A stretch of DNA of 64,000 nt from positions 22,780 through 86,779 of the forward strand of contig JANNVJ010000137.1 in the NCBI GenBank assembly GCA_031414375.1. The letters run 5' to 3'. The notes under the pieces were generated by a model. It did not search any database. It saw only the letters and a program-made list of their open reading frames with translations, and was not told where the DNA came from. Both the position numbers and the translations under genes were made by a program. Below, piece by piece: positions 1 to 64,000 of this stretch (position 1 is the first letter of the stretch; each line of letters opens with the position of its first letter). The DNA comes from Haliea sp. Lineage in GTDB: Bacteria; Pseudomonadota; Gammaproteobacteria; Pseudomonadales; Halieaceae.

Positions 1-916
1 CCAGATTGCTTTTGATGCCAGAGGGCAGCATTTTGAACAGCTTGGCGCCAACCAGGTCAGCCACTAGTTCGCCGCCGGCCTCGATGCTGCCAGTCAGTGC
101 GCCAGCCTTCATGGACTCGTCATGCACTTGTTCGTCGGTCAGGTCGGGATTGGTTGCGCGGGTTTCTGCATACACCTTGTCGTAGGTGTCCTTGGCTTGA
201 TGGCCGAAAAACAGCGGCAGTGCCAACAATGAACCGCCGACAAAGCCAGCTGCGGCGCCGGGCAATCCACCGACTGCGGCGCCTGCGACCGCACCAGCGA
301 TCCCGGGACCAAAGCTCAACGGCAGATTCTTGCCCGCCTCGAATGATGCTCCGCGCGCGCTGAATGCGTCTTGCTCCTGCATCTGGCGGCCAAACTCGGA
401 CTGCTGCCAGTTCTCGCCACGCTTGGCGCCTGCCTCGCGGGTTTCCCGGGCCCACTTGGAGAATACGCCTTCATCACCTTGATTGTTGCCAGCGGCGTCA
501 AAGGTCGGCGTATCAGCAAAGTCAGCCAGGCCTGCAGCTGCATCGGGCAGATTCTGGACCACGCCCGCAGCTACACCGCGGCCGAAATCCTTCACCCCCT
601 CAACGAAACCGGCGGCGCCTTTCGGCCTTTCTATCTTGGTCGGGTTTTGCGGGACAGCCTGGCTCGCGGTTGCTGGGCGGGCCAGTGCGTTCGGTGACGT
701 TACATTGGAATCCTGATTAACGGCGGCGGCAGCCGGATCGGCTGGCTTGGGAAGGGTTCTGGCATCCCAGTGCTGTCGAGCAGCGCCCAAATCACCGGGC
801 GCAATTGTCGGGGCAATGTTCTGGTCAAAGTATCCTGCGCGGGATTTCTCTTGTTCTTCAGCGGGAAGTGCTTTGAATTCTTGAGAGCCAGATAACTCGG
901 TCCACTTCAGGGGCAT
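1..916 (-). CDS. Large DNA-ejection (internal virion) protein, N-terminal part; continues off the left edge
   Basis: Not in the ORF track. ATG at 916 after AAGGAAAG; open to base 1: MPLKWTELSGSQEFKALPAEEQEKSRAGYFDQNIAP...GPGIAGAVAGAAVGGLPGAAAGFVGGSLLALP. The Gly/Ala hydrophobic stretch and terminal position are typical of podovirus ejection proteins. Confidence 0.8.
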   Translation of the reverse strand, partial: MPLKWTELSGSQEFKALPAEEQEKSRAGYFDQNIAPTIAPGDLGAARQHWDARTLPKPADPAAAAVNQDSNVTSPNALARPATASQAVPQNPTKIERPKGAAGFVEGVKDFGRGVAAGVVQNLPDAAAGLADFADTPTFDAAGNNQGDEGVFSKWARETREAGAKRGENWQQSEFGRQMQEQDAFSARGASFEAGKNLPLSFGPGIAGAVAGAAVGGLPGAAAGFVGGSLLALPLFFGHQAKDTYDKVYAETRATNPDLTDEQVHDESMKAGALTGSIEAGGELVADLVGAKLFKMLPSGIKSNL

Positions 917-929
917 CAGGCTTTCCTTA

Positions 930-2291
930 TTAGAAAAAAGTATCGACTTGTTGCTGTGCGCCAGTCGCAGCCGTTTGCTGCTTCTGCACTAATCGTCCAC
1001 TTTCATCTAACTGCGGGATGCCCCCATCCAGCTCGAGTGATGATAACAGACGCTGCACTACCTGGGACATTGATTCGCCGGAAGCTGGATCAAATTGTTC
1101 GCCCGACATTGCCAATAACTGCGAGTAGGCTTCAGGCGCGGTGGTTTTGAGCGGAGCCAGAGCATCGCCTGCTTCCTTCATTGCAGCTGTGCGATTTAAC
1201 CGCACATCGGTCTTGGCATTACGGTTCATGTCGTACTGCTGCTTGAACGCGGCCAGCTGGGCAGTGGCAGTGGCAGTATTCGCATCGGCATCCACATTGT
1301 AGGAGCCAGCGGGATCCGCTTTGTAGGCTGCGCGCTGCTCTGGCGTCAGGCCTTGGTCGCTCAGTTGCTGGGTGATCACATCGAGGTTCTTGCCCTGCTC
1401 GGAACTGGCGATCTGCGCGTTGGCCAGTGCCTCACTTTCTGCACCGCCGAAATGGCGCCGGCCATCACTGCCAGTGGTATTGGCGGTGTAATCTGCGCGC
1501 GCCTGAGCCACCTTGGCGGCCTCAGCTGCCTGTGCTTCGTAGGACTGAGGCGATACCGGCCTGTTGAAAGCGGTGTTCGCGTCCGAAAACTCAGGCACAG
1601 CTTTTCCGGTATTTGGATTCATGATTGGCCTGCCATCAGCGCCGATCGTGGGGCGTACCAGCGTCTGTGTTTCGCCCTGCTGGCCGGCATAGCCGTATTC
1701 GCTGTTGGGTATTGGCGCCGGGTTCGCGGCATTTACCTGGCTACTGGACGGCGCAGCATTGGCGGTGGTGTAGGCGTCTACCGCTGCCTCCGGGTTTGGC
1801 CGGGCCAAAGTCGTGGCCGGCTGTTCCTGGGCAGCTGCTGCGGCCGGAGCAATGCCGGGCGCTGTGTTTGGCCGCTGGATATTGGGATTCGCGGTGCCGT
1901 ATTCTGCTACGGCCGCGCTCGATACCGTGGGATCCTCGGACAACATACGGTTTTGGAGATCATCGACGCCCATAGCACTGGTCGCGGCGTTGACGATCGG
2001 GCGCTGGATGGCCTGCGCAGTCTCGGTGTCTTTCACTGCGTTGCCAGCAACGGCCGCGCCAGTCGCCGCCAAGCCCAAAGGGCCGGCCGCGCGCACCGCA
2101 AAACGCCCGACACCCTTGGCAACGGCCATTCCGCCAGCCCTTGCCGCGATAGGCCGGGTCAGTGCACCAGCCACCTTTGAGCCTACATTTTTCGCCACCG
2201 CAGCACTTCTCGCAGCAACAGAGGGGCGCGGGATAGCTTTCGGTCGGGTTGCCTGAATGTTCTGGCGCAATTGTTCTTCGTAAAGCGACAT
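930..2291 (-). CDS. Putative ejection/pilot protein (453 aa)
   Basis: Ala/Gly-rich N-terminal hydrophobic segment, low-complexity Pro/Ala middle, located between tail genes and the large ejection protein. Confidence 0.6.
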   Translation of the reverse strand: MSLYEEQLRQNIQATRPKAIPRPSVAARSAAVAKNVGSKVAGALTRPIAARAGGMAVAKGVGRFAVRAAGPLGLAATGAAVAGNAVKDTETAQAIQRPIVNAATSAMGVDDLQNRMLSEDPTVSSAAVAEYGTANPNIQRPNTAPGIAPAAAAAQEQPATTLARPNPEAAVDAYTTANAAPSSSQVNAANPAPIPNSEYGYAGQQGETQTLVRPTIGADGRPIMNPNTGKAVPEFSDANTAFNRPVSPQSYEAQAAEAAKVAQARADYTANTTGSDGRRHFGGAESEALANAQIASSEQGKNLDVITQQLSDQGLTPEQRAAYKADPAGSYNVDADANTATATAQLAAFKQQYDMNRNAKTDVRLNRTAAMKEAGDALAPLKTTAPEAYSQLLAMSGEQFDPASGESMSQVVQRLLSSLELDGGIPQLDESGRLVQKQQTAATGAQQQVDTFF

Positions 2292-2362
2292 ATGGCTCTC
2301 CCGTAAGGGGTTAGAGTAAATGGGGATAAAAATAGTGTTTTAATCAGGCTGAAATTGACACG

Positions 2363-2394
2363 GACACGCAAAGGGTGTTGCGTGTCGCTTTTTC
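2363..2394 (+). terminator. Perfect 9-bp hairpin followed by a T-run, oriented against the late operon
   Basis: GACACGCAA-AGGGTG-TTGCGTGTC-GCTTTTT. Confidence 0.45.
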
Positions 2395-2432
2395 GTGACA
2401 GAAATGAATTAGCGTTGACAATCGGATTTCTG

Positions 2433-4331
2433 TTATAGCGTTTCTTCGGCTATGATGATCGCGTTGTTGGTTGTTAGTACCGATGACCCCATGTCGCCAA
2501 TGATTTTACCGCCGCTCTGTGTAATCTGCGCCTGGGCCACGATTGAGCGAATGAACCCCTCGACGTTCTTCATTTGCGCTTTCAGGTTGGTTTCCACCTT
2601 GGCCAGCGCACCTTGCAGCATCAGCCTATCCTTTTCATAGCGAGTCGTAACCAGCTGCAACCGGGCCTCCACTCTGGTTTGGTACTGGGCCAGCGCAACC
2701 TTATGCCCGTTTATGGTACCGTCGAATCGCGCACTCTCAGCCGTCACATCGGCCAGGTACTTGCGGATCGTGCCGTCGCGGCGCTCGATCAGGGACTTGT
2801 TATACTCCGCGATTGACTGGGAAATGTCTCTCTCCGCGCTAACCCGGGTGCTGGTCGTCTGCACTCGTGCGCCGAAGGCCTGCACGGTGGCCTGATACGC
2901 CTCAACCCTGCCCATATCGCCCTGTATCGCAGCGCGGTAGGCGTCGTATTCAGACGATTTTGCACCGACGCGCGCCGCATATGCTCGCACCTGAGTTTCG
3001 TACACGGAGATTTTCTGCGCCTCGCCTTCCATCCGGCTACGGATCGCTTGCAGCTGGGAGTTGTAGAGTTCGACCTTGCTCTGCTCGCTGAGAATCTTGG
3101 CCTCAAACAATGCAATGGCACTGCGATCCACGTCGATCTTTAGTTTCTCGGCCTCTATTTCGACCTCGAACACTTTGATGATGGCGAATGCCGATTCAAG
3201 TCGAACGGAATAAACCTGTGCCTCGGCTTGGTACCGGGCCAGTTCCAGCTTGTAAAGCTCAATGCCCTGGTTGAATAGTTCGGCGGCCCATCGGCCCACC
3301 TCCTTCGCGTACTCCAGCGCCAGACCGTTGCTGGTCATCACCAGCTGCATGTAGCCCTGCATGGCACTGGAAAAGTGCTGGCGCACATTGAACGAAAGTT
3401 GCATCCCGAGCTGCATGTGACTGAGCTCAATCTTCGCTCGCTCGTTGGCAATGTTCGCGGATACATCAGCTGTGTTGCGGGACTGTTCATAGCGCAATCG
3501 GGACAGGCCTCCCATTACTGCGCCAGGTGGGAGTGGAAACCCGCGCCGGGCGTAATCGGCGGTCAATGCTTGCTGCGCCCGCTGGTTCTCGTCATTGACG
3601 CGAATCATGGCCCGGTCGTACACCGCTTGCTCCCATGCCTCATTGAGCGCGCTGCCCCCAGCCATTGCTGAAGCAATGCGCTCCTCCAATGCGGCCATGC
3701 CCGCGTGATAATTCGGGCAGTGCGTCACCATCCAGCTTTCCGCATAGGAGTCGGCGGCGTTTATCAACTGCGCCCTGGTTACAGTGAATTCATTGGCAAT
3801 GCGCCCAGTGACGTCCACCTTCTCAACCACGACACCGTTCATGTGGTCGTCAAAGGTCGGAGCAACCACTGTGGGCACCGTGAACAAATCCTCGGACGCC
3901 TGGGGCGACTCAGGGAGTGCGAGACTGGGCTCGATCGGGAACGGCAGGTTGGTGTTAATATTCGGCGCTGCAGTCGTGAAATCGGGCACGTCCCAGTGTG
4001 GCCGCTCAAAGTCGAACAGGCCGCTCGTGTCCAGCTCCTCTGGCGGTTTGGGGAATTCTGGCAGGGTCAGTACATACGGTTCCAGGAACTCAATTTCCTC
4101 GATCCCTGCTGCATCGGGCGAGGTATACACATCGGAAAATGGGCTTGGTAGGTTCGTATTAACAAAGTCATCTTCCGGTTCTGGTGTTATTTGCCACGCC
4201 AGTTCTTGCGCGTTGACAAAGGATCGGCCCTCGGCGATCCGGTTGGCATCGTTGACTAAATCCCTGGCTTCCTTCAGTAAATCCCCTGCATAATCCTTCG
4301 CGTCACTGATTATTGAGTCGATGGACGCCAT
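2433..4331 (-). CDS. Coiled-coil virion protein (632 aa), F116-like internal/ejection protein
   Basis: Pro-rich N-terminal third, RRGFPLPPG motif, long helical C-terminus; position in late operon. Confidence 0.6.
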   Translation of the reverse strand: MASIDSIISDAKDYAGDLLKEARDLVNDANRIAEGRSFVNAQELAWQITPEPEDDFVNTNLPSPFSDVYTSPDAAGIEEIEFLEPYVLTLPEFPKPPEELDTSGLFDFERPHWDVPDFTTAAPNINTNLPFPIEPSLALPESPQASEDLFTVPTVVAPTFDDHMNGVVVEKVDVTGRIANEFTVTRAQLINAADSYAESWMVTHCPNYHAGMAALEERIASAMAGGSALNEAWEQAVYDRAMIRVNDENQRAQQALTADYARRGFPLPPGAVMGGLSRLRYEQSRNTADVSANIANERAKIELSHMQLGMQLSFNVRQHFSSAMQGYMQLVMTSNGLALEYAKEVGRWAAELFNQGIELYKLELARYQAEAQVYSVRLESAFAIIKVFEVEIEAEKLKIDVDRSAIALFEAKILSEQSKVELYNSQLQAIRSRMEGEAQKISVYETQVRAYAARVGAKSSEYDAYRAAIQGDMGRVEAYQATVQAFGARVQTTSTRVSAERDISQSIAEYNKSLIERRDGTIRKYLADVTAESARFDGTINGHKVALAQYQTRVEARLQLVTTRYEKDRLMLQGALAKVETNLKAQMKNVEGFIRSIVAQAQITQSGGKIIGDMGSSVLTTNNAIIIAEETL

Positions 4332-5131
4332 TAGACTTTTCTCCCGAGAACCATTGGCAGGTATTCAATTGAGTCAACGGAGAAATCTTCGCCGTCACGG
4401 TTTTGGATCTTGGCAGCCCAAAAACGGGCCTGCACTCCACGCGCCATCTTTGCGCGCCGGGTGCGGCCATTGGTCGCGGTGAGGGCGGCGATAACCTCAT
4501 TTTCATCGGCAATCACGCTGACCAGCATGGCGGCATTCGTCTTGGCTCCGATGTACATATAGGGCATACGCTTCAGGTGTGAGCTATCGAAGTCAGACGG
4601 CGCCAGTTCGGCAATGGCGTCTATCTCAGCATCGTCATCCAGATCGCCGCCCAGGATGACTGCTCCGGAATCAGTGAAGGCGATCACCTGTCCCGCAAAA
4701 TTGACAATATGGTTGAACGGGAAGCCGGTGTACTCGGTAAGCGCGGCGTTCTTCACGTTGACGGCATAGGCTTGGTAGACGGCCTCGATGATCTGGTGCG
4801 CCGATGCCCGCAAGCTGAACAACGGTATAGTGCCCCGGTACACGCCAAACAATGAGCGGAATTGCGGAACAATCAGGTAGGCGCGCCCGCCGATCCCCTC
4901 GCTGCCAGTGGCGGACAGGCTGATAAAGCTGCGCGGCAATACCACGTTGAGGCGGCCAACATTGCCGACCGTGCTGGAGGCTTCGAGCACAAAGGGTGAG
5001 GTGGACATGCGCGCCTGCGCGCCACCATACCCCTGCATTGAAAACGTGAAGCCCAGGGCCAGTGTGCCAATTGAGCCGACTGAGCCAGAGGCATCAAGGT
5101 TAAATCTGATATTAACTGGCGTGCTAGGCAT
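4331..5131 (-). CDS. Tail/virion structural protein (266 aa)
   Basis: Beta-rich; C-terminal YAVNVKNAALTEY...GGDLDD segment resembles F116-like tail proteins; coupled to neighbours. Confidence 0.55.
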   Translation of the reverse strand: MPSTPVNIRFNLDASGSVGSIGTLALGFTFSMQGYGGAQARMSTSPFVLEASSTVGNVGRLNVVLPRSFISLSATGSEGIGGRAYLIVPQFRSLFGVYRGTIPLFSLRASAHQIIEAVYQAYAVNVKNAALTEYTGFPFNHIVNFAGQVIAFTDSGAVILGGDLDDDAEIDAIAELAPSDFDSSHLKRMPYMYIGAKTNAAMLVSVIADENEVIAALTATNGRTRRAKMARGVQARFWAAKIQNRDGEDFSVDSIEYLPMVLGRKV

Positions 5132-6755
5132 ATCCGATCACCGCGTCTAACCAGCCCATGTTTGCCCCTGCGCCTTCGGCCTGTATGGCGAATTTGATCT
5201 TGCCTTTGAATTGCGCGCCGCCATACGCTTCAATCCTGAATTCATTGTGTGAGCGTAGAAAGGCTTCATTCAGGTCTGGCCGCCGCCCACTCGCTGACAG
5301 CTCAAAACTGAACGACAGCACGGCATAGCCAATCCCTGCAATCGCCACATCACTGCTAGATACGATCAGCGGCTGGAACGATACAGCGGCCTCGGCATAG
5401 TCTGCGTCTGCGCCAAGCGCCAGCATAGGAGCCATCAGTAGGTCGGCGCTCAATGACACACCGCCGGTCACACCATCGCCGCTCATGGTCATTGGCACCA
5501 TGATGCAGTTAGCCAAGCCAATGACAGGCTCGATCAGGCCATTGACTGACTCGCATGTAAGCGGCTGAAAGCGCAGTGCATCGCCTGGGTAATCGCCAGT
5601 CCATCCGACAAACACGCCATCGACAGACCCCGCGCCGATCAGCGGCTTGAAAGACAGGTTTGCAGATCCAGTGAAGTGCGTGAAGTCCATCACCCCGGCT
5701 GACCGGCTGCTGGACGACCCTATCCCCAGCGCCGTACCCGGGCCAAGGCTGCGAATGATGTACGCCACGCCAATACCGGCCGTCTTGGAGCTGGCCTCGC
5801 TACCGGTAAGGATAGTGCCATTGACATTGACCGATCCGCACACGCCTACGGAACCTGCGGAAGCGCCGATAATGCCTCGATCCGTGCCAGGCCCATAGAC
5901 AAGGGTGCGAACCGCCACAGCCATTGCCGCAGACTTCGCCACTGCCGACAAGTTCTCGATAACAATAATGTCTGTAGGCCCAAGGCCGCCGCCCGCATTG
6001 GAGTCAACGTACTCAGCATCCCACACCACATCGTCGCCGCTGTAGAACGCCGAATCAGGCAGTACCGCGCCCGCATAATTGGTTGTGTGCCGCACAGCGC
6101 CGCTGACAACAACAATAAGCTGCCCTGCCTCGGAGCGCGTGATAGAGAATTTGGTGTCGTCCGTGTAGTTGTAGTAGCCACCAACAGCAGTACCGTTCTC
6201 GATGATGATATAGCTGCCGCTGGCGCCGAGAACACCCAGTTTCATTGTTCGATACGTCTGGTCTTGCGCCCGGTCTATAGGCGTCAGGCCAACAGCGACA
6301 CCGACATTGCCGGCAGAGAATCGCCATCGAATTGCCTGGCCCTCACTCAGCTCCTGAAGGCCTATCGCGCCAGAATTCCATCCCAGGTTAAAGCTTTCAA
6401 TAATCTGTCCAGCTGTGGGCGGAATGGCTGGTGTTGGGGGAATGGCTGGCTGGCCGGGAATGTAGACGCTTTCCTCTACATAATCTTCGTCCGAAGTTTG
6501 GTAAATGTAGATATTTCCTTCGACAGTGGTGCCAATCAGCTTGCCGAATAGTCCGTCAAAATAGTGCCCAGGAAAACCGCTTTGCGTAGTGTTTGGCGGT
6601 AGCGGGCTGTATATCAGCATACCGCCGATATGAGTTACCTGAGTTACCCAGTAGCCATCAGTTGCGGGCCTGCCGGGGCTGCCCGAAACACCTGGCGAGC
6701 CAGGAATAATCTTTAGCTCTATCAGCTTAACAAGCTCGTTCAGAGTCCACGCCAT
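5124..6755 (-). CDS. Virion structural protein (543 aa)
   Basis: Long ORF in late operon with Pro/Gly-rich segments (PGSPGVSGSPG, PAIPPTPAIPPT). Confidence 0.6.
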   Translation of the reverse strand: MAWTLNELVKLIELKIIPGSPGVSGSPGRPATDGYWVTQVTHIGGMLIYSPLPPNTTQSGFPGHYFDGLFGKLIGTTVEGNIYIYQTSDEDYVEESVYIPGQPAIPPTPAIPPTAGQIIESFNLGWNSGAIGLQELSEGQAIRWRFSAGNVGVAVGLTPIDRAQDQTYRTMKLGVLGASGSYIIIENGTAVGGYYNYTDDTKFSITRSEAGQLIVVVSGAVRHTTNYAGAVLPDSAFYSGDDVVWDAEYVDSNAGGGLGPTDIIVIENLSAVAKSAAMAVAVRTLVYGPGTDRGIIGASAGSVGVCGSVNVNGTILTGSEASSKTAGIGVAYIIRSLGPGTALGIGSSSSRSAGVMDFTHFTGSANLSFKPLIGAGSVDGVFVGWTGDYPGDALRFQPLTCESVNGLIEPVIGLANCIMVPMTMSGDGVTGGVSLSADLLMAPMLALGADADYAEAAVSFQPLIVSSSDVAIAGIGYAVLSFSFELSASGRRPDLNEAFLRSHNEFRIEAYGGAQFKGKIKFAIQAEGAGANMGWLDAVIGYA

Positions 6756-9113
6756 CTACACCACCCAAATTCCATTGCTGCTGATACTGAACGGTCGATA
6801 ACCTTCAAAGGAGAATGTTGTTTCCCTTGCGGCATTGTAAAGATCGTAGTGCGTACTAGTGGTCACTATCGGGTTGTCGTCCTCGTCCAGTCCATGAAAC
6901 CACTCAACATGGTCGATGCTAAGTTTGTTCGCTCTTATCCGGCTGGCGTGAGTGTCGCCATCTGCAGTGAAGGCGGTTTGCGGTTGCACATGCACCGCAA
7001 AATGCTTTTTGGGGCTGATGCGGAAGCCGTTGAATATGTCCTGCGGGTGTAGCATCAAGTCATTGAACGGGTTGTCATCAAAGGTATCTGTGCTGATATA
7101 ATTCGGCTGAATGAACTTATAAACTCGGTGTAGCACGTTATTCACCAAATCAGGCACCCATAGCGCGTGGCCGGAAGCAAACTTTACATAGCCTGCTGGC
7201 GGCGCTGCCAGGTTTTCGGGAGTCAATAGGGCATCCATCGGATCAAACGGCGGCGTTGCGTATGTGCCATCGCCATTGACCCACACCTTCTCGCGGTATT
7301 CTTCCTCGTCCCAAATGCGCCACCGCTTGCCCATATAAAGAACTTTATCAAATCGCGGCGATGCCCTATCAATTACCAGTGTCCTCAGCGCCGCTGCCTG
7401 GGCGCGCAAGTCCAGCGCATTGAAGCCCGACTGCATTCGGTCATACCCGAACAGCGTCTTGAAGGGCGGGCTGGATACACTGCCGGGCAGCTCCCCTAAC
7501 GTGTTCATCACATAAAGATGAACCCAAAGCCCGTACTCGTCTTGCGTCCAGTAGTTGTGGTGAAGGACGAAGATATTTACCGGCTCGGCGTTGTACTCCC
7601 GAAGGAATTCGGGCGGCGTGGCGAAGTATTTCGCATAGAGCCAGGGTTGATGGAACATCGGGATGCTGAATTCTGGATCGGATATATTTCCATCATCATC
7701 CACGGTGCAAAAGTGCGCGTAAATCAGCAGCGCCCTGATGCTTTCCGCAGCCGGGCCTGGGTAGGCAGACAGGAACGGCGCGCCCAACCACGGTTCCAGA
7801 ACAACAGTCCTGCGTATGCGGCCATCGAACAGATCGTAGTCGATCCCCAGTGGCCGCACATCAAAGCCGTTGACGTTGAGCGTGTGCGTGGCGATCACTG
7901 TCGGCGCGGCATTATCGTTCGGCGTTACGCTCCACTCCAATTCGGTAAAGCCATATTCCAGCGCGTTAGCCGGGGAAGGAGGAATAATCAAAGCCGGGTC
8001 TAAAGGAACTATCAGGTTCGGATAATTCGGGTCTTTCGGCGTAAACGTGTACTGCATCGAGATACATCGCTTGCCATCGCCCCGCCAGTACCACTTGGTA
8101 TAGGCGCTCTTGTCGGGATCAGCAGTAACCCATGCGGGCCGGATGCCGGTCATGTCCAACTGGGTTTCCTCGCTCCGCTCCGCGTCCCATAGAGCGAACT
8201 TGTAATCTTCCCCGGCAATGGAGCCGCCCAGTATGTAGCCGTCCAGCTGGGCCGCTGATCCGCAGTAGGAAGTGAGCGGATCAATGTCGGCCTGTAGGGT
8301 GCCGTCCTCGATGTAGCTATCAATCTTCGGCGGCGGCTTCGCATGTTGCATGGGCAGCTCAATGATTTTCTGACTGCCGCCGACCTTGTGCAGGATCGGG
8401 AAGGATGTGTCAAACAGCAGCGCCCGCTCGAACAGAGGATAGAACTGCAGCCGGTTCGATAAATCGATATGCCTGGCGCGCATAGAGCCAGTCGATATTA
8501 TCCTGTTGCAGGTCTGAAATCCTTTAGCTCGCCATAGAGCCGCCTTCTCGTTGGCTTGGATCGTCGTTTCGCCGTTGGCATCGGGCATCGGGATTTTAAA
8601 CCAGTCAAGGCGAGGAACGATTCTTTCCGTGCCAAGCTCAAGCAGCTTCTTCCACTGGCGCGCATACAGGAACGCATCCTTCTGCTTGTCCGCGGTATCT
8701 GACTCAAACTCAATTTTCTGACCGCGACCGTTCTTTGCCTTGAGCAGGAATTCGCCGGGATTCTCCGGGTCGGAATACAGTCCGACCAGGCTGAATTTAA
8801 TTTCCTTGTGGTGGATGTCCAGAACAGGTTTTTCACTGCCATCATCGTCGAAATTCAACACCCAGTAAAATGACTCATCACCAGCAGTCAGCGCCGTGGC
8901 GAACTCATACCCGGTGACGCCCGCCGTGATTCTGATGTGTTCGACGCTGCCATTGCGCTCCAAACTGATCTGAGCACCATTGATGACGCGCTCCCATGTC
9001 CAGGATCGCCTGCCTCTATAAAGCCTAGTGAGAGAGTCCAGCTTGCGCTTGGCAAAGGGCAGCCATTTGCCACACGAGCCGGGATCTCCAATAAACTTTA
9101 TATGCCGCTTCAC
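6756..9113 (-). CDS. Large virion/tail protein (785 aa)
   Basis: Long ORF abutting both neighbours in the late operon; aromatic- and beta-rich. Confidence 0.6.
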   Translation of the reverse strand: MKRHIKFIGDPGSCGKWLPFAKRKLDSLTRLYRGRRSWTWERVINGAQISLERNGSVEHIRITAGVTGYEFATALTAGDESFYWVLNFDDDGSEKPVLDIHHKEIKFSLVGLYSDPENPGEFLLKAKNGRGQKIEFESDTADKQKDAFLYARQWKKLLELGTERIVPRLDWFKIPMPDANGETTIQANEKAALWRAKGFQTCNRIISTGSMRARHIDLSNRLQFYPLFERALLFDTSFPILHKVGGSQKIIELPMQHAKPPPKIDSYIEDGTLQADIDPLTSYCGSAAQLDGYILGGSIAGEDYKFALWDAERSEETQLDMTGIRPAWVTADPDKSAYTKWYWRGDGKRCISMQYTFTPKDPNYPNLIVPLDPALIIPPSPANALEYGFTELEWSVTPNDNAAPTVIATHTLNVNGFDVRPLGIDYDLFDGRIRRTVVLEPWLGAPFLSAYPGPAAESIRALLIYAHFCTVDDDGNISDPEFSIPMFHQPWLYAKYFATPPEFLREYNAEPVNIFVLHHNYWTQDEYGLWVHLYVMNTLGELPGSVSSPPFKTLFGYDRMQSGFNALDLRAQAAALRTLVIDRASPRFDKVLYMGKRWRIWDEEEYREKVWVNGDGTYATPPFDPMDALLTPENLAAPPAGYVKFASGHALWVPDLVNNVLHRVYKFIQPNYISTDTFDDNPFNDLMLHPQDIFNGFRISPKKHFAVHVQPQTAFTADGDTHASRIRANKLSIDHVEWFHGLDEDDNPIVTTSTHYDLYNAARETTFSFEGYRPFSISSNGIWVV

Positions 9114-9553
9114 AGCGTAGGCAGCGCCACATTGAAGTGATTGATCGTCTGAATGCCAGGGGAGGTCAATACCACGTTGGACAGGTTAAGGTCGCCGCCA
9201 ACCAGCGCAATTGACCCCTGCATACGTTTCTGACTGGTGGACAGTACGCCGGTATCGCTTCCCAATACCAATCGGAAAAACGCCGCTGTGCCGCTGGACA
9301 CGATTGATCCTTGCCATGCCTCGGTTGTCTCCTTCGACAGAACGCCAGAAACAGGCACTGCCTCGAAGGTGAGGCCGGTGCCGCCACCCGCCACCGATAG
9401 GGTACACAGCAAAACCGCTGCGCCCAGGGCGGCATCGGCTGATGCTGGCTCGGTGCCCGCATAGATTTTCAGGAAGCCCAAATCCATCGCGTTCTTGAAG
9501 GAGCCTGTTGCGAGCATGTGGTCACGCAGACCAGTTGATACCTTGAAAGACAT
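9110..9553 (-). CDS. Small tail beta-protein, paralogue of 9987-10448
   Basis: MSFKVSTGLRD...KIYAGTEPASADAA...LSKETTEAWQG...GGDLNLSN. Confidence 0.7.
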   Translation of the reverse strand: MSFKVSTGLRDHMLATGSFKNAMDLGFLKIYAGTEPASADAALGAAVLLCTLSVAGGGTGLTFEAVPVSGVLSKETTEAWQGSIVSSGTAAFFRLVLGSDTGVLSTSQKRMQGSIALVGGDLNLSNVVLTSPGIQTINHFNVALPTL

Positions 9554-9975
9554 TATATAGTCCTCGTTATTTCAACGTAGATCGCGCCTACGTTGAGGGC
9601 CAGTGGCTCGCCAACTACCCGCGAGATTGTGGTGGGGAATGCGCCGGTCGCCAGCTGAACGCCGGAGCCGTCTTTCACTACCCAGTGCGTGACGTTGTAG
9701 GCTGCTGCGCCCGATCCGTACACAACAGCCGGGAAGGTGAGGACGCCGCTGTTGTACACGCGGTTGTTGACCGTGCCGCCTTCATCGGCAAAGGCGATGT
9801 TTTGCGCCGCGTAGGCGGTGTCATCGACTACCGCGCTAACCTCGGAACCTCCGCCATTAGGCTCGGCCTTGTACAAATGGAGTTTGAGGCCGGTCGGTTT
9901 TGCATAAGTCCCGGTCGCAAACATATGGTTAAGGACGGCAGTGATCGCTGCGTCAGGAAATCCGCTTACGGCCAT
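9553..9975 (-). CDS. Small tail-fibre-associated beta-protein (Gp80-like)
   Basis: VLNHMFATGTYAKPTGLKLHLY..EP...EVS...YAAQNIAF...TFP...VTHWVVKD pattern. Confidence 0.65.
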   Translation of the reverse strand: MAVSGFPDAAITAVLNHMFATGTYAKPTGLKLHLYKAEPNGGGSEVSAVVDDTAYAAQNIAFADEGGTVNNRVYNSGVLTFPAVVYGSGAAAYNVTHWVVKDGSGVQLATGAFPTTISRVVGEPLALNVGAIYVEITRTI

Positions 9976-9986
9976 AGTGTTCTCCC

Positions 9987-10448
9987 TTAGCCTTGGTCAA
10001 TCGTGAACTGGAACACATCGACCGAAGTTGGGACGCCGGTCAGGATGTTGGTGTTGGACAAGTTCATATCTGCTGCTGAGCGCCCAACAGAACCGTCGAT
10101 ACGCGCCAGGGTGGTTGATACGCCGCCAGCGTCACTGGGATTGGCGCAGTACCTGAACCATCCCGCCACACCATCCGCCAAGCCGTTGCCGCGCCATGTT
10201 TCTAACGCCGCCTTCGACAAAATGCCGCTGACTGGCGCATCAAAGTTGAGGCCATTGGTGGGCGATCCGTGCGCGAACGCACTGCTGTTGAGGGTGACTT
10301 CGAGCAGCAATGTGCCGGTGGCAGCGTTATCGGCTGCTGCCGGTTGGGCACCGCTGTACATGCGGATCACTCCGTTGGTCATCGCTTCTTTGATGCCTGT
10401 AGCATTGAGGATTCCATTACGGAGTCCGGTTGAAAATCGAAGTGACAT
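9987..10448 (-). CDS. Small tail beta-protein, paralogue of 9110-9553
   Basis: Start re-called to MSLRFSTGLRN at 10448 (RBS GGAG upstream); the longer ORF-track extension overlaps the next gene. Confidence 0.7.
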   Translation of the reverse strand: MSLRFSTGLRNGILNATGIKEAMTNGVIRMYSGAQPAAADNAATGTLLLEVTLNSSAFAHGSPTNGLNFDAPVSGILSKAALETWRGNGLADGVAGWFRYCANPSDAGGVSTTLARIDGSVGRSAADMNLSNTNILTGVPTSVDVFQFTIDQG

Positions 10449-10519
10449 AGGGATTTCTCCTGGGTTAGAAACAAAAAACCCGCTATAACGGGCCGGTGGG
10501 TTGAAGAAAAAGGGTTTAA

Positions 10520-11692
10520 CTATCGTGAAAACAGGTACGAAGCGCCTGTATTGCTGCCGTTGTCGTCGTCGCCCAGTGTGCCTATGACGGCCAGGTTGCC
10601 CTGCACCGCCACGGAGGCACCGAAACTGTCGCCGCCAACAGGGACTGGCGCTTCCAGCCTGGATTGCTCGGCCCATACCCCGGCAGACAGGATAAAGACG
10701 TAGGCCGCTTCCTCGCCGACCGATGCAATGACCGCGGTAGAGCCAGACATAGCGACACCCCTGCCGTAGCCACCAAAAAAAGAGTCCAGGGCCGTCGCGC
10801 TGCCGGTAATCTTCTGTGTGAAGTCCCAGGCAGCGCCGGAGCGCAGGAATACATACACTGCCCCGGCATTGGCGTTATCGGCCTCTGCGGACACCATGAT
10901 GTAATCGCCTGAAATAGCCACCGAACCGGCAAATTCGCGCGGATCAGTGCCGGGATTGTCCGGGTCGTTTTGTGTCAGCTTGGCCTGCTCAGTCCATGTG
11001 ATGCCTGACCGATGGAACACATAGGCCGCGCCGTCGTAGGTGGCCCCGTCGCTGTCCTGGTAAGCGCCCGCGATAATATAATCGCCAGAAATGCCCACGC
11101 TATTGCCAAAGCTAGCCCCAGCTACGCCGTCACTGGCCACAATCTTGGCCTGTTCCACCCACGCGCTGCCATTCCAGTGGAACACATACGCTGCGCCCTG
11201 ACTGGAATCATTGCCTGGGGCACCCACGACGAGATAATCCCCATCTATGGCCACGTTATCGCCAAAGGAATCGCCACTGGCCCCATCCGAAGGCGTCAAC
11301 TTGTCGTCAATGGCCCAGCTCGGGTCGCCGGTGGCCACGTAGGCTGCGCCAATACCACTATTTGCAGTTGCGCCTATGACAATGCGGCTGCCTGAAATCG
11401 CAACATCCAGGCCAAATAAGTCGCCGCTCGAACCGTCCACAGGTTCGAAATACCCGTAGTTGGTCCAGACTCCGGTGTCCTTGAAGTGCGCGAACACGCG
11501 GCCAATCCCAATGCCGGGGCCGCCTTGCAGCACGGTGTCGCCGTACACGGCTACGCCATAGCCCGCTTGCTGAAAGGCCGCAACATCCACAACATCCGGC
11601 ACCAGTTTGGTATCAAACGCAAAAGGGTCGGGCGCGGACACACAATTCTCCATACATCCGTCCTCATTGGTCCAAAAACAGGTATCAGACAT
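10520..11692 (-). CDS. FG-GAP repeat beta-propeller protein (390 aa), putative receptor-binding/adhesion protein
   Basis: Seven repeats of FG-x-x-V-A-I-x-G-D...G-A...G-A-A-Y-V-F...W. Confidence 0.85.
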   Translation of the reverse strand: MSDTCFWTNEDGCMENCVSAPDPFAFDTKLVPDVVDVAAFQQAGYGVAVYGDTVLQGGPGIGIGRVFAHFKDTGVWTNYGYFEPVDGSSGDLFGLDVAISGSRIVIGATANSGIGAAYVATGDPSWAIDDKLTPSDGASGDSFGDNVAIDGDYLVVGAPGNDSSQGAAYVFHWNGSAWVEQAKIVASDGVAGASFGNSVGISGDYIIAGAYQDSDGATYDGAAYVFHRSGITWTEQAKLTQNDPDNPGTDPREFAGSVAISGDYIMVSAEADNANAGAVYVFLRSGAAWDFTQKITGSATALDSFFGGYGRGVAMSGSTAVIASVGEEAAYVFILSAGVWAEQSRLEAPVPVGGDSFGASVAVQGNLAVIGTLGDDDNGSNTGASYLFSR

Positions 11693-12632
11693 AAGCGTTA
11701 TCGGCCTCGCCGCCTCCGGTCGTCACAATGATGGCCTGCTTGTTGCCCTTGCGTCTTGTCACCGCAAGGCAGGCTCTTGTGCCGGGCGGTACGCTAACGA
11801 ATTCCTCCGTCATTGCCTCGAAAGGCAGCGCCCGGCACAGGCCTCTTGCGGTCCAGAAATACACGCGGCCTTGGTCATAGTGGTATTGGCCGGCAATCAC
11901 GCCGTAGTTGGCTAGTGCTCCAAAAGCATCCTGCACATAGGCGTGAATGGTTTTGTCGGTACCCACCACAACGCCAGAATCAGTGGCCGCCAGCAACACA
12001 ACGCGACCAGGTACCGGGATATAGTCCATCGCCAGATCCCAGCGGGACCAGAAAAACGGCTTCGAGCGGAAGATAAACGACTGATCCGAAACCGTATCGT
12101 AGTAGGACAGCCATACCGAACCCTGAAAGAAGGCGACACATTCGGTATTGGCTGGCGGTGCAGACGTACCAATGTCGGCCTCGTCGGTGTTCAGTGTTTG
12201 ACCTTGAGCGTCGAAGGTCTGTTCATCATCGGATCCCCACTCGCCATAGGGCGTAAAGGTGTCGGCGTGAATGATCCCGTTGACCGCCCCGGAGCAGAAT
12301 AGGTGCCCGCCGTTCTCAGCCCACCAGACTTCCCCAGTCGGAATATTGATTGCCAGTACCTGAGTGACCACAGGTGCCAATGACAGTACGCGCTTAAGGA
12401 TTCCGCCGTCGACCACATACAGATCGCGCTCGTCCCTGGTGGCGTAGGCCGCTGTTACCGCAGTCAATCCCTCGATTGCCGCATAGCCTTTCCTGCGCTC
12501 GATTGCCCCTGTGTCATCAATGTCGATGTTTTCGGCGACGACCAGGGCGCCCAATGGAAGCCTGGCAGGCCTGTCAGTGTTGCGCAGCCCAAGAAACTGC
12601 TTCGTTTCCAGTGTCGGCTCGTTGTCGGGCAT
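11685..12632 (-). CDS. Putative tail nozzle/tubular protein
   Basis: FLGLRN...AENIDIDDTGAIERRKGY N-terminus; follows the adaptor gene; start at 12632 gives a TAATG overlap. Confidence 0.55.
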   Translation of the reverse strand: MPDNEPTLETKQFLGLRNTDRPARLPLGALVVAENIDIDDTGAIERRKGYAAIEGLTAVTAAYATRDERDLYVVDGGILKRVLSLAPVVTQVLAINIPTGEVWWAENGGHLFCSGAVNGIIHADTFTPYGEWGSDDEQTFDAQGQTLNTDEADIGTSAPPANTECVAFFQGSVWLSYYDTVSDQSFIFRSKPFFWSRWDLAMDYIPVPGRVVLLAATDSGVVVGTDKTIHAYVQDAFGALANYGVIAGQYHYDQGRVYFWTARGLCRALPFEAMTEEFVSVPPGTRACLAVTRRKGNKQAIIVTTGGGEADNAYV

Positions 12633-13393
12633 TAGAACCAAACGCCTCGAGGACGGCGTCGGCCGGACTGATGGTATTCCAGTTCAAGGACTAGGTTGGT
12701 CGGCCTGGGTCCTACGTTGCGCTCGAATAACTTGGCGAATCTCAGAGATAGATCAGGGTCTTTAGTGTCAGCGTCGTTCTTCATGTAGGCCAGGGCGCAC
12801 ATATGATCGAGACAATCCGCCAGGTACTGCTGGGGTATCTCGGGGACACCATCTTCGATCACCTCCAGAGGCAGGCGGATCACGTCCAGCATGATTGTGC
12901 CGTCTACCGTAGGAAGACCCACCAGCTGCAGCCGCCTCGAGGTACGCTCACAGACAAACTCCCGTGGTGCGTCGGTGGTATTCGTGCGCCAGGTGCTCGA
13001 GCCCTCATCCATGAACTGCTCAGAGTTGGCAATAAGCACCTTGGCCGGCAATACCGTGTCATCCCACCACACACGACTGATCGACAACACTCGCCGGTCA
13101 ACGGTAATGGAATTGGTCCCGGCGGTGATCGCGTAGCTGGTCAAACCAACCGTGTCGCGCCCGGAATCCCGAATACACTGGGTCCGCAAGGCCACTTCCT
13201 TGATCGCCTCGTTGGCAAAGTGCACCAGTTCGGCGGTGGTCCACAGCAAATCGCTCTCGTCGGCGTCCTCTGCTGCCTGCTGGATCAGCTCCAGGTTGGT
13301 CGTGGGAATGGCGGCGACCGGCGACACATCATCCAGGCGTAACCTGACGTGCTCCACCATGTCGCAGATAGTCGTGATCGCCGCACTCACCAT
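12632..13393 (-). CDS. Putative head-tail adaptor
   Basis: RLRLDD...LWTTAELVHFANEAIKEV motif and C-terminal IPQQY...MCALAYMKND; position after head genes. Confidence 0.6.
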   Translation of the reverse strand: MVSAAITTICDMVEHVRLRLDDVSPVAAIPTTNLELIQQAAEDADESDLLWTTAELVHFANEAIKEVALRTQCIRDSGRDTVGLTSYAITAGTNSITVDRRVLSISRVWWDDTVLPAKVLIANSEQFMDEGSSTWRTNTTDAPREFVCERTSRRLQLVGLPTVDGTIMLDVIRLPLEVIEDGVPEIPQQYLADCLDHMCALAYMKNDADTKDPDLSLRFAKLFERNVGPRPTNLVLELEYHQSGRRRPRGVWF

Positions 13394-13399
13394 GGACTA

Positions 13400-13861
13400 T
13401 TACTCCGGTTTGGCGGTGAAGGTTTCCCATGCCGCTTTCAGTACCGCAACCGTTACCTCGCGGTCTGGAAAGTGCGCGCGCACACTGTTGACCTTGGGCA
13501 TTCCCTTCTCGGAAAAGTCGGCTTCCTTGTCCAGTGCCGGCAGGATCGTGACAATTTCCTCTGCGGTAACAGGGCCGGTCAGGGGCACATTGCCACCAGC
13601 GGCAGCAAGGGCGGCGGCAGCTGCTTCTTCTGCGGCCAATTCTTCAGCGGTCTTGGGATCTGGCGCCTTGGGCGCTTCCGGGCGTTTCACTACTGGTTTA
13701 TCGGCCGGCACCCATACATCCGGGTACTGGAACAGCTTCACAGCCACATCGGACTCAACGTCCTGGACGTTATCTTCCTGGGTCCAAATAGTGAGGGTGT
13801 TACAAATCGTGTCTCGCTTTATCAGTTTTTGACCGATATAGCGCACTTTGACAGTAGCCAT
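13400..13861 (-). CDS. Conserved 933W-like head-region protein
   Basis: VRYIGQKLIKRDT...FQYPDVW resembles the 933W-type gene after the capsid decoration gene. Confidence 0.55.
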   Translation of the reverse strand: MATVKVRYIGQKLIKRDTICNTLTIWTQEDNVQDVESDVAVKLFQYPDVWVPADKPVVKRPEAPKAPDPKTAEELAAEEAAAAALAAAGGNVPLTGPVTAEEIVTILPALDKEADFSEKGMPKVNSVRAHFPDREVTVAVLKAAWETFTAKPE

Positions 13862-13921
13862 GAGGCCTCCTGAATTGAATTAGTGAGGCGGCCAACACCG
13901 GCCCGCCTCGGGGTTGTGGGC

Positions 13922-14341
13922 TTACTGACCCAAGTAGTCGTACTCTACAAACAGATCAACTTGGCCGGTAGCAACAGCGCCAGCGGTAGAAAGCGTCAAT
14001 TCAACGCCATTACCTTGAGCGATGTTAATTGGTCCAAGAACCATACTGTTTGCCAGTGCTGCTGCGCTGGTGTCCAGGTTGTTGAAGAAACCATCCAGCA
14101 CAGCGGTTCCATCAGTAGAGCGCAAATACCGATAACCAATATCCAGCGTATTGCCAGTGCCAAGATCGGCTGATTTCAGCGATATGCGATGGATTTTGAT
14201 GCTGCCGGGCAACTGGCCAAGCAACATCAGGTCGGTGGTTGCCAATGCAGCAAGAGTTACGGCGAAGTGGGCAACGCGGGCGTTACCGTACTCTCCGTTC
14301 TGCTGCGCGTTTTTGTAGCCGGGGCACTGAAGTTCTGCCAT
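13922..14341 (-). CDS. Putative capsid decoration/cement protein
   Basis: Directly after the capsid gene; GEYGNA...LLGQLPGSIKIHRISL...ATGQVDLFVEY. Confidence 0.6.
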   Translation of the reverse strand: MAELQCPGYKNAQQNGEYGNARVAHFAVTLAALATTDLMLLGQLPGSIKIHRISLKSADLGTGNTLDIGYRYLRSTDGTAVLDGFFNNLDTSAAALANSMVLGPINIAQGNGVELTLSTAGAVATGQVDLFVEYDYLGQ

Positions 14342-14429
14342 GGTCTTTTACTCCGTAAAGAAAGAATTGTGCGGCGGCCCATTGTGCAGGCCGCTGCGGT
14401 TGTCACGCTCCGCTATAAGCGGGAGTGGG

Positions 14430-15656
14430 TTATGAGCTAACTGCGGTGTCCAGAACCATGACGCCGTGATCGTTCACACGACCGTCAGTGCCCTGGAATT
14501 GGATTTTCGACTTGCCGTTCATCCAGCTGATCGACATTTCGTTGCGGTTGCCGTGATCGGTTTCTTCCTCGTTCATTCCGAAGTAGTAACCACCACCCTT
14601 GCCGCCAGTCGCGCCGTAGGCATCTGCCAAGGCTTGAGCGCCCAGCAGGATCGCGCGCTCAACACGCACAGTGGCGGTCGAGGTTGAGAGAGCTGCATCA
14701 GCACTGTTGGTGCACACGGATACCACGGTGCCCGCGTTGAAGCGGATAGGACGTGGTTGCTTTTTGACGAGGATGTTTTGCCACATCACGCCTTCACCAC
14801 GGAACAGCGGGTGACTCCAGCCTGCGCTGCGATCCCGGGCCTGCACCATCAGGGCACGCCAATCAGCACCGCTGGTAGCGATCCAGAAGTCGTACCACTG
14901 TCGCGGAGTAATCCACAAACAGTGAAACGGGCTGTCCTCGGCCATTGGGTCGCCTTCCATGCGGATCGGCTGCAGCGGGAACGCCATTTCATCCAGCGCC
15001 AGGCGAATACGATCTATCGCTGACAGGGTGAACTTGTCGCTGCTGTCCAGGGTTGCGATCGTAGTTGCATCGCCGCCATAGAAATGCCGGTCGTAGGTAG
15101 GAGGCCTCACGGTGTTGACCATGATTTCCGCAAAGTCTGCATCCGTTGCCAGGGGCAGGATCCAGTCTGCGTCAACGTGATCACCACGTGCACCAGCCAA
15201 TTGAACCAGAGTGATTTGGTCAGCCAGCCGGGTGTAGTAAGGCGCCAGCAAGGTTTTTGCTGTCAGCTTGAGGTTGTGCTTGGTGCGTTGCTGCGACATT
15301 TTGCCGCCGGAATCCACCAGAGTACGGCCCTGGTTGATCTTCAGCGAAAAGCTCGCATATTTCAGGTTCACGCCTTTACCGGCGATGATTTTGTCACCCA
15401 TCACAGGCTTCTGGCGCAGTTGGTGGAAAATATCCATCGTCACTTCGTCGCCGGCGTTCTTTTCGAGGTCGGTAACTCGGATGATGGGAGCGCCTGCAGC
15501 AGTCTGCCCTTTCGCTTTTCGTGCTTCACCGGACAGCGAGGGCGCTGCACCAGTTTGCATGTTGGCGAATGAAACAGCCCGCGAGGACTCCAGGAACAGC
15601 GCGGCATTGAACAACTTGTTCGCAATGCTGGCGCCAGTAGGTACGCTAGTAGACAT
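14430..15656 (-). CDS. Major capsid protein, N4-gp56/933W family
   Basis: GAPIIRVTDLEKNAGDEVT, FSLKINQGR, GGKMSQQRT, HPLFRGE, ERAILLGAQAL, DHGVMVLDTAV. Confidence 0.92.
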   Translation of the reverse strand: MSTSVPTGASIANKLFNAALFLESSRAVSFANMQTGAAPSLSGEARKAKGQTAAGAPIIRVTDLEKNAGDEVTMDIFHQLRQKPVMGDKIIAGKGVNLKYASFSLKINQGRTLVDSGGKMSQQRTKHNLKLTAKTLLAPYYTRLADQITLVQLAGARGDHVDADWILPLATDADFAEIMVNTVRPPTYDRHFYGGDATTIATLDSSDKFTLSAIDRIRLALDEMAFPLQPIRMEGDPMAEDSPFHCLWITPRQWYDFWIATSGADWRALMVQARDRSAGWSHPLFRGEGVMWQNILVKKQPRPIRFNAGTVVSVCTNSADAALSTSTATVRVERAILLGAQALADAYGATGGKGGGYYFGMNEEETDHGNRNEMSISWMNGKSKIQFQGTDGRVNDHGVMVLDTAVSS

Positions 15657-15682
15657 AGAATGTCTCCTTCAAATGGTATCGT

Positions 15683-16663
15683 TTAGGTAAGAATTGACGT
15701 GAGCACTTCGTCCATTGACTTGCCTGACGCTGTAGCTCTGGCGAGAAAAGCCTCAATTTCTGACTCACTCGCGTTTTCAAGCTGTTCAATGACAGATTTC
15801 GTCTGGCCGGGTACTTCACCGCCAACATCGGTTAGTGAGTTGGGCGCTACACGTCGAGCCGCCAGGAGGGCAGCTGCGGCGCGCGCGTCTATATCGGCTT
15901 GGGTCTGAGCAGAGGACTGCTCACCCAAAGCGAGTTTCGTCCTGCGTACAATTTCAGGAATGCGTTGCTCTGATGACTTGCCGATCCATGCGGGATCTAC
16001 ATCCAGCACGGCGTTGACCGTTTCCACGACATTCCAATGGGCGTCACTCTGGGCCCACCTCAAGGTGTCGGGATTGGCGGCATACGGATTGGTTGCAGCG
16101 GGCGCTTCGATCGGTGCCGGAGTCAGTGGTTGCACGCCGGCCGTGGCCAGCTGTTCACGCAGTTCAGCAATCTGCTGCAGTGCGATCCCAGCGGCCAAAC
16201 CTACATCACCGAAGTCCTCAAGCTCTTTGAGTTGTTCCGCTGTGTAACGGATCTTCTCGGGGAGGTCTTTCGGGGCAATGTTGGCTTCTTCGAGTTGCTG
16301 TTTCAGTAGCTCAATTTCTCGAGACTGATCACCCAGCTGCCCTTTTAGCGCCGTATTTGTGAGGCGCTCGTTTTCCAATACGCTAAACGGGATATGGTTC
16401 TTTCCGTCTTTGGCGAGGACTACCGGCGGTTCTTCAACGACCGGTGCGGGTTCTAACGGATCTACCAACGGCGCGATGGCCGCTGGATCTGGCTCGCTCT
16501 GACTGGGCGTAAGGTCAGCAAGCGGATCGGGATCCGCTATGGTTTCGCCACTTGCAACGAACGCCAGCGCTTCTTCTTCAGTTGCGCCGTCCTCGATCTT
16601 GGTTAAAACCTTGTCAATGTCCTCGAGACTTCCGGACTCCAATATCTTGTCTAAGTCACTCAT
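15683..16663 (-). CDS. Scaffolding protein
   Basis: Acidic, between portal and capsid; KDGKNHIPFSVLENER motif and coiled coil. Confidence 0.8.
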   Translation of the reverse strand: MSDLDKILESGSLEDIDKVLTKIEDGATEEEALAFVASGETIADPDPLADLTPSQSEPDPAAIAPLVDPLEPAPVVEEPPVVLAKDGKNHIPFSVLENERLTNTALKGQLGDQSREIELLKQQLEEANIAPKDLPEKIRYTAEQLKELEDFGDVGLAAGIALQQIAELREQLATAGVQPLTPAPIEAPAATNPYAANPDTLRWAQSDAHWNVVETVNAVLDVDPAWIGKSSEQRIPEIVRRTKLALGEQSSAQTQADIDARAAAALLAARRVAPNSLTDVGGEVPGQTKSVIEQLENASESEIEAFLARATASGKSMDEVLTSILT

Positions 16664-16747
16664 TACTGCACTCCGCCATTTGTCGCATGACTGCGTGGGT
16701 TTTCGGTTTTGCGGTCACGACTTCCGCATTCGTGAAATTCCGGGCAC

Positions 16748-16772
16748 AAAAAAGCCCGCTCGGGGCGGGCTT
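16748..16772 (-). terminator. Rho-independent terminator between portal and scaffold
   Basis: Minus strand: AAGCCCGC-CCGA-GCGGGC-TTTTTT. Confidence 0.75.
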
Positions 16773-16853
16773 CTTGAAAGCAACTCATGTGTTGCTTTTT
16801 GCTGAAATCTGGCTAATTTCCCTTGGATTTCTCCAAAAGAAACTTATTCGTTG

Positions 16854-19055
16854 CTATCTGGTGGCAACGGCTTTCGCGGCTGGCTTCTTCTCTTGGCCTG
16901 GCCTGGGCAGCGCTTTCATGCGCATCACATCAGGCAGCACGGACTCGTAGGCTTTGACGGTGGCCTCGCCATCGGTCACTTTGTCGTTGAGCGTGCGCGT
17001 CATATCGGACATTTGCTGAGTGAGCTCCCGCATTTGGAGCAATATCTGGTCGGTTTCTGCGTCGGTTTTGCGGTCCGCATAGCGCTGGCTATTGGTCTTG
17101 GAGTCGGTGTTTTCGGCTGTTGACTGGTTCTTGGCCGCTTCGGCTTTCAGTTTGTTGACTGTCTCTCGCAGCTGCTCGAGGGCCAGTGACTCGGTTTCGG
17201 CCTGGACTTGCTGCTTGCGCTTCATTTCGGCAGCTTCTTCCGGCGTCATATCAGCCGGATCAACACCAGTACCAGTGATCTTGCGAATGCGCTTGACCAG
17301 TTCCTCGCGCTGGGGAATGTCGGTGGAGTCAACGATAATATCGAGCACCGCAGCCTTTATATCGTCGGGCAGCGTGGCGGCCAGCTCGAACAGGCGGGCA
17401 GATACCTGTGCACGGTAGCCGGCGGTGGCCTGAATGTCGTCCAGAACCACTTGCTTCTTGCTGCGCTGCACATCGTTGGTGATAAAGCCATCGTCGGTGC
17501 GCTGGTTGAGCGAAATGATCTTGGTTTTGTCTGCTTTGCCGACATTGGTAGCGACTTCTTGCGGCTCGCGGCCCATGTCCTGCTCAATCAACGCCATCAG
17601 CTGCTCGCCTACCAGGCGCCGGCCAAAGCGGTAATTGTCATTGAGCTCGGCCAGGGTGGTGCCGCCTTGCTCAATCAGGCTTGCGATTGCCACGCCAGAG
17701 TCAGCGCCGCCGTCCTGCTTGCCCATCAGGGCAGAGAATACCCCGGCGGTTTCCTGAATCATCTTCTGCGCTTCGACCATGATTTCAAATTGCTGGCTGG
17801 CCAGCTGGAAGTCCTGCTCGACGCGAAAGGCGTACTGGTCCTTGTTCACCCTGGAAGGGTTCAATAGGATGACGCCATCCGGGCGCTGTACCTCGTCCGT
17901 CAGTTCCTCGATCGACATGGTGCTCGCGTCTTTGTCCATGATCACGCGCTTGGCCGAGAGCAACCACATCATTTTGCTGCGTCTGGCATTCACCTCGTCC
18001 TGCGGACTCATCATCCTGCGGATCAGGCCGTACGGTATCCCGGTGCCATCCTCGCGAAAGCCCCACAATGGGATATAGGGAAAGCTGTCATGCGGCAATG
18101 GACTGGGTAAATCGACAATCCGGTGGCATCCCATGAAGTAGCACAGGCGCATCTTGGGGAATGTCCCGACTATCGGCTGCGCGGCCTTCGATGCAATGGC
18201 GACATTGTGCAGCGGGTTGGCTTTGTTGTACTCGATCACGCGGCCGTCATTCAGTTTCAATACGGTGCCCGACTGGTATTTGCGATACCACACCTCGAAC
18301 ACGCGAATCCGGCGCCGGTCAGTGTCCCACCAGGTTGATGGATCAAGTACTGTTTCTTGGCTTTCGGCGTAGGCGTGGGACAGTTGAATAAGATTCTGCG
18401 GCTGATTGTCGGACCATGCACCAAAGTTCCGCCAGCCATTGACTGACAGACCGATCAGCTCCTTGTGCATCGGGAACGCCAGTAGCGCGCGGTCCTCGTC
18501 CAGCCAGCGATCCCGCACCAGATACCGGCAGTCTTTCAAATCAGGCCGCTTGGCGTGCCAATCCCATGAAATCTCATTTCGAGACACATAGTTGACGCGG
18601 TACGGGGAGTCGAACGGATCGCTGTTGCGGTTCACTTCCACCCAGCCAAGCCCGGTCTTTACTTGAGCGGCGTAGGCATCAGCACACCCGCGATCAGCCA
18701 GCGACGTACGCGATGCCTCGTTCAGCTTCTCGCTCAGAGCCTCCGCGACCTCGATGGAGTCATCGTTGTCCGGGCGCACAATCCAATTGGTTCGTGTCTT
18801 GGCCTCGATGCCGAGCACAGCGTCGATGGTTGGACCAATGAGATTGAACACCAGCGGTGCCTGGCCGCGGTCCTTCAACGACTGCAGTACCTGGGGAGTC
18901 AGTTGCTTGCCATCATAGTAAGCCGCCGCCGTTTGCGCCTCGTCACGCCAAACCGGCTGCATACTGATTTCATTCAGCATGGACTCGAGTTTATCCAGAG
19001 GCAGCCCATCGGGAGCCTGGGCTTCGTCAACCGCTGTCTGCATTAAGCTCTCCAA
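16854..19055 (-). CDS. Portal protein, P22/933W type (733 aa)
   Basis: YYDGKQL, FNLIGPTIDAVLGIE, GLGWVEV, QDEVNARRSK and C-terminal coiled-coil barrel. Confidence 0.92.
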   Translation of the reverse strand: MESLMQTAVDEAQAPDGLPLDKLESMLNEISMQPVWRDEAQTAAAYYDGKQLTPQVLQSLKDRGQAPLVFNLIGPTIDAVLGIEAKTRTNWIVRPDNDDSIEVAEALSEKLNEASRTSLADRGCADAYAAQVKTGLGWVEVNRNSDPFDSPYRVNYVSRNEISWDWHAKRPDLKDCRYLVRDRWLDEDRALLAFPMHKELIGLSVNGWRNFGAWSDNQPQNLIQLSHAYAESQETVLDPSTWWDTDRRRIRVFEVWYRKYQSGTVLKLNDGRVIEYNKANPLHNVAIASKAAQPIVGTFPKMRLCYFMGCHRIVDLPSPLPHDSFPYIPLWGFREDGTGIPYGLIRRMMSPQDEVNARRSKMMWLLSAKRVIMDKDASTMSIEELTDEVQRPDGVILLNPSRVNKDQYAFRVEQDFQLASQQFEIMVEAQKMIQETAGVFSALMGKQDGGADSGVAIASLIEQGGTTLAELNDNYRFGRRLVGEQLMALIEQDMGREPQEVATNVGKADKTKIISLNQRTDDGFITNDVQRSKKQVVLDDIQATAGYRAQVSARLFELAATLPDDIKAAVLDIIVDSTDIPQREELVKRIRKITGTGVDPADMTPEEAAEMKRKQQVQAETESLALEQLRETVNKLKAEAAKNQSTAENTDSKTNSQRYADRKTDAETDQILLQMRELTQQMSDMTRTLNDKVTDGEATVKAYESVLPDVMRMKALPRPGQEKKPAAKAVATR

Positions 19056-20605
19056 TCCTTCGCGGGTCTGCGTGTTTTCTTAGTGTCTTTCATGGCTACT
19101 GGGAAGGCGAAAGTCAGCGCCAAACTATCCCCTTCATCGGGGCTAGGGACACCACGCTTGACCATCTGCTCTTTGCTCTCGAGAACGAATTGATTACGCA
19201 CAAGATTGTGCGTGTAAGTCGGCGTGATAAGGTCCGCATGAAGCGAGTCACTGTCCGGTATGTCCGTGCCGCCTTCGATTTCAAACCACTCTCCCATTGA
19301 GCCCCACATTTCGGAGCGCTTATTGATGTATCTCTCAGGCTCTAGCGGTCGTCCGCCGAAATTGACCGGTATCACCACATCGTCAAAGCCGGTGTCGGTC
19401 AGAATGTCCACCACGCCACCGCCAACACCACCCACATCAATAAACACTGCCTGGTACGGGTCGTTCTCGGCCTTCGCCTTGTTGATCCGTGCGGCCACGA
19501 CCGCCGCTACTTCGGTCACTTTCTTCTTCCGCAAGCTGAGCAGGTTGTAAGCGCGACGGCCTTTGCGGTCGATCATCGAGGTTCGGTCAATACCCATGCG
19601 CGCCGGATCCACGCCCATTACCCGGGCGCCAATGGAATCTGTGATAGTCGCGGTCCTGGCTGCGGCCACCAATGCCGGCGAGCAAACGGTATCGCCACCA
19701 CTGGAAATGAATGCCTCGATGGCGGTGCAGGGGTATTCCTGCTGAAACTGGTTGCAGATGATCCCCGGCATTCCGCCGAGCTCGATGTTCTTGACGTGCA
19801 TCCAGTAGGTTTGGGCTCGCGTCAGGTCATAGACGCGCATCCGTTCGGCTTCTTCGCCTTCGGGCATCCAGCCTTCCGGCGGCTCCTGGCTGTACTCGTC
19901 CTGCCAGAACCAGGGCACAAAGATCGCAATGAAATCGCCCAGGCCTTTGATCGCCTGGCACCACATCGAATAGAAATAGCCGGTAGGCCCGTTGGCCGTG
20001 GACTCCAGGATGACCTCGGAGCCATTCGATCGGCCTACTGTTTGCAGTGCGCCAGCCGCGTGCTTCTCGGCATTGGCCCAAAACGCGACCTCAGAGCCAT
20101 GGAAATAGTGGTTGGTAGCGCTGCGGCCGGTACCCTTACTGCCTGCGGTTCCTACTTTGTAGCCGGAATCCAGGTCCGGGAACGTCAGTTCCTTGGCATT
20201 GTTCTTTTTGGTGGTCGGTCGTATCCAGTCCGGCACATTCAGGTGGTACCGCTCGACCATGGCAAACAGGTTGTCGGTCGCTTCCTGCAAGTGCGTCAGA
20301 ATAAACGCCTTCATCCCGCGCAATAGCTGCACGCGCCAGTAGAACCGGGCTTCGGTGTAGGTGCTGATGCCCTGCTGCCGGCCTTTTAGAACCAGGGCCC
20401 GGATATGGCCTTGCTCGAAAAGCTGTTCTTCCAACTTCTCATGCACATACAGCTGCGCCCGGTTGAGCTTCAACGGCTCGAGGCCGCCGTCTTTCGTGGC
20501 GATCTTCAGGTGCGTGAGGGCGTAAAACGGGAAATCTGTGACCAGCGGGTGCAACAGGGCGACAGTCGCCTGCCTCTGGCGCTCCGTTAATCCTGATAGG
20601 TCCAT
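19043..20605 (-). CDS. terL: Terminase large subunit
   Basis: LKGRQQGIST (Walker A), FHGSEVAFW (Walker B), LESTANG, GVDPA and DEGDSLALTF nuclease motifs. Confidence 0.95.
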   Translation of the reverse strand: MDLSGLTERQRQATVALLHPLVTDFPFYALTHLKIATKDGGLEPLKLNRAQLYVHEKLEEQLFEQGHIRALVLKGRQQGISTYTEARFYWRVQLLRGMKAFILTHLQEATDNLFAMVERYHLNVPDWIRPTTKKNNAKELTFPDLDSGYKVGTAGSKGTGRSATNHYFHGSEVAFWANAEKHAAGALQTVGRSNGSEVILESTANGPTGYFYSMWCQAIKGLGDFIAIFVPWFWQDEYSQEPPEGWMPEGEEAERMRVYDLTRAQTYWMHVKNIELGGMPGIICNQFQQEYPCTAIEAFISSGGDTVCSPALVAAARTATITDSIGARVMGVDPARMGIDRTSMIDRKGRRAYNLLSLRKKKVTEVAAVVAARINKAKAENDPYQAVFIDVGGVGGGVVDILTDTGFDDVVIPVNFGGRPLEPERYINKRSEMWGSMGEWFEIEGGTDIPDSDSLHADLITPTYTHNLVRNQFVLESKEQMVKRGVPSPDEGDSLALTFAFPVAMKDTKKTRRPAKDWRA

Positions 20606-21138
20606 CAGTCGTTTTTGGCTTGGTTATAGACTAAAAGCAGTTGCTCGATAGTCAGATGGGGGCCGCCGCCACCGCCTTCCTTGGGCGGGGCAATGTCACC
20701 GTCCATTTCATTCATTGCGACGATGCACTCAATGGCCTCGCGTGGCCGGAATACGCTCTCTGTTATCCGGATCGTGCGTACTTTGGTGCCGTCAGCCTCT
20801 GTATGCTCGTCAATATCTTCCTTGTAAACGATCTTTCGGCAGTCATGGGCCAGATCCCACAGGAATTCACGCTTTTCCTCGGTACCGACGCGGAGCTTTT
20901 CCAGCAATACCTGGGGATCGTTGACGGCCAACTCGCCCCTTGTCTTGAGTTCTTTGCGCCTTGCCGCGATCATCTTCTTGATTTCGGGCTTCTTTGCCAG
21001 CTTTGAAGCGGTAACGGCGAGAACCTTTGTAGTCCCGGTGTACCCAGCCAGCTTCGCGGCCCTTGCTGGTTCCCCGGTCTGAATCAGTGCCTCTGCGAAT
21101 AGCTGGTACTTCTCCTGCGTTGCTGCCTTCGTCGGCAT
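20605..21138 (-). CDS. terS: Terminase small subunit
   Basis: N-terminal HTH (FAEALIQTGEPARAAKLAGY); TGATG-coupled to terL. Confidence 0.85.
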   Translation of the reverse strand: MPTKAATQEKYQLFAEALIQTGEPARAAKLAGYTGTTKVLAVTASKLAKKPEIKKMIAARRKELKTRGELAVNDPQVLLEKLRVGTEEKREFLWDLAHDCRKIVYKEDIDEHTEADGTKVRTIRITESVFRPREAIECIVAMNEMDGDIAPPKEGGGGGPHLTIEQLLLVYNQAKND

Positions 21139-21485
21139 TAGCGCACATCCAGTGTCATCGTGTGCCCTTCACCTTGATGCAACAGATACCCGGTCGGGTA
21201 GGCCGGGGTGTACACCACAAGGTCGCCGATATAAATCCCGGCAGGGATCGCCAGCGCGCCCAGGTCAAATTCCAGCTCACCGCTGCCAATCGACGCGATG
21301 GCGTCTGGTTCGTCGTCGGTGTCGATCACCATTGGCGTTCCGTTCACATCAATGGTCAGTACATAGCGTGTGGCATCACTGAAATCAAACAGCGATACCG
21401 CGCCGCCAGTCGTCTGCACACCAAAGATCAGGCGCGCAGTGTTACCGACCCCATTGATGACCAAAATGCGCTCAAGACACGACAT
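21138..21485 (-). CDS. Small Ig-like/BppU-like structural protein
   Basis: Beta-strand pattern ending GIYIGDLVVY; coupled to terS. Confidence 0.45.
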   Translation of the reverse strand: MSCLERILVINGVGNTARLIFGVQTTGGAVSLFDFSDATRYVLTIDVNGTPMVIDTDDEPDAIASIGSGELEFDLGALAIPAGIYIGDLVVYTPAYPTGYLLHQGEGHTMTLDVR

Positions 21486-21488
21486 GGA

Positions 21489-21689
21489 TTAGATTACTAG
21501 GTCGATGCCTTGCACCACGATAACGTGCGCTCCAGGCTGGCGATCATGGTCCTCGTTTGTATCGACACACTTGGCCACGCCGATCTTGATGAAGGTCGCG
21601 GCTTCCTCGTCAGAAAAGCTCTTGCGGTCGCCCGGCTCAAAGCGGTTCTCGCCGTGAAGGTAGGTTTCTTTGAATTCGACTTGTCGCAT
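21489..21689 (-). CDS. Hypothetical protein (66 aa)
   Basis: RBS and position within the operon. Confidence 0.55.
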   Translation of the reverse strand: MRQVEFKETYLHGENRFEPGDRKSFSDEEAATFIKIGVAKCVDTNEDHDRQPGAHVIVVQGIDLVI

Positions 21690-21730
21690 CGTTTTGTTCT
21701 CCTGTTATGGCTGGTTAGCCGGGCTGTGGA

Positions 21731-22090
21731 TTAGGCTGCTGCGTTGATTTCGTGAGCAATAGCGTTGGTATCCACCGTGCCGCCTGATACAAGCGCCTGG
21801 CTGGTGCAGGTCGTTACGACCAGCATCGTGGTTCCCAGTTTGCTAATCACCACATGGTTGGCCGTGCCGCTGGCGGTAATCGGGATCAGCGTTTGCGCTG
21901 CCAGTGTGTTCTTGCGACCACTGGTATCGCCCGCTGCTGCCGTGTAGACGCCCGAAATGGTAGCTGCGGCCAGCTCGACTGCAGCAATACCCGCAAAGTT
22001 GGCCGGTTCTGCACTGCAAATGTGGATTCTTGTACCTTCGGCCACATCAAGCATTGCGTCGATGATCGTGTCTGGAACTTTCTTGCCCAT
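21731..22090 (-). CDS. Small fibre-associated beta-protein (119 aa)
   Basis: HICSAEP...GRKNTLAAQ..I.ITASGTANHV pattern, similar in character to 9553-9975. Confidence 0.55.
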   Translation of the reverse strand: MGKKVPDTIIDAMLDVAEGTRIHICSAEPANFAGIAAVELAAATISGVYTAAAGDTSGRKNTLAAQTLIPITASGTANHVVISKLGTTMLVVTTCTSQALVSGGTVDTNAIAHEINAAA

Positions 22091-22105
22091 GATGTACTCC
22101 TTTGC

Positions 22106-23110
22106 TTACTGTTTTGACGCTATGTGAATGAAGTATGTTGTTCCCGCGATATGAACCACTCCTGTCCTGCTTGAGCGAATAAACACCCGCTCAATCTCTG
22201 CACCTGGGAACGATACAGTGCTGATCCTGTGACCTTGCCTTACGCTACCGGCCACTATGGGCAGGTTTGCTAACTGAGCTATCTGCAGCAGTTGGCCGTG
22301 AGTCAGTTTTGCTATGACCAGTTGCGGGAGCAGCGACAGGTTTACATTGCCGATCTGCTGGCCTTGGTTCAGGCCTTGTGCAATCAGCTTCTGCGCCTGT
22401 ATCAGCGCGGCATTAGTGATTGCCTGCGCTTGTTGAACGCCTTGGGCTGTGAGCTTTTGCGCCTGTAACAGCGCCACGTTGCTGATCTGCTGGCTCTGCG
22501 TCAGCTTCGCCAGCGTGAGTATCTGGTGCTGAGTCAACTGCACCGCGCCGATCTGCTGGCCCTGTCTGAGCGGTTGCATCGTCAGGATGCCCGCGACCGT
22601 CAGCGTTACAAGGCTCAAGGCCTGTGCCTGAGTGACTTTGCCGACCGCAAGTAACTGGTGCTGCAGCAGTGCGGCTACGCTGATCGTCTGGCCCTGGACC
22701 AGCCCGGCCACCGCGACTACCTGATGCTGCGAGAGCAACACGCTGGCAATGGTGTGCGCCTGATTGATCTTGGCCGCTGCAATCAGATGGTGCTGCAACA
22801 GCGTGACGGCGCTTACCGTCTGCGCCTGTCCGAGACTGTTCACGGCAATGATCTGGCGCTGCGTCAGCGATACAGGACTGATCGTTTCGGTCTGCGTCAG
22901 CTTACCGGCGACAATCACCTGATGCTGCGTGAGGGCCGTGTTCGATAACTGCATGGCCTGCGTCACCTTGGCCGCCACAACAGACTGGCGCGGTGACAGC
23001 GTGACATTCCCTATCGACTGCCCCTGCCTCGCCCCTGAGCCTACGATATTTTCTGAATAGTAATAGCTCGGCGCACCAAAGGGCGAGGAGCCGAGAAAGC
23101 CGCCGCTCAC
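22106..23110 (-). CDS. Fibre protein with ~13 tandem 22-aa repeats
   Basis: Repeat xxxLxQxQxIxxVxLxQxQxLx (e.g. AGKLTQTETISPVSLTQRQIIA); N-terminus MSGGFLGSSPFGAP. Confidence 0.7.
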   Translation of the reverse strand: MSGGFLGSSPFGAPSYYYSENIVGSGARQGQSIGNVTLSPRQSVVAAKVTQAMQLSNTALTQHQVIVAGKLTQTETISPVSLTQRQIIAVNSLGQAQTVSAVTLLQHHLIAAAKINQAHTIASVLLSQHQVVAVAGLVQGQTISVAALLQHQLLAVGKVTQAQALSLVTLTVAGILTMQPLRQGQQIGAVQLTQHQILTLAKLTQSQQISNVALLQAQKLTAQGVQQAQAITNAALIQAQKLIAQGLNQGQQIGNVNLSLLPQLVIAKLTHGQLLQIAQLANLPIVAGSVRQGHRISTVSFPGAEIERVFIRSSRTGVVHIAGTTYFIHIASKQ

Positions 23111-23113
23111 GGG

Positions 23114-25279
23114 TTATGGGCTCGTTGGGATGTCTATAATTTCTGCGAGGCACACCCAGTCGATGCTGGTGGCCGCCTTGCCCGTCACGGTTATCTTCCA
23201 CCCCTCGCCGATACCGAAAAAAGTAAGCGCTGCTAGAACGGGATCGGTCGCCAGCGCCTCCTCGTCAATCAGCACGGTTGCGGCTGGAGCCCAATCAGCG
23301 GAGGTTGTCGTGCCTGTGCGCCGGATAATACCGTGCAGCTCAAACACACCGACATTGCCGTTTGCAGGCACCTTATAACTCACGGTTGCCTTGACGTACT
23401 CCACCACACCGTCGAGCATGTGGTTTGTGTCCAGAATGATGACGCCTGTCGCGTTGGTCGTCCTTAGAGCGCCCCAGCGCGGCCCGGCTTTTCGGGTGCG
23501 TGACTGAGCGCCGTTGGCGTTCCCCATCAATATGTGGAAATCCTTACCCAGATCGGCGTCAGCAGTGAGGGCCACGCCGCCCGTGTAGACCGTTTCCGTG
23601 TTTATCAGTGCCTGCTTTCTACTTTGCAGGGCGTGCGGTGTCGAGGCGAGAAAGCTCTTTCCATCGTGCCATGCAGTATTTTGCGGTTGAAGATAAAAAA
23701 CCACTGCGGTCCTTGTCCCGACTGAAGTAACGACCGCGCAGGGATATGCCACGTTATCCGTGGTGATCGTAGGTGCACCAGTAATGCGAAAGTCGACGTA
23801 GACCGTAGGTGAGGTGATCGCGTTAGCTAAGCGAAGTAAATCACCGACTTCGAATTGCCCTAGTCCCTGTGCGAACCTGTCGACAGGGATACCATCCGTT
23901 TTGCGTATTGTGACAACGTTCTCGGCCACATTGAATCGCCACCTTCCGGCAGCGGAAGGTAATGATGCGCTGTTTGTCTCCCATGTCCAAATGGCCGTCG
24001 CGTCGTACCATGTATTTACTTTGGACAGCCGCATCGCGCCGCCGGTGTCGTTGTCCGCACGAGCGTTTGCTAGCAGCAAATCAGCATCTTGGTAGCCGAG
24101 CTTGTCCGCTTCCTCTCCTGTGTAGTGAATTTGGTCATCGAGCGTCTTTATGCCCAGCGTGGGTAATACCCGGCATCGTCCCCCAATCAAAGCCTGCGCC
24201 TGCGCGTGGCCGTCGAACTCGTTCGCCCCATTGACTTGATAGCTTTTTATTTCCCGCATCGGCGTTGGTATGTCGTGCAGAAGGTAAAGCGTTTTACTGT
24301 CGCAGATATTACCTCGCGCGGGGTCCTCGAGCATCACTATGTGCTCTGCTACCAAATCCCCATAGACATTGCTGGGTGACGTCCATAGAGGAGTTCCCTG
24401 TCCTGCCTCGCCGCCTGCCGCGTCGTTTTCCCCGTGCAGCATCATGTAAATGTGCAGCTTAGTGATACTGCTCTGTATAGGGTCAACCACATGCATCCGT
24501 GCTATTGCCGCGTTCACGGCGGCGATAAACACGGTGATAACTGAGGTCGAAACCGTGGGGTCGTAGAGCCAACCATTCGCAGGGTCTGCGAAGGACGTAG
24601 CCCCTCGGTGCACAGAAATAGACCTAACTTTCCTCCCCGTAAACTGAGCTAATCGCGTACAGAACGCATGTATCACGCTGCCGCAGGCTTTCCAGCCGCC
24701 TGCATTGACGCTACGCACGGTCCCGATGTACGGGAGCGCATCGTTGTAGTCGGTGTACTGTTCGGCCTTGACCACTTTTCGCCAGTCATTGCCTCCTGTT
24801 CCGGGCACGGCGCGACTCCAATCGTCCACAAGCGCGGTGTCTGCCGGGGCGCTGCCAACATAGACCAGGGTCTTGCCGCCGTTTGACTGCATGGTGCCGC
24901 CTACGAGAATATCTTCCCACGGCTTCAGGTCAATAAAGATGCTGGCCATGTTCCCCAGCTCCTCGCCCGACACCACGGCGGCGATGTGCTTCGGTGCGCT
25001 AGACCCCCAATTCACTTTGATGCCATATCCAGCACTGGACTTGCCGACACGGGTGCGGGCGATGGAGTCGGTAGAGGCGGTGTACATTCCCCACACTTCT
25101 TCGTATTTATTGGTTGCGTTGTCCGGTAAGCGCACAAAAACATGGTACTCAACTCCATCGACATACCCGGTCGCGGCGTTCGGGTCATCCGAGAATGTTG
25201 TCGCGCCCGTAATCACATAAGGATCAGTGGCATTCGCGCAGAGCGTGATGCCTACGACAAACGGAAATCGAGTATTCAT
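23114..25279 (-). CDS. Fibre/spike with an SGNH-type (SASA/CE6-like) esterase domain (721 aa)
   Basis: Motif order MQSN ... HRGAT ... LHGEND ... DDQIHY; N-terminal ~110 aa resembles phage fibre anchor domains. Confidence 0.65.
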   Translation of the reverse strand: MNTRFPFVVGITLCANATDPYVITGATTFSDDPNAATGYVDGVEYHVFVRLPDNATNKYEEVWGMYTASTDSIARTRVGKSSAGYGIKVNWGSSAPKHIAAVVSGEELGNMASIFIDLKPWEDILVGGTMQSNGGKTLVYVGSAPADTALVDDWSRAVPGTGGNDWRKVVKAEQYTDYNDALPYIGTVRSVNAGGWKACGSVIHAFCTRLAQFTGRKVRSISVHRGATSFADPANGWLYDPTVSTSVITVFIAAVNAAIARMHVVDPIQSSITKLHIYMMLHGENDAAGGEAGQGTPLWTSPSNVYGDLVAEHIVMLEDPARGNICDSKTLYLLHDIPTPMREIKSYQVNGANEFDGHAQAQALIGGRCRVLPTLGIKTLDDQIHYTGEEADKLGYQDADLLLANARADNDTGGAMRLSKVNTWYDATAIWTWETNSASLPSAAGRWRFNVAENVVTIRKTDGIPVDRFAQGLGQFEVGDLLRLANAITSPTVYVDFRITGAPTITTDNVAYPCAVVTSVGTRTAVVFYLQPQNTAWHDGKSFLASTPHALQSRKQALINTETVYTGGVALTADADLGKDFHILMGNANGAQSRTRKAGPRWGALRTTNATGVIILDTNHMLDGVVEYVKATVSYKVPANGNVGVFELHGIIRRTGTTTSADWAPAATVLIDEEALATDPVLAALTFFGIGEGWKITVTGKAATSIDWVCLAEIIDIPTSP

Positions 25280-25587
25280 TTAGGCAATTGCCGGAATATG
25301 AGTTGATCCAACTTAGGTTTAATCAGGTTTTCTTTTTCGAGTAGTTCTCTGATCACTGCCGGACAGTCAATTGCTGGTAAGTATCCTGCTGATCGCTCTA
25401 TGTGGTAAATGTGTTCGCAAAGGATTGCGCCGAACACCGGGCCGTTCGCTATGTGAGACTCCATGCGGTACAGGCTGCGGGATACCTGGTTACGCCTGTC
25501 ATACTCACTGAATGACAGGTAGACCAGCACGACAACAGTGAGCGCGGCCAAGCCCAGCGCAAGCGATCTTTCAGCCAGCCACCTCAC
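25276..25587 (-). CDS. Single-TM membrane protein in lysis cassette (holin/antiholin candidate)
   Basis: N-terminal TM LALGLAALTVVVLVYLSF followed by a soluble domain with two Cys. Confidence 0.5.
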   Translation of the reverse strand: MRWLAERSLALGLAALTVVVLVYLSFSEYDRRNQVSRSLYRMESHIANGPVFGAILCEHIYHIERSAGYLPAIDCPAVIRELLEKENLIKPKLDQLIFRQLPK

Positions 25588-25874
25588 TTATCCAGCTCCC
25601 TATCAATGATCTTATCGAGCTTTGTAAATAAAACCTTATGCTGCTCTGCCGACTCTGCACGGACTTCCTTTATGTCTGAACGCACGGCCAGATATTGCTG
25701 CTCGACCGTCTGCTTGATCGCCACAAGCTCTTTGCCTTGCTGAACGGCAATAGATTCAACAGCCTTCAAACGATCATGCCAGTTAAATACCATAAGGATT
25801 GCCTTCCACACTGCGCCGCCTGCTGCCAGGCACATCGCAAATATGAATTCCGGTTTAAGATTTTCCAGCGACAT
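25584..25874 (-). CDS. Single-TM coiled-coil protein, holin candidate
   Basis: TM FIFAMCLAAGGAVWKAILMVF, then a charged coiled coil; immediately after the endolysin. Confidence 0.5.
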   Translation of the reverse strand: MSLENLKPEFIFAMCLAAGGAVWKAILMVFNWHDRLKAVESIAVQQGKELVAIKQTVEQQYLAVRSDIKEVRAESAEQHKVLFTKLDKIIDRELDK

Positions 25875-25916
25875 GCGCCATCCTCACAGCAATGCGGCAC
25901 AGCGCCAGGTTTAGAT

Positions 25917-26516
25917 TCATTCGAGTAGTAAGCGCGGATACCATCGCTCGACGATGTTCTTTGTATATCCAATGGTTTCTTTGCTGTGATGGCCAGTGAC
26001 TTGGGGCAGGCAGGGTATGATTTCGTCGTATAGACGCGGCCCTCCGCACAGCTTTTGGGCTTTAATCAAATGCCCGGCGCCAGCGTTATAGCTCGCCAGC
26101 GCCAGCTTGTGCCGATCCAGCGGCGGCCTGGGTGCCTTCCAATTGTAGGTCAGCCTCCCCATGTAGTACCCGGCTGCTCGGATCGAGACTTCTGGCAGCC
26201 AGAATTGTTCCGGGTCTGCTTTCAATACCCGGCCAACGTCCTGCGCCGTGCCCGGCATGAACTGACATAAGCCATAGGCTCCCACCGGGGATTTCGCCAG
26301 AGGGATTAGCCGGGACTCTTGGTAGCATTGCGCCTTCAATAGTCGCCAATCGGTTCCGAGTGGTAAGAATGTCTCGGTAGCCGCCCTGAAGTCGCCGTCC
26401 CATTGGTCAGGAAATAACGAGGCCGACCAGGATGCACACGCCCAAAAAACGATAAGCAAAGTAGTGCATCTTTTCAGCAGGCTGCGCCGTTTTGAGTGTT
26501 TCTGCAAAGGAGTCAT
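25917..26516 (-). CDS. Endolysin, SLT-type lytic transglycosylase with N-terminal signal; exact start uncertain
   Basis: AQCYQESR, GAYGLCQFMPGT, LALASYNAGAG, ETIGY motifs. Confidence 0.9.
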   Translation of the reverse strand: MTPLQKHSKRRSLLKRCTTLLIVFWACASWSASLFPDQWDGDFRAATETFLPLGTDWRLLKAQCYQESRLIPLAKSPVGAYGLCQFMPGTAQDVGRVLKADPEQFWLPEVSIRAAGYYMGRLTYNWKAPRPPLDRHKLALASYNAGAGHLIKAQKLCGGPRLYDEIIPCLPQVTGHHSKETIGYTKNIVERWYPRLLLE

Positions 26517-26622
26517 CCTCGATGTGGTTATCGAAAAACTTCAGCGTGAACCACGCCATAACGATCCCGGCCAGGGCCAGTCCTAATTTGAACAATGCTT
26601 GTGAAACGGCAGCGGTAATCAC
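26407..26622 (-). CDS. Two-TM holin-like protein
   Basis: Two hydrophobic segments in 71 aa; lies in the lysis cassette. Confidence 0.55.
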   Translation of the reverse strand: MITAAVSQALFKLGLALAGIVMAWFTLKFFDNHIEDDSFAETLKTAQPAEKMHYFAYRFLGVCILVGLVIS

Positions 26623-26933
26623 AATGGTTCTCCCTCTGTTGATGTGCAGGCGTCAATAATGTCTCTGAGAATCTTTTCAGTGGCCGCGCGCTGGTAATGG
26701 TCGGCCAGTAGTGCGCCCACAATATCGCCATCTGAGTCATTGTGGCCCAACTGGTCTACCGGGTAGATCATTGGCGCGGGGGTGTCACCTGGCTGAACAC
26801 AGTTCACCGGCACCGGTATCTTTACCTCGACCGGGCGATCCACATACACGGTATGCTCGCAACCCGATAAGGCAGCGACAGCCATCACGAACAGGATCAC
26901 GCACAGCAGAATTAGCATAGCTTGTTTGCTCAA
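26619..26933 (-). CDS. Outer-membrane spanin (Rz1-like lipoprotein)
   Basis: Signal peptide with lipobox LSGC, Pro-rich VEVKIPVPVNC. Confidence 0.8.
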   Translation of the reverse strand: MSKQAMLILLCVILFVMAVAALSGCEHTVYVDRPVEVKIPVPVNCVQPGDTPAPMIYPVDQLGHNDSDGDIVGALLADHYQRAATEKILRDIIDACTSTEGEPL

Positions 26934-27298
26934 AGCCCCAGCTCCTGTCTAACTCGGTTCACTGCCGCCACACACTCTTGAGGCCAGTCCTTTCGCAGCC
27001 GGGCATAGTCGCCCTTGGCCTTGTTCAGTGCAGCCAAAGCGGTGTCCCTGGCGATGATTGCAGCCTTGCGCTTTTCATCGGCCACTCGCTGCATCGTCGA
27101 AAAAGCGGTGTTTTGGGCAGAAATCTCTGCCAGCAAGGCCACATTATTGGCCTCTTTTTGACTTACTTCGGTACTCAGGGCCGCCAACTTCGTTTCCGTG
27201 CGCGCAGCATCGACCTTGTATCCTTGTATTTGAAGCTGCTGCCAGCCAACTAGGGCCACCAACGCCACAATTAGCGCTCCCATTAGCCTGGTGATCAC
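26930..27298 (-). CDS. Inner-membrane spanin (Rz-like)
   Basis: N-terminal TM, long coiled coil, C-terminal Cys; 4-bp overlap with the lipoprotein gene. Confidence 0.75.
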   Translation of the reverse strand: MITRLMGALIVALVALVGWQQLQIQGYKVDAARTETKLAALSTEVSQKEANNVALLAEISAQNTAFSTMQRVADEKRKAAIIARDTALAALNKAKGDYARLRKDWPQECVAAVNRVRQELGL

Positions 27299-27361
27299 AT
27301 TGGTACCTCTGGTTAATAATGATTACCCGCACTTACCCGTGTTTTTACGAATTTCAGGCAC

Positions 27362-27384
27362 AAAAAAACCGCCTCGGGGGCGGT
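27362..27384 (-). terminator. tR'-like terminator between Q and the lysis genes
   Basis: Minus strand: ACCGCC-CCCGA-GGCGG-TTTTTTT. Confidence 0.75.
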
Positions 27385-27417
27385 CTGTGTCTGCTGTTGG
27401 GGGGAAAGCGGCCAATC

Positions 27418-27447
27418 TATATATAAGAGGCCCTTATGCTGTATGAA
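27418..27447 (-). promoter_or_regulatory. Candidate late promoter pR'
   Basis: TTCATA-N16/18-TATATA immediately after the Q stop and upstream of the terminator. Confidence 0.4.
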
Positions 27448-28107
27448 TTATTCAGCAACTGCAAGTCCATTTTGTCCCAATTGGTAATAAATAGAAGTCA
27501 TGGTTTGTTCATCCACTCTCTCGATCATGGCGTGAATGTCTGACCAGTGGGCCTTGTGAGTGTCGCACCAGCTGGAGGCGCTGATAATTTCCATAAACTG
27601 CTTGGGCCTAGAATTAGTCCACTGCTGAAGGTCCGCGTATGACTTCGCCTGTTCCAGCTGGATCCGGAGCATGAAGGACATGATGACCTGGGTGCGGCCG
27701 TGTAAGCCATGGAAGTCGGATTGTGACTTGTACAGTTCCCATAGCGCCGGGCTGAGCATCTTACCCACGGCAAATTTCTTTGATGCGCTGGGGTTGTAGC
27801 AATACTGGACCCAATTCTGCTCAATTGGTGGGAGCGACCATATTGCCCGCTTTACCTCGCCGCCACTGCGGCCGGATGCTATCGGAATTTTGGACTTACC
27901 AGACTTCGGACTTTCGATTGCATGGACTCGGGTACCACTGAGGCCGATATTGCGCCGACCATGTGGTAGTTTGGCCGATTTAGTCTCCTTGCCGCTGAAA
28001 ATCTCGAATATGGAGCCACTGGCGCCGGCTCGCTCCAGGAATGCCCACTGAACCGCTGCGCGGGCTCGATCGGTGATCTGGTTTGGTTCTTTAGCCGCTG
28101 CCATCAT
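27448..28107 (-). CDS. Q: Late antiterminator Q (phage 82-like family)
   Basis: Position before lysis genes; AIWSL...WVQYCY...W..IHAMIERVDEQ pattern. Confidence 0.7.
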   Translation of the reverse strand: MMAAAKEPNQITDRARAAVQWAFLERAGASGSIFEIFSGKETKSAKLPHGRRNIGLSGTRVHAIESPKSGKSKIPIASGRSGGEVKRAIWSLPPIEQNWVQYCYNPSASKKFAVGKMLSPALWELYKSQSDFHGLHGRTQVIMSFMLRIQLEQAKSYADLQQWTNSRPKQFMEIISASSWCDTHKAHWSDIHAMIERVDEQTMTSIYYQLGQNGLAVAE

Positions 28108-28284
28108 CCTTTGCCCTCTGTGTTACCCAATATTTTTATCAAAATGACCGCTTTACCAAATATGAAAGGCAATTCACCAGCCAGAACCCCATCCAACGCC
28201 GCGCTTGCTGAGTTTGACGACCTCAGTCATGCCGCTACTCCCTGGTCCTGTGGCCGGCGAGTCGCATAATAATGTCGTGTGCTT

Positions 28285-28539
28285 TCACAGTTTGGTCATC
28301 TTGTAATGGCCGCGTCGCTTTGTTCGCATCCAAACAAAGCCGATCCCGCGCAGCTGGCTCTTGACCTCTTTATAGTGCTGGCGAGTAAAGCCGGTGCCCT
28401 GAAGCCCGGCCACAAATGCAAGGTCGCCAGCGATCATAACCGTCGCACTGGCGATAAAATCGTCACCCTGAGCAAAGCTTTCGCCGGGCCTGTACAGCCG
28501 CATGACGTAGCTCACTGGTTCCAGGTGGACCAAATCCAT
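28285..28539 (-). CDS. Hypothetical protein (84 aa)
   Basis: Start re-called to MDLVHLEP (TGATG-coupled to the upstream micro-ORF). Confidence 0.55.
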   Translation of the reverse strand: MDLVHLEPVSYVMRLYRPGESFAQGDDFIASATVMIAGDLAFVAGLQGTGFTRQHYKEVKSQLRGIGFVWMRTKRRGHYKMTKL

Positions 28540-28661
28540 CAAAATACTGGCACTCCGGCGGCCGGCAACAAAGAATAACCAAAAGACAGCAGGGCTATTA
28601 ACCCTGCTATCAATGGCCATGTGACTACATGGACCAGTACCGCTATTGTTTTAGCCCGCAA
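28539..28661 (-). CDS. Unannotated 40-aa membrane peptide
   Basis: TTG start; MRAKTIAVLVHVVTWPLIAGLIALLSFGYSLLPAAGVPVF; stop overlaps the next ATG. Confidence 0.45.
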   Translation of the reverse strand: MRAKTIAVLVHVVTWPLIAGLIALLSFGYSLLPAAGVPVF

Positions 28662-28845
28662 GAGCGGTCTGAGCCTTGGCTGCCATCTCGCCGAACGCGC
28701 CCATTAAATGCGCAGCCACGGTCATGTTCTTCTCGATATGGTTTGCAGGGGTATTGCTGTATTCCTCAACTTGAATCTCCTGCAGCACTTCGCCATCCGG
28801 GCCCACTGACTTAACGATAACTACCAGCTTGTATTGTTTCGACAT
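28651..28845 (-). CDS. Hypothetical protein (64 aa)
   Basis: Strong RBS GAGGAAG; in operon. Confidence 0.6.
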   Translation of the reverse strand: MSKQYKLVVIVKSVGPDGEVLQEIQVEEYSNTPANHIEKNMTVAAHLMGAFGEMAAKAQTALAG

Positions 28846-28847
28846 AA

Positions 28848-29285
28848 CTACTTCCTCTTGGGTTTTGGCTTTCCAGCCAGTTTTGCCCGAACAATGACTT
28901 CAAACGTACACCGCATAGGCTGTACGTTGGCGTCAGCGCCGAACTCTAAATGCGCTTGGCGTTTTGTCGTAAACATACGCGGCGCATTGTTCGTTTCATC
29001 CAGGACAAATGTCCCATTCTTAAGCTGTATTCCGTACCGTTCTTTAACAACCATTTCACCTACTCCATATTCAGGGTCGAGTTCTCGCAGTCTGCGGGCG
29101 ACTCGACGCAACCCGCTTGGATCTCTCAGGGTCGGCACCCCGGCCGCCCACCGTCTGGCGCATAACTTGTGGCGAGCATCCAGTTCTTGTATGTGCTGTA
29201 GAAAGTTGAGCGCATGGATGTTTTCGATTTCTCCATTGGCAATCCTGTCCAGCACATCTGCAACCGAGGCCAGCGTATCCCTCAC
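28848..29285 (-). CDS. Hypothetical protein (145 aa)
   Basis: GTG start coupled to the upstream stop; in operon. Confidence 0.55.
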   Translation of the reverse strand: MRDTLASVADVLDRIANGEIENIHALNFLQHIQELDARHKLCARRWAAGVPTLRDPSGLRRVARRLRELDPEYGVGEMVVKERYGIQLKNGTFVLDETNNAPRMFTTKRQAHLEFGADANVQPMRCTFEVIVRAKLAGKPKPKRK

Positions 29286-29356
29286 AAGTAACCCAAAAAT
29301 GCACTGAGCTTTATCGTTACAACCACTAGTACAGCAACAATCAGCGCGTAATGCAT
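29282..29356 (-). CDS. Unannotated 24-aa membrane peptide
   Basis: MHYALIVAVLVVVTIKLSAFLGYL; GTGA overlap with the next gene. Confidence 0.5.
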   Translation of the reverse strand: MHYALIVAVLVVVTIKLSAFLGYL

Positions 29357-29360
29357 TTCG

Positions 29361-29792
29361 TTAAGCCCCACTGCACCCTCGCCCGATACCGTTGCCGCTG
29401 TCGTCCGTAAATTGTTTGTGGTGGACCAGCCCCTGCGGGCAATGGAAAAACCATGGACGAATAACTGGACCAGTCAGAAAAACTGTCCACGCATCACCCT
29501 CAATACCCAACACCAGCCTGTGCGCGTGCGTGGCCCTGCGAAAGATTGGAAGGAAACGCGGTATCTTGCGCACGCCATTCACGCCAGGCACAGAGTCATC
29601 CTTGTAGATTTCAAACAGGTCGCCCTTGAGCAAAAACGACACACTTGCGAATGGGTGGTCGTGTAACGCTCTGTCGTCATCCGACCCCATGAATTTGTGT
29701 AAATAAATGTTGAAGAATGGGTTCCGTGGCAGTAGGTGCCACCTGTGCAAATAGTTCTCGCCAATGATTCTGTCAGGTGGCCGCTTAATCAT
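29361..29792 (-). CDS. Cupin-fold phage protein
   Basis: LHDHPF...LLKGDLFE and HAHRL metal-binding motifs; start re-called to MIKRPPD. Confidence 0.7.
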   Translation of the reverse strand: MIKRPPDRIIGENYLHRWHLLPRNPFFNIYLHKFMGSDDDRALHDHPFASVSFLLKGDLFEIYKDDSVPGVNGVRKIPRFLPIFRRATHAHRLVLGIEGDAWTVFLTGPVIRPWFFHCPQGLVHHKQFTDDSGNGIGRGCSGA

Positions 29793-29875
29793 GGCCAATA
29801 CTCCGTAGTCGACAACCACATGACCAGGGCTCCAATGGCCATGCCGGCGAAGAACCACAAGAGGCAGGTCAGCAC
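29789..29875 (-). CDS. Unannotated 28-aa membrane peptide
   Basis: GTG start overlapping the ninG stop; MLTCLLWFFAGMAIGALVMWLSTTEYWP; ATGA overlap with the cupin gene. Confidence 0.5.
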   Translation of the reverse strand: MLTCLLWFFAGMAIGALVMWLSTTEYWP

Positions 29876-30567
29876 CAGCCTTTCCCCGCCCTAAACCGCA
29901 TAACGTGCTTGGCCCGCTTGTTGAAAATGCGGATTACCCGGTTGCAGTATTCGATGTTCGGCTGCAATATCGGGTGCGGACCCCTGAGCCATGCCACGCG
30001 ATCCGCGCCGATCTTGTTTGTCAGTCCGGCATCGTATCCAGCCTTAACCGATTCCGATTTGCCGCCATGCCGGTACCGGTTTTCCCCGCCATTGCACAGC
30101 TTGCATTGCTTATGAATATTCCAGGTGTTAAACCGAATTGAGGCCTTGGCGCCCTTTGGAATGAAGTGACCGCCATCCCAGTGACCTCCGCCGTTATCCG
30201 GGCGAGACTCAACCTCGGTCTTGCTGGCGCCACACGAAATACAGCCGTCCCAGTAGTCCCGGACCCGGCAATACAGCCGAACAGACTTTTCGGCACTGGC
30301 TATCTTCAGGTTTAGCTCTTTTTTCGATGGGCCTAGCGCCGCTTTCCTGGTCGCCCACGCCAGATCTTCCTCTTTCTCGCGCGTCAGCCGTTCGCGCTTC
30401 AGTTTGGCGGTCTGTAATACACGGGATAGCACTACCCCACATTCGTATGTGCACCATTTCTCGAACGACTGCGCGCCGGGCCTGGGCGTATAGGTTGCCC
30501 CGCAATTGGCGCAGACCTTTGGTTTGGTAGCCTTTGCCCGGGATCGAAGTGAGGTAGCGCGCTTCAT
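29869..30567 (-). CDS. ninG: NinG/Rap-family recombination endonuclease
   Basis: CANC...C..EC, CISCG, DGGHF, RFNTWNIHKQCKLCN; start re-called to MKRATS (ATGA overlap). Confidence 0.85.
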   Translation of the reverse strand: MKRATSLRSRAKATKPKVCANCGATYTPRPGAQSFEKWCTYECGVVLSRVLQTAKLKRERLTREKEEDLAWATRKAALGPSKKELNLKIASAEKSVRLYCRVRDYWDGCISCGASKTEVESRPDNGGGHWDGGHFIPKGAKASIRFNTWNIHKQCKLCNGGENRYRHGGKSESVKAGYDAGLTNKIGADRVAWLRGPHPILQPNIEYCNRVIRIFNKRAKHVMRFRAGKGWC

Positions 30568-31034
30568 GCGTTCTGCTCCCGCTCGATCTGCATGTACTCC
30601 GAGTCCCGGGGCTTGAACAGGATGACACCACGATCGCCGGCCCATTCCTCATGGCGTTGTAGGGCTATAAACCGCTCGCCTCGGGTCGCTGGACGCATGC
30701 CGTCATGACCCTGCTTTGCCCATGACAGGCGGATACCCTCTGCGTCCACGCCAAGCCATCGGGCCGTAAACAGCTCGTGCGCGTCCTCTGCGTTAAACGG
30801 CCTGCTACCGTAGTGGCTGCCGTCCGCCTTGAGGCACAGCGGCATTGTTGCGCCCTGCTGGGCCATCCACTTGCCCGTCGTGCCCATCCAGGAACGCCAA
30901 AGTCGGGCCATACCCCACTTGCCAGTGCTGGGATCTGACGTAGTGACCAGCAATAACTGCGTGCCAGCCAGCTCCTCCTGAATCTCAGAAACGAAGCTCT
31001 GCACGTTATGCAGTGACAGGGCGTAGTCCCTCAC
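30564..31034 (-). CDS. NinB/YbcN-like protein
   Basis: LWRSWM...AHELF...WLG...EEWAGDRGVIL..P.DSEY; adjacent to ninG. Confidence 0.65.
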   Translation of the reverse strand: MRDYALSLHNVQSFVSEIQEELAGTQLLLVTTSDPSTGKWGMARLWRSWMGTTGKWMAQQGATMPLCLKADGSHYGSRPFNAEDAHELFTARWLGVDAEGIRLSWAKQGHDGMRPATRGERFIALQRHEEWAGDRGVILFKPRDSEYMQIEREQNA

Positions 31035-31243
31035 TTGCCGGACTCCTTCTGCTGTCGTTCTCGCTCGGCATACATCCCAGCAAGCAAATAATCAGCCGCA
31101 GCCTGTCCCCTGATTTTGGTTATTCGCTCCATCAGTTCAGACACCGCGCGCTTTTTGCCGCCTGTGAATCGGAGCTGGTGAATGCATTCACACTCATGGC
31201 GGAATTGTTCGGTGTCATTGGTCACTAGAGCCCGGAAGATCAA
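31031..31243 (-). CDS. Hypothetical protein (70 aa)
   Basis: FRHECE...KIRGQAAADYL pattern; coupled in operon. Confidence 0.6.
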   Translation of the reverse strand: MIFRALVTNDTEQFRHECECIHQLRFTGGKKRAVSELMERITKIRGQAAADYLLAGMYAERERQQKESGK

Positions 31244-31712
31244 TAAATTTTCCAGCTATCCCACACTCACGAAGCACCGAGCCGTTGCCGTATGCGACCA
31301 GGCAGGATGGCGCCCCGGCGTTTGCTTTTGCCCGTGTACCGTCACTGTGATGAAAGTGAAGGCGTCCTTCGATAAACAGAATTGCGCAGGCTTTATTCCA
31401 CACATGCTCGAAAAACATGGTGGTTTCGGTGCGGGCAAATATCAGAGCGACACCGTTGCCGTGGTCTGCCAATCTGGACAGCCATGCCGCCGCCTCTCTG
31501 CCATAAGGAGGGTTACACCACACTCTCCCGTGCCAAGGTTGCTTTAGCCCATTCTGCTCGATTGAGTAGTGTTGCGTCGCGGTTCTCCACGGCGGACTTA
31601 CCGGCGCGCACGGATCAAGATCGAATTCACCGAGCTTTCCCAGTATCTCTGGAGGCGTGAGCCATTCATCCTTGAGCATCACGGATGACTGATGTGATCC
31701 CATGCCACTCAC
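31215..31712 (-). CDS. Phage DNA N6-adenine methyltransferase
   Basis: DEWLTP, FDLDPCA, VWCNPPYG, IEGRLHF motifs; GTG start at 31712. Confidence 0.88.
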   Translation of the reverse strand: MSGMGSHQSSVMLKDEWLTPPEILGKLGEFDLDPCAPVSPPWRTATQHYSIEQNGLKQPWHGRVWCNPPYGREAAAWLSRLADHGNGVALIFARTETTMFFEHVWNKACAILFIEGRLHFHHSDGTRAKANAGAPSCLVAYGNGSVLRECGIAGKFIDLPGSSDQ

Positions 31713-31831
31713 ACCACCCATCCCACAACAATCGCCGCCACGGTCAGCGCCACGGCAAGACGAATAGCAAACAGAGCGCAGTGCTCTGCGTCGCATGGGT
31801 TACAGCTTTCGCGCTTCTTGCTGTGAGTCAT
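31709..31831 (-). CDS. Unannotated 40-aa membrane peptide
   Basis: MTHSKKRESCNPCDAEHCALFAIRLAVALTVAAIVVGWVV; ATGA/GTGA overlaps at both ends. Confidence 0.55.
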   Translation of the reverse strand: MTHSKKRESCNPCDAEHCALFAIRLAVALTVAAIVVGWVV

Positions 31832-32043
31832 AGAGCCCCCCGGTTTCCATTGGTCAACCCCTCAATCCTCTCTAGCCGTGCATGTTCGTCGCTCAAGTAC
31901 GTTCCGACTTTCATGCGGTCGCTGCTTGATTTCAGCCAGCGCGTTAAATCGGTACGGCCTTTGCTCTGCTGCTGGATATGCGCTCGGGTTCGCTCTGCGG
32001 CTTGCTCGCGCAATTTTGGCCCTGCTATTGGAATGATTTTCAT
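31828..32043 (-). CDS. Hypothetical protein (71 aa)
   Basis: ATGA-coupled at both ends. Confidence 0.6.
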   Translation of the reverse strand: MKIIPIAGPKLREQAAERTRAHIQQQSKGRTDLTRWLKSSSDRMKVGTYLSDEHARLERIEGLTNGNRGAL

Positions 32044-32324
32044 AGCGCCAACCTCCCCTGCTTCGGCTCTCTCGGCACAGCCCTGAGCAGTGCCCTGGGC
32101 TTGTGAGACTTTGAGAAAGTTTTTCCGCAGACCAGAATCAAGTCGTCTTTTTTCAGCTCAGTGATTCGCCCAGATACTTCGTTGATCGGTTTGCCCATCA
32201 GATCCGCAATCTCTTGGCAAGTAATCGGGCCTCGGTCGCGGATAACCGAAAACACAGCGGCGCGGCGCTCTGGCAGTTTGCTGAGAATCGCTTGATAGGT
32301 TTCCAGGCTGTTGGCGTGGATCAT
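32040..32324 (-). CDS. Winged-HTH DNA-binding protein
   Basis: GPITCQEIADLMGKPINEVSGRITELKK. Confidence 0.75.
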   Translation of the reverse strand: MIHANSLETYQAILSKLPERRAAVFSVIRDRGPITCQEIADLMGKPINEVSGRITELKKDDLILVCGKTFSKSHKPRALLRAVPREPKQGRLAL

Positions 32325-32578
32325 CGGTGCACCTCATGCTGAGTGTCTTGCCAGGGGTAGAGGCGGCCGTGCTTGCGCCATTTCTTCGGCGCACAGAGCA
32401 CGAGGCTTGACGGTCCCGCGCAGAGCGCCATCCAAAAAAAGATTCTAATGGAGATATATTTTTTGACATTGAGGGTCGGATACTCCCGAACAAAATACCC
32501 ATAGTGATACCCCGCCGAGTAGTACCCGCAGACAAGCCAAAACAGGGTGATCAGGATCAGTGCTTCGTGAGTAATCAT
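32321..32578 (-). CDS. Small two-TM membrane protein (85 aa)
   Basis: Two hydrophobic segments; ATGA-coupled. Confidence 0.55.
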   Translation of the reverse strand: MITHEALILITLFWLVCGYYSAGYHYGYFVREYPTLNVKKYISIRIFFWMALCAGPSSLVLCAPKKWRKHGRLYPWQDTQHEVHR

Positions 32579-32751
32579 TCTTCGTCACCCTCTGGCCTTG
32601 CTGTGATCTTCGCTTTCGGTTTGGGCAGCGGGTGATTCCGGAAATAATTCCCATTCGGCTGGTAACGCTCCCGCCATTCCTCGGCGGTGACTAGTTCGCC
32701 AAGAGACTTTTCCTTTCGGGTTAATGGGATTTCGTGCTCGTGGTAGCTCAT
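32575..32751 (-). CDS. Unannotated hypothetical protein (58 aa)
   Basis: MSYHEHEIPLTRKEKSLGELVTAEEWRERYQ...; ATGA overlaps at both ends. Confidence 0.55.
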   Translation of the reverse strand: MSYHEHEIPLTRKEKSLGELVTAEEWRERYQPNGNYFRNHPLPKPKAKITARPEGDEE

Positions 32752-32936
32752 ATCGTTTGCCGAATCCCTTTATCGAAATACTGACCGTACTTTTGGAGGA
32801 AATAACCCTTCATGTGCTCCTTCGAATCGCCATCCAGCCAGCCAACATCTGTGAGCATGTCGGCGGGTGTCATTTCTCGGTACGGGATCAGCGGAACGGC
32901 CCTGCTGGTGTCAATCTGCTGGTCAAATTTGCTCAT
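32748..32936 (-). CDS. Hypothetical protein (62 aa)
   Basis: ATGA-coupled directly after the replication initiator. Confidence 0.55.
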   Translation of the reverse strand: MSKFDQQIDTSRAVPLIPYREMTPADMLTDVGWLDGDSKEHMKGYFLQKYGQYFDKGIRQTI

Positions 32937-33673
32937 GAGTATTTGCCCTCAAGTACGCCGATGACGGATTGCTGTTTAATCAGGAAATCGAAACTCGCAC
33001 GCCAGTCTTTCACTCGGCCCATCAGGAAATCGGATCGACTGACCGACTTGAAATACCCAACCCAGTTATCTAGGTCGCGCTCCATGGTTTGCCGGTGTCT
33101 GGCAGCAATAGATTTTTTTCGCGCTTCAGATAACTCAACGACGCGTGGTAGTCCCTCGCAGTGATCGTGGTAGGCATCAATGATTTTTGAGTACGGTGTC
33201 GGGTCAGCCTTCGCAGAAGGTGACGTAATCTGTTCTTTATTGGTTCTTGGTTCTTGGTTACTGGTTACTGGTTCTTGGTTAGCTATCTCTTTGGTTTGGT
33301 TTTGGTTAGCTAATTTAACCGAGTTGGTTTTTCTGGGTTTTAATGGTCTGCCGCCCTTACTGCCATTAGCTTTTGCTGTAATCGAGCGCTTCTGATATGC
33401 CGCTATTTCTATCTCTATTCGTCCGTGACACCATCCGTTTTCTGTCTCAATGAAGTATTCTTGCAGGACATTTAAAAGATCAGGTTCGTTTTCGGATACC
33501 AAACGTAACCGACGCAAAACCAGCTGGGTTATTTTGGGTATCAGCTTTTCATCGAGGTAATACCAGTCCATTAACTCCCGATAGATGTAATGCTCTATTG
33601 GGGATAGGTGCTGAGTATCTTTGCGGTAATCGGCAATATTGAATTGGTAGTAATGCAACCCCTGCCCCTTCAT
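32933..33673 (-). CDS. Replication initiator (YdaU/DUF1376-type N-terminus)
   Basis: HYYQFNIADY..DT.HLS..EH.IYR.L.D.YY; C-terminal WRASFDFLI...VLEGKY; start at 33673 (ATG) or 33658 (TTG). Confidence 0.85.
   Translation of the reverse strand: MKGQGLHYYQFNIADYRKDTQHLSPIEHYIYRELMDWYYLDEKLIPKITQLVLRRLRLVSENEPDLLNVLQEYFIETENGWCHGRIEIEIAAYQKRSITAKANGSKGGRPLKPRKTNSVKLANQNQTKEIANQEPVTSNQEPRTNKEQITSPSAKADPTPYSKIIDAYHDHCEGLPRVVELSEARKKSIAARHRQTMERDLDNWVGYFKSVSRSDFLMGRVKDWRASFDFLIKQQSVIGVLEGKYS
33241..33282. repeat. Six tandem 7-bp repeats inside the initiator gene; probable origin iterons
   Basis: TGGTTCT TGGTTCT TGGTTAC TGGTTAC TGGTTCT TGGTTAG. Confidence 0.75.
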
Positions 33674-33955
33674 CCAATGGTCAAAAAAGCTCTTTTTATG
33701 CAGCCCCTTGTGCATACGGCTGGGACAACACCGTTTCGCTACCACCGGTTGAACCCAGTGGTTCTGGCCATGCACTGACCAGCGAAATCAAAAGCCCGTA
33801 TCGCCCCAGTGAGCCACTCTCGTACTGGGTGCAGGACCCGGCTACTCGATCAGCCGCGCTGGGTGGCGCTGTTGTGGCATTAGGAACCACTGGCTATACC
33901 CTGTATTGGTCACTTCCTATTTGGCCAACTCTTGACCAGTCGCCTATTTGGTTAA

Positions 33956-34174
33956 TCAGGCGACGGCGCTATCTGATGCATAAAGATCAGGACGCAGCAT
34001 GGCTTGAGTAATGCTCGGGTCGGCTTGGCATAAGCGCGCGATGATTGACGCTCCAGCCTTGCGATGACCGCCGGCCAGCTGGGCCAGGTAGTTCGCAGGG
34101 GTGCCTGCCCGCAGAGCAAGGTCGAGTTTTTCTTCTGGCTTTAAAGTCTGCCAATAGGACTTGAATGCGTTCAT
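33956..34174 (-). CDS. cro: Cro-like repressor
   Basis: HTH (LALRAGTPANYLAQLAGGHRKAG); divergent from cI; start re-called to MNAFKSYW. Confidence 0.85.
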   Translation of the reverse strand: MNAFKSYWQTLKPEEKLDLALRAGTPANYLAQLAGGHRKAGASIIARLCQADPSITQAMLRPDLYASDSAVA

Positions 34175-34182
34175 GCTGTGAA

Positions 34183-34246
34183 ATTTAGCAAAGGCTAAAT
34201 ATAAAAGCAAGCATTTGCTTGTTGTTAGATTTAGCGGACGCTAATA
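34183..34246. promoter_or_regulatory. oR: three 18-bp operators at 23-bp spacing with back-to-back pR and pRM
   Basis: ATTTAGC-AAAG-GCTAAAT (34183), AGCAAGC-ATTT-GCTTGTT (34206), ATTTAGC-GGAC-GCTAATA (34229); pR TTGCTT-17-TAAATT (minus), pRM TTGTTA-17-TAACCT (plus). Confidence 0.85.
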
Positions 34247-34257
34247 ACCTCCCTTCG

Positions 34258-34986
34258 ATGGGAAGAAGTAATATGGAAATTGAAACGCAGCGCTACCGAA
34301 AACAAAAGCTGTCCGAATTGGTAGCTGATCGTCACGACCCAAACGGGCGCGGCGGTACAGCCAGGCTGGCAAACGATCTTGATAGATCGCCTGGATACAT
34401 CTCCCAAATGCTGAAATTCGATGGTGACGGAAGCAGGCCAATAACTGAAAAAACTGCACGAGAAATAGAGGGTAGGCTTGGGCTTGAGCGCGGATGGTTT
34501 GATGACCACCCACCCATACATGGACGCACTGCAAATCAAATAACTTCAAGCAAGGATGCTATCGTGATACCACTACTGGATGTTGCTGCTGCCATGGGAT
34601 CTGGCATTGATCGTCCGGCCGGTCATGTCGATGTGATTGAGCAAATGGTTGTCAGCAAAGACTGGTTGCGAAAAAACATTTCTGCCACCAGCCCAGGCAA
34701 TCTGGCGATCATTACAGCTTACGGCGACTCCATGGAAGGCACGTTCAATGATGGTGATCTACTGTTGGTAGACCGTGGAATTACCGACATAAAACTGGAT
34801 GCCGTCTACGTCCTGGCGCTCAATGACGAACTGTTTATCAAGCGCCTGCAGCGCCGTCCGGACGGTGTAATGCTGATGCTTTCTGATAACCAAAAGTACG
34901 CGCCATACGAAATAAAAAACGGCGATATGGCGCATTTTGAAGTGCTGGGCCGGGTGCTATTGACCTGGAATGCCAGGCGGCTTTGA
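34258..34986 (+). CDS. cI: CI-like repressor (HTH + S24 peptidase)
   Basis: LANDLDRSPGYISQ HTH; GDSMEGTFNDGDLLLVD and LFIKRL autocleavage motifs. Confidence 0.95.
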   Translation: MGRSNMEIETQRYRKQKLSELVADRHDPNGRGGTARLANDLDRSPGYISQMLKFDGDGSRPITEKTAREIEGRLGLERGWFDDHPPIHGRTANQITSSKDAIVIPLLDVAAAMGSGIDRPAGHVDVIEQMVVSKDWLRKNISATSPGNLAIITAYGDSMEGTFNDGDLLLVDRGITDIKLDAVYVLALNDELFIKRLQRRPDGVMLMLSDNQKYAPYEIKNGDMAHFEVLGRVLLTWNARRL

Positions 34987-34996
34987 CATAAAATTT

Positions 34997-35443
34997 ATGG
35001 AAAAAATAGTAACCCTGATGATCGCTCTGATGGTTGCTTCATTTTTTTCAGCAGCCGCATTCGTATGGCTATGGGAACCACAATCCTACGATGAATGCAT
35101 TATAGAAGAATCCTCAAGGTTTCAAGGACCGGCGCCAAGCGGCGCAATATACTCAGTACAAAGAGTGTGCCGAGAACAATTCCCACATAAAACAGCGCCA
35201 CCTACACCCCAAATAGAAGCTATTGCGTGTAATCCCCCGCCTACTACTGGGCCAGCAGCAAGACGGTGGATAAAAATAATCACATCAACTGAATTCCGCT
35301 TTATGCCAGAATTTATGCGGATTAATGAAAGGGATAAATATATAAAGGGAGTGATAGCCAGAAATCCAGATAAAGACCCAGTAGAATCCAAGAAAATACT
35401 TTTGGAAAGCACAACCCCGCCACGCTATGTTGCGTGCCCTTGA
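34997..35443 (+). CDS. Membrane-anchored protein co-oriented with cI; candidate superinfection-exclusion protein
   Basis: N-terminal TM (IVTLMIALMVASFFSAAAFVWLW), Cys pairs, AT-rich; C-terminal segment aligns with the N-terminus of the ejection protein at 1-916. Confidence 0.6.
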   Translation: MEKIVTLMIALMVASFFSAAAFVWLWEPQSYDECIIEESSRFQGPAPSGAIYSVQRVCREQFPHKTAPPTPQIEAIACNPPPTTGPAARRWIKIITSTEFRFMPEFMRINERDKYIKGVIARNPDKDPVESKKILLESTTPPRYVACP

Positions 35444-35477
35444 GCAATTATATGTGACTAAAAACAGGGAGAAAATC

Positions 35478-35858
35478 ATGCGAATTATTTTCGTGTTGTT
35501 TTTTTTGATGGCCAATATAGCGCACGCCGAGGTTTTTAAGTGCGTTGATGAATCAACAGGTAAAACCACATTCACCGACACGGCGTGTCCTGACAAGCGT
35601 GCTGGAAATTATATTCCTGTTAGAACTGCAAATGGCGATTCTGGATCTGCCGCCGACCTTATTGAATATCAGCGCCAAGAAAACGAGGCGTTGCGCGCCC
35701 AGTTAGCTGAACAAAAGACCCCGCGGAAACTGACCAGAAAGGAAAGGGATGATCTTTTGAGACAGAAGCTAATTCTCCAAGAAAAGCGCACCACAAGAAC
35801 AACCTGCCACAGTGATAGCTATCGTTACGGCATTTCCACACAATGCACAACGCGCTGA
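35478..35858 (+). CDS. Secreted DUF4124-like protein
   Basis: Signal peptide, then AEVFKCVDESTGKTTFTDTACP; RBS AGGGAG. Confidence 0.7.
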   Translation: MRIIFVLFFLMANIAHAEVFKCVDESTGKTTFTDTACPDKRAGNYIPVRTANGDSGSAADLIEYQRQENEALRAQLAEQKTPRKLTRKERDDLLRQKLILQEKRTTRTTCHSDSYRYGISTQCTTR

Positions 35859-35864
35859 TCAAAT

Positions 35865-36095
35865 ATGCCTAAAGAACAAAGCCTTGACTCTCAAACCGCA
35901 ATTGCACTTACCGCCTTGGCGTCCGCTCTTGTTCGCCAGTCCTCAATCGACGGGCAAAAACTGCGAATGGATTTTTTAGACATCCTCGAAGGGCTTTGCG
36001 GAGGCCCTGAAAATGTGGGGGAAGTTGGACAGGGTGCCGCTCTGTTGATGCAGCGCTTTCTTGCAACCGACGCAGATAATCCTCCACCTGTTTGA
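35865..36095 (+). CDS. Hypothetical protein (76 aa)
   Basis: Third gene of the cI-downstream cluster. Confidence 0.5.
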   Translation: MPKEQSLDSQTAIALTALASALVRQSSIDGQKLRMDFLDILEGLCGGPENVGEVGQGAALLMQRFLATDADNPPPV

Positions 36096-36168
36096 CATAT
36101 AGCTCCACCTTCGTGTCACTCATGTAATCCGCCCTCTGATTTAATCCCAAGATCAGTATATTTAATAT

Positions 36169-36212
36169 ATTTAGCAAATGCTATTGACTGAATATTTATC
36201 ATTTGCTAAATT
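36169..36212 (+). promoter_or_regulatory. oL/pL: two operators overlapping a near-consensus sigma70 promoter
   Basis: ATTTAGC-AAAT-GCTATTG (36169), ATTTATC-ATTT-GCTAAAT (36194); TTGACT(36184)-17-TAAATT(36207). Confidence 0.85.
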
Positions 36213-36255
36213 TACCCAAGTCGGCGCCATCGGAGGCCCGGTAAGGGAGAGAAAA

Positions 36256-36429
36256 GTGGACAACACTCAAAGGGTCAGTGACCCAATCTGCAACAAATGC
36301 AATCAACCCTGCAATGTTCGGATTGTCGAGGAACCCACCTACGACAACGGCATAACGGTGTTTTACCAGGAGGTTGGTGTTTCCTGGTGCTGTGGTGCCG
36401 ATTACTCGAAAGCGGGGGTGGCAGCATGA
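36256..36429 (+). CDS. Small Cys-rich protein, first gene of the pL operon
   Basis: GTG start after GGGAG; CNKC...WCC. Confidence 0.55.
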   Translation: MDNTQRVSDPICNKCNQPCNVRIVEEPTYDNGITVFYQEVGVSWCCGADYSKAGVAA

Positions 36430-36632
36430 TCGCGCGCACCGTGGAATCCCAAGGGAATTACTGGCTCGCCTCGGGGGAAGCCTATGGCCGCCCCATTCTT
36501 GCGGAGGGCATTGACCGGCCCGAAGCAATCAAGAACTGGGTAAGTGCAGCAGCCGAGCGCCAGGCGGAAGTAATGGCTGTCGAGAGTGGCCAGCGGGCAT
36601 TTAACAGGGTTATGGGTTTTATCAACAGCTAA
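36426..36632 (+). CDS. Hypothetical protein (68 aa)
   Basis: ATGA-coupled; MIARTVESQGNYW. Confidence 0.55.
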   Translation: MIARTVESQGNYWLASGEAYGRPILAEGIDRPEAIKNWVSAAAERQAEVMAVESGQRAFNRVMGFINS

Positions 36633-36642
36633 GGGGAATTTT

Positions 36643-37629
36643 ATGTCAGCACAAGAAACAGGACTAGTCAGTATTGAGCCGGTAGCGTTTAACAATTCCA
36701 TCGGCGGCCTGCTGATGAATCCAGTGGCCATGCACGAACTGGAAAAGATAGCCAATCGCATGGCAACGGCGAAGATTACGGTGCCGAAACACCTTGTTGG
36801 TAATGAAGGAGACTGCTTTGCCATCGTCCTGCAAGCGGTCCAGTGGGGAATGAACCCTTATGTGGTGGCAGGGAAAACCCATGTGATAAATGGCGTGATG
36901 GGTTACGAAGCGCAGCTGGTCAATGCTGTCGTCAACTCTGCCGGAGTCACCACTGGGCGCATCAACTACGAATGGTTCGGTGATTGGACCAAGGTGATGG
37001 GCAAATTCAAAGAGGTCGAAAGCAGGTCCAAAAAAGACAATGACACCGGCCAGCCCCTGAAATACCGCGTACCAGACTGGAAGATTGCCGACGAGCAGGG
37101 TTTGGGTATCCGCGTGTTTGCCACCATGAAGGGCGAAAGCGCGCCGCGCGTTTTGGAACTGTTGTTGACCCAGTGCCGGGTGCGCAACTCCCCTTTGTGG
37201 GCAGACGATCCGCGTCAGCAAATTGCCTACCTGGGCGTAAAGCGCTGGACGCGCCTGCACTGCCCCGATGTGCTGCTGGGGGTTTATACGCCCGATGAAC
37301 TGGAGCCAGAAATTGGCGAGCGCGATGTATCTCCTGCTGCCACCAGGGCGGAACCGGCGAAAGCTGAACTCAAGACCTACAACGACACAGAGTTTGAAAA
37401 AATGCTGCCGACGTGGCGCGGGATCATCGAGAAGAAAAAGAAAACAGCCCAAGGCGTCATTGCTTGGCTGTCTGATGTGGCCATTCTGACCGACGCGCAA
37501 ATTCAGAAAATCCGCGATCTTGAGCCCATTTTAGGCGTAGCGGAAGTAGTCGATAGCGCTAAGGTCGTGACAGATCCCGTCTTCACCGATTCAACTGTGC
37601 AGGAGTTTTTCGAAAATGAAAACACTTAA
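36643..37629 (+). CDS. recT: RecT-family single-strand annealing protein
   Basis: VPKHL.GNEGDC.AIVLQAVQWGMNPY.VA.KT..ING..GYEAQLVNAV; QQIAYLGVKRWTRLHCPDVLLGVYTPDE. Confidence 0.85.
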   Translation: MSAQETGLVSIEPVAFNNSIGGLLMNPVAMHELEKIANRMATAKITVPKHLVGNEGDCFAIVLQAVQWGMNPYVVAGKTHVINGVMGYEAQLVNAVVNSAGVTTGRINYEWFGDWTKVMGKFKEVESRSKKDNDTGQPLKYRVPDWKIADEQGLGIRVFATMKGESAPRVLELLLTQCRVRNSPLWADDPRQQIAYLGVKRWTRLHCPDVLLGVYTPDELEPEIGERDVSPAATRAEPAKAELKTYNDTEFEKMLPTWRGIIEKKKKTAQGVIAWLSDVAILTDAQIQKIRDLEPILGVAEVVDSAKVVTDPVFTDSTVQEFFENENT

Positions 37630-39304
37630 TGTAAAAGTGGGTAGTGACGAATGGCTGGCCGCTCGCGTCGGTCGCCGCACCAGCTCCATGGCTCCTATCA
37701 TCATGGGCTACGGAAAGAAATCACGCAACGAACTGTTACGCATGACGGCAACTGGCGACGAGGAAGAATTCTCGCGGTGGACGCTAGAGGTCTTATTTGC
37801 GAACGGCCACAAAGTTGAGGCGTTGGCCCGGCCTATCGTTGCAGCAAGGATTGGCGAGGAACTGGCCGCAGTGACAGGGACCACCGATGACGATTATTTA
37901 CTGGCGTCTTTCGATGGTATCGACATAGGCGAAACATTGGTATGGGAATGCAAGCAATGGAATGAAGAAAAGGCTGCATTGGTCCGTGACGGAATCATTC
38001 CCAAGGTCGATTACTGGCAGTGCGTACACCACTTCATTGTCTCTAGTGCGGAAAAGCTCTTGTACTCGGTAACAGACGGCACAGAGGAAAAGTATGTCGA
38101 TTGCTATCTGCTCGCATCTGACGCCGCAGAAGATATGCAAACACTGATGGCCAACTGGAAACAGTGGGATATTGATCTGGCTGCGTATGTCCCGGAGGAA
38201 GTGAAGCCGGTACTGATGGGCCGCACACAAGAATCTTTGCCCGCCCTGCTGGTGGAAGTGACCGGCATGGTGACAAGCTCAAACCTGGCGGCATTCAAAG
38301 AAATCGCCATGGCCAAAATCCAGAGCATCAATCTCGAACTACATACCGATCAGGACTTTGCTGATGCCGCAGAGGATTTAAAGTGGTTCGACCGCGTGGA
38401 AACGAACCTCGAAGATTGTAAAACCAAGGCGCTGGCGCAAACCCAGTCAATCGAAGCGCTTTTCAATACCGTGGATTCTCTCAAGGCCGAGTCCCGCACA
38501 AGGCGCTTGGCGCTGGAAAAACTGGTTGAGGCGCGCAAGAAGTCGGTTCGCGGCGAAATCTTTAACGCCGGAGTTGCGGCATTAAGGGCCGCGATCCAGC
38601 AGGCCAATGCGTCACTTCTGTCATCTGTCCTGATTGCGGACCGTGAAGTGCCAGTGGACTTTGCCGCCGCGATGAAGGGTAAGCGCAATATTCAGTCGTT
38701 GCATGATGCCGTCGAGCAGGCCCTGGCCTCGACCAAGATCAAGATTGGCGAACTGGCCGCCATGATCCACGCGAACATGATCCATCGAGAGGAGGATCGG
38801 AACACCTATCAATTCCTGTTCAACGACATTCTGGAGCTGTCGCGCCAGGCACCGCAGCATTACCGCCAAATCTTCGACGGCCGTATCACCCAGCACCAGG
38901 CCGAGCAGCAGCGCAAGGAGGATGAACAGCGGGAGCGTATCCGGATTGAAGAAGAACAAAAGGCCCGCGATAAAATTGCTTTGGAAGCCAAACAGCAGGC
39001 AGACGAAGCGGCCCGTATAGCCCGCGAGGATGAACGCAAGCGCAACACCGAGGCTATGAAGCAGGCACAGGTTGACGCGAAACAACAGGAGCCGGAAGGC
39101 AGTCCGGCGCCACCCCCTGTGCTGGTTACTGAGTCGGCGCCTGCCCAAGCGCACGGCGTTCAGGGCCTATACATCCCGGAGGCATCATTCGAGGAAACTC
39201 TTGCGAAATGGGCGCGCGCGCATTGCATTACTGATACAGCGCTGCAGCATCTGAAAAGCATTTTGCAGGTCTACGGAATAATCAAAGAAACGGAGGCTGC
39301 ATAG
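37616..39304 (+). CDS. YqaJ-like exonuclease with a long coiled-coil C-terminus
   Basis: W...R....TSS, GH.VE..AR, LLASFDG, WECK, YWQC motifs. Confidence 0.85.
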   Translation: MKTLNVKVGSDEWLAARVGRRTSSMAPIIMGYGKKSRNELLRMTATGDEEEFSRWTLEVLFANGHKVEALARPIVAARIGEELAAVTGTTDDDYLLASFDGIDIGETLVWECKQWNEEKAALVRDGIIPKVDYWQCVHHFIVSSAEKLLYSVTDGTEEKYVDCYLLASDAAEDMQTLMANWKQWDIDLAAYVPEEVKPVLMGRTQESLPALLVEVTGMVTSSNLAAFKEIAMAKIQSINLELHTDQDFADAAEDLKWFDRVETNLEDCKTKALAQTQSIEALFNTVDSLKAESRTRRLALEKLVEARKKSVRGEIFNAGVAALRAAIQQANASLLSSVLIADREVPVDFAAAMKGKRNIQSLHDAVEQALASTKIKIGELAAMIHANMIHREEDRNTYQFLFNDILELSRQAPQHYRQIFDGRITQHQAEQQRKEDEQRERIRIEEEQKARDKIALEAKQQADEAARIAREDERKRNTEAMKQAQVDAKQQEPEGSPAPPPVLVTESAPAQAHGVQGLYIPEASFEETLAKWARAHCITDTALQHLKSILQVYGIIKETEAA

Positions 39305-39306
39305 CC

Positions 39307-39879
39307 ATGATACTTATGCCATTCGACACGGAAACAACCGGCTTGCCGGACTGGAAAAACCCTTCTGAGGCCGAGAACCAGCCACATATCGTGCAACTGG
39401 CGGCGCTATTGGTAGATGAAAGCGGCGAGATTATCGACTCCATGGATGTGATCGTAAAGCCGGACGGCTGGTTGATCCCTGCCGACACCATTGCTATCCA
39501 CGGTATCTCAAACGAGCGCGCCCAAGACGAGGGCATTCCAGAAGAAGATGCCCTGCGGCAGTTTATTGGCTTGTTTCTGCGCTGCGACTTGCGGGTGGCT
39601 CATAACACGACATTCGATAACCGGATTATCCGGATCGCCATGAAGAGATATTGCCCTGACCTGATTTCAGACGAGGTTTGGAAAGACAAAAACCTCTACA
39701 GCTGCACCCTGTTTGCGGCCAAGAAAATCATGGGCGGATCCAGAGGCCACACGCTGCCGGAGGCTTACCAGCACTTCACCGGTAAAACACTGGAAGGCGC
39801 TCACAACGCCATGGTGGACACGAAAGCGTGTCTGGAAATCTACCAGGCCATCCAGCAACAACAGAAGAAGGTCGCATAG
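39307..39879 (+). CDS. DEDDh 3'-5' exonuclease (DnaQ-like)
   Basis: FDTETTGL, AHNTTFD, HNAMVD motifs. Confidence 0.9.
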   Translation: MILMPFDTETTGLPDWKNPSEAENQPHIVQLAALLVDESGEIIDSMDVIVKPDGWLIPADTIAIHGISNERAQDEGIPEEDALRQFIGLFLRCDLRVAHNTTFDNRIIRIAMKRYCPDLISDEVWKDKNLYSCTLFAAKKIMGGSRGHTLPEAYQHFTGKTLEGAHNAMVDTKACLEIYQAIQQQQKKVA

Positions 39880-39881
39880 CT

Positions 39882-40394
39882 ATGAACGTATTCTGCTTCA
39901 ATGGATTTTTGGGCCAAGACGCCGAGACTCGATTTACTCCGGACGGAAAGCCGGTTGTCAGTTTCAGTGTTGCCTCTACCGCTGGTTATGGCGACAAGCA
40001 GAAAACTACTTGGATTCGCTGCAACGCCTGGGGCGAACGCTACCAGAAGATAGCCGGATATTTGCTCAAGGGCAAAAAGATCACCGTGACTGGCGAGTTT
40101 TCGCAGCGGGAATGGCAGGACAATTCCGGCGCTACCAAATACAGCTGTGAGGTGCGGGTGAATGACCTTGATTTGCCTCCGCGCTCCGATCAAGACGGCG
40201 CAGGGCAGGCCTATCAGCAGGCACCCCAGCAGCAGAGCGACCACGGCCAGCAGCGGAGTCAGAACACTGGCGGGCAGTCAGCGAATCGGCAGCAGTCAGG
40301 CGGACCACCGGCAACTGATCCAAATGACTTTGGCGGATTTGGTGATATGGAGGACATCCCGTTCTCGAATTACGAGTACCGGACCTGGGCATGA
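39882..40394 (+). CDS. ssb: Single-stranded DNA-binding protein
   Basis: GFLGQDAETRFT, YLLKGKKITVTGE, Gln-rich linker, DMEDIPF tip. Confidence 0.95.
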   Translation: MNVFCFNGFLGQDAETRFTPDGKPVVSFSVASTAGYGDKQKTTWIRCNAWGERYQKIAGYLLKGKKITVTGEFSQREWQDNSGATKYSCEVRVNDLDLPPRSDQDGAGQAYQQAPQQQSDHGQQRSQNTGGQSANRQQSGGPPATDPNDFGGFGDMEDIPFSNYEYRTWA

Positions 40395-40840
40395 AAATCT
40401 GTCCGAAATGTGGCGTACCCAAGCCGCTGGAAATGTTCTACAAGAACAATCGGACTATTACGGGCCGTGATTTATCCAAATGCAAAGATTGCGCGAAAGC
40501 CGGAGTCAGGAAGAATCGTTTGGAAAATATAGACCGATACCGCGAATACGATAGGGCCAGAGGGGCAAGAACGCCAGACTCCTATCAGCGCGAATATCGT
40601 GAGCAGAATAGGGAGAAATATGTGGCACAAACCGCTGTTTCTAACGCAGTGCGTGACGGTCGGCTTACCAAGCCGGACAGATGCAGTCACTGTCATATGG
40701 TTGGCGAAGTTGAGGGCCATCACCCTGATTACTCAAAACCCCTGTCCGTGGTGTGGCTATGCGCGGCCTGTCACAAACAATTACACGCTCTGCTCAGAAC
40801 GCTCGAAAAGGCAAAGGACATGATGCAGCAAAGCGCTTAA
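40391..40840 (+). CDS. HNH-type nuclease with Zn fingers
   Basis: CPKC...CKDC; CSHC...EGHHPDY...WLCAACHKQLH. Confidence 0.75.
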   Translation: MKICPKCGVPKPLEMFYKNNRTITGRDLSKCKDCAKAGVRKNRLENIDRYREYDRARGARTPDSYQREYREQNREKYVAQTAVSNAVRDGRLTKPDRCSHCHMVGEVEGHHPDYSKPLSVVWLCAACHKQLHALLRTLEKAKDMMQQSA

Positions 40841-40964
40841 AGAACCTGCTTCGGCAGCAGCTGTCAGACGGTCGGCTGTCCACCGATCCGCCTGGTAATC
40901 CCCGACACGGAGTTTCGGCCGCTCCACCAGCGAAAGGCCTTTAATTCTAATCAGGAGTGAGAGC

Positions 40965-41345
40965 ATGGAACTTGAAATATCGAAAGACGGCTTCATTGCC
41001 GCACTGCGCACGCTTGAAGGTGGCGCGCTAATTGAGGAACTGGATCGCGGTTTGATTGAGTGCGTCCAGGCTATCCAAGAACGCGGCGGCAAGGCCGAGA
41101 TTAAGTTGAGCATTATGGTTGGCAGGATTCCGGGGACGGCTACCGCTGTCTCTGTGTCCTCCGATGTAGTAACCAAAGTGCCGAAGGAAGACCGTTCCAG
41201 CAAGGTGCTGTTCGTCACCCCTGGCTACGGACTTACCCACCAGCACCAGGAGCAGGAGGAATTTGATCTGGGCCTGCCGTTGGTCCAAAAAACCGCACCA
41301 CTTACCCCAGTATCTCACATAGGAGTAGATAATAATGTCGGATAA
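40965..41345 (+). CDS. YfdP-like phage protein
   Basis: Directly upstream of the DUF2303 gene, the usual pairing. Confidence 0.55.
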   Translation: MELEISKDGFIAALRTLEGGALIEELDRGLIECVQAIQERGGKAEIKLSIMVGRIPGTATAVSVSSDVVTKVPKEDRSSKVLFVTPGYGLTHQHQEQEEFDLGLPLVQKTAPLTPVSHIGVDNNVG

Positions 41346-42156
41346 AACCGAATACAACGCAGCGTTCGACCATGGGCGTCAGGCGCAATTTGTTACCCAA
41401 TTGGTTGAGGGCGTCACCCACATATTAGTGCCTGGTGACTGTAATTTGCAGTCCATGGAAAAACTGCTGCCAGCACCGCGAAGGATTGTGGCAAATCCCG
41501 AGTTTTACGATGTGGACGGCTTTGCCGACTACGCCAAAGAGTTCAAGAGCGATGGCACGCGGATATTTGTGGATCAGGAGCAGCGCCGCTTCTTCACCAT
41601 CTTCGATTTCCACGCACCCGGCCAGCCAGCTTGGGGCGATCACTCCGCATCCTTGGCCGTGAAGCTGTCGCCAGAATGGGAGCGCTGGAAAAAGATTGAC
41701 GGTAAGCAGTTGGAGCCGCAGGAACTGGCCGAATGGCTGGAGGATAACCTTGAGTACGTCATGGGTCCGGTGGGTGGTAGCGAACTGCTGGATATGGCGC
41801 AAAACCTCAAAGTGACTCTGAAAGGCAATTTGCAGATCGACCAAACCCTGCAGGCCGGGCTGCGAACACTGCAGATCAAAGATGAAAGCACACTTGCCGG
41901 GAAGTCGGGCGGAAAGGATTTGTCTTTCCCGGAGCGGGTAGACCTGGCGTTGCGCATCTACGATCACGGCGATACCTACCCCATCAAGGTCTACCTACGA
42001 TACCGAACCGCGACCGATTCCGTGGTGTTCTTCTTCAAGATCCCGGATCCGGAGCGCCTGGAAGAACAGGCTTTTGATTTGATCGTTTCAAAAGTCAGGG
42101 AAGCCACTGAACTGAAAACCCTGAAAGGGAAGTTCTCGGGGCCACGGCACAAATAA
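41335..42156 (+). CDS. DUF2303 (YfdQ-like) protein
   Basis: IFDFHAPGQPAWGDH, ELAEWLEDN, FPERVDLALRIY motifs. Confidence 0.8.
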   Translation: MSDKTEYNAAFDHGRQAQFVTQLVEGVTHILVPGDCNLQSMEKLLPAPRRIVANPEFYDVDGFADYAKEFKSDGTRIFVDQEQRRFFTIFDFHAPGQPAWGDHSASLAVKLSPEWERWKKIDGKQLEPQELAEWLEDNLEYVMGPVGGSELLDMAQNLKVTLKGNLQIDQTLQAGLRTLQIKDESTLAGKSGGKDLSFPERVDLALRIYDHGDTYPIKVYLRYRTATDSVVFFFKIPDPERLEEQAFDLIVSKVREATELKTLKGKFSGPRHK

Positions 42157-42233
42157 CAGGCTTACCCTGGCGGGAAAGAAGAATCCCCCTGTTGCCGGTG
42201 TCCCAGCTACCGCCAGTTTTTATAGGAACAGAA

Positions 42234-42587
42234 ATGAAAGAAGCAAAAGATCATAGTCGATGCTCGCCGGAGGGTGCAATTGCCGGCAAGGCTTTGGTTC
42301 GCCTTACTGATCCAGCGATTGCTGAACTTGTTGCAGAAGGAGAGGCCGATGATCGGTGTCCGACATGCGCGTTTAGAGAGGGCACTGTTCCCAATATGTG
42401 TCTACAGACTCAAGCTGACGCAATTAAGGCCGTCATAGAAGATGTTTTATTCACATGCCACCACAAAAAGCCAATCGGATCACATGTGTGTCACGGCTGG
42501 TTTGCTGCCAGGTATGCGTTACGAAACAATCCGGGCGGGGCAAAAAAGGTGCCGTGGGAATTTTCGGCCCCGGATGATGCTCAGTGA
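42234..42587 (+). CDS. Cys/His-rich hypothetical protein
   Basis: Start re-called to MKEAKDH after AGGA; CPTCAF, FTCHH, CHGW. Confidence 0.6.
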   Translation: MKEAKDHSRCSPEGAIAGKALVRLTDPAIAELVAEGEADDRCPTCAFREGTVPNMCLQTQADAIKAVIEDVLFTCHHKKPIGSHVCHGWFAARYALRNNPGGAKKVPWEFSAPDDAQ

Positions 42588-42593
42588 AGCGAT

Positions 42594-42782
42594 ATGCTCC
42601 TTAATACCGACGACCTAAAAAAGTGGCTCGGCTACAAGCGCAAGGCCGATGTAATAAATTGGCTGGATAAGCGCGGTATCGGCTGGCAGTTCGGCCACAA
42701 TAAGGAAATCTGCACTACACTGGATGCTGTGACGCATGGCATTGAAGCCACTGAGAAGCGCACACCAGCGAGGTTTGGGTAG
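42594..42782 (+). CDS. Excisionase-like protein (DUF4224-like)
   Basis: LNTDDLKKWLGYKRKADVINWLDKRGI; directly upstream of the integrase. Confidence 0.7.
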   Translation: MLLNTDDLKKWLGYKRKADVINWLDKRGIGWQFGHNKEICTTLDAVTHGIEATEKRTPARFG

Positions 42783-43819
42783 TGGGACGCAAGCGTAGGC
42801 GCATCAATGAGAACCTGCCCAAATACGTTTACAGGAAGCGTGATGGGTATATATTCCGGCCCTACCTCGGGACAGAGGATGGAAAGGCTGTATTCGGTAA
42901 GGATCTGTACCTGTGCGGCAAGGATGCCAGCTCTGCCAAAGTATGGGCTGCGTTCGAACAGGCGACCGGGGTAAAAACCAATACCCTGCGCTGGCTACTG
43001 AAACAGTACCACGCAAGCCATGAGTTCCAAAAGCTGGCCCCGCGCACCCAAAAGGATTACAACGGCTTTCAGGAAAAGCTATTGAATCGCCCACTGAAAG
43101 ACGGGGCATTGTTCGGTGATGCGCCTTTCAATGATATTGATATGTTCACTATTCGCCAATATTTGAAAACCTACCGGGACAAAAATGACAGACTGGCACC
43201 TGTTGCCGCCAATCGCCATATCCAGTATCTCAAGGCTGGCTGGAATGTCGTGTTGCAGATCTGCCAGAACGTGCCAGCCAATCCCTGCATGGGCGTCACA
43301 CTGAACAGTGAGGAGGCGCGCACCCGACTAGTCACCCCCGCAGAATACGGCGCGGCCCACGGGCTCGCTACGGGCTATCTGGCGATCATGATGGAACTGG
43401 CCTACCTATGCCGTGCCCGACGCGGAGAAATCACAGCCCTGCGCCGCAGCGACGAGACAGAAGATGGATTGCGCCTGGTCAGGTCAAAGGGCAGCGAGGG
43501 CGAGATAACCGCCTGGTCGCCGCGGTTGCGTGCCGCGGTAGACGCCGCAAAGGCATGGAACCCTGGCGCGCCCAGCCCCATTGGGGGAGGTTATCTGCTA
43601 CATGACAAGGCGGGCCAGCCAATCAAGAAGAACGCCTTTGACTCTGCCTGGCGCCGACTGATGGATAAAGTGACCGCTGCCGGGGTTGATCCGTTTACTT
43701 TCCATGATCTGAAAGCCATGGGCTACAGCTCAATGGATAAGCAATTTGCGGGGCACCGGTCCGCCAAAATGCACAAAACCTATAACCGAAAACTACAGAT
43801 AGTTGAGCCGCCAGCATGA
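42782..43819 (+). CDS. int: Tyrosine integrase
   Basis: ARRGE, HDLKA, AGH and C-terminal Tyr (TYNRK); ends ~105 bp from the att core. Confidence 0.92.
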   Translation: MGRKRRRINENLPKYVYRKRDGYIFRPYLGTEDGKAVFGKDLYLCGKDASSAKVWAAFEQATGVKTNTLRWLLKQYHASHEFQKLAPRTQKDYNGFQEKLLNRPLKDGALFGDAPFNDIDMFTIRQYLKTYRDKNDRLAPVAANRHIQYLKAGWNVVLQICQNVPANPCMGVTLNSEEARTRLVTPAEYGAAHGLATGYLAIMMELAYLCRARRGEITALRRSDETEDGLRLVRSKGSEGEITAWSPRLRAAVDAAKAWNPGAPSPIGGGYLLHDKAGQPIKKNAFDSAWRRLMDKVTAAGVDPFTFHDLKAMGYSSMDKQFAGHRSAKMHKTYNRKLQIVEPPA

Positions 43820-43834
43820 CAACTTACAGTATTT

Positions 43835-44078
43835 TTTTGGCCGCACCTACCCAAATCGTACTGTATGGGCAATCAGTGCAGAATGCTGGAAACCAGCGGA
43901 AAGCCACTGGTAGCAAGGGTTGTAGTGGTGCGCCTGACACGATTCGAACGTGTGACCGCCTGGTTCGTAGCCCGACAGACAATCCCCGTATATCAACGTG
44001 TTGCCCCCTCTTTTTTTGGCCAATCTTGCCCGCTTTGACCGGTTTTATCAATAACTTGCGGACTTATTTTGGCCGCAC
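43835..44078 (+). repeat. Direct repeats flanking the att core (candidate integrase arm-binding sites)
   Basis: TTTTGGCCGCAC at 43835 and 44067; TTTTTTTGGCCAATC at 44011. Confidence 0.6.
43926..43972 (-). other. att core: 3' half of a tRNA-Arg(ACG); not a complete tRNA gene
   Basis: Minus strand GG-CTACGAA-CCAGG-CGGTC-ACACG-TTCGAAT-CGTGT-CAGGCGC-ACCA; upstream sequence does not supply the 5' half. Confidence 0.9.
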
Positions 44079-44153
44079 TTTTCACCAACAAAATAACTGG
44101 GCGAAAAAATTCCGCCCAACTGGATTGGCATGAATTATGACAGGAGACAAGCA

Positions 44154-44411
44154 ATGACAGTGACCGCTAAAGAAAAAGACCCCATACCCGAAAGGTGGCA
44201 TTGGGCAGATGTGGATTGGAACAACTCGAACGCCCATGCACAAATCTTGAGGGAGCACATCGCCGCGCTGGAGAGGGTGGCAGAGGTAATGATTGACACA
44301 CTCGCGCCAGACAGGGTACCAGTCCATGAGTTATCGCTGGCAGTTAGAACGATTCGCAAGCCCATCATTAACGCACTCCGCGCAGCGGGCTATCTAGGAG
44401 GTGGGGAATGA
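44154..44411 (+). CDS. Hypothetical protein
   Basis: RBS AGGAG; start re-called to MTVTAKEK. Confidence 0.55.
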   Translation: MTVTAKEKDPIPERWHWADVDWNNSNAHAQILREHIAALERVAEVMIDTLAPDRVPVHELSLAVRTIRKPIINALRAAGYLGGGE

Positions 44412-44845
44412 GTGAGTATAGAAAAAGGTCAGAACCGGTTAAGGCTATTACTTTTGATGAGCTTGTTCAGCACGGAATAGCCACTGGTGGAAATATCGTT
44501 AATGGGATGCCGTGGAGCTTTAAATATAACGGTCTACCGATCACGCATGAAAACGATGACTGCTATTTAATACCTTCACCAACAGGCGGGTCATTACAAT
44601 TCAATCGCGGAGACATGCTTGTGACGTGTGGTGATGGGGCATTATTTCCGATGAGCCTACCGTCATTTTGTATGTACTACGAATGCGACCTAGTGCTAAA
44701 GCCGGATGCCAGCAATAACCCGATGATTATCGGTTACATCAGCACCATCACTGCACACAAGCTGAGATCGGGTGCAAACCTATGTGTGTCCATACTACAA
44801 AAAGCGGGTAAGCATCATAGCGTAGCAGTTTACCTGAATGAGTAA
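44408..44845 (+). CDS. Hypothetical phage protein (145 aa)
   Basis: YRKR..PVKA...GDMLV..DG..FP pattern, common in phage early regions. Confidence 0.6.
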   Translation: MSEYRKRSEPVKAITFDELVQHGIATGGNIVNGMPWSFKYNGLPITHENDDCYLIPSPTGGSLQFNRGDMLVTCGDGALFPMSLPSFCMYYECDLVLKPDASNNPMIIGYISTITAHKLRSGANLCVSILQKAGKHHSVAVYLNE

Positions 44846-44999
44846 CGTTATAGACCTGGATACCCAGCGGCCACACAGAACGGGACCACTGGACTGTGGT
44901 CATTGTGGCTATAGATGGGTAGGAGTGTGGTTGGCTGATGCACAAACAGTAACATGCCCTGAATGTAGCGCCGTAATAATGGCGGAATCTGATGAATAG
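44838..44999 (+). CDS. Unannotated Zn-ribbon protein (53 aa)
   Basis: MSNVIDLDTQRPHRTGPLDCGHCGYRW...TCPECS. Confidence 0.6.
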   Translation: MSNVIDLDTQRPHRTGPLDCGHCGYRWVGVWLADAQTVTCPECSAVIMAESDE

Positions 45000-45165
45000 C
45001 GACAAATTTAATAGTGAAGCATGGCCGGATGAGTATGTGTATTTTTTGCAACGCAGAGTTAAAGAGTTAGAGCACCTTGTAGCCCATGGACATCTTACGC
45101 CGTCGCAAACGCCACCGCTGGAATCGCAACCACCGAACCTGACAGGATCGCAGCACCACGAGTGA
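44992..45165 (+). CDS. Possible small hypothetical protein (57 aa)
   Basis: Coupled to the upstream ORF, but overlaps the convergent tail gene end. Confidence 0.3.
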   Translation: MNSDKFNSEAWPDEYVYFLQRRVKELEHLVAHGHLTPSQTPPLESQPPNLTGSQHHE

Positions 45166-48100
45166 CACGTAGCTGGGCAGAATGTCCCGCGAACGCAGCA
45201 ACACCCCCGGCCCCGTCCAGCCAATACAGATCATCAGTTACGCTGTTAGCTGCGTCAATGTAGGTGTCGCGCACAGCCGTACCGACTGACTGCATGCCCG
45301 CATAAATCCGCCATTCGGCATAGTCATAGCACAACCCCACGTAGAACCATGCGCCGCTGGTTAGGCCCAGAGCGATCGTCGCCTGGATTGTATCCCCGAT
45401 ATAGAGATCTATGTCGCCGCTTGCGTTTTTCCGAACCTCAAACGTGTTGTTATCCGCCGCCACATGGTTCCCGAACAGGATCATAGCACCGGTGGAGCTG
45501 TTGCGGAAAAACCCCTCAAACGTGAATTTTTTAGTGTAATTGAACGCCGGGTATTTAAACCGCTTCCCGCTGTTGAGTAGGGTTGTCAGGCCAAACAGCA
45601 ATTGTGCGTTGCTGTAAGTCAGCGCCCCTGCTCCCTCTACAGTCTCGGTCAACGCATAATTGCTGCGGTCAACGATGTTGGTTGCCCCATTCGCTTCGCC
45701 GCCGTTGACCAATAATGCCACATCTACAAACGAGGTAACCGGGGTCGGGTTATACATAATCATCGCCAGGGCGTAATGATCGGGTTGCCATGCATTGCCG
45801 GTATTGGAGATAAAATGCCTGTGCTTGACGTTCTCCCCGTGGCTGATTTGTCGCGTGTCGTGGGTGTAGGCGGTGAAATATGACCCTTTATGTTCATGCG
45901 TAGCGGAGTAATTAGAGTACCCAGTGACGCCTAGAGTATTGTCGCCCGCAGTTGTTTCCTCCTCTCCCATCGCGGAAATCTCGATAAAATAGTCTTCCAC
46001 GTCCACCGTCCCTAGCAGCCCGGTGCACAGCGTAAAGTCAGGGTCTATCGAAGCATATGAGCCCTTCCAAAAAAAACAGACGCCGGGACCTACGGAGTAA
46101 TCATCGGTTCCGACATACAAGCTCATTCTGATGCGTTTTAGAGCAAGTCCGAGAGCAAGCGTTGCCGGGTGAGTATGGGCACCGCCCGCGCTTATAGGGG
46201 AATATCGCGGAGGCGTGACGCCGATGGTGTCAGGTGAGCCATTGCTTATTGTTGGGCGTGTCCAATGATCGTGCGCATCGCTCGTGCTGCCGGTCGCGCC
46301 TATCGCTACTGTCTGGTTATTATTTCCGGCATTGATGCTGTCGGTTGCCGCCATGAGCAGTCTCTGAGCCCCTATCAGCCATCGGGTCATGTTGGGGTAG
46401 GACAAATCTTTGAGCCCAAACACCATGACCTCTTTGGGAATAAAAGTGCCCACAGTGGTAATTTTTTCGACAAATACATTTTCTCTGCGGTACACATCGG
46501 GCGTCAGCGTGCCCGTGTTGTAGGTGTGCAGGTGCCCTCCCGCGAGCTCGTCCGTATCGTCGTAAATGTAACCGCTACCAGAGCCAATCCTCGCAGTAAA
46601 TGACTCGCTTTCGAATTTGGCCTCAGTGGTGCCGTGCGCGCCGTCTGTCGATGTATTACCGCTCAGTGCGCTATGGGTAGAGGCTCCTCCGGTAGCGCCA
46701 ACAGCGACAGTATTGCCCGCTCCTTTGATGTACTTGCCATTCGCGGCGTTATACAGCTGCCAGCCGCCGGGCACCGTGGAGCCCTTCAGTAGCCCCAGGA
46801 CGCCCACGGGAACAATTCCCGCACCTCCTGGCAGCACGAGATCAGATGGGTAGTGCAAATCAGAATACAGCAGCCCGGTGGCTCGATAGCGCCCCGCGTC
46901 GGTTGTTGCACTGACTCCCTCAAGCAACACCAACAAGCGAGCAGCGGTTTCAGGATCGTATACGTCGATTACCTTGCCCTTATGGTAAGCAATGCCTATG
47001 TCTGCAGAGGTCCATTCCGCGCGCAACCTGTTTTGCATCCGGTTGAGCTTGGATTGCGCCTTGTTCTGGGCTTCCTCTGGGCGGGTTATGCCTCGCATAT
47101 CCATGCGGGTCTCAATCAATGGCACCTCGCCAGAATCCACCCCCGGTACCTCGAAAATGGCAGGCTCTGCTTCCAGCCAGTTGGGAGTAGTATCGCTAGG
47201 GGTTGTGTGCTGGACTATGACGCGGGTAGGGCTGTCGGAGTTAGACAGTGCGGCCAACCTGAGAGACCCGGCAACCAAAGTGCGCTCGAACCAATACTTG
47301 CGCTTTATCGATGCCTCTTTAACCGTTCCAACAAAGGCGGCATCGGCGAATGCAGCGATCGTGCCGCCATCCTCGGTCCCGGTCGCCACAAATTCATAGG
47401 CATGCAGCCCGGTAGCGGTCTGGTATTCAATCAGCGGCACGCCGTCCAGCTCCAGGCGCGCACTTCCGGCTGTGACCGTGGTCAGCTTTAGGGTTGCGAT
47501 GTACGTCTCGCCCACCTCAAAGGCTTTTGACAGAGGCTGCGATGCCTGACCTGCAGTGCCGGCGGCCTTATCCAGTGAGTCGGTGGCAGGGTTGTGCGTC
47601 CAGCCTGTGCCCAGCGTCCAGTCGGTAGCGTGGGAAATAAAATCCATGTTGTCGCCCATCTCCCAGCCGCTCGGGTTCTGGGCGTCAACAGGGCGATCCG
47701 GTAACAGCGTTATCCCGTCTCCCTCAAAAAACCAAATGCAGTCGGCATAGGTCGCCAACAAGTCAAGCCATTCGTCGGTAGGGCGAACGCCGGAGATGAC
47801 CAGATCAAGCCTGGCGCGCTCCACTGCGCCCCCTAATAAGCTTTCGTTCCAGTCAATGCTATTGATCAGGGTGTTGACCACGGTCGCGCCGAACCCGTAA
47901 AACGGATTCATTGCCAGCTCAGTAAAACACATCGCGGAAATATTGTCGTACACATAGCCCGGATTCATGGCGTCGGAATCTGCGTAGGGCGAGGCAATGG
48001 CCGTATGTACGCCGCCGTATCTATTGACTGTTTTTGTGAGGCGAGCGGCTATATAGGTGCCGTCAAACGCATTCGTCGCGCTTATGCCATCGGCCAAACC

Positions 48101-49150
48101 GAGCCAGGCGGGGCCCGTTGTAGCGTACAGCGAAGCTGTGCTTGCAATGCGGTAGGCGTGCACTCCGTCAACATAAAAGTGGTATTCGCGGGCGGTGAAT
48201 TCTATGGTGATTTTTACCGGAGTATCGACAGCCAGAACATTCGTGGCAAAGGTGATGGCGCTGGCAATACCCCATGAAGTGCCATTGCTGGACATATTGA
48301 CACGCAGATCATCATTGCTCTGGTATACCTGAATAGATCTGTCGCTAGCACTATCGCCCTTGCCGAATATGTAGTGTGTGCCCGTGACCACATCCGGCTG
48401 GATCGCCAGCTCAATCGTCCATCGTCCAGAACCGAAATCCGCATTTGTATCGTCTTGCACAACAATGTAATCGCCATTGCCGTCCATCTCCGCCACATTG
48501 CCCTGAATGTTGGCCCCGCCTACCCACGTTGTCCCGTGATCGTGCGTACTAACGTCCATCCCCGTGGCGGGTGTAGATCCATTGGTGCCAATAAATTGCA
48601 GGTTGTAGCCCACAAGCAAATTATTGCCAGAGTCGAAGGGGTCACCTGTAGAGTCGGCAGCGCGCGGATCGTAGACCAAGCGACCGCGCACAATCCCCTG
48701 GAACTTGGGAGACTCGCTGATAGCGCCAGGCGGTAGGAGAATGACAACATAGGCAGCGGCGAACAGGCCAGCGGGCTTCAGCAACACCATGTTGTCGCTG
48801 TAACTGGGGATTGTCGTGATACTAGCCACCAGATCGTCTACGCCCTGGATCGAGGTGCCCCGGTACATGCGCACTTCCGCCGATGCCGGTAGTGGCTTGC
48901 CGTTGTAGAAGATGGCATCGAACTGGAAGATTTCACCCGCCGATGCCGCGGCGCGAGCAATGAAATTTCCGCCCGCATCATAGCCGTATGCGGAAACCAT
49001 AAGCGGGACGCTGCGGGAACCGTACACGATAGGAACTGGTGCGTTATCGGCCGTCACCTCGATTTCGAGCTCTCGGGGCGCCTGTTTGAACGCGTTGACC
49101 TCTTTTATGGTCAGCCGGCCCCGGACCTTGCCGGATCGTGCGGCGCTCAT
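45095..49150 (-). CDS. Tail-tip hub/central fibre fusion with two LamG-like domains and collar/HxH needle repeats (1351 aa)
   Basis: PVPIVYG and RGRLVYDPR hub motifs; two concanavalin-like segments; HLH, HDH, HTH, HEH, HRH motifs. Confidence 0.8.
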   Translation of the reverse strand: MSAARSGKVRGRLTIKEVNAFKQAPRELEIEVTADNAPVPIVYGSRSVPLMVSAYGYDAGGNFIARAAASAGEIFQFDAIFYNGKPLPASAEVRMYRGTSIQGVDDLVASITTIPSYSDNMVLLKPAGLFAAAYVVILLPPGAISESPKFQGIVRGRLVYDPRAADSTGDPFDSGNNLLVGYNLQFIGTNGSTPATGMDVSTHDHGTTWVGGANIQGNVAEMDGNGDYIVVQDDTNADFGSGRWTIELAIQPDVVTGTHYIFGKGDSASDRSIQVYQSNDDLRVNMSSNGTSWGIASAITFATNVLAVDTPVKITIEFTAREYHFYVDGVHAYRIASTASLYATTGPAWLGLADGISATNAFDGTYIAARLTKTVNRYGGVHTAIASPYADSDAMNPGYVYDNISAMCFTELAMNPFYGFGATVVNTLINSIDWNESLLGGAVERARLDLVISGVRPTDEWLDLLATYADCIWFFEGDGITLLPDRPVDAQNPSGWEMGDNMDFISHATDWTLGTGWTHNPATDSLDKAAGTAGQASQPLSKAFEVGETYIATLKLTTVTAGSARLELDGVPLIEYQTATGLHAYEFVATGTEDGGTIAAFADAAFVGTVKEASIKRKYWFERTLVAGSLRLAALSNSDSPTRVIVQHTTPSDTTPNWLEAEPAIFEVPGVDSGEVPLIETRMDMRGITRPEEAQNKAQSKLNRMQNRLRAEWTSADIGIAYHKGKVIDVYDPETAARLLVLLEGVSATTDAGRYRATGLLYSDLHYPSDLVLPGGAGIVPVGVLGLLKGSTVPGGWQLYNAANGKYIKGAGNTVAVGATGGASTHSALSGNTSTDGAHGTTEAKFESESFTARIGSGSGYIYDDTDELAGGHLHTYNTGTLTPDVYRRENVFVEKITTVGTFIPKEVMVFGLKDLSYPNMTRWLIGAQRLLMAATDSINAGNNNQTVAIGATGSTSDAHDHWTRPTISNGSPDTIGVTPPRYSPISAGGAHTHPATLALGLALKRIRMSLYVGTDDYSVGPGVCFFWKGSYASIDPDFTLCTGLLGTVDVEDYFIEISAMGEEETTAGDNTLGVTGYSNYSATHEHKGSYFTAYTHDTRQISHGENVKHRHFISNTGNAWQPDHYALAMIMYNPTPVTSFVDVALLVNGGEANGATNIVDRSNYALTETVEGAGALTYSNAQLLFGLTTLLNSGKRFKYPAFNYTKKFTFEGFFRNSSTGAMILFGNHVAADNNTFEVRKNASGDIDLYIGDTIQATIALGLTSGAWFYVGLCYDYAEWRIYAGMQSVGTAVRDTYIDAANSVTDDLYWLDGAGGVAAFAGHSAQLRVTRGAAILSGSVVAIPAVAFATA

Positions 49151-49668
49151 CGGCGCGACACCAGGGTGTAGGAATCGCCCTCGTGCTCAATAATGGTGCC
49201 GGAAGGTGGGATATGAATGGAAAACTCGTTAAAGGTCGTGCGCGGAGTCACGTTGCCACGCAGGTAGCGGTGTATTGCGTTGACGGTAATGGTGCCGTTG
49301 GCATAGGAGGATGCGTCAATCACTCCATCAAGCACCAACAAGCCCTCCTCAAGCGCATACACGCCGTTATCGTCTGGCAGGCCCGGAACGGAATAAATCT
49401 GGCATGTTTTGCCATTGCGCCAGTTTCCCGAGATAACCTCAGCCACCCTCGCATTGGTTGAGGGCAGGGTCAGAACGGCACTGCGACCATCGTCAATTGT
49501 GACGCTGAACAAACCGCCTGCGGTGTAGAGCTCACCGTCAAATGTAATATCTCCGCTGCCCGATATGAGCTCCAGCGCCCCGGAATGCTCCCATCGCACT
49601 AGGTTTACGGGGCGGGTAGCGCCCGCATTTGCGTTGTTAAATTGCGCAGTACTTAACCGGCGGCTCAT
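49147..49668 (-). CDS. Tail-tip protein (gpL-like position)
   Basis: SG.GDITFDGELYTAGG...LDGVID pattern; between distal tail and hub genes. Confidence 0.6.
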   Translation of the reverse strand: MSRRLSTAQFNNANAGATRPVNLVRWEHSGALELISGSGDITFDGELYTAGGLFSVTIDDGRSAVLTLPSTNARVAEVISGNWRNGKTCQIYSVPGLPDDNGVYALEEGLLVLDGVIDASSYANGTITVNAIHRYLRGNVTPRTTFNEFSIHIPPSGTIIEHEGDSYTLVSRR

Positions 49669-50006
49669 ACCAGCTTCCCGGCAAACTCAAATGACCACCA
49701 ATGCGTGACGCCGTTGGATACGCTTTTATCTAGGCTGTCCCCATTGATATAGCCGCGATAAATTTTTGAGTTGTGGGGAATGTCGAAATGTGTAGCGGCA
49801 TTGGCGTACAGGTATGATTCAAATGAGGCAGACTGCGCCTCATCTTGTGGGCAAAACACGCAATTTATTTTGATGGGCTTGAGTGTCGTGAGTGTCCTCG
49901 ACCTAACCTCGCCATCACTCATAGAGTCCAACTTGGTCCCAAGGCTGGGTTTAAATGCGGTCGCTGTTTCCAGCGGATAGGTGGACAGATCAAACGTGGT
50001 TGGCAT
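49665..50006 (-). CDS. Distal tail protein (gpM-like position)
   Basis: Small beta-protein directly after the tape measure; SMSDGEVRSR. Confidence 0.6.
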   Translation of the reverse strand: MPTTFDLSTYPLETATAFKPSLGTKLDSMSDGEVRSRTLTTLKPIKINCVFCPQDEAQSASFESYLYANAATHFDIPHNSKIYRGYINGDSLDKSVSNGVTHWWSFEFAGKLV

Positions 50007-50009
50007 AGC

Positions 50010-53000
50010 CTACACCCCCCCTGCTTCAGAGAGTCGGTTATCGTTGATCGTTATGCCATTGGTGACGAGATTGTTCACGGCTTCGGAGAATGTCTGGCTG
50101 GCATCCTGATTTGCGCCCGATGCAGCCAGGTTGGTATTGGCCGCCTGCTGTTGCTTGTCCGCTGCGCTGTCTAGCATGTCGATAATGCGGATATTAATGT
50201 CTTCCTGTGATGACTGCAGGCCCGTGAGAGCGCCTTGGAGTAATCCCTGCGCTACAACGTTCGTTTGCTCTGCATAACTGGCGAATTCCTCCGATCGTCG
50301 AAGCTTTTCGTTTTCGGCCAAGCTATCGAATATCTTGCGGTTCAGGTCCAGGATAGATTTTGAGGCTTTGTCGATTTCCTGCGGGTCCGTCATCGATGCC
50401 AGCATAGCGCTTAGGGAGTCGCGCTCCGCCACACGAGCAGTGCGCAGCTGATCAGCGGTAAGCACCGACTGCCTTATGTACTCGGCCTGATCTGCTGCCA
50501 CGATGCCGATCTGCTGGCCAATGGTCTGGATAGCCATGGCGAACTGATAGGCGGCTGTCTTGTTTTCGATCAGCAGGTTATTCAGGTTGGAGGCAGATGC
50601 GGCGCTGCCGTCAAAGTTGCGTATCTGTTCCAGAAGTGCCGCAGAGTGATCGCGGTATGCCGTCGCTACAGTGGGTGCTACAGCCGAGAATTCCTTGATT
50701 GCATTGGTGACGGAGTTTATGCCCGCCTGCTGGCTGATAGAGACAATGGCCTGAGAAAATTGAACAATCTCCGCAGCGGTCCCGCTGGCGTTTTGAATCA
50801 AGGTCAGCAGGGTATCACTGATACCCCCGGCGCTGACGTCCAGTGCCACAAGCCCGGTAGTGAAAACGGCAATTTCCTCTGCTGACCCACTGAAGTTTGC
50901 AATGAGTGGCTTCAGGCGATCGCTTACCTTGTCAGATGCGGCGACAATCTGCCCAAACCCGTAGGCCAGCAACTGGTTGGCATCGGAAAACGCCTTCCCA
51001 TTGAATGAGAGCTTCCCGCCACTGTCTGCAGTGATTCCGCCCTTTAACGTCGAACCACCAATAGCATCGCCAAAGACTGAGAGTTGCCCCATTAGCTGAT
51101 CAACAAAATCCGCCTGCTCCCTGCCCTCTCCCTTTTTCCAGCTATTGCCGCTGCCAGCGCCTTTACCGAATGTCCCGGTAGAGAAGTCGAAATCAGCTCT
51201 GGCTACGTTCTTGCCGTCGTTGTTGTTGCCGCCATAGCCGAACGCCTTGCCTAGTCCGCTCTCGATAGCTGTGCCGACAAAGCTGCCGATAGCGGCCCCG
51301 AGTACGGGAACGCCAATTAGTGCAGACCCTGCAATTGCGCCTATGCTTGCGCCAACACCGGACGTTTCCCCAAAGACCTTGCTCCCGGCATATCCTCCGA
51401 TCATGCCCCCGGCGAAATCGCCCGCCATTGACCAGCCAGTAGTGGCAGCTGCTTTTGCGTTGAAGGCGTTACTGGTCTTGAACAGACCGAGGTCATTTGT
51501 GATCGTTCCGAGGGACGAATACAGCCCCTTGCCTGCCGCTGTAATGCCACTCGTGAGACTGGACAAGCCACTCGTGAGCGAGGAAGCGCCCGCAGTGGCA
51601 CCAGATACCCCTCCGGATGCGGCGCCCGGCACAAGGCCACCAAGCGCTGCACTGAACTGCATCGCTATGGGCCGAGTAATCGCCAAATGCGCCATATTTG
51701 CCAGTAGGTTAAGAAACGAATCCTTCAAATTCCCAGCGAAGTTTTTAAAGCCGTCCTCGGTCCCGCTGAACGCATCCCGCCACGCCTGCGTAAATCCAGT
51801 ATCGATACTGGACGCCATATCCGTGAGCGCATCGTTCCACGGCTTCATGGCGTCTTCAGATGCCTTTGTGGCGGCAGTGGCCATATCCTCAGCCGCCTTG
51901 GCTGCGTCCCCAGCTGCCTGAGCCTGAGAGGCTGCGGATCGCGCTCTGGCGTCCTCCTGCGCATCCGCCTCGGCTTCAAGCGTGGTGGTCTGGATAAAAA
52001 GGGCGGCGGTCTTGGACTTGATTTGCTCAATCTCGGCAGCGGTCGCTGTGGTACCCGCTTTCTGAACAGCGGTATTGATAGCCTGCTGCAGCGCATTCAC
52101 CTTCAGTTGTTTTGTCTCGAAATCCAGCGCGGTGATCATGCCCTGTACCGCTTTCTGCGCTTTGGCGCTGCCTTCTGTTTGTTTGTTGGTGCCGGATGCC
52201 AGCTTGATCAGGCCCTCGGTTGTGTTGTTGATAGATTTGCCAGCGGCATCAAGGCGCGCCTTGTAGTTGGCAGTTGCACCGGTGGTTGTGCCGGTGCTAG
52301 CAGTAGCCGACTTAAGCTGGGATTCAAGCCCCTTTAGTTCCGCCTCGGCAGCAATGACGGCCCCGGCAAACCTTTCGCCGCCTGCGCTGAACCTGACTAT
52401 CTCGTCTTTCAGCTCCGCAATTCTGCTGGTGGTCTTGGAAATGTTCTCCCCGGTTGCCGTCTCGCCCAATCGGTCAAGATCGTCCTTGAACGCGCCCAAA
52501 CCCCTGGCCTTGTCAATCAGGAATGCAATGCCGTCACCAATAGCGGTGAAAGTCGTAGCCGCAAGATTTATCAAGGATGCCGTCAATGACGCGACACCAA
52601 TGCCCGCCTCGATAGACATGCTGCCCAAGTCCTTCAGGTTCTTTTTCATGGCAGGATCAGCGAGCGCGGAATTCATTGCTTTAATTGCTTTCACTGCAGG
52701 ACCTGAATCCGCCGCACCGAACGCATCAAGCAGGTTGTTTTTGATCTCCTGAGTCGCGCGGCCAATGGTCATGGGCATTTGCTGAAATTCAGAATCTACG
52801 GAACCAGCCATTAACTTGATTGCATTGGTGACTTTTTCGGACGTGAGCTCGCCTTCAGCGCCCATCCTGCGCAGCTCGCCTATACCAACACCTAACCCAT
52901 CGGCCAACAAACGCGCCAGCCGGGGTGATGACTCCATCACGGCGTTCAGCTCTTCGCCTCGCAAAACACCAGAGGCCATGCCCTGCGATAGCTGTAACAT

Positions 53001-53921
53001 CGCGGACGAAGCCTCCGCTGCGGTAGCGCCAGACACAACAAAGCTTTGGTTAATGGCCTTTGTGATTGTGAAGAGGTCGTTTTGGGATAGGTTTAGGTCC
53101 TCCGTAGCGCGAGCCATCCGAGCATAAAGATTGACCGTTGCCTCAAGAGATTGCCCGGTTTCGTTGGCCAAAGTGAGCGCACGCCCATAGACCGCGTTAA
53201 GCTCCTCCTGCGAGCCCGTAACCAACTTAAGCTGGCCTTGCATCTTGGCCATGCGGTCCGTGTAGTCGGTGAGCTTGATTGCAGCCAGCACAATAGCGCC
53301 GCTACCCACAGTCGCTATCATGCCACCGTAATTTTTCGCAAAGCCCACCGCTGCGGTGCTTGCTACTTCGTTTGCCTTTGCCAGCGCCATGAGTGATCTT
53401 GATGGGCCGTTTGCGGCCTGCCCGAACGCATCCATCGCCCCGGCAGACAACTTACTGGTATGGCCAATGCGGAGTATGTCATCTCCGTAGCCGATCATTG
53501 ATAGCCCAGAGCGACCGATTGATGTAACCAGTGACGTATTGGCGCTGGTAAGTAGGTTTGTGCCGCCGCTATAGGCCACCATCGCCTTACCGGCACCCGC
53601 CACCGCTGCAGCAGACGCCATTGATGCAGCCCCTACCGCGTTTACGCTAGCAGCGGCAGCGGCAGACGAGGCTCCCATAGCGGTTATGCCGGACGCTGAT
53701 GCTGCGCTCGCTGCGCCCAGCGCTGAAGCCTGACTTGACGCCAGGGCAGAAGACCCGCCGAGCAACTCAATCTGTCGCTCAACAGCAGTCGCTATGCGTC
53801 CCAGTAACTCTATTTGCTTTTCCGCAGCGGTGGCAAATCGACCCAGCGCATCAAGTTGCTTGCCGGTATTTTCGATACCTTCAGAGGTTACCCTGACCCT
53901 TAGCCCTGCGATGTCTGACAT
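50010..53921 (-). CDS. Tail tape-measure protein (1303 aa)
   Basis: MSDIAGLRVRV start; tape-measure domain LQLSQGMASGVLRGEELNAVME; Ala/Gly-rich. Confidence 0.95.
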   Translation of the reverse strand: MSDIAGLRVRVTSEGIENTGKQLDALGRFATAAEKQIELLGRIATAVERQIELLGGSSALASSQASALGAASAASASGITAMGASSAAAAASVNAVGAASMASAAAVAGAGKAMVAYSGGTNLLTSANTSLVTSIGRSGLSMIGYGDDILRIGHTSKLSAGAMDAFGQAANGPSRSLMALAKANEVASTAAVGFAKNYGGMIATVGSGAIVLAAIKLTDYTDRMAKMQGQLKLVTGSQEELNAVYGRALTLANETGQSLEATVNLYARMARATEDLNLSQNDLFTITKAINQSFVVSGATAAEASSAMLQLSQGMASGVLRGEELNAVMESSPRLARLLADGLGVGIGELRRMGAEGELTSEKVTNAIKLMAGSVDSEFQQMPMTIGRATQEIKNNLLDAFGAADSGPAVKAIKAMNSALADPAMKKNLKDLGSMSIEAGIGVASLTASLINLAATTFTAIGDGIAFLIDKARGLGAFKDDLDRLGETATGENISKTTSRIAELKDEIVRFSAGGERFAGAVIAAEAELKGLESQLKSATASTGTTTGATANYKARLDAAGKSINNTTEGLIKLASGTNKQTEGSAKAQKAVQGMITALDFETKQLKVNALQQAINTAVQKAGTTATAAEIEQIKSKTAALFIQTTTLEAEADAQEDARARSAASQAQAAGDAAKAAEDMATAATKASEDAMKPWNDALTDMASSIDTGFTQAWRDAFSGTEDGFKNFAGNLKDSFLNLLANMAHLAITRPIAMQFSAALGGLVPGAASGGVSGATAGASSLTSGLSSLTSGITAAGKGLYSSLGTITNDLGLFKTSNAFNAKAAATTGWSMAGDFAGGMIGGYAGSKVFGETSGVGASIGAIAGSALIGVPVLGAAIGSFVGTAIESGLGKAFGYGGNNNDGKNVARADFDFSTGTFGKGAGSGNSWKKGEGREQADFVDQLMGQLSVFGDAIGGSTLKGGITADSGGKLSFNGKAFSDANQLLAYGFGQIVAASDKVSDRLKPLIANFSGSAEEIAVFTTGLVALDVSAGGISDTLLTLIQNASGTAAEIVQFSQAIVSISQQAGINSVTNAIKEFSAVAPTVATAYRDHSAALLEQIRNFDGSAASASNLNNLLIENKTAAYQFAMAIQTIGQQIGIVAADQAEYIRQSVLTADQLRTARVAERDSLSAMLASMTDPQEIDKASKSILDLNRKIFDSLAENEKLRRSEEFASYAEQTNVVAQGLLQGALTGLQSSQEDINIRIIDMLDSAADKQQQAANTNLAASGANQDASQTFSEAVNNLVTNGITINDNRLSEAGGV

Positions 53922-54354
53922 GAGGTTTACGCCTTGCTAAATTTTTGAAAAAGTTGTGCACCGCCTCGCGTTGACGGGGCAGGTCTTCTGTTTGGTATGG
54001 GGCTTGCTCTGCCGGGTTTTTGGACCGATGGAGCTGGTCGATGTAATCAATGGACAAGCGCCGTAGGGTCAGCGCCTCCCATGGCGAAAGCGCCAATCCT
54101 GTTGACGCCTGCCATGCAGACAGCTCCAGGAACGAGATTGGGGCCATGCCCATTTCGCCCCTCATGCAAAAATCCATCTCCTGCAGGTAGGCGAGGAGAT
54201 AAGCCCCCGCATCTACCGGCGGCAGGTCAAGGGCGGGGTGGTCTTCGCCCTTGCCTTGGATCTGCTTGAACCGGCTCTGCTCGGACTTATCAGGTGTAGA
54301 TTGCAGCCACGCAGTGTGCCTAACGTAAAGCGAAAGTTCCGCTAGGCATTGGTC
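53881..54354 (-). CDS. Tail assembly chaperone, frameshifted (gpGT) extension
   Basis: -1 frame from TTTTTTG reads DQCLAELSLYV...PISFLELSAWQASTGLALSPWEALTLRRLS. Confidence 0.75.
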   Translation of the reverse strand, partial: DQCLAELSLYVRHTAWLQSTPDKSEQSRFKQIQGKGEDHPALDLPPVDAGAYLLAYLQEMDFCMRGEMGMAPISFLELSAWQASTGLALSPWEALTLRRLSIDYIDQLHRSKNPAEQAPYQTEDLPRQREAVHNFFKNLARRKPHVRHRRAKGQGNL

Positions 54355-54743
54355 AAAAAATTGGCTCTCTCGGCTACAAACTGGTCTATCTGCTCCTGAA
54401 TCCAGCGATAGTCTGTATACAGCAACTTGGCATTGGCCGGGGAGAATTCCAGCATTTCCCCGCTCACTTGCACGCCCGACCATCCGACCGTCACAGCCAC
54501 CAACAAATCAATGCCGTTCTGTTCAAATCGCTCAACCGTAGGGGTCTGGCGTCCCTGCTTCAAATTCTTGTTAGCGGTCTGGCGAACCATGCGCCGGTAC
54601 TCTTGCGAGTCGCTGCCGAGCAGGTTAAAAACGATGGGGGTTCCATCGTCTGCGTATAATTCCTCACCGGTTGCTGGATGGCGTAACACCATATCAGCGC
54701 CTCGGTCTGCAGCTTCTTTAACGTCCAGTTTTGACAAATCCAT
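54342..54743 (-). CDS. Tail assembly chaperone (gpG)
   Basis: Start re-called to MDLSKLD; LRHPATGE, LLGSDSQEY, IQEQIDQFVAERANF. Confidence 0.85.
   Translation of the reverse strand: MDLSKLDVKEAADRGADMVLRHPATGEELYADDGTPIVFNLLGSDSQEYRRMVRQTANKNLKQGRQTPTVERFEQNGIDLLVAVTVGWSGVQVSGEMLEFSPANAKLLYTDYRWIQEQIDQFVAERANFLTNA
54354..54360 (-). other. Programmed -1 frameshift slippery site T TTT TTG
   Basis: GCC AAT TTT TTG ACC, four codons before the gpG stop; the -1 frame is open to 53881. Confidence 0.8.
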
Positions 54744-54759
54744 GATTTTATTCTCCGAA

Positions 54760-54786
54760 TAAAAGTAAAGGCCCCCACCGGGGGCC
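54760..54786 (-). terminator. Hairpin/terminator after the tail tube gene
   Basis: GGCCCC-CGGTG-GGGGCC followed by TTTACTTTT on the minus strand. Confidence 0.5.
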
Positions 54787-54804
54787 GGGCTTGTTAGGTA
54801 GGTG

Positions 54805-55254
54805 TTACGCTGCGTCTTCGATGATGTCGCTATCAATCTCGACATTAACTTGTGCGGCAGTGATCTGGTTCGTGGTCCCGACTTTTGTCAGGTACGAAAA
54901 GATTTGTGCCGTGAAGTACAGTATGGTGCCGTCCTGGAGGGTAACTTCGAACGAATGACTGTTGTCACTGTTCACGGCTGCCACCAAGATCGTCTGGCCC
55001 GCATCAGAGGGAACGCGAGCCATCATCAGCGACAAAGACCCGCTATCAAAGCTGCCCTTGCGTTTGATAGTTTCCCGTGTCGCCAAGGGGTTGTGTTTTA
55101 CCACCTCATAGACGCGCCCGAGCTCACCGCCATCGACCACCTCGCCAATGTCAGTGAATGTGAGCGCCGCAAATCCGGCGGTATTGTAGGTGGCGGGGAG
55201 AGCGACGCTAACGCCTATCGTTGTCCCCGCACTGGTGAATGCATCACTAGGCAT
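54805..55254 (-). CDS. Major tail tube protein
   Basis: TSAGTTI.VS..LPATY...GF.AL.FT.IGEV...KRKGSFD.G. Confidence 0.85.
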   Translation of the reverse strand: MPSDAFTSAGTTIGVSVALPATYNTAGFAALTFTDIGEVVDGGELGRVYEVVKHNPLATRETIKRKGSFDSGSLSLMMARVPSDAGQTILVAAVNSDNSHSFEVTLQDGTILYFTAQIFSYLTKVGTTNQITAAQVNVEIDSDIIEDAA

Positions 55255-55257
55255 AAA

Positions 55258-55668
55258 TTAGCTCCTGAAAATATTGTCATAAGGGATTAAAATGCTGACC
55301 ATGTGCCACGCGCCGCTTGGCCTGGCCGGTTCTTGTGCGGGGACTCCCAGCACAACGGTGGAATCACCGTTCACAAGTCTCAAACCACGAGAAAAGTGTT
55401 CTGCTATCGCGTCTGCCACAACCAGTGCGGGACCTGCCCCGCCGCCGAGTGGTGCAAACACGTCTATTTGATAAATACCCACCGTGCGTATGCTGTCGGT
55501 ATTGGCAATGCCCACCGGGAATGATCCAGCGGGGAGATTTGTTGGGCGAATGTACAGCGTGCCCTCTATGGGTCTATATTCGCTGTTCTCGCGTGCGACA
55601 GGCGGGAGTCCGGTCAATGTGTTAAGGCGCTTATCGAGAGCGACCTGCGCTTCCAGAAATCGGCTCAT
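55258..55668 (-). CDS. Tail terminator (DUF4128-like)
   Basis: ARENSEY.P, GIYQIDVFAPLG.G, ADAIAEHF.RG. Confidence 0.75.
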   Translation of the reverse strand: MSRFLEAQVALDKRLNTLTGLPPVARENSEYRPIEGTLYIRPTNLPAGSFPVGIANTDSIRTVGIYQIDVFAPLGGGAGPALVVADAIAEHFSRGLRLVNGDSTVVLGVPAQEPARPSGAWHMVSILIPYDNIFRS

Positions 55669-55961
55669 AGCATCGCTTTAGCTTCAGCTATCGCGCGGCT
55701 CAGCATCCTGCGCGGGGTCATCCTGTCCGTGCCTTCCTCAACGTAGACGGCGTATTCCACCGGGTTTTTGATGTCAACGAACACTTCGCCGTCAGCGGAC
55801 CGCCCATCCTCAGCAAGCCATCCGCCCTTCAGCCTCCCACTGATTACTGGGGTCATCTCTGCCGCCCGGTCATTGATATGGAACCCAATCGCCCGCACTT
55901 GATCGCCCGCCAGCTTCGCGGCCTTTTTGTTAAAGGCATCAATTTCAGCCTGCACACCCAT
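55665..55961 (-). CDS. HK97 gp10-like neck protein
   Basis: TPVISGRLKGGW, NPVEYAVYVEEGT. Confidence 0.8.
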   Translation of the reverse strand: MGVQAEIDAFNKKAAKLAGDQVRAIGFHINDRAAEMTPVISGRLKGGWLAEDGRSADGEVFVDIKNPVEYAVYVEEGTDRMTPRRMLSRAIAEAKAML

Positions 55962-56173
55962 CAGTCAGCGGCCCGATCGAATTCGGCGACATAGGGCGCT
56001 GCTGCAGGCTGCGCGGGGGCGTCAGGCCCAGCGCACTGAAAGTACATTTCAGGCTGCTCCTGCGGCCCACTTTGAAAGTCCCGCCACTGGGCCAGGGTCA
56101 TGCCCGCTTTCTTTGCGGCGCGGTTCTGTTTGCCTGTCGGCAACTCCAGAGGATTTGTCATGGGATGCTCCAT
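55961..56173 (-). CDS. Small hypothetical protein inserted in the neck genes
   Basis: Coupled to the gp10-like gene, preceded by a terminator. Confidence 0.45.
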   Translation of the reverse strand: MEHPMTNPLELPTGKQNRAAKKAGMTLAQWRDFQSGPQEQPEMYFQCAGPDAPAQPAAAPYVAEFDRAAD

Positions 56174-56178
56174 AAATG

Positions 56179-56202
56179 AAAAACCCGCACTGGGCGGGGT
56201 TT
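56179..56202 (-). terminator. Rho-independent terminator
   Basis: CCCGC-CCAGT-GCGGG-TTTTT on the minus strand. Confidence 0.6.
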
Positions 56203-56232
56203 GTTGAACGATGTTTTAGGCGTTTGCAACCA

Positions 56233-56598
56233 TCAAATCCGCAACTGCAATTCATAGAACGCTATTTCGTCGCCTATGAAGTGCTCATAGGGGTAAACAA
56301 TTCGCATTGTTCGGCCCCGAAATGTAACGGTGTCGCCAATTCTGGGGGTGAAGTTCAGGTCAACGTTTTCAAGGAACACCCGCGAATCACCCGCCTCGAT
56401 CAGGCCAACATACTCGCTGGCCTTGTAATCAATCGGCGCGGCATTGATCGCGTGCGCGGTCTCTGCGCTGGTCACTGTCGCGGTGTCTTCATTGTTGACC
56501 GCTACCCCGAACTGGGTATAGGTCATATCCGTTACCACGTCGCCCATCTGCCGGAACGCCTGGCGAACGGAATCCCTGACCGCTTTTTGCACACCCAT
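56233..56598 (-). CDS. Head closure/head-tail joining protein
   Basis: IEAGDSRVFL...PRIGDTV...YELQLR. Confidence 0.7.
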   Translation of the reverse strand: MGVQKAVRDSVRQAFRQMGDVVTDMTYTQFGVAVNNEDTATVTSAETAHAINAAPIDYKASEYVGLIEAGDSRVFLENVDLNFTPRIGDTVTFRGRTMRIVYPYEHFIGDEIAFYELQLRI

Positions 56599-56601
56599 GA
56601 A

Positions 56602-57081
56602 TTACCCTCGCACCAATGAAGGGCCGGACGGCTCAAGATAGAACGAGATCATGCGCCGTATTTGCGCGGGGATCGGGTCTTGATCTGATAGCTGTTCGTC
56701 GCCGGACTCCATTTTCAGGGGTCCGATTTGTATCAGTTTAAATCCCGCCTCCCGCGTTGTGTCGCCCTCGGAAAGGTGGAACGCAAACTCACTTGCCGCC
56801 CGTTTCAGAAACAGCGGGACAGTGGTGCCGTCCAGCTGAATACCCTCTTTGTCATAAACGTAGAGGCGAGGCCAGCGCAGTGAGTTGACGCTATCCGACT
56901 TGCTACCCTGCCACCTTAGCTCGTCCAGCAGCTCAGTGGCGCGCTGCAGAAGCGACTCCTTGATGACTGGCGCAATGTTAAACCAGGCAAGGTCGGGATC
57001 GTGGGTAGCGATGTACTCATCCGCAAACACCACATCAGCATAGCTGTTGGCGGTAGCTCCAGGGGTTGCGATGAGGGTCAT
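56602..57081 (-). CDS. Head-tail adaptor (DnaT-like family)
   Basis: ANSYADV..AD.Y, LLQRAT..LD, WQG.K, LRWPR, VP..LKRA..EFA. Confidence 0.8.
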   Translation of the reverse strand: MTLIATPGATANSYADVVFADEYIATHDPDLAWFNIAPVIKESLLQRATELLDELRWQGSKSDSVNSLRWPRLYVYDKEGIQLDGTTVPLFLKRAASEFAFHLSEGDTTREAGFKLIQIGPLKMESGDEQLSDQDPIPAQIRRMISFYLEPSGPSLVRG

Positions 57082-57383
57082 TACTTACCGCCTGCCATTT
57101 TGTCCTTGGCGGAAGTTTTCTTATCCGCCATAGACGAATCATCTTCATCATCCTCAAGGCTGGGATACTCATCAATTGCCACGGCAGTGATATTCCCCGC
57201 CTCACGGAAACGCCCCGATGCTATCAATTCCGGCCCATCTTCGTCAGCGACCTCGGCAATATAGATAAATTTCGGTTCGCGCCGAGTGCCGATGTTCGTC
57301 AATACACACAACACGCCCCACAGCGGGAGAGACTCTCCCTCGGCAACATCACCAAGGCTGGTATAATTTGCGATAAGTTTCAT
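57081..57383 (-). CDS. Hypothetical head-region protein (100 aa)
   Basis: Directly after the capsid gene; acidic tail. Confidence 0.55.
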   Translation of the reverse strand: MKLIANYTSLGDVAEGESLPLWGVLCVLTNIGTRREPKFIYIAEVADEDGPELIASGRFREAGNITAVAIDEYPSLEDDEDDSSMADKKTSAKDKMAGGK

Positions 57384-57437
57384 AAAATCTCCAAATGGCA
57401 GAGCGGGAAGGAATGGATCCCCTCCCGCTTACCTGTC

Positions 57438-58370
57438 TTAGTTGTTGATAGAGGGCAGACGGGCAATCCCGCGCCGGTTGAATGCAGCAAAGTTTGCATA
57501 TTGCTTAACACGCCAAATGCTCGTGTCCTTCGCTTCCTGTGCGCCGACAGGCTCCACCTGGATACCAGCAGGCACAGACTCAGGGTGAATACCTGCGATG
57601 CCGACTTTCTGCGAGCCATCGTCAAAGACGCCAGCGTACACAGAGGTCAGCGCGCCGCCGGTCAATGCAGCGCCGTTGGCGGTTTCCAGAACAGACAGAT
57701 ACTCGTTTTTGAAGATAGGAACACCCTCATAGGAGATCACCTGACGCCCACCGGGCATGGTCACAACCCAGTCAGCCGGCGTACCGCCGAGGGAGCGCAA
57801 AAGCACTTTGTAGGCACGGATCGTGCGGGCAGGCATCATGATCCAGTCAACCATACCGTCCTTGGCTTTCACCAAGTCCATCAGCTCGTCCAGCAGGGCC
57901 AGAGAAAGCGCCTGTCCAGCCGATGCTGTGGTGTACTGGGTTGCGTCAACCATAGAGTGCAGACTGTTCATCTGCGGGGTGGCGCCCGTTCCGGTAGCCA
58001 TTCCGGTCTGGAACAATCGACCAATAGATTTGGCCTTCGAGCTGATCTCAATTGCCACCTGGTCAACCCCGGCACTGGCAGACTGAGCCTGCACGAGGCC
58101 GTCCATCTCCGCATCACCAATAAGCTTGGTGGCGCTGAAAGTGGCTTGCGTGAACGTCGCCTGGGTCTTGTCGGTAATCGTTGCGTCAACCGCATAAATG
58201 CCCGCATTGCCGAGTGCGTTTTCACGGTTTACCACAAGTCCTTGCCCGGTGTAGCCGATGAACGGCAGAATATCAAACAGCGGATTAATGCTGATGATGT
58301 CCTCTGCAACACCGGCGATGATGTCGTTATTGATGAGTTTTGCTGCTTCAGCTAGCGTTTGCGTAGCCAT
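57438..58370 (-). CDS. Major capsid protein (HK97-fold)
   Basis: After the scaffold gene; TLAEAAKL, LPF, LDELMDLV, GVPIF..EY. Confidence 0.88.
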   Translation of the reverse strand: MATQTLAEAAKLINNDIIAGVAEDIISINPLFDILPFIGYTGQGLVVNRENALGNAGIYAVDATITDKTQATFTQATFSATKLIGDAEMDGLVQAQSASAGVDQVAIEISSKAKSIGRLFQTGMATGTGATPQMNSLHSMVDATQYTTASAGQALSLALLDELMDLVKAKDGMVDWIMMPARTIRAYKVLLRSLGGTPADWVVTMPGGRQVISYEGVPIFKNEYLSVLETANGAALTGGALTSVYAGVFDDGSQKVGIAGIHPESVPAGIQVEPVGAQEAKDTSIWRVKQYANFAAFNRRGIARLPSINN

Positions 58371-58387
58371 AAATTATGCTCCAGTGC

Positions 58388-59107
58388 TCAGAGGGCCTTT
58401 TTCAGACCTTGGGCGATTCTTTGGGTTGATGTGAGTTTTCCAGTGCTACTAGTGTCAGCGCCGCCGGTGCTGCTGGTAGCTCCGCTACCTGATTGACCAC
58501 TGCCTTTGACGTAGCGGGCGAATTGATCGTCCTTCGCAAAGTCAGTTACCAAATCTTTGATGGTCTTGTATGTGCCATCCCCTTTCACGCCGTTTTTGAC
58601 CCGAGCAACGGTCTTGCCGTCTGCCTCGACAGTCTCTAAAAGCGGTTTTGCCTTGTACATCAGAAAATCCAGAGCGCTTTCGTCAACGGCAATGGATGAC
58701 AGTTCGCGGGTCAGTTCGCCGTCAACAACCAGGCGCTGTATTTCCACACCCGAACCTTGCAGCTTGCTGTCGCGTTCGCCAATATCCTTGTCATACTGCT
58801 CTTTCCACTGCGCCTTCTCGCGGGCATGGGCATCTATCAATTTGTCAATCTGCCCCTTATCAACGAAGCCTTTTTTCTCCTTGTCCTCCATGGAGCGCCG
58901 CAGTTCGTTGTAGTGCTCCATATCAAACTCGTCGCCGAGTTTCTTTTTCAAATCCTTGAGCGGCTTTAGCTCATCCATTAGCTGATTATTTTTCTGTACC
59001 AGCGGCTCGGTCGCTTTAGCGATAGCGGCGCTGGCCTGGTCACTCACCAGCTTTTCCAGTTCGGTTTTTGCGTCTGCGTTTGCTGCCAAAAATTCTGCCA
59101 GTGTCAT
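58388..59107 (-). CDS. Scaffolding protein
   Basis: Charged coiled coil; C-terminal GSGQSGSGA linker; between MuF and capsid. Confidence 0.8.
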   Translation of the reverse strand: MTLAEFLAANADAKTELEKLVSDQASAAIAKATEPLVQKNNQLMDELKPLKDLKKKLGDEFDMEHYNELRRSMEDKEKKGFVDKGQIDKLIDAHAREKAQWKEQYDKDIGERDSKLQGSGVEIQRLVVDGELTRELSSIAVDESALDFLMYKAKPLLETVEADGKTVARVKNGVKGDGTYKTIKDLVTDFAKDDQFARYVKGSGQSGSGATSSTGGADTSSTGKLTSTQRIAQGLKKAL

Positions 59108-59179
59108 GTTGTGATCTCCGATCGTTTGCGGGCACCGCCCATAAAAAAAGCCCCAGTCGGACCACCGAATGAGGCGTAT

Positions 59180-59201
59180 AAAAAAACCCGCCGGAGCGGG
59201 T
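59180..59201 (-). terminator. Rho-independent terminator
   Basis: ACCCGC-TCCG-GCGGG-TTTTTTT on the minus strand. Confidence 0.75.
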
Positions 59202-59223
59202 CTCTTAAATCAATTCTGTAGAG

Positions 59224-59469
59224 CTATTTCAGGTAACCAATAATCTCCATTGTCCCATCACGCGAAAAGCAATGCGCGCAAATCAGTGCCTTGCGGAAGC
59301 CCACCATGCGGCCCTTTTTCCAGTAGCCACCGGTACGGATTTCCAGCAGGTCGCCGTGTGCGATCTTGTACTTGCCACGGCACAACAGGCAGACCACCGG
59401 CTCCAACGGCTTCGCTGGCGTTTTCGGTGGCCCGCCTTTGATGACGGAGAATTTACGGGGATCGGACAA
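59224..59469 (-). CDS. Small Zn-finger protein (81 aa)
   Basis: CLLC...CAHC; TTG start; followed by a terminator. Confidence 0.5.
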   Translation of the reverse strand: MSDPRKFSVIKGGPPKTPAKPLEPVVCLLCRGKYKIAHGDLLEIRTGGYWKKGRMVGFRKALICAHCFSRDGTMEIIGYLK

Positions 59470-59526
59470 GCTAACACGCCCAAGCGCTTATGTGGCCCCT
59501 GAGTATCCGCCCCAGTCCCTGCGATT

Positions 59527-60585
59527 TCAAGCCACCCTGCCGAATGCCTTTATCCATGCCTCGGATTCGCGCGCACTCAACTGCGCAAGGTTCAACTCCC
59601 CTCCCTGCCGGTCTACAAAACGATCAATGGGCAACTTGCCATCCAAGAACAGCTTGGCCTTCGACGGCCCCAGGGTGTCTTTCACAAAATCCCTCGGCTG
59701 CTTTCTCAGCCAGTCGCCGTAATTCGTATCTGCGGGCACGTCGCCGTTCATGCTCGCCCTGACACCTATCGGCGGGTCTTTTAAGCCCAGCTCCTGCCAT
59801 GATTTGAGAACATAGGTGATTCGGCATCGGCATACGATATGAGCAGGAGGCCGGGGTCCCGAGTCCACAGGATACACCTTGCCGTCCCTGCCGCCGCAAA
59901 TAGGGCAGGTCTTGTGGTCAAGCGCCGCACTCCACTTTACAGACTTTACAAGATCGTCGTTTGCGGTGGCCACCGCCTGTATCGCATGATTTGATACGTG
60001 ATTGACCGCGGTACGGACAATCGCTGTGGTCTGGCTTTTGCTCAAATCCAGCCGATCGCCGACCCGCTTGACAATATTGGGTATCGACTCACCTTCCGTC
60101 ATGCCGATATTTACCGCCGACCGTATGGCTTTTTTCTCGGCAGCATCCAAATCCCCGACCCACTGACGCAATACCCGACCCTGCATCGGCCTGGCTATGA
60201 CTATCGACTTGAGCAACTGCAGGCCGGGGGCGTTAATCCCGCGCGGTATCGGGATGATCTCCTTCAGCATTCGCGTCTGAATATCTGCCTCGTGGGCTAC
60301 AAATTCAACCAGCTCTGCGGTCAATGCTGACTCTAACGCCGCATAGCCCGCCGCGCGCGTCTCCGAGATAACCCCTATCAGCGTCTCGATACGCTTTGTT
60401 GTGACCGGCCCGCGATCATAGCCGCGCTCGGTCATATTGGCCAGCCGCGCTGCAATCTGCCGCTTTAGATCACTCTCGGTTTCGGTCAACAGCTTCAGTA
60501 CCCGCCGCGCCAGGCCGGTACCGTACCGCTGCACATACGTCCCATGAGCAAGCTGTAGGCTCAGTAGATCATCATTGACGGCCAT
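59527..60585 (-). CDS. Minor head protein (SPP1 gp7/MuF family), short form
   Basis: IVRTAVNH, WSAALDHKTCPICGGRDG, PPAHIVCRC. Confidence 0.9.
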   Translation of the reverse strand: MAVNDDLLSLQLAHGTYVQRYGTGLARRVLKLLTETESDLKRQIAARLANMTERGYDRGPVTTKRIETLIGVISETRAAGYAALESALTAELVEFVAHEADIQTRMLKEIIPIPRGINAPGLQLLKSIVIARPMQGRVLRQWVGDLDAAEKKAIRSAVNIGMTEGESIPNIVKRVGDRLDLSKSQTTAIVRTAVNHVSNHAIQAVATANDDLVKSVKWSAALDHKTCPICGGRDGKVYPVDSGPRPPAHIVCRCRITYVLKSWQELGLKDPPIGVRASMNGDVPADTNYGDWLRKQPRDFVKDTLGPSKAKLFLDGKLPIDRFVDRQGGELNLAQLSARESEAWIKAFGRVA

Positions 60586-61990
60586 CCGTTACCTCGGGAA
60601 GGTTTGCTGCCTCCTCGTTGATAGCGTCCATCTCATCCTCTGCCGTGCGCTCGGTTTTGAGACCGATCGCTATCATGTTGTCCCAGTACGTACCCATGCT
60701 GATACGCTGGCTGTTGAGTGCGTCCAGCAAGTCTTTTGGCGAGATGAAATTTGGGTTTTGAATGGAAAAGTCTTTGTAGATGCTCACCATTGGGGCTCCC
60801 GTAGTGAGCCCCCGGAACGCCTGAGTGTACTGCAGCGCAAGATCAAGTGCCGACTCCATGTTAGTCAGAATGCTGTGAAGCACGCTATCGCCCTTGGCGG
60901 ACTTGATGTTTTCCTCGGTGGCAGTGCTTTGATCGCCGGTCTTGCGCAGCATCAATTGGCCGCCGAGGGACTCCATTTCGTCAACCAGTCGTTCAACATC
61001 GGCCCTGCCCTGCACGATAGAACCATCCCCTGACAGCTCAACCCAGCGAAGGTCTCCGTGCTCGCTACTCGATGTCACAATAGACCCGGTGCTGATCTCG
61101 CCGGTGGGCCTGCCGAGCTCGTCTTCTGGCAGATCGATCTCTTTGGCGAACAGCAGTGGAACGCGGGACACATGCAGAATGTTTCGCTGGTCAGAGGATG
61201 ACTGCCAGTGCTCGATGTTCTTTTCAGCCAGCGGCTTTAGCGGCGGCTCAGATGCCATGAACGTCGCTTTTTCGGCCTGCACCTGAACGAGTGTCACGAC
61301 ACCTGCGGTACGGACTCCTTCCTCGTGGAGTTCCCATACAGAGTCGCTCTTATCCTTCAGTCGCCACGTCTGCCAGTAATTGCGAGCAATGACACGAACC
61401 TGCTTGTACCATTTTTCGCCAAAGTCGCCGGACATTTCGGATACGTCCTCACGAATGCGTATACGCGACAACTGTTTAACTCCGTTGATTACATCGAAAT
61501 CCCAGGCAATCAGGTTATCCGCGTGGATATGTGCCCAATAGGGGCGTATTCCTAAATCAATTTCGTCCTGTTTTGACAGGCTTTTACCCTGCGAGTCATT
61601 GGGCACCGGTGGCAAATCGACCAAAATAAAGGTTAATCCCTTGGCAAGCACTTGTTTTAGCAGGTCTTGACAGAACGCATCGATGCCCGCGCCCTGCTTA
61701 TCCACATCCTTTAAAAACGCAGAATAGAAATCATCTACGGGCTGCACGGTCGTCGGCTTCTCGAAAGGTTTTCCGGACATGGAAGCAACGGTATTTTTGA
61801 ACACGCCGTACAGAAAAGAACGCTCAAGCCTGGCCTTGTATTTCTTGTCTGACTCGCGCTCATTTTTTGGCAGATAGGCGGTCCCGGCATCACGCATGGC
61901 TTGCGTGCCGCCCATTAGCGTCTGAGCCTCATCCCGTGCGCGCTGGGCGTCGATATACGCCCTGCACGGTGTGTTCACGTCTTCATTCAA
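60572..61990 (-). CDS. Portal protein (DUF4055-type)
   Basis: LMGGTQAMRDAG..YLP...ES...Y..RL, PPL..LAE.NI.HWQSSSDQRNILH. Confidence 0.9.
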   Translation of the reverse strand: MNEDVNTPCRAYIDAQRARDEAQTLMGGTQAMRDAGTAYLPKNERESDKKYKARLERSFLYGVFKNTVASMSGKPFEKPTTVQPVDDFYSAFLKDVDKQGAGIDAFCQDLLKQVLAKGLTFILVDLPPVPNDSQGKSLSKQDEIDLGIRPYWAHIHADNLIAWDFDVINGVKQLSRIRIREDVSEMSGDFGEKWYKQVRVIARNYWQTWRLKDKSDSVWELHEEGVRTAGVVTLVQVQAEKATFMASEPPLKPLAEKNIEHWQSSSDQRNILHVSRVPLLFAKEIDLPEDELGRPTGEISTGSIVTSSSEHGDLRWVELSGDGSIVQGRADVERLVDEMESLGGQLMLRKTGDQSTATEENIKSAKGDSVLHSILTNMESALDLALQYTQAFRGLTTGAPMVSIYKDFSIQNPNFISPKDLLDALNSQRISMGTYWDNMIAIGLKTERTAEDEMDAINEEAANLPEVTDGRQ

Positions 61991-64000
61991 AGCGTCAGCT
62001 CTCTGATCGTGGAAGTTTTCGCCCGCTCGGTCACTGCGTAGCGCGTTTCATCGTAGTTGTGGTCTTCGCAATCGCTGTCAATATCATCAGGGTTCGATTC
62101 ATCCCGAGGGACGATAGGTACCAATTCGATCCATTTTCGGCAGGTGTTGAAAATAAAAATGCCCGGACTCTCCATGGGCCTGGTCAAAGACGATTCGAGC
62201 AATGTGCGCAGTTTGTCGGCCCCGGCCTTTCTTGATCCGGCACGTTTGTCAGCATGGGTCCATTTGATTCCTGCCGCCGCCATGTTGTCAGCCACGCTGG
62301 TCGAATCATCGGTGTCAAATATCGAAGAGTCAGCGGCCCCAGGCTTAATTCGCTGCCCCCATGGAAATTGAGCCTCGCGCGCCCTAATGCCCTCGGCGAC
62401 ACTTTTGGCCGTCAAACGCAGGCCCTCATTTTCCTGTCCGGTTGATCCGTACCACTCCGCGATCCTGAACCATGTTCCACGTGGAAACGTTTTCAGGGTC
62501 CCGCTTGCCGTCTTAATTTGACTGCCGGATGACTCAGCCCACCATCCAACTGAAAAGGGTCTTGAAAATCCCCAATCCAGGCACCGCTTGATCCGCCAAC
62601 CAGGCGGAATATCGAACGGCTGCACAACATGCACGCGCTCGTCCCAAATATCGTCCAGCATACCGCCGCTGGTTACATCCCAAGAGCCATCGCCCCACGC
62701 CTTGCGCTTGTTCGGGTCCTTCACACTGCGGATGGTGTTTATGTAATTCGGGTCTAGGAAGGGGTTTTCCTTCATTGACCCGAATATCCTCACCCTCGTC
62801 CGGCCATTTTCAATGATGGGCACTCCGGCAGATGCTGGTGAAATGAAGTGTTTCTTGACCCAGTTATGGCCCCTGCCGTAGGGATTGGTTGTGCCTCGAA
62901 TCTTCAGAGGGATTGCGCGCCCCCCGTTTTTTGGCTGATAACTGGACCGATTGCACGACTTCATCGAATCATAAGGCTTTATATCTGGCCAGCCCGTCAG
63001 CTCATCCCAACCTATGTAGGGGTATTCGTGGCCGTGATATGACCAGTAATCGTCCTCATTTTTGAACGCCCTAAACAGCAATTCCTCGCCATCCGGGAAC
63101 ACCCACTTGTAATCGCCTTTGCTCGCTAGGAACCGCGCTTGTGGGAATATCTGTCTAAACCATCGCTTAGATCGCGAAACAATATCCTCCAGGTGCTTGT
63201 ACTCGCGCCGGAAGATGACGCCCCGCCAGTAGCCCTCAAATCCTTGGCCAACATCCTGCGCAAAATCCATCAGCAGCGTGTCGGTGTTATGTGTCACCAC
63301 AAAGTCACGTGTAATAAACAATCCGAGCGGGTGATCCACCTTGATACAAACCGTTTCTTGCTGCCCCAGAGCCCGAATATCTACAATGCGCCGCGAAAGC
63401 GTCTCGTGTTGATACTGCGTCATTCGCTCAGCTTTTCGCTGAAGCCGGAACGGGATAAATTTCCTTCCCGTCTGGACGTAGACGCGATATGCCAAGCGCC
63501 TAACAGTTTTCTTGGTTGTAACGCTTGCTTTTCCGCCTAGTGATCGAACCAGCCAGACAACATCCATCGCAAGCTGCTCACTTGATGAGCAAAATTCTAT
63601 ATACCCGCGAGCATCAATACTCCCATCGGTGTCCATGAGGCCTTGAAGAATCGCCAACCGATCCGCTGCAGGGGCTTCCTTGTACATCCCAGGAACGGAC
63701 TTTTCCCATGAGCGCTTTTTCAAAAGCCCGAGGCGCTTAATGCCTTGCGCGACCGCCGAGCTTCTTTTAACACCAAAACACCGCAGCCCATTGCGCTTGT
63801 CAGGTGCATACTCAACGAATCCGCCCGCAATCACTGCATCGGCCAACGCCGCGTCAACAGTGCAATACCGCACATCGCCCGCCGCATTCATTGAGCCATC
63901 ACCCAAAAGCAGCCCGAGAACGTAAGGATTAACCGGCCATTCTCGAAGGCGCATCCTGCGTGTTAATGCCACGCCTTCAAGTGTCGGAATGTGCAGCCTT
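61987..64000 (-). CDS. terL: Terminase large subunit (intein-containing); N-terminus beyond the right edge
   Basis: Frame open to the window edge; IGWDELT (Walker B), TTNPYGRGHNWVK, DWGFSRPF, DHNYDETRY. Confidence 0.93.
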   Translation of the reverse strand, partial: RLHIPTLEGVALTRRMRLREWPVNPYVLGLLLGDGSMNAAGDVRYCTVDAALADAVIAGGFVEYAPDKRNGLRCFGVKRSSAVAQGIKRLGLLKKRSWEKSVPGMYKEAPAADRLAILQGLMDTDGSIDARGYIEFCSSSEQLAMDVVWLVRSLGGKASVTTKKTVRRLAYRVYVQTGRKFIPFRLQRKAERMTQYQHETLSRRIVDIRALGQQETVCIKVDHPLGLFITRDFVVTHNTDTLLMDFAQDVGQGFEGYWRGVIFRREYKHLEDIVSRSKRWFRQIFPQARFLASKGDYKWVFPDGEELLFRAFKNEDDYWSYHGHEYPYIGWDELTGWPDIKPYDSMKSCNRSSYQPKNGGRAIPLKIRGTTNPYGRGHNWVKKHFISPASAGVPIIENGRTRVRIFGSMKENPFLDPNYINTIRSVKDPNKRKAWGDGSWDVTSGGMLDDIWDERVHVVQPFDIPPGWRIKRCLDWGFSRPFSVGWWAESSGSQIKTASGTLKTFPRGTWFRIAEWYGSTGQENEGLRLTAKSVAEGIRAREAQFPWGQRIKPGAADSSIFDTDDSTSVADNMAAAGIKWTHADKRAGSRKAGADKLRTLLESSLTRPMESPGIFIFNTCRKWIELVPIVPRDESNPDDIDSDCEDHNYDETRYAVTERAKTSTIRELTL
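63286..64000 (-). mobile_element. Intein with LAGLIDADG homing endonuclease (C-terminal part)
   Basis: VLGLLLGDG and ILQGLMDTDG motifs; block F/G TVCIKVD...FVVTHN followed by extein Thr. Confidence 0.92.

Follow-up and report, generated by a model that had tools for sequence, protein, structure and literature searches.

The window analysed, a stretch of 64,000 nucleotides, comes from a metagenome-assembled genome (MAG) of freshwater sediment. The assembly contains no 16S gene, and the sequencing runs found for it are all of metagenomic DNA. The gene under study (positions 34997-35443, plus strand) starts with the ATG at 34997, ends with the stop codon at 35443 and encodes a product of 148 amino acids, hereafter the small protein. 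It begins 10 bp after the stop codon of a cI-like repressor gene located on the same strand. The repressor-operon position given in the original prediction was confirmed by the coordinates, and a gene of this family was found just downstream of cI in three temperate phages, that of the window and those carrying the relatives P0014 and P0004. A further in-frame ATG that overlaps cI is present at 34970, and the start at 34997 is favoured because all homologues begin at the equivalent methionine. The features of this region are the following:

33956-34210, minus strand: ORF of 84 amino acids, divergent from cI and in a cro-like position (ORF alone).
34219-34986, plus strand: cI-like repressor of 255 amino acids (HTH region and S24 autopeptidase), first gene of the lysogeny operon (PF00717, E 3.6e-19; phrog_4 transcriptional repressor, E 1e-35).
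34997-35443, plus strand: predicted exported four-cysteine protein of 148 amino acids (ORF, seven-member family, AF2 mean pLDDT 77).
34997-35059, plus strand: predicted Sec signal peptide, residues 1-21, with predicted cleavage after AAA (hydrophobicity and -3/-1 rule).
35066-35182, plus strand: N-domain with two cysteines, W-x-W-[GE]-P-x-x-[YF]-D-E-C ... V-C-R-E-x-F (common to P0006, P0007, P0009 and P0010).
35264-35425, plus strand: gp16N-like module, residues 90-143, between Cys78 and Cys147 (hhalign, AF2 pLDDT 87-95).
35478-35858, plus strand: second predicted exported protein of the low-GC cassette, DUF4124 (PF13511, E 1.3e-8).

The ORF of 84 amino acids had no Pfam match, and its equivalent in the syntenic phage L071/L078 is a PF09048 Cro. 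The small-protein gene opens a stretch of low GC content from about 35000 to 36350 (41-47% versus 50-59% in the surroundings) that also holds the DUF4124 gene, whose ATG at 35478 is preceded by the ribosome-binding site GGGAGA, and an ORF of 76 amino acids.

The hydrophobic stretch of the small protein is confined to residues 1-28, with the 19-residue windows that reach a Kyte-Doolittle value of at least 1.4 starting at residues 1-10. A small-x-small site (AFA, LQA, SQA, ASA, TNA or AAA) was found in all the members of the family (7/7), 1-3 residues before the W-x-W-G-P that begins the conserved motif W-x-W-G-P-x-x-[YF]-D-E-C. Since this signal-peptidase site is present in every member, the mature protein is more likely soluble and periplasmic and, by the -3/-1 rule, the hydrophobic N-terminus is probably a cleavable Sec signal peptide and not a membrane anchor, so that the transmembrane anchoring previously assigned to this protein is not favoured. 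The mature protein of about 125 amino acids would comprise the two-cysteine N-domain, a proline-rich linker and the C-terminal helical module. Four cysteines are invariant in the family, two of them in the N-domain and the others at residue 78 (A-C) and at the penultimate residue 147 (Y-V-x-C). The location of Cys78 before the module and of Cys147 after it suggests a disulfide that staples the module, in keeping with a periplasmic location. Other exported proteins (P0006, P0009 and P0010) contain the N-domain as well, by itself or in tandem, and P0007 consists of the N-domain and half a module (22 bits). P0009, a distant N-domain relative, scored 56.7 bits against the NCBIfam four-cysteine family VF_A0006 (NF041602; cutoff 65), a model on which the small protein gave no score and to which it is not assigned.

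An exhaustive phmmer search in about 1.8 billion representative proteins has revealed only three full-length relatives of the small protein (P0002, P0004 and P0005), and a later profile search added P0013, P0014 and P0015, giving a family of seven members in this database. P0008 and P0011 were considered as additional members and rejected as repeat proteins and chance matches. The small protein had no meaningful match in Pfam, PHROGs, PADLOC or NCBIfam, including any described exclusion or defence family; entries at chance level were the NCBIfam Na+/H+ antiporter subunit D for the small protein (E 0.082, 11.7 bits versus a cutoff of 542) and PADLOC REase_MTase_IIG for P0005 (E 0.023). Nothing was found in a sequence search of the PDB, and the comparison of the AF2 model with BFVD by Foldseek gave nothing significant, with no entry below E 3. 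Megablast and tblastn searches of the gene against the phage collection gave no match. When the alignment of the small family was searched in IMG/VR no relative was found, and the same search in the genomes collection gave a single relative, the Porticoccus MAG that carries P0005.

The genes located at the left end of the window encode the product that the original prediction compared with the small protein, and they are the following:

2-916, minus strand: first 305 codons of a giant protein of 4009 amino acids that continues to the left of the window (G000:C137:11666-23695), with the Pfam domains InPase, LPD1, LPD3, ART-PolyVal and LPD38.
749-907, minus strand: gp16-type N-terminal module (gp16N), residues 4-56 of the giant (HMM of 24 IMG/VR N-termini, 62.8 bits, E 7e-17).
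930-2291, minus strand: gene of 453 amino acids immediately upstream of the giant, at the place that gene 20, which encodes the periplasmic tube, has in P22 (position only).

The InPase, LPD1, LPD3, ART-PolyVal and LPD38 domains of the giant all scored above the Pfam cutoffs, and their presence within 4009 amino acids defines it as a polyvalent protein. The only hydrophobic segments of the giant, residues 200-239 and 361-380, lie after the module. The N-terminal module is of the kind found in the P22 gene-16 'DNA transfer/ejection protein', for which reason the giant is identified, from its sequence, as a gp16-type ejection protein with a polyvalent array as its body, in agreement with the earlier labelling of this product as an ejection protein. 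Taken as a whole, the giant has the layout of a gp16-type protein, with the module, the hydrophobic segments and a gene that closes the block of internal proteins, an order also seen in HK620 and Xfas53. Beyond the N-terminal module no similarity between the giant and gp16 was detected; a tblastn search of its first 400 amino acids against the phage collection gave no match, and a word-indexed search of residues 1-130 in a database of 5.8 billion proteins returned only the query itself. The gp16-type module at the head, followed by the two hydrophobic segments, ties the polyvalent array to the ejectosome, and polyvalent giants headed in this way support the view that they are delivered through it.

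The distribution of the module in viruses has been analysed with a degenerate DNA pattern for W..[LVI].....[FY]..[LM].....E..R..[YF]FD..[IV], which was searched in IMG/VR and for which our own rough expectation was well under one chance match. This search retrieved 26 loci, and in all of them (26/26) the motif is found near the start of a large ORF, within its first 4-45 residues. These ORFs reach 3569 amino acids and typically start with MAKKW, and the complete ones match phrog_26400 (DNA ejection protein) and phrog_770 (DNA transfer protein). A tblastn search of one module against GenBank phages matched 55 records, among them gene 16 of HK620, ST64T and CUS-3, Sf6 gene 13 and Xfas53 gp40. 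The matches whose annotation was checked (HK620, ST64T, Sf6, Xfas53 and gp13 of Proteus phage Brookers) are all located at the start of gene 16 or its equivalent, and in these same phages this gene comes after the gp20 homologue. The consensus of the module in gp16-type proteins, of about 55 residues, is kWsEVa.S.aFqaL...QkEaaR.QYFD.VVaP...aR.qFd..T. No sequence similarity was detectable between HK620 gp20 and the 453-amino-acid protein encoded upstream of the giant in the window, which showed only a weak local match with its counterpart in the syntenic phage that carries P0014.

The original prediction was built on an alignment by eye, with nine identities, between the C-terminal part of the small protein and the start of the giant. 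BLASTP reproduced this alignment (residues 90-121 against residues 4-35 of the giant, 9/32 identical, 21 bits, single-pair E-value 0.011). By itself, this pairwise alignment is not significant: in a shuffle test, the same Smith-Waterman score against the 305 residues of the giant present in the window was reached by 236 of 2000 shuffles, and a better chance alignment for the small protein exists elsewhere in the full giant. Significance was reached by the family profiles, with hhalign E-values from 1e-9 to 1e-12, so that the proposed likeness stood for the families and failed for the single pair. With HMMs of the C-terminal domain of the small family, the complete set of 64,674 six-frame ORFs of the genome was scanned, and the sole non-self match was the segment of residues 4-56 of the giant, with E-values of 0.0034, 0.015 and 0.022 for the versions built with four sequences, with the window protein left out and with P0004 and P0005 only, respectively. 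None of five genome-sized decoy sets reached the scores of this segment. The profile comparison carried out with hhalign gave a probability of 96.0% (E 3.9e-9) for the small family against the IMG/VR gp16-type modules, of 97.7% (E 1.4e-12) when seven members of the small family were used, and of 96.4% (E 1.1e-9) against the N-termini of five annotated P22-like gp16 proteins that were outside the selection made by the pattern. In all three comparisons 54-55 columns were aligned, in the same register as in the alignment made by eye.

In the reverse direction, the HMM of the viral N-terminal module recognized P0004 with 40 bits (E 8e-10 at genome scale) and P0005 with 31 bits, with scores of 9 bits for P0002 and 8 bits for the window protein. 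Because the search pattern had been designed partly from P0004 and P0005, a masked-column test was carried out in which only the columns not fixed by the pattern were re-scored. P0004 reached a z-score of 5.5 (0/20000 permutations), P0002 of 3.9, P0005 of 3.7 and the window protein of 2.1 (p 0.026). The distant relatives resemble the N-terminus of the giant more than the window protein does, as in P0014, where ...FFDQHVAPRA...SEWDKQTIP compares with ...YFDQNIAPTI...QHWDARTLP in the giant. AF2 models were also obtained for both segments. In the small protein the module, at pLDDT 87-95, consists of helices at residues 86-95, 98-101, 105-122 and 128-139, and the single-sequence model of the first 100 residues of the giant has helices at residues 5-9, 12-16, 19-37 and 40-54 followed by disorder. 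Both segments thus contain two short helices, a long one and a further one, and when W91 is set on W5 (offset 86) three of the four coincide by their positions, the first helix of the small protein beginning about five residues further upstream than that of the giant. From the profile evidence, the homology of residues 90-143 of the small protein to the gp16-type N-terminal module is established, and the shared segment that had been perceived by eye represents real homology.

The assignment of the window protein itself, whose own score is weak (8 bits), rests on its family and on transitivity through P0004, P0005 and P0013-P0015, and its module is the most diverged of the family. The window protein and P0002 have lost positions that are invariant in the modules of ejection proteins (E20, F27-D28, P33 and the [FW]D motif), a loss by which the same partner may no longer be bound. 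Moreover, the module of the window protein shares 12 identities with the giant of its own phage and 8-14 with foreign giants. As its own giant offers no better match than the foreign giants do, the module is assigned, on these identities, to an old and separate family and not to a recent duplication of the phage's own gene, and the description of the segment as a copy of the phage's own ejection protein had to be abandoned. No co-variation with the cognate ejection protein was seen in the two pairs compared. Modules of the aquatic giant type are nearer to the small family than those of the enterobacterial P22 type.

The genomic context of the relatives was compared. The P0014 gene overlaps the stop codon of the gene for an S24 repressor of 249 amino acids, which is divergent from a Cro gene, and the P0004 gene is the third of three signal-peptide genes that follow a cI-like repressor. 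The contig of the P0014 phage was read gene by gene and is syntenic with the phage of the window, with lysis genes, a Laminin_G cassette, TerS, TerL and a P22-type portal. After the portal there are genes encoding proteins of 620, 188 and 467 amino acids and, at the end, a giant of 3954 amino acids with ResIII, N6_Mtase (faint), MuF_C and LPD38 domains, which begins with a gp16N module (MSMKWSELTASQEFTALPDDQKEKVRTGFFEKNVAP...AEWDRATLP). The combination of a predicted exported gp16N-like protein after cI and a gp16N-headed giant was found in both phages in which the two regions are visible (2/2). P0005 and P0013 are encoded near integrases in satellite-like islands of about 12 kb with DnaB or primase/helicase, AlpA and TerS-like genes, one of these islands adjoining a type I R-M system. 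No ejection protein was found within the visible DNA of the P0005 and P0013 elements.

The module was otherwise found in one of 400 other genomes of the class. In the genome G432 it is located between two TM helices of a protein of 167 amino acids (54 bits), in a loop that the charge distribution predicts as periplasmic, and the gene lies in a tRNA-adjacent island with NYN, FRG and PIN genes; P0017 is a relative of this protein with 74% identity. In Tepidiphilus, a protein of 231 amino acids carries the module, in a loop predicted to be periplasmic, after a signal anchor and before two TM helices, and its gene is followed directly, on the same strand, by a Ser/Thr kinase-TPR gene, which lies next to a transposase-like ORF. 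With the small family and these two unrelated membrane proteins, the module is predicted to have reached the envelope on at least three separate occasions. The search of 400 genomes also yields matches of 15-17 bits to unrelated proteins by chance; L022 and L023, rejected as module carriers because an ATPase and a diguanylate cyclase are matched there by chance, served as yardstick for such scores.

In P22, gp16 is ejected into the periplasm, where it diffuses and can act in trans on the channel of another particle; the conduit is completed when gp16 docks on the 'plinth', the membrane-proximal part of the gp20 dodecamer (bioRxiv 10.64898/2026.09.03.749273). AF3 models pair the PP3 domain of gp20 with residues 1-205 of gp16, a contact region known from modelling only (bioRxiv 10.64898/2026.09.03.749273). 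The gp15 tube of T7 is bound by the N-terminal part of T7 gp16, which lies in the periplasm (PMC8954989). In addition, changes in gp16 and gp20 escape the exclusion exerted by SieA (PMC10883804). These properties of P22 gp16, its diffusion through the periplasm and its docking on the gp20 tube, make a competitive exclusion plausible, and a docking step that takes place in trans in this compartment could be blocked by a soluble copy of the module present there.

The following mechanism is proposed on these grounds. The gene 34997-35443 would be expressed in the lysogen from the repressor operon, as its position indicates, and its product would be exported by Sec and released into the periplasm after cleavage of the signal peptide. 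The virion of the same prophage would carry the module at the head of the polyvalent ejection protein of 4009 amino acids. The exported look-alike would take the docking site used by the gp16 N-terminal module, most likely on the gp20-equivalent tube of the incoming phage, and the ejectosome of a superinfecting related phage would stall without having crossed the inner membrane. Superinfection exclusion by a dominant-negative mimic of the gp16 module, in which the binding and the exclusion are the hypothetical steps, is put forward tentatively, with chances that we place somewhat below even. A more general reading, advanced with still greater reserve, is that exported and disulfide-stapled gp16N modules may constitute a modular immunity against P22-type podophages, including those with giants, which would be carried in prophages (after cI), in satellite-like or genomic islands and on at least two membrane scaffolds, and would cap the ejectosome tube so that the inner-membrane channel never forms.

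Other explanations of the same observations have been considered. The module may be truly shared and serve as a general helical unit for protein-protein or envelope binding, with a role in the envelope unrelated to exclusion, as in lysogenic conversion. The presence of the N-domain in many non-phage exported proteins (P0006, P0009 and P0010), the DUF4124 protein encoded in the same cassette and the strong divergence of the window copy from the modules of ejection proteins are consistent with this role. Outside ejection proteins, however, the module is very rare in genomes and has been seen only in mobile-element or island-like contexts (cI operons, satellite-like islands, the NYN/FRG/PIN island and the kinase neighbour by the transposase-like ORF), and we consider this explanation unlikely, though it deserves serious weight. 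A lower probability is given to the masking of a host inner-membrane or periplasmic factor used by the gp16 N-terminus, instead of the phage tube. Precedents for such an action are HK97 gp15 and T5 Llp, which act on host entry factors. Furthermore, the inner-membrane protein YajC is required for the entry of P22 DNA, and gp16 is membrane-associated (bioRxiv 10.64898/2026.09.03.749273). Against this, no host partner of the gp16 N-terminus is known, and the sole structural hint pairs the N-terminal region of gp16 with gp20, which makes the host-factor explanation improbable.

That the module works as a periplasmic sensor, by which an incoming ejection protein would trigger abortive infection or signalling, is brought to mind by the Tepidiphilus carrier with its adjacent kinase-TPR gene and by the G432 version among NYN, FRG and PIN genes; nevertheless, the window protein is predicted to be soluble, with neither a transmembrane or signalling part nor an effector partner in the operon, and for this protein a sensor function appears very improbable. 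A likeness due to chance or to convergence of two amphipathic helical segments would agree with the pairwise alignment, not significant alone, and with the scores of 15-17 bits that unrelated proteins reach when 400 genomes are searched, but it is hardly credible in view of the hhalign E-values over the whole module, the masked-column test, the decoy genomes, the helices in the same register and the recurrence of the pairing in a second phage (P0014). Mimicry of the gp16 module against the incoming ejectosome is the reading retained here, with the reserve expressed above.

If this mimicry is real, it would be the first exclusion mechanism made from a piece of the ejectosome itself, and dominant-negative mimicry of an ejectosome part would be a new exclusion principle. 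The assembly of the channel of podophage ejection proteins is only now being resolved, and of its block by a lysogen no more than an outline exists, in very few systems such as SieA; a natural look-alike, soluble and periplasmic, would be a ready probe for the gp16-gp20 docking step. A small exported protein with a module of a virion protein would also be a sequence signature to find more genes of this kind. Full-text searches of the available literature found no exclusion factor built from an ejection-protein domain, in line with the novelty claimed at the outset, and no matching Pfam, PHROG, NCBIfam or PADLOC family was found for the protein family, its gp16N homology or the gp16N-headed polyvalent giants.

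Compared with the gp16-type proteins (gene 16 of P22, HK620 and ST64T, Sf6 gene 13 and Xfas53 gp40), the small protein shares only the helical module of about 55 residues, at its residues 90-143. It differs from them in its size of 148 amino acids, in its predicted export, in the C-terminal location of the module between two cysteines, in the lack of the hydrophobic and C-terminal parts of gp16 and in being encoded in the immunity region and not in the virion operon. It is a domain relative of gp16, not an ejection protein. The giant of the window and the 3954-amino-acid giant of the P0014 phage resemble the polyvalent proteins known from phages and conjugative elements (Pfam LPD families), from which the giant of the window is set apart by an array headed by a gp16-type ejection module and two hydrophobic segments.

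Prophage exclusion at the step of DNA entry is known for SieA, T4 Sp and Imm, HK97 gp15, Ltp and T5 Llp, and T4 Sp (Spackle) binds the gp5 lysozyme delivered by the virion. The features of P22 SieA that are predicted for the small protein are expression from a prophage, location in the envelope and specificity for P22-like phages (PMC10883804). SieA is thought to interfere with the gp20/gp16 conduit (PMC10883804). In contrast to the small protein, SieA has a polytopic arrangement in the inner membrane, its gene lies between genes 16 and 9, and homology to ejection proteins has not been reported for it; no similarity of the small protein to any known exclusion or defence family was found. T4 Sp and HXS are exported periplasmic factors that act at the DNA-entry step, as is predicted for the small protein, and HXS is described as a periplasmic gatekeeping of DNA entry (PMC13128918). 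Neither of them is known to derive from the phage component that it blocks, and neither has a sequence relation to the small protein. A conceptual analogue, with an entirely different biology, is found in the animal restriction factors Fv1, Fv4 and enJS56A1, which are copies of viral structural or entry components that the host or a provirus expresses and that interfere with incoming relatives.

The gene for the 148-aa predicted exported protein lies in a small low-GC cassette placed 3' of cI, and its C-terminal gp16N-like module is a relative of the P22 gp16-type ejection-protein N-terminus. The loci considered here are the following:

Window 35000-36350, low-GC cassette (41-47%) with three small genes, 3' of cI
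L063:2165-2860 (-), Tepidiphilus MAG, 231-aa membrane protein with a gp16N-like module, predicted periplasmic
L063:540-1997 (-), Tepidiphilus MAG, Ser/Thr kinase-TPR gene, directly downstream of the 231-aa membrane-protein gene
L056:1306-1986 (+), genome G432, 167-aa protein with the order TM, gp16N-like module, TM (54 bits)
Window 2-916, continuing to G000:C137:11666 on the source contig (-), 4009-aa polyvalent protein with InPase, LPD1, LPD3, ART-PolyVal and LPD38

Two of the three cassette genes encode predicted exported products, the 148-aa protein and a DUF4124 protein, and three exported proteins are encoded at the equivalent position after cI in the phage carrying the homologue P0004. 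Within the 280-aa replication-region gene, short contigs from other organisms of the same metagenomes piled up on about 40 bases (window 33240-33281), which are a low-complexity or repeat-like segment.

The homologues P0005 and P0013 are encoded in integrative islands that resemble satellites and are about 12 kb long (L013-L018, L026, L075-L077), with an integrase, AlpA or HTH, DnaB or primase and a TerS-like gene. The sources of these islands are a Porticoccus MAG and metagenomes of marine origin. A type I R-M system adjoins one of them.

The Tepidiphilus membrane protein may be an envelope sensor for ejection proteins of incoming phage. A transposase-like ORF adjoins this gene pair. The G432 protein, followed by two further small membrane proteins, is encoded in an island beside a tRNA, with NYN, FRG and PIN genes.

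The 2-Cys N-domain was also found in P0007 (97 aa), where the accompanying gp16N-like module is limited to its first half, and as tandem repeats without this module in P0009 and P0010, which are weakly related to the four-cysteine proteins of NCBIfam VF_A0006.

The 4009-aa protein has at its head an ejection module of the P22 gp16 type, together with two hydrophobic segments. Its 3954-aa counterpart in the syntenic phage, which carries P0014, has a different cargo (ResIII, a faint N6_Mtase, MuF_C and LPD38), and the gp16-type head is also present on further giants of 2300-3600 aa from IMG/VR and Gilvimarinus genomes.

Follow-up and report, generated by a model that had tools for sequence, protein, structure and literature searches.

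Does a stretch of phage DNA on which a podovirus-like and a siphovirus gene set appear to flank one early region, with a piece of a tRNA gene between them, represent one viral genome with two types of virion, two prophages at one attachment site, or a product of assembly? The DNA analysed (64,000 nt, hereafter the window) corresponds to positions 22780-86779 of a 110,685-bp contig, C137, which is part of a 4.55-Mb Halieaceae metagenome-assembled genome (MAG) of 140 contigs from a freshwater sediment metagenome. The MAG is assigned to Halieaceae on its PheT, which shares 81% identity with the PheT of a Haliea sp. MAG. A first-pass annotation of the window had taken the tRNA fragment as an att site joining the two virion modules and had favoured tandem hetero-prophages stacked at one tRNA over one genome encoding two virion types or an assembly chimera of phages sharing int and att. 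From the evidence set out below we consider it probable that the fragment marks the normal attP (attP-Arg) of a siphophage, that the podovirus-like module (module A) belongs to a separate, complete temperate phage, and that the two genomes have been placed head to tail via a segment carrying a DUF2303 gene.

Two virion modules and two early regions

Both virion modules of the first-pass annotation were recovered in PHROG searches (Table 1), module A with TerS, TerL, portal and capsid genes and module B with tape measure, capsid, scaffold, portal and other head and tail genes. Among the 17 module A ORFs tested there was no PHROG match to tape-measure, tube or sheath proteins. The idea of a single early region did not survive extension of the analysis to the whole contig. 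To the right of module B, and consecutive with it on C137, lies a second early region in which TerL-B is followed by TerS-B, spanin, methyltransferase and O-like replication protein genes then by an HTH repressor gene that diverges from a small ORF, and by RecT, RecE (with 58% identity to the early region 1 copy) and an RNase T-type exonuclease. At the left end of the contig are a second integrase gene, int388, and the core of a second attP (attP-Pro). The second set of early genes suggested as something to look for in the flanks is therefore there, as a repressor to the right of module B and as int388 to the left, while the full tRNA-Arg and the further att copy suggested alongside it are both absent from C137. 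Overall the contig carries two each of integrase, attP site, immunity/replication region, RecET module, lysis cassette and virion module, and the 'single early region' is a product of where the window was cut.

Table 1. Features of the two phage genomes and of the segment that they share. Positions are those of the window unless C137 is named.
Feature	Position	Strand	Basis or remark
Late operon and module A (podovirus-like)	1..27298	-	PHROG; syntenic with G061
Start of 4009-aa ORF, module A	2-916	-	
Major capsid, module A	14430-15656	-	PHROG
Scaffold-position gene, module A	15683-16663	-	PHROG with function not assigned
Portal, module A	16854-19055	-	PHROG
TerL, module A	19043-20605	-	PHROG
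TerS, module A	20605-21138	-	PHROG
Endolysin, module A late operon	25917-26516	-	PHROG
Early region 1, podovirus-like phage	27448..40840	.	PHROG; contiguous with module A late operon
Q-like antiterminator, early region 1	27448-28107		PHROG
NinG, early region 1	29869-30645		PHROG
Methyltransferase, early region 1	31215-31796		PHROG
O-like replication protein, early region 1	32933-33775		PHROG
CI-like repressor, early region 1	34219-34986		PHROG
RecT, early region 1	36586-37629		PHROG
RecE, early region 1	37616-39304		PHROG
Shared segment R1: small ORF and DUF2303 gene (41335-42156)	40951..42222	+	PF10065; true joint of the phage genomes
Run N, 119 bp, identical in both copies of the shared segment	41434..41552	+	
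Excisionase (62 aa)	42594..42782	+	phrog_1266, E = 6e-7
Tyrosine integrase int345 (345 aa), siphophage	42782..43819	+	PF00589; ends 107 nt before core
Candidate arm-type Int site, P arm, TTTTGGCCGCAC	43835..43846	+	80 bp left of core
Putative attP-Arg core, 3' 47 nt of tRNA-Arg(ACG)	43926..43972	-	47/47 with C90; sole C137 copy
Candidate arm-type Int site, P' arm, TTTTGGCCGCAC	44067..44078	+	95 bp right of core
Three small ORFs between attP-Arg and tail-tip gene	44130..45051	.	Pfam: none for the two searched
Module B (siphovirus)	45095..64000	-	PHROG
Tail tip (1351 aa), module B	45095-49150	-	
Tape measure, module B	50010-53921	-	
Tail terminator, module B	55258-55668	-	
Adaptor, module B	56602-57081	-	
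Capsid, module B	57438-58370	-	
Scaffold, module B	58388-59107	-	
Head-morphogenesis protein, module B	59527-60585	-	
Portal, module B	60572-61990	-	
TerL-B (805 aa), module B	from 61987 onward	-	runs past the right end of the window
Integrase int388 (388 aa), second integrase	C137:2520-3686		PF00589 and arm-binding domain; left end of C137
attP-Pro core, 31 bp	C137:4154-4184		identical to 3' end of tRNA-Pro(GGG) on C32; downstream of int388

The continuity of each set was examined in Logan contigs (k=31) of the source run, X1, which was compared with two sister runs, X2 and X4. Single X1 contigs of 18.4 kb and 7.8 kb lie over window 16000-30855 and 31190-38977, respectively; early region 1 and module A are thus spanned by X1 contigs and are contiguous in unique sequence. 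The attP-Pro core has phage DNA on either side, and a Logan contig of the source run whose path leads into this core from its left side bears the flank found downstream of tRNA-Pro on C32. The podovirus-like phage (64.2 kb) has the full lambdoid set of Int/attP, CI-like repressor, O-like protein, Nin, Q, lysis genes, terminase and structural late operon, and with its own Q-dependent late operon, immunity/replication region, RecET module, int388 and attP-Pro it would be autonomous.

For the other phage, a 29-kb X1 contig starts at window 44373, covers module B as far as window 55999 and runs on to the right, where its size would carry it into early region 2. The siphophage set comprises xis/int/attP, the HTH repressor, O-like and NinG-like proteins, RecT/RecE, spanin, TerS/TerL and a full complement of head and tail genes; no Q-type antiterminator was recognised among the siphophage ORFs tested. 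The predicted genome of about 46.5 kb would read, on the plus strand, xis, int345, attP, accessory ORFs, module B (a minus-strand late operon), lysis genes, early region 2, the RecET module and DUF2303, and so back to xis.

The tRNA-Arg fragment as the core of a putative attP

The observation that a 3' piece of tRNA-Arg(ACG) lies between two stretches of phage DNA was borne out, with xis and int345 to its left and small ORFs and then the tail-tip gene to its right. The minus-strand fragment, TGGTGCGCCTGACACGATTCGAACGTGTGACCGCCTGGTTCGTAGCC, when reverse-complemented gives the final 47 nt of tRNA-Arg(ACG), and it is identical at all 47 positions to C90:13550-13596, inside an intact 77-nt tRNA-Arg(ACG) gene (C90 c[13550-13626]) of the same MAG. 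It spans the anticodon stem and the ACG anticodon and continues to CCA. No whole tRNA was called in the 64-kb window by ARAGORN or Rfam, and across all 110,685 bp of C137 neither an intact tRNA nor a second copy of the tRNA-Arg core was found. The 12-bp repeat TTTTGGCCGCAC had just two matches in the window when one mismatch was permitted, one on each arm of the core, and a repeat that the two arms have in common, at a site immediately following xis and int, argues for one intact attP. Judged by its sequence context, the fragment appears to be the core of an ordinary, intact attP within the siphophage genome and not the joint of two elements.

Lambda-type xis–int–attP modules at the 3' ends of tRNA genes are familiar from P22, P4, HP1 and many prophages. 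The present module resembles them in having xis and int upstream, a core equal to the 3' part of a host tRNA and repeats on both arms, and the site, as in the lambda map, has int on one side and the distal end of the tail genes on the other. Compared with known tRNA-targeting modules there is nothing unusual about it, the 47-nt core being fairly long and reaching the anticodon loop. From the type of integrase, Int345 would be expected to carry out recombination between this core and the 3' end of the tRNA-Arg gene of the host; the gene would be restored on integration, and a displaced copy of the 47 nt would end up on the far side of the prophage. A search of genome contigs gave no relatives of int345, and a separate genome search gave a homologue (49% identical) encoded 134 nt from a full tRNA-Arg(ACG) gene in G033, a complete genome from the same genus, indicating that the int345 lineage does target that tRNA. 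The three small ORFs between attP-Arg and the tail-tip gene are placed as is the b region of lambda. X1 contigs contain an alternative sequence at window 44274-44397, which suggests that this is a variable spot for accessory genes.

The two genomes meet in a shared DUF2303 segment

The joint between the genomes, which the first-pass annotation had put at the att site, is found instead in the segment R1. In a comparison of C137 with itself, the last 482 bp (110204-110685) were 92% identical to C137:63730-64211 and the first 789 bp (1-789) were 95.7% identical to C137:64213-65001. As the two matches adjoin one another, the end and the start of the contig are colinear with one internal segment, R1. 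The contig begins at the first base of the second copy of the 119-bp run N. Its end reads ...TTAGTGCC and its start GGTGACTG..., and in R1 the sequence is TTAGTGCC-T-GGTGACTG, with one SNP base (window 41433) absent between the end and the start of the contig. A homopolymer error of long reads at the start of C137 was rejected as the source of this apparent deletion, which is the contig junction itself. An exact lookup of the DUF2303 protein returned no record.

Two other contigs of the same MAG, C139 (47,433 bp) and C89 (2,782 bp), have exact 141-bp end overlaps, which points to MEGAHIT loop contigs at k=141; together with the poly-C contig ends, these loops point to a MEGAHIT assembly of short reads. 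A 141-bp end overlap is absent from C137, i.e. it is not a closed MEGAHIT loop. The path of C137 leaves N, takes in int388, attP-Pro, the cargo genes, module A and early region 1 on a first arc and reaches N again; a second arc then leads through xis, int345, attP-Arg, module B and early region 2 and likewise returns to N. When cut at N the arcs measure 64.2 kb and 46.5 kb, and each is a complete lambdoid map. Two circles sharing N and one 110-kb circle visiting N twice give an identical graph below k=119.

Both genomes would lie head to tail on C137 because each carries the 1.3-kb DUF2303 segment with its 119-bp identical run, and the transmissible units would be the two monomers. We infer that this order reflects, in the source sample, a path taken by the assembly or a recombinant form and not a stable replicon. 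Of the proposed chimera of phages sharing int and att, assembly as a possible cause still stands, but the part that is shared is the DUF2303 segment upstream of the integrases. Mosaicism and repeats are known to lead to fragmented assemblies and chimeric contigs of phages (Phables paper, PMC10104058). As in mosaic lambdoid phages, a segment of the recombination module is common to both genomes (92-96% identity), along with other patches, and as in graphs tangled by mosaicism, the break in the contig falls precisely on the longest identical run. Unlike mixtures of strain variants, the virion modules and integrases here are wholly different, so that the product looks like one element with two morphologies.

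Relatives of the two phages

A complete relative of the podovirus-like phage was found in IMG/VR (UViG 3300037882_002064, here G061), a 65,422-bp phage with terminal repeats and a CheckV completeness of 100%. Its synteny with module A extends from the lysis genes as far as the giant tail-end protein, with identities of 76% for portal, 77% for TerL, 84% for capsid and 65% over 904 aa for the giant ORF, and it contains neither a homologue of int388 nor any module B gene. Its size fits the predicted 64.2-kb podophage monomer. The RecT protein of this phage is closer to the early region 2 copy (71%), which shows that modules are shuffled among these phages. A 36-kb IMG/VR fragment (G062), conversely, has module B genes only (capsid 86%). 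No match was obtained when the three thirds of the window were compared by megablast with 50,697 phage records, or when IMG/VR and JGI metagenome contigs were scanned for exact occurrences of the P arm, and the module B capsid had no relative in 300 genomes of the same order.

Abundance in sister samples

In X1 the two phages were present at about 1:1 (depth 10.6-10.9 for the podophage and 10.6-13.3 for the siphophage), with a host depth of about 12.3 for the core or chromosome and 10.5 for a strain-specific P4-like island of the presumed host. In X2 the siphophage was continuous at a depth of about 5.4 (0.96 of sampled words), about three times that of the podophage, which was fragmentary (0.47 of sampled words, depth about 1.5-3, with pieces at 2.4-4.6); same-strain pieces of the host were at 3.2-4.5. 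X4 had traces of the podophage (20 short pieces), none of the siphophage, and only related strains of the host. Podophage and siphophage vary independently across the sister samples.

The shared segment was followed with 10 alleles that tell the end of C137 from R1 and 17 that tell the right half of R1 from the start of C137. The k=31 Logan contigs, which cannot phase across the 119-bp run or the 47-bp and 31-bp att cores, include in X2 one of 873 bp with early-2-side alleles at 10/10 positions (window 41228-41389) followed by int345-side alleles at 17/17 (window 41553-41964). This contig, in which early region 2 passes directly into the int345 side, is the closing junction of a siphophage genome that stands alone. 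In X1, window 42048-42100 has two allele sets at 17.6 and 6.3, a split which would point to the shared segment being heterogeneous or having recombined internally.

Alternative explanations

A real 110.7-kb heterodimer, either a circle or part of a mixed concatemer, could have formed by homologous recombination at the DUF2303 segments and could be the dominant and perhaps episomal form in the source sample; we regard this as unlikely. The k=141 unitig traverses R1, where the identical run is no longer than 119 bp, and some X1 reads or local assemblies should therefore carry the phase from early region 1 to int345. In X1 the two halves are equal in depth (about 10.6-10.9) and close to the host island, as would be more natural for one molecule, or for a pair of single-copy residents, than for two free phages. 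The attP sites are both uninterrupted with no host junctions, both phages encode RecT/RecE, and the allele split at window 42048-42100 would fit recombination in the shared segment. In addition, on the MEGAHIT contigs the tRNA-Arg gene of C90 adjoins sequence matching neither arm of attP-Arg, and the tRNA-Pro gene of C32 adjoins a different P4-like island. The host tRNAs thus seem to be unoccupied by these phages, which are near host depth in X1 with both att sites in the attP form, and this is odd for single-copy residents. Persistence as an episome or cointegrate may account for it, but that X1 contains mainly one non-integrated 110.7-kb heterodimer at about one copy per host chromosome, both attP sites being intact, seems to us quite unlikely. 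The excess of siphophage in X2, with the closing junction of its monomer, and the traces of podophage alone in X4 tell against the heterodimer, and the contig breaks exactly at the identical run, without the 141-bp overlap of a resolved loop, while two circles sharing the run would yield the same assembly graph. A molecule of 110 kb would presumably not fit a capsid that packages 65 kb (as in G061) or about 46 kb, and partition or plasmid-replication genes were not found among the ORFs tested in the cargo region and early region 2. If the heterodimer were nevertheless real, it would be a stable double-phage episome produced by RecET-type recombination at DUF2303 that could resolve into a podovirus or a siphovirus genome.

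Two separate phages remain the preferred reading when the other explanations are considered. Tandem prophages are well known (PMC8112680), and two different phages integrated at one chromosomal tRNA-Arg attB would be expected to have a hybrid P-O-P' site between them, of which the fragment would be the middle att copy. This reading, the favourite of the first-pass annotation, is refuted: the 110,685 bp contain a single copy of the core and neither host DNA nor an intact tRNA, the integrase of the left-hand phage is a different one, with an intact attP of its own aimed at tRNA-Pro(GGG) and not tRNA-Arg(ACG), both arms of attP-Arg have the same 12-bp repeat, which argues that they belong to one phage, the ends of C137 meet each other and not host DNA, and the tRNA-Arg gene on C90 has neither arm beside it. 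C137 resembles side-by-side lambdoid prophage clusters in having two phage genomes with an att-like sequence between them, but those clusters are chromosomal and bounded by attL/attR copies and host DNA, in contrast to the one core copy, the two intact attP sites, the lack of a host flank and the mutually meeting ends seen here. Another arrangement, with the tRNA-Arg piece as an attB of host origin that one phage carries and into which the other has integrated, has precedents in the attB-in-prophage sites of STEC and EPEC lambdoid prophages (PMC8112680). It would leave two hybrid core copies flanking the insert where one exists, and the repeats on both arms and the position right after xis and int are traits of an attP and not an attB, so that we find it scarcely credible. 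With a single core copy on 110 kb, neither a tandem array at one attB nor a prophage within a prophage is possible, as each needs further copies (PMC8112680). The notion of one viral genome with two virion types and a single early region derives from the 64-kb window, within which one early region does lie between the structural modules. It is refuted by the second full early region to the right of module B, an outcome that the first-pass annotation had itself set, along with an intact tRNA, as refuting this model, and by the further integrase, attP and lysis cassette on C137; moreover, each late operon is directly downstream of its own early region, the halves vary independently across samples, and the complete 65.4-kb relative bears module A only. 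The preference of the first-pass annotation for two different phages over such a genome is upheld by the second early region and the independent abundances.

Implications

The locus is a caution that a 64-kb window cut from a metagenome contig can make two lambdoid phages resemble one element with two virions, a paradox that was removed by checking the rest of the contig, its ends and the sister samples; mosaicism that yields composite contigs of this kind is well documented (PMC10104058). What has been gained is a recombination-prone segment common to both phages, links to a host through tRNA identity and a CRISPR spacer, and the definition of attP sites in tRNA-Arg(ACG) and tRNA-Pro(GGG) for two new phages of a Halieaceae bacterium from freshwater sediment. 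Although new, both are ordinary as lambdoid temperate phages go, and the xis–int–attP module is equally ordinary.

Variable and mobile segments of the two phages

A cassette of five genes lies upstream of the siphophage lysis genes (89260-92560 of C137, the contig that carries both phages; locus L003), and homologues with up to 81% identity occur in G061, a complete IMG/VR phage of the module A type, where they sit between the lysis genes and terS. At the corresponding position the podophage has a different fibre/esterase cassette (window 21138-25279), and on this distribution the five-gene cassette appears to move between the two phage types. The giant ORF of the podophage (see table) likewise has a homologue in G061 (65% identity across 904 aa). 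In the siphophage, the pentapeptide-repeat gene of early region 2 contains tandem DNA repeats with a 30-bp offset (C137:104689-104858).

Next to the siphophage attP, contigs of the source metagenome run (X1) depart from the sequence at window 44274-44397 and then return to it, with other letters between. The local piece (window 43943-44402) has a depth of 8.5 in this run. The divergence indicates a spot of accessory-gene variability, present in a co-occurring variant. In a sister run (X2) depth falls to 1.2 across about window 42003-42669, where a 131-aa ORF lies upstream of xis.

An exact repeat of 24-25 bp is present twice in the podophage cargo region (C137:7878-7902 and 8788-8811, locus L001) and a third time at 33323-33347 of C139, a further contig of the bin. 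Loose ends of X1 contigs fall exactly at L001:7902 and 8788, which suggests that an alternative arrangement exists between the two cargo-region copies.

Features of the phages and of other contigs of the same MAG
Feature	Coordinates	Remarks
4009-aa ORF	window 2-916, continuing to C137:11666-23695 (L002)	minus strand; last gene of module A late operon
164-aa protein, Thoeris anti-defence Tad2-like domain	C137:1598-2092 (L001)	immediately upstream of int388; PF11195, E = 1.7e-26
HerA-like ATPase, 601 aa	C137:4800-6605	podophage cargo region, past attP-Pro
Pentapeptide-repeat protein, 193 aa	C137:104549-105130 (L004:6550-7131)	early region 2
Island behind host tRNA-Pro(GGG)	C32:211004-216009 (L007:8005-13010)	P4-like integrase (408 aa) and DUF3987 protein
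One-spacer CRISPR array	C67:294-382 (L008)	type I-F-like repeats, GTTCACTGCCGCGCAGGCAGCTTAGAAA
Cas6f/Csy4 gene	C36:780-1319	same MAG as C67 array

Other elements of the MAG and the link to the host

C139 (47,433 bp) is a third element in the bin, a closed MEGAHIT loop with a 141-bp end overlap whose integrase gene is divided over both contig ends, and it has short patches of 80-89% identity in common with the siphophage early region. On the host contig C32 pheT is followed by tRNA-Pro(GGG) and then by the P4-like island, which differs from the podophage. Since this island adjoins the tRNA gene and has an X1 depth of 10.5, compared with about 12.3 for the chromosome, the host tRNA-Pro(GGG) is an insertion hot spot.

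The spacer of the C67 array matches, with one mismatch, an early gene of the siphophage outside the window (C137:109673-109704; L004:11674-11705), and a 5' CC adjoins this protospacer. The repeat-flanked spacer is also present in runs X1 and X2. Judged from this match, the CRISPR spacer ties the siphophage to this host lineage, and it raises the question of how the siphophage and the host lineage coexist.
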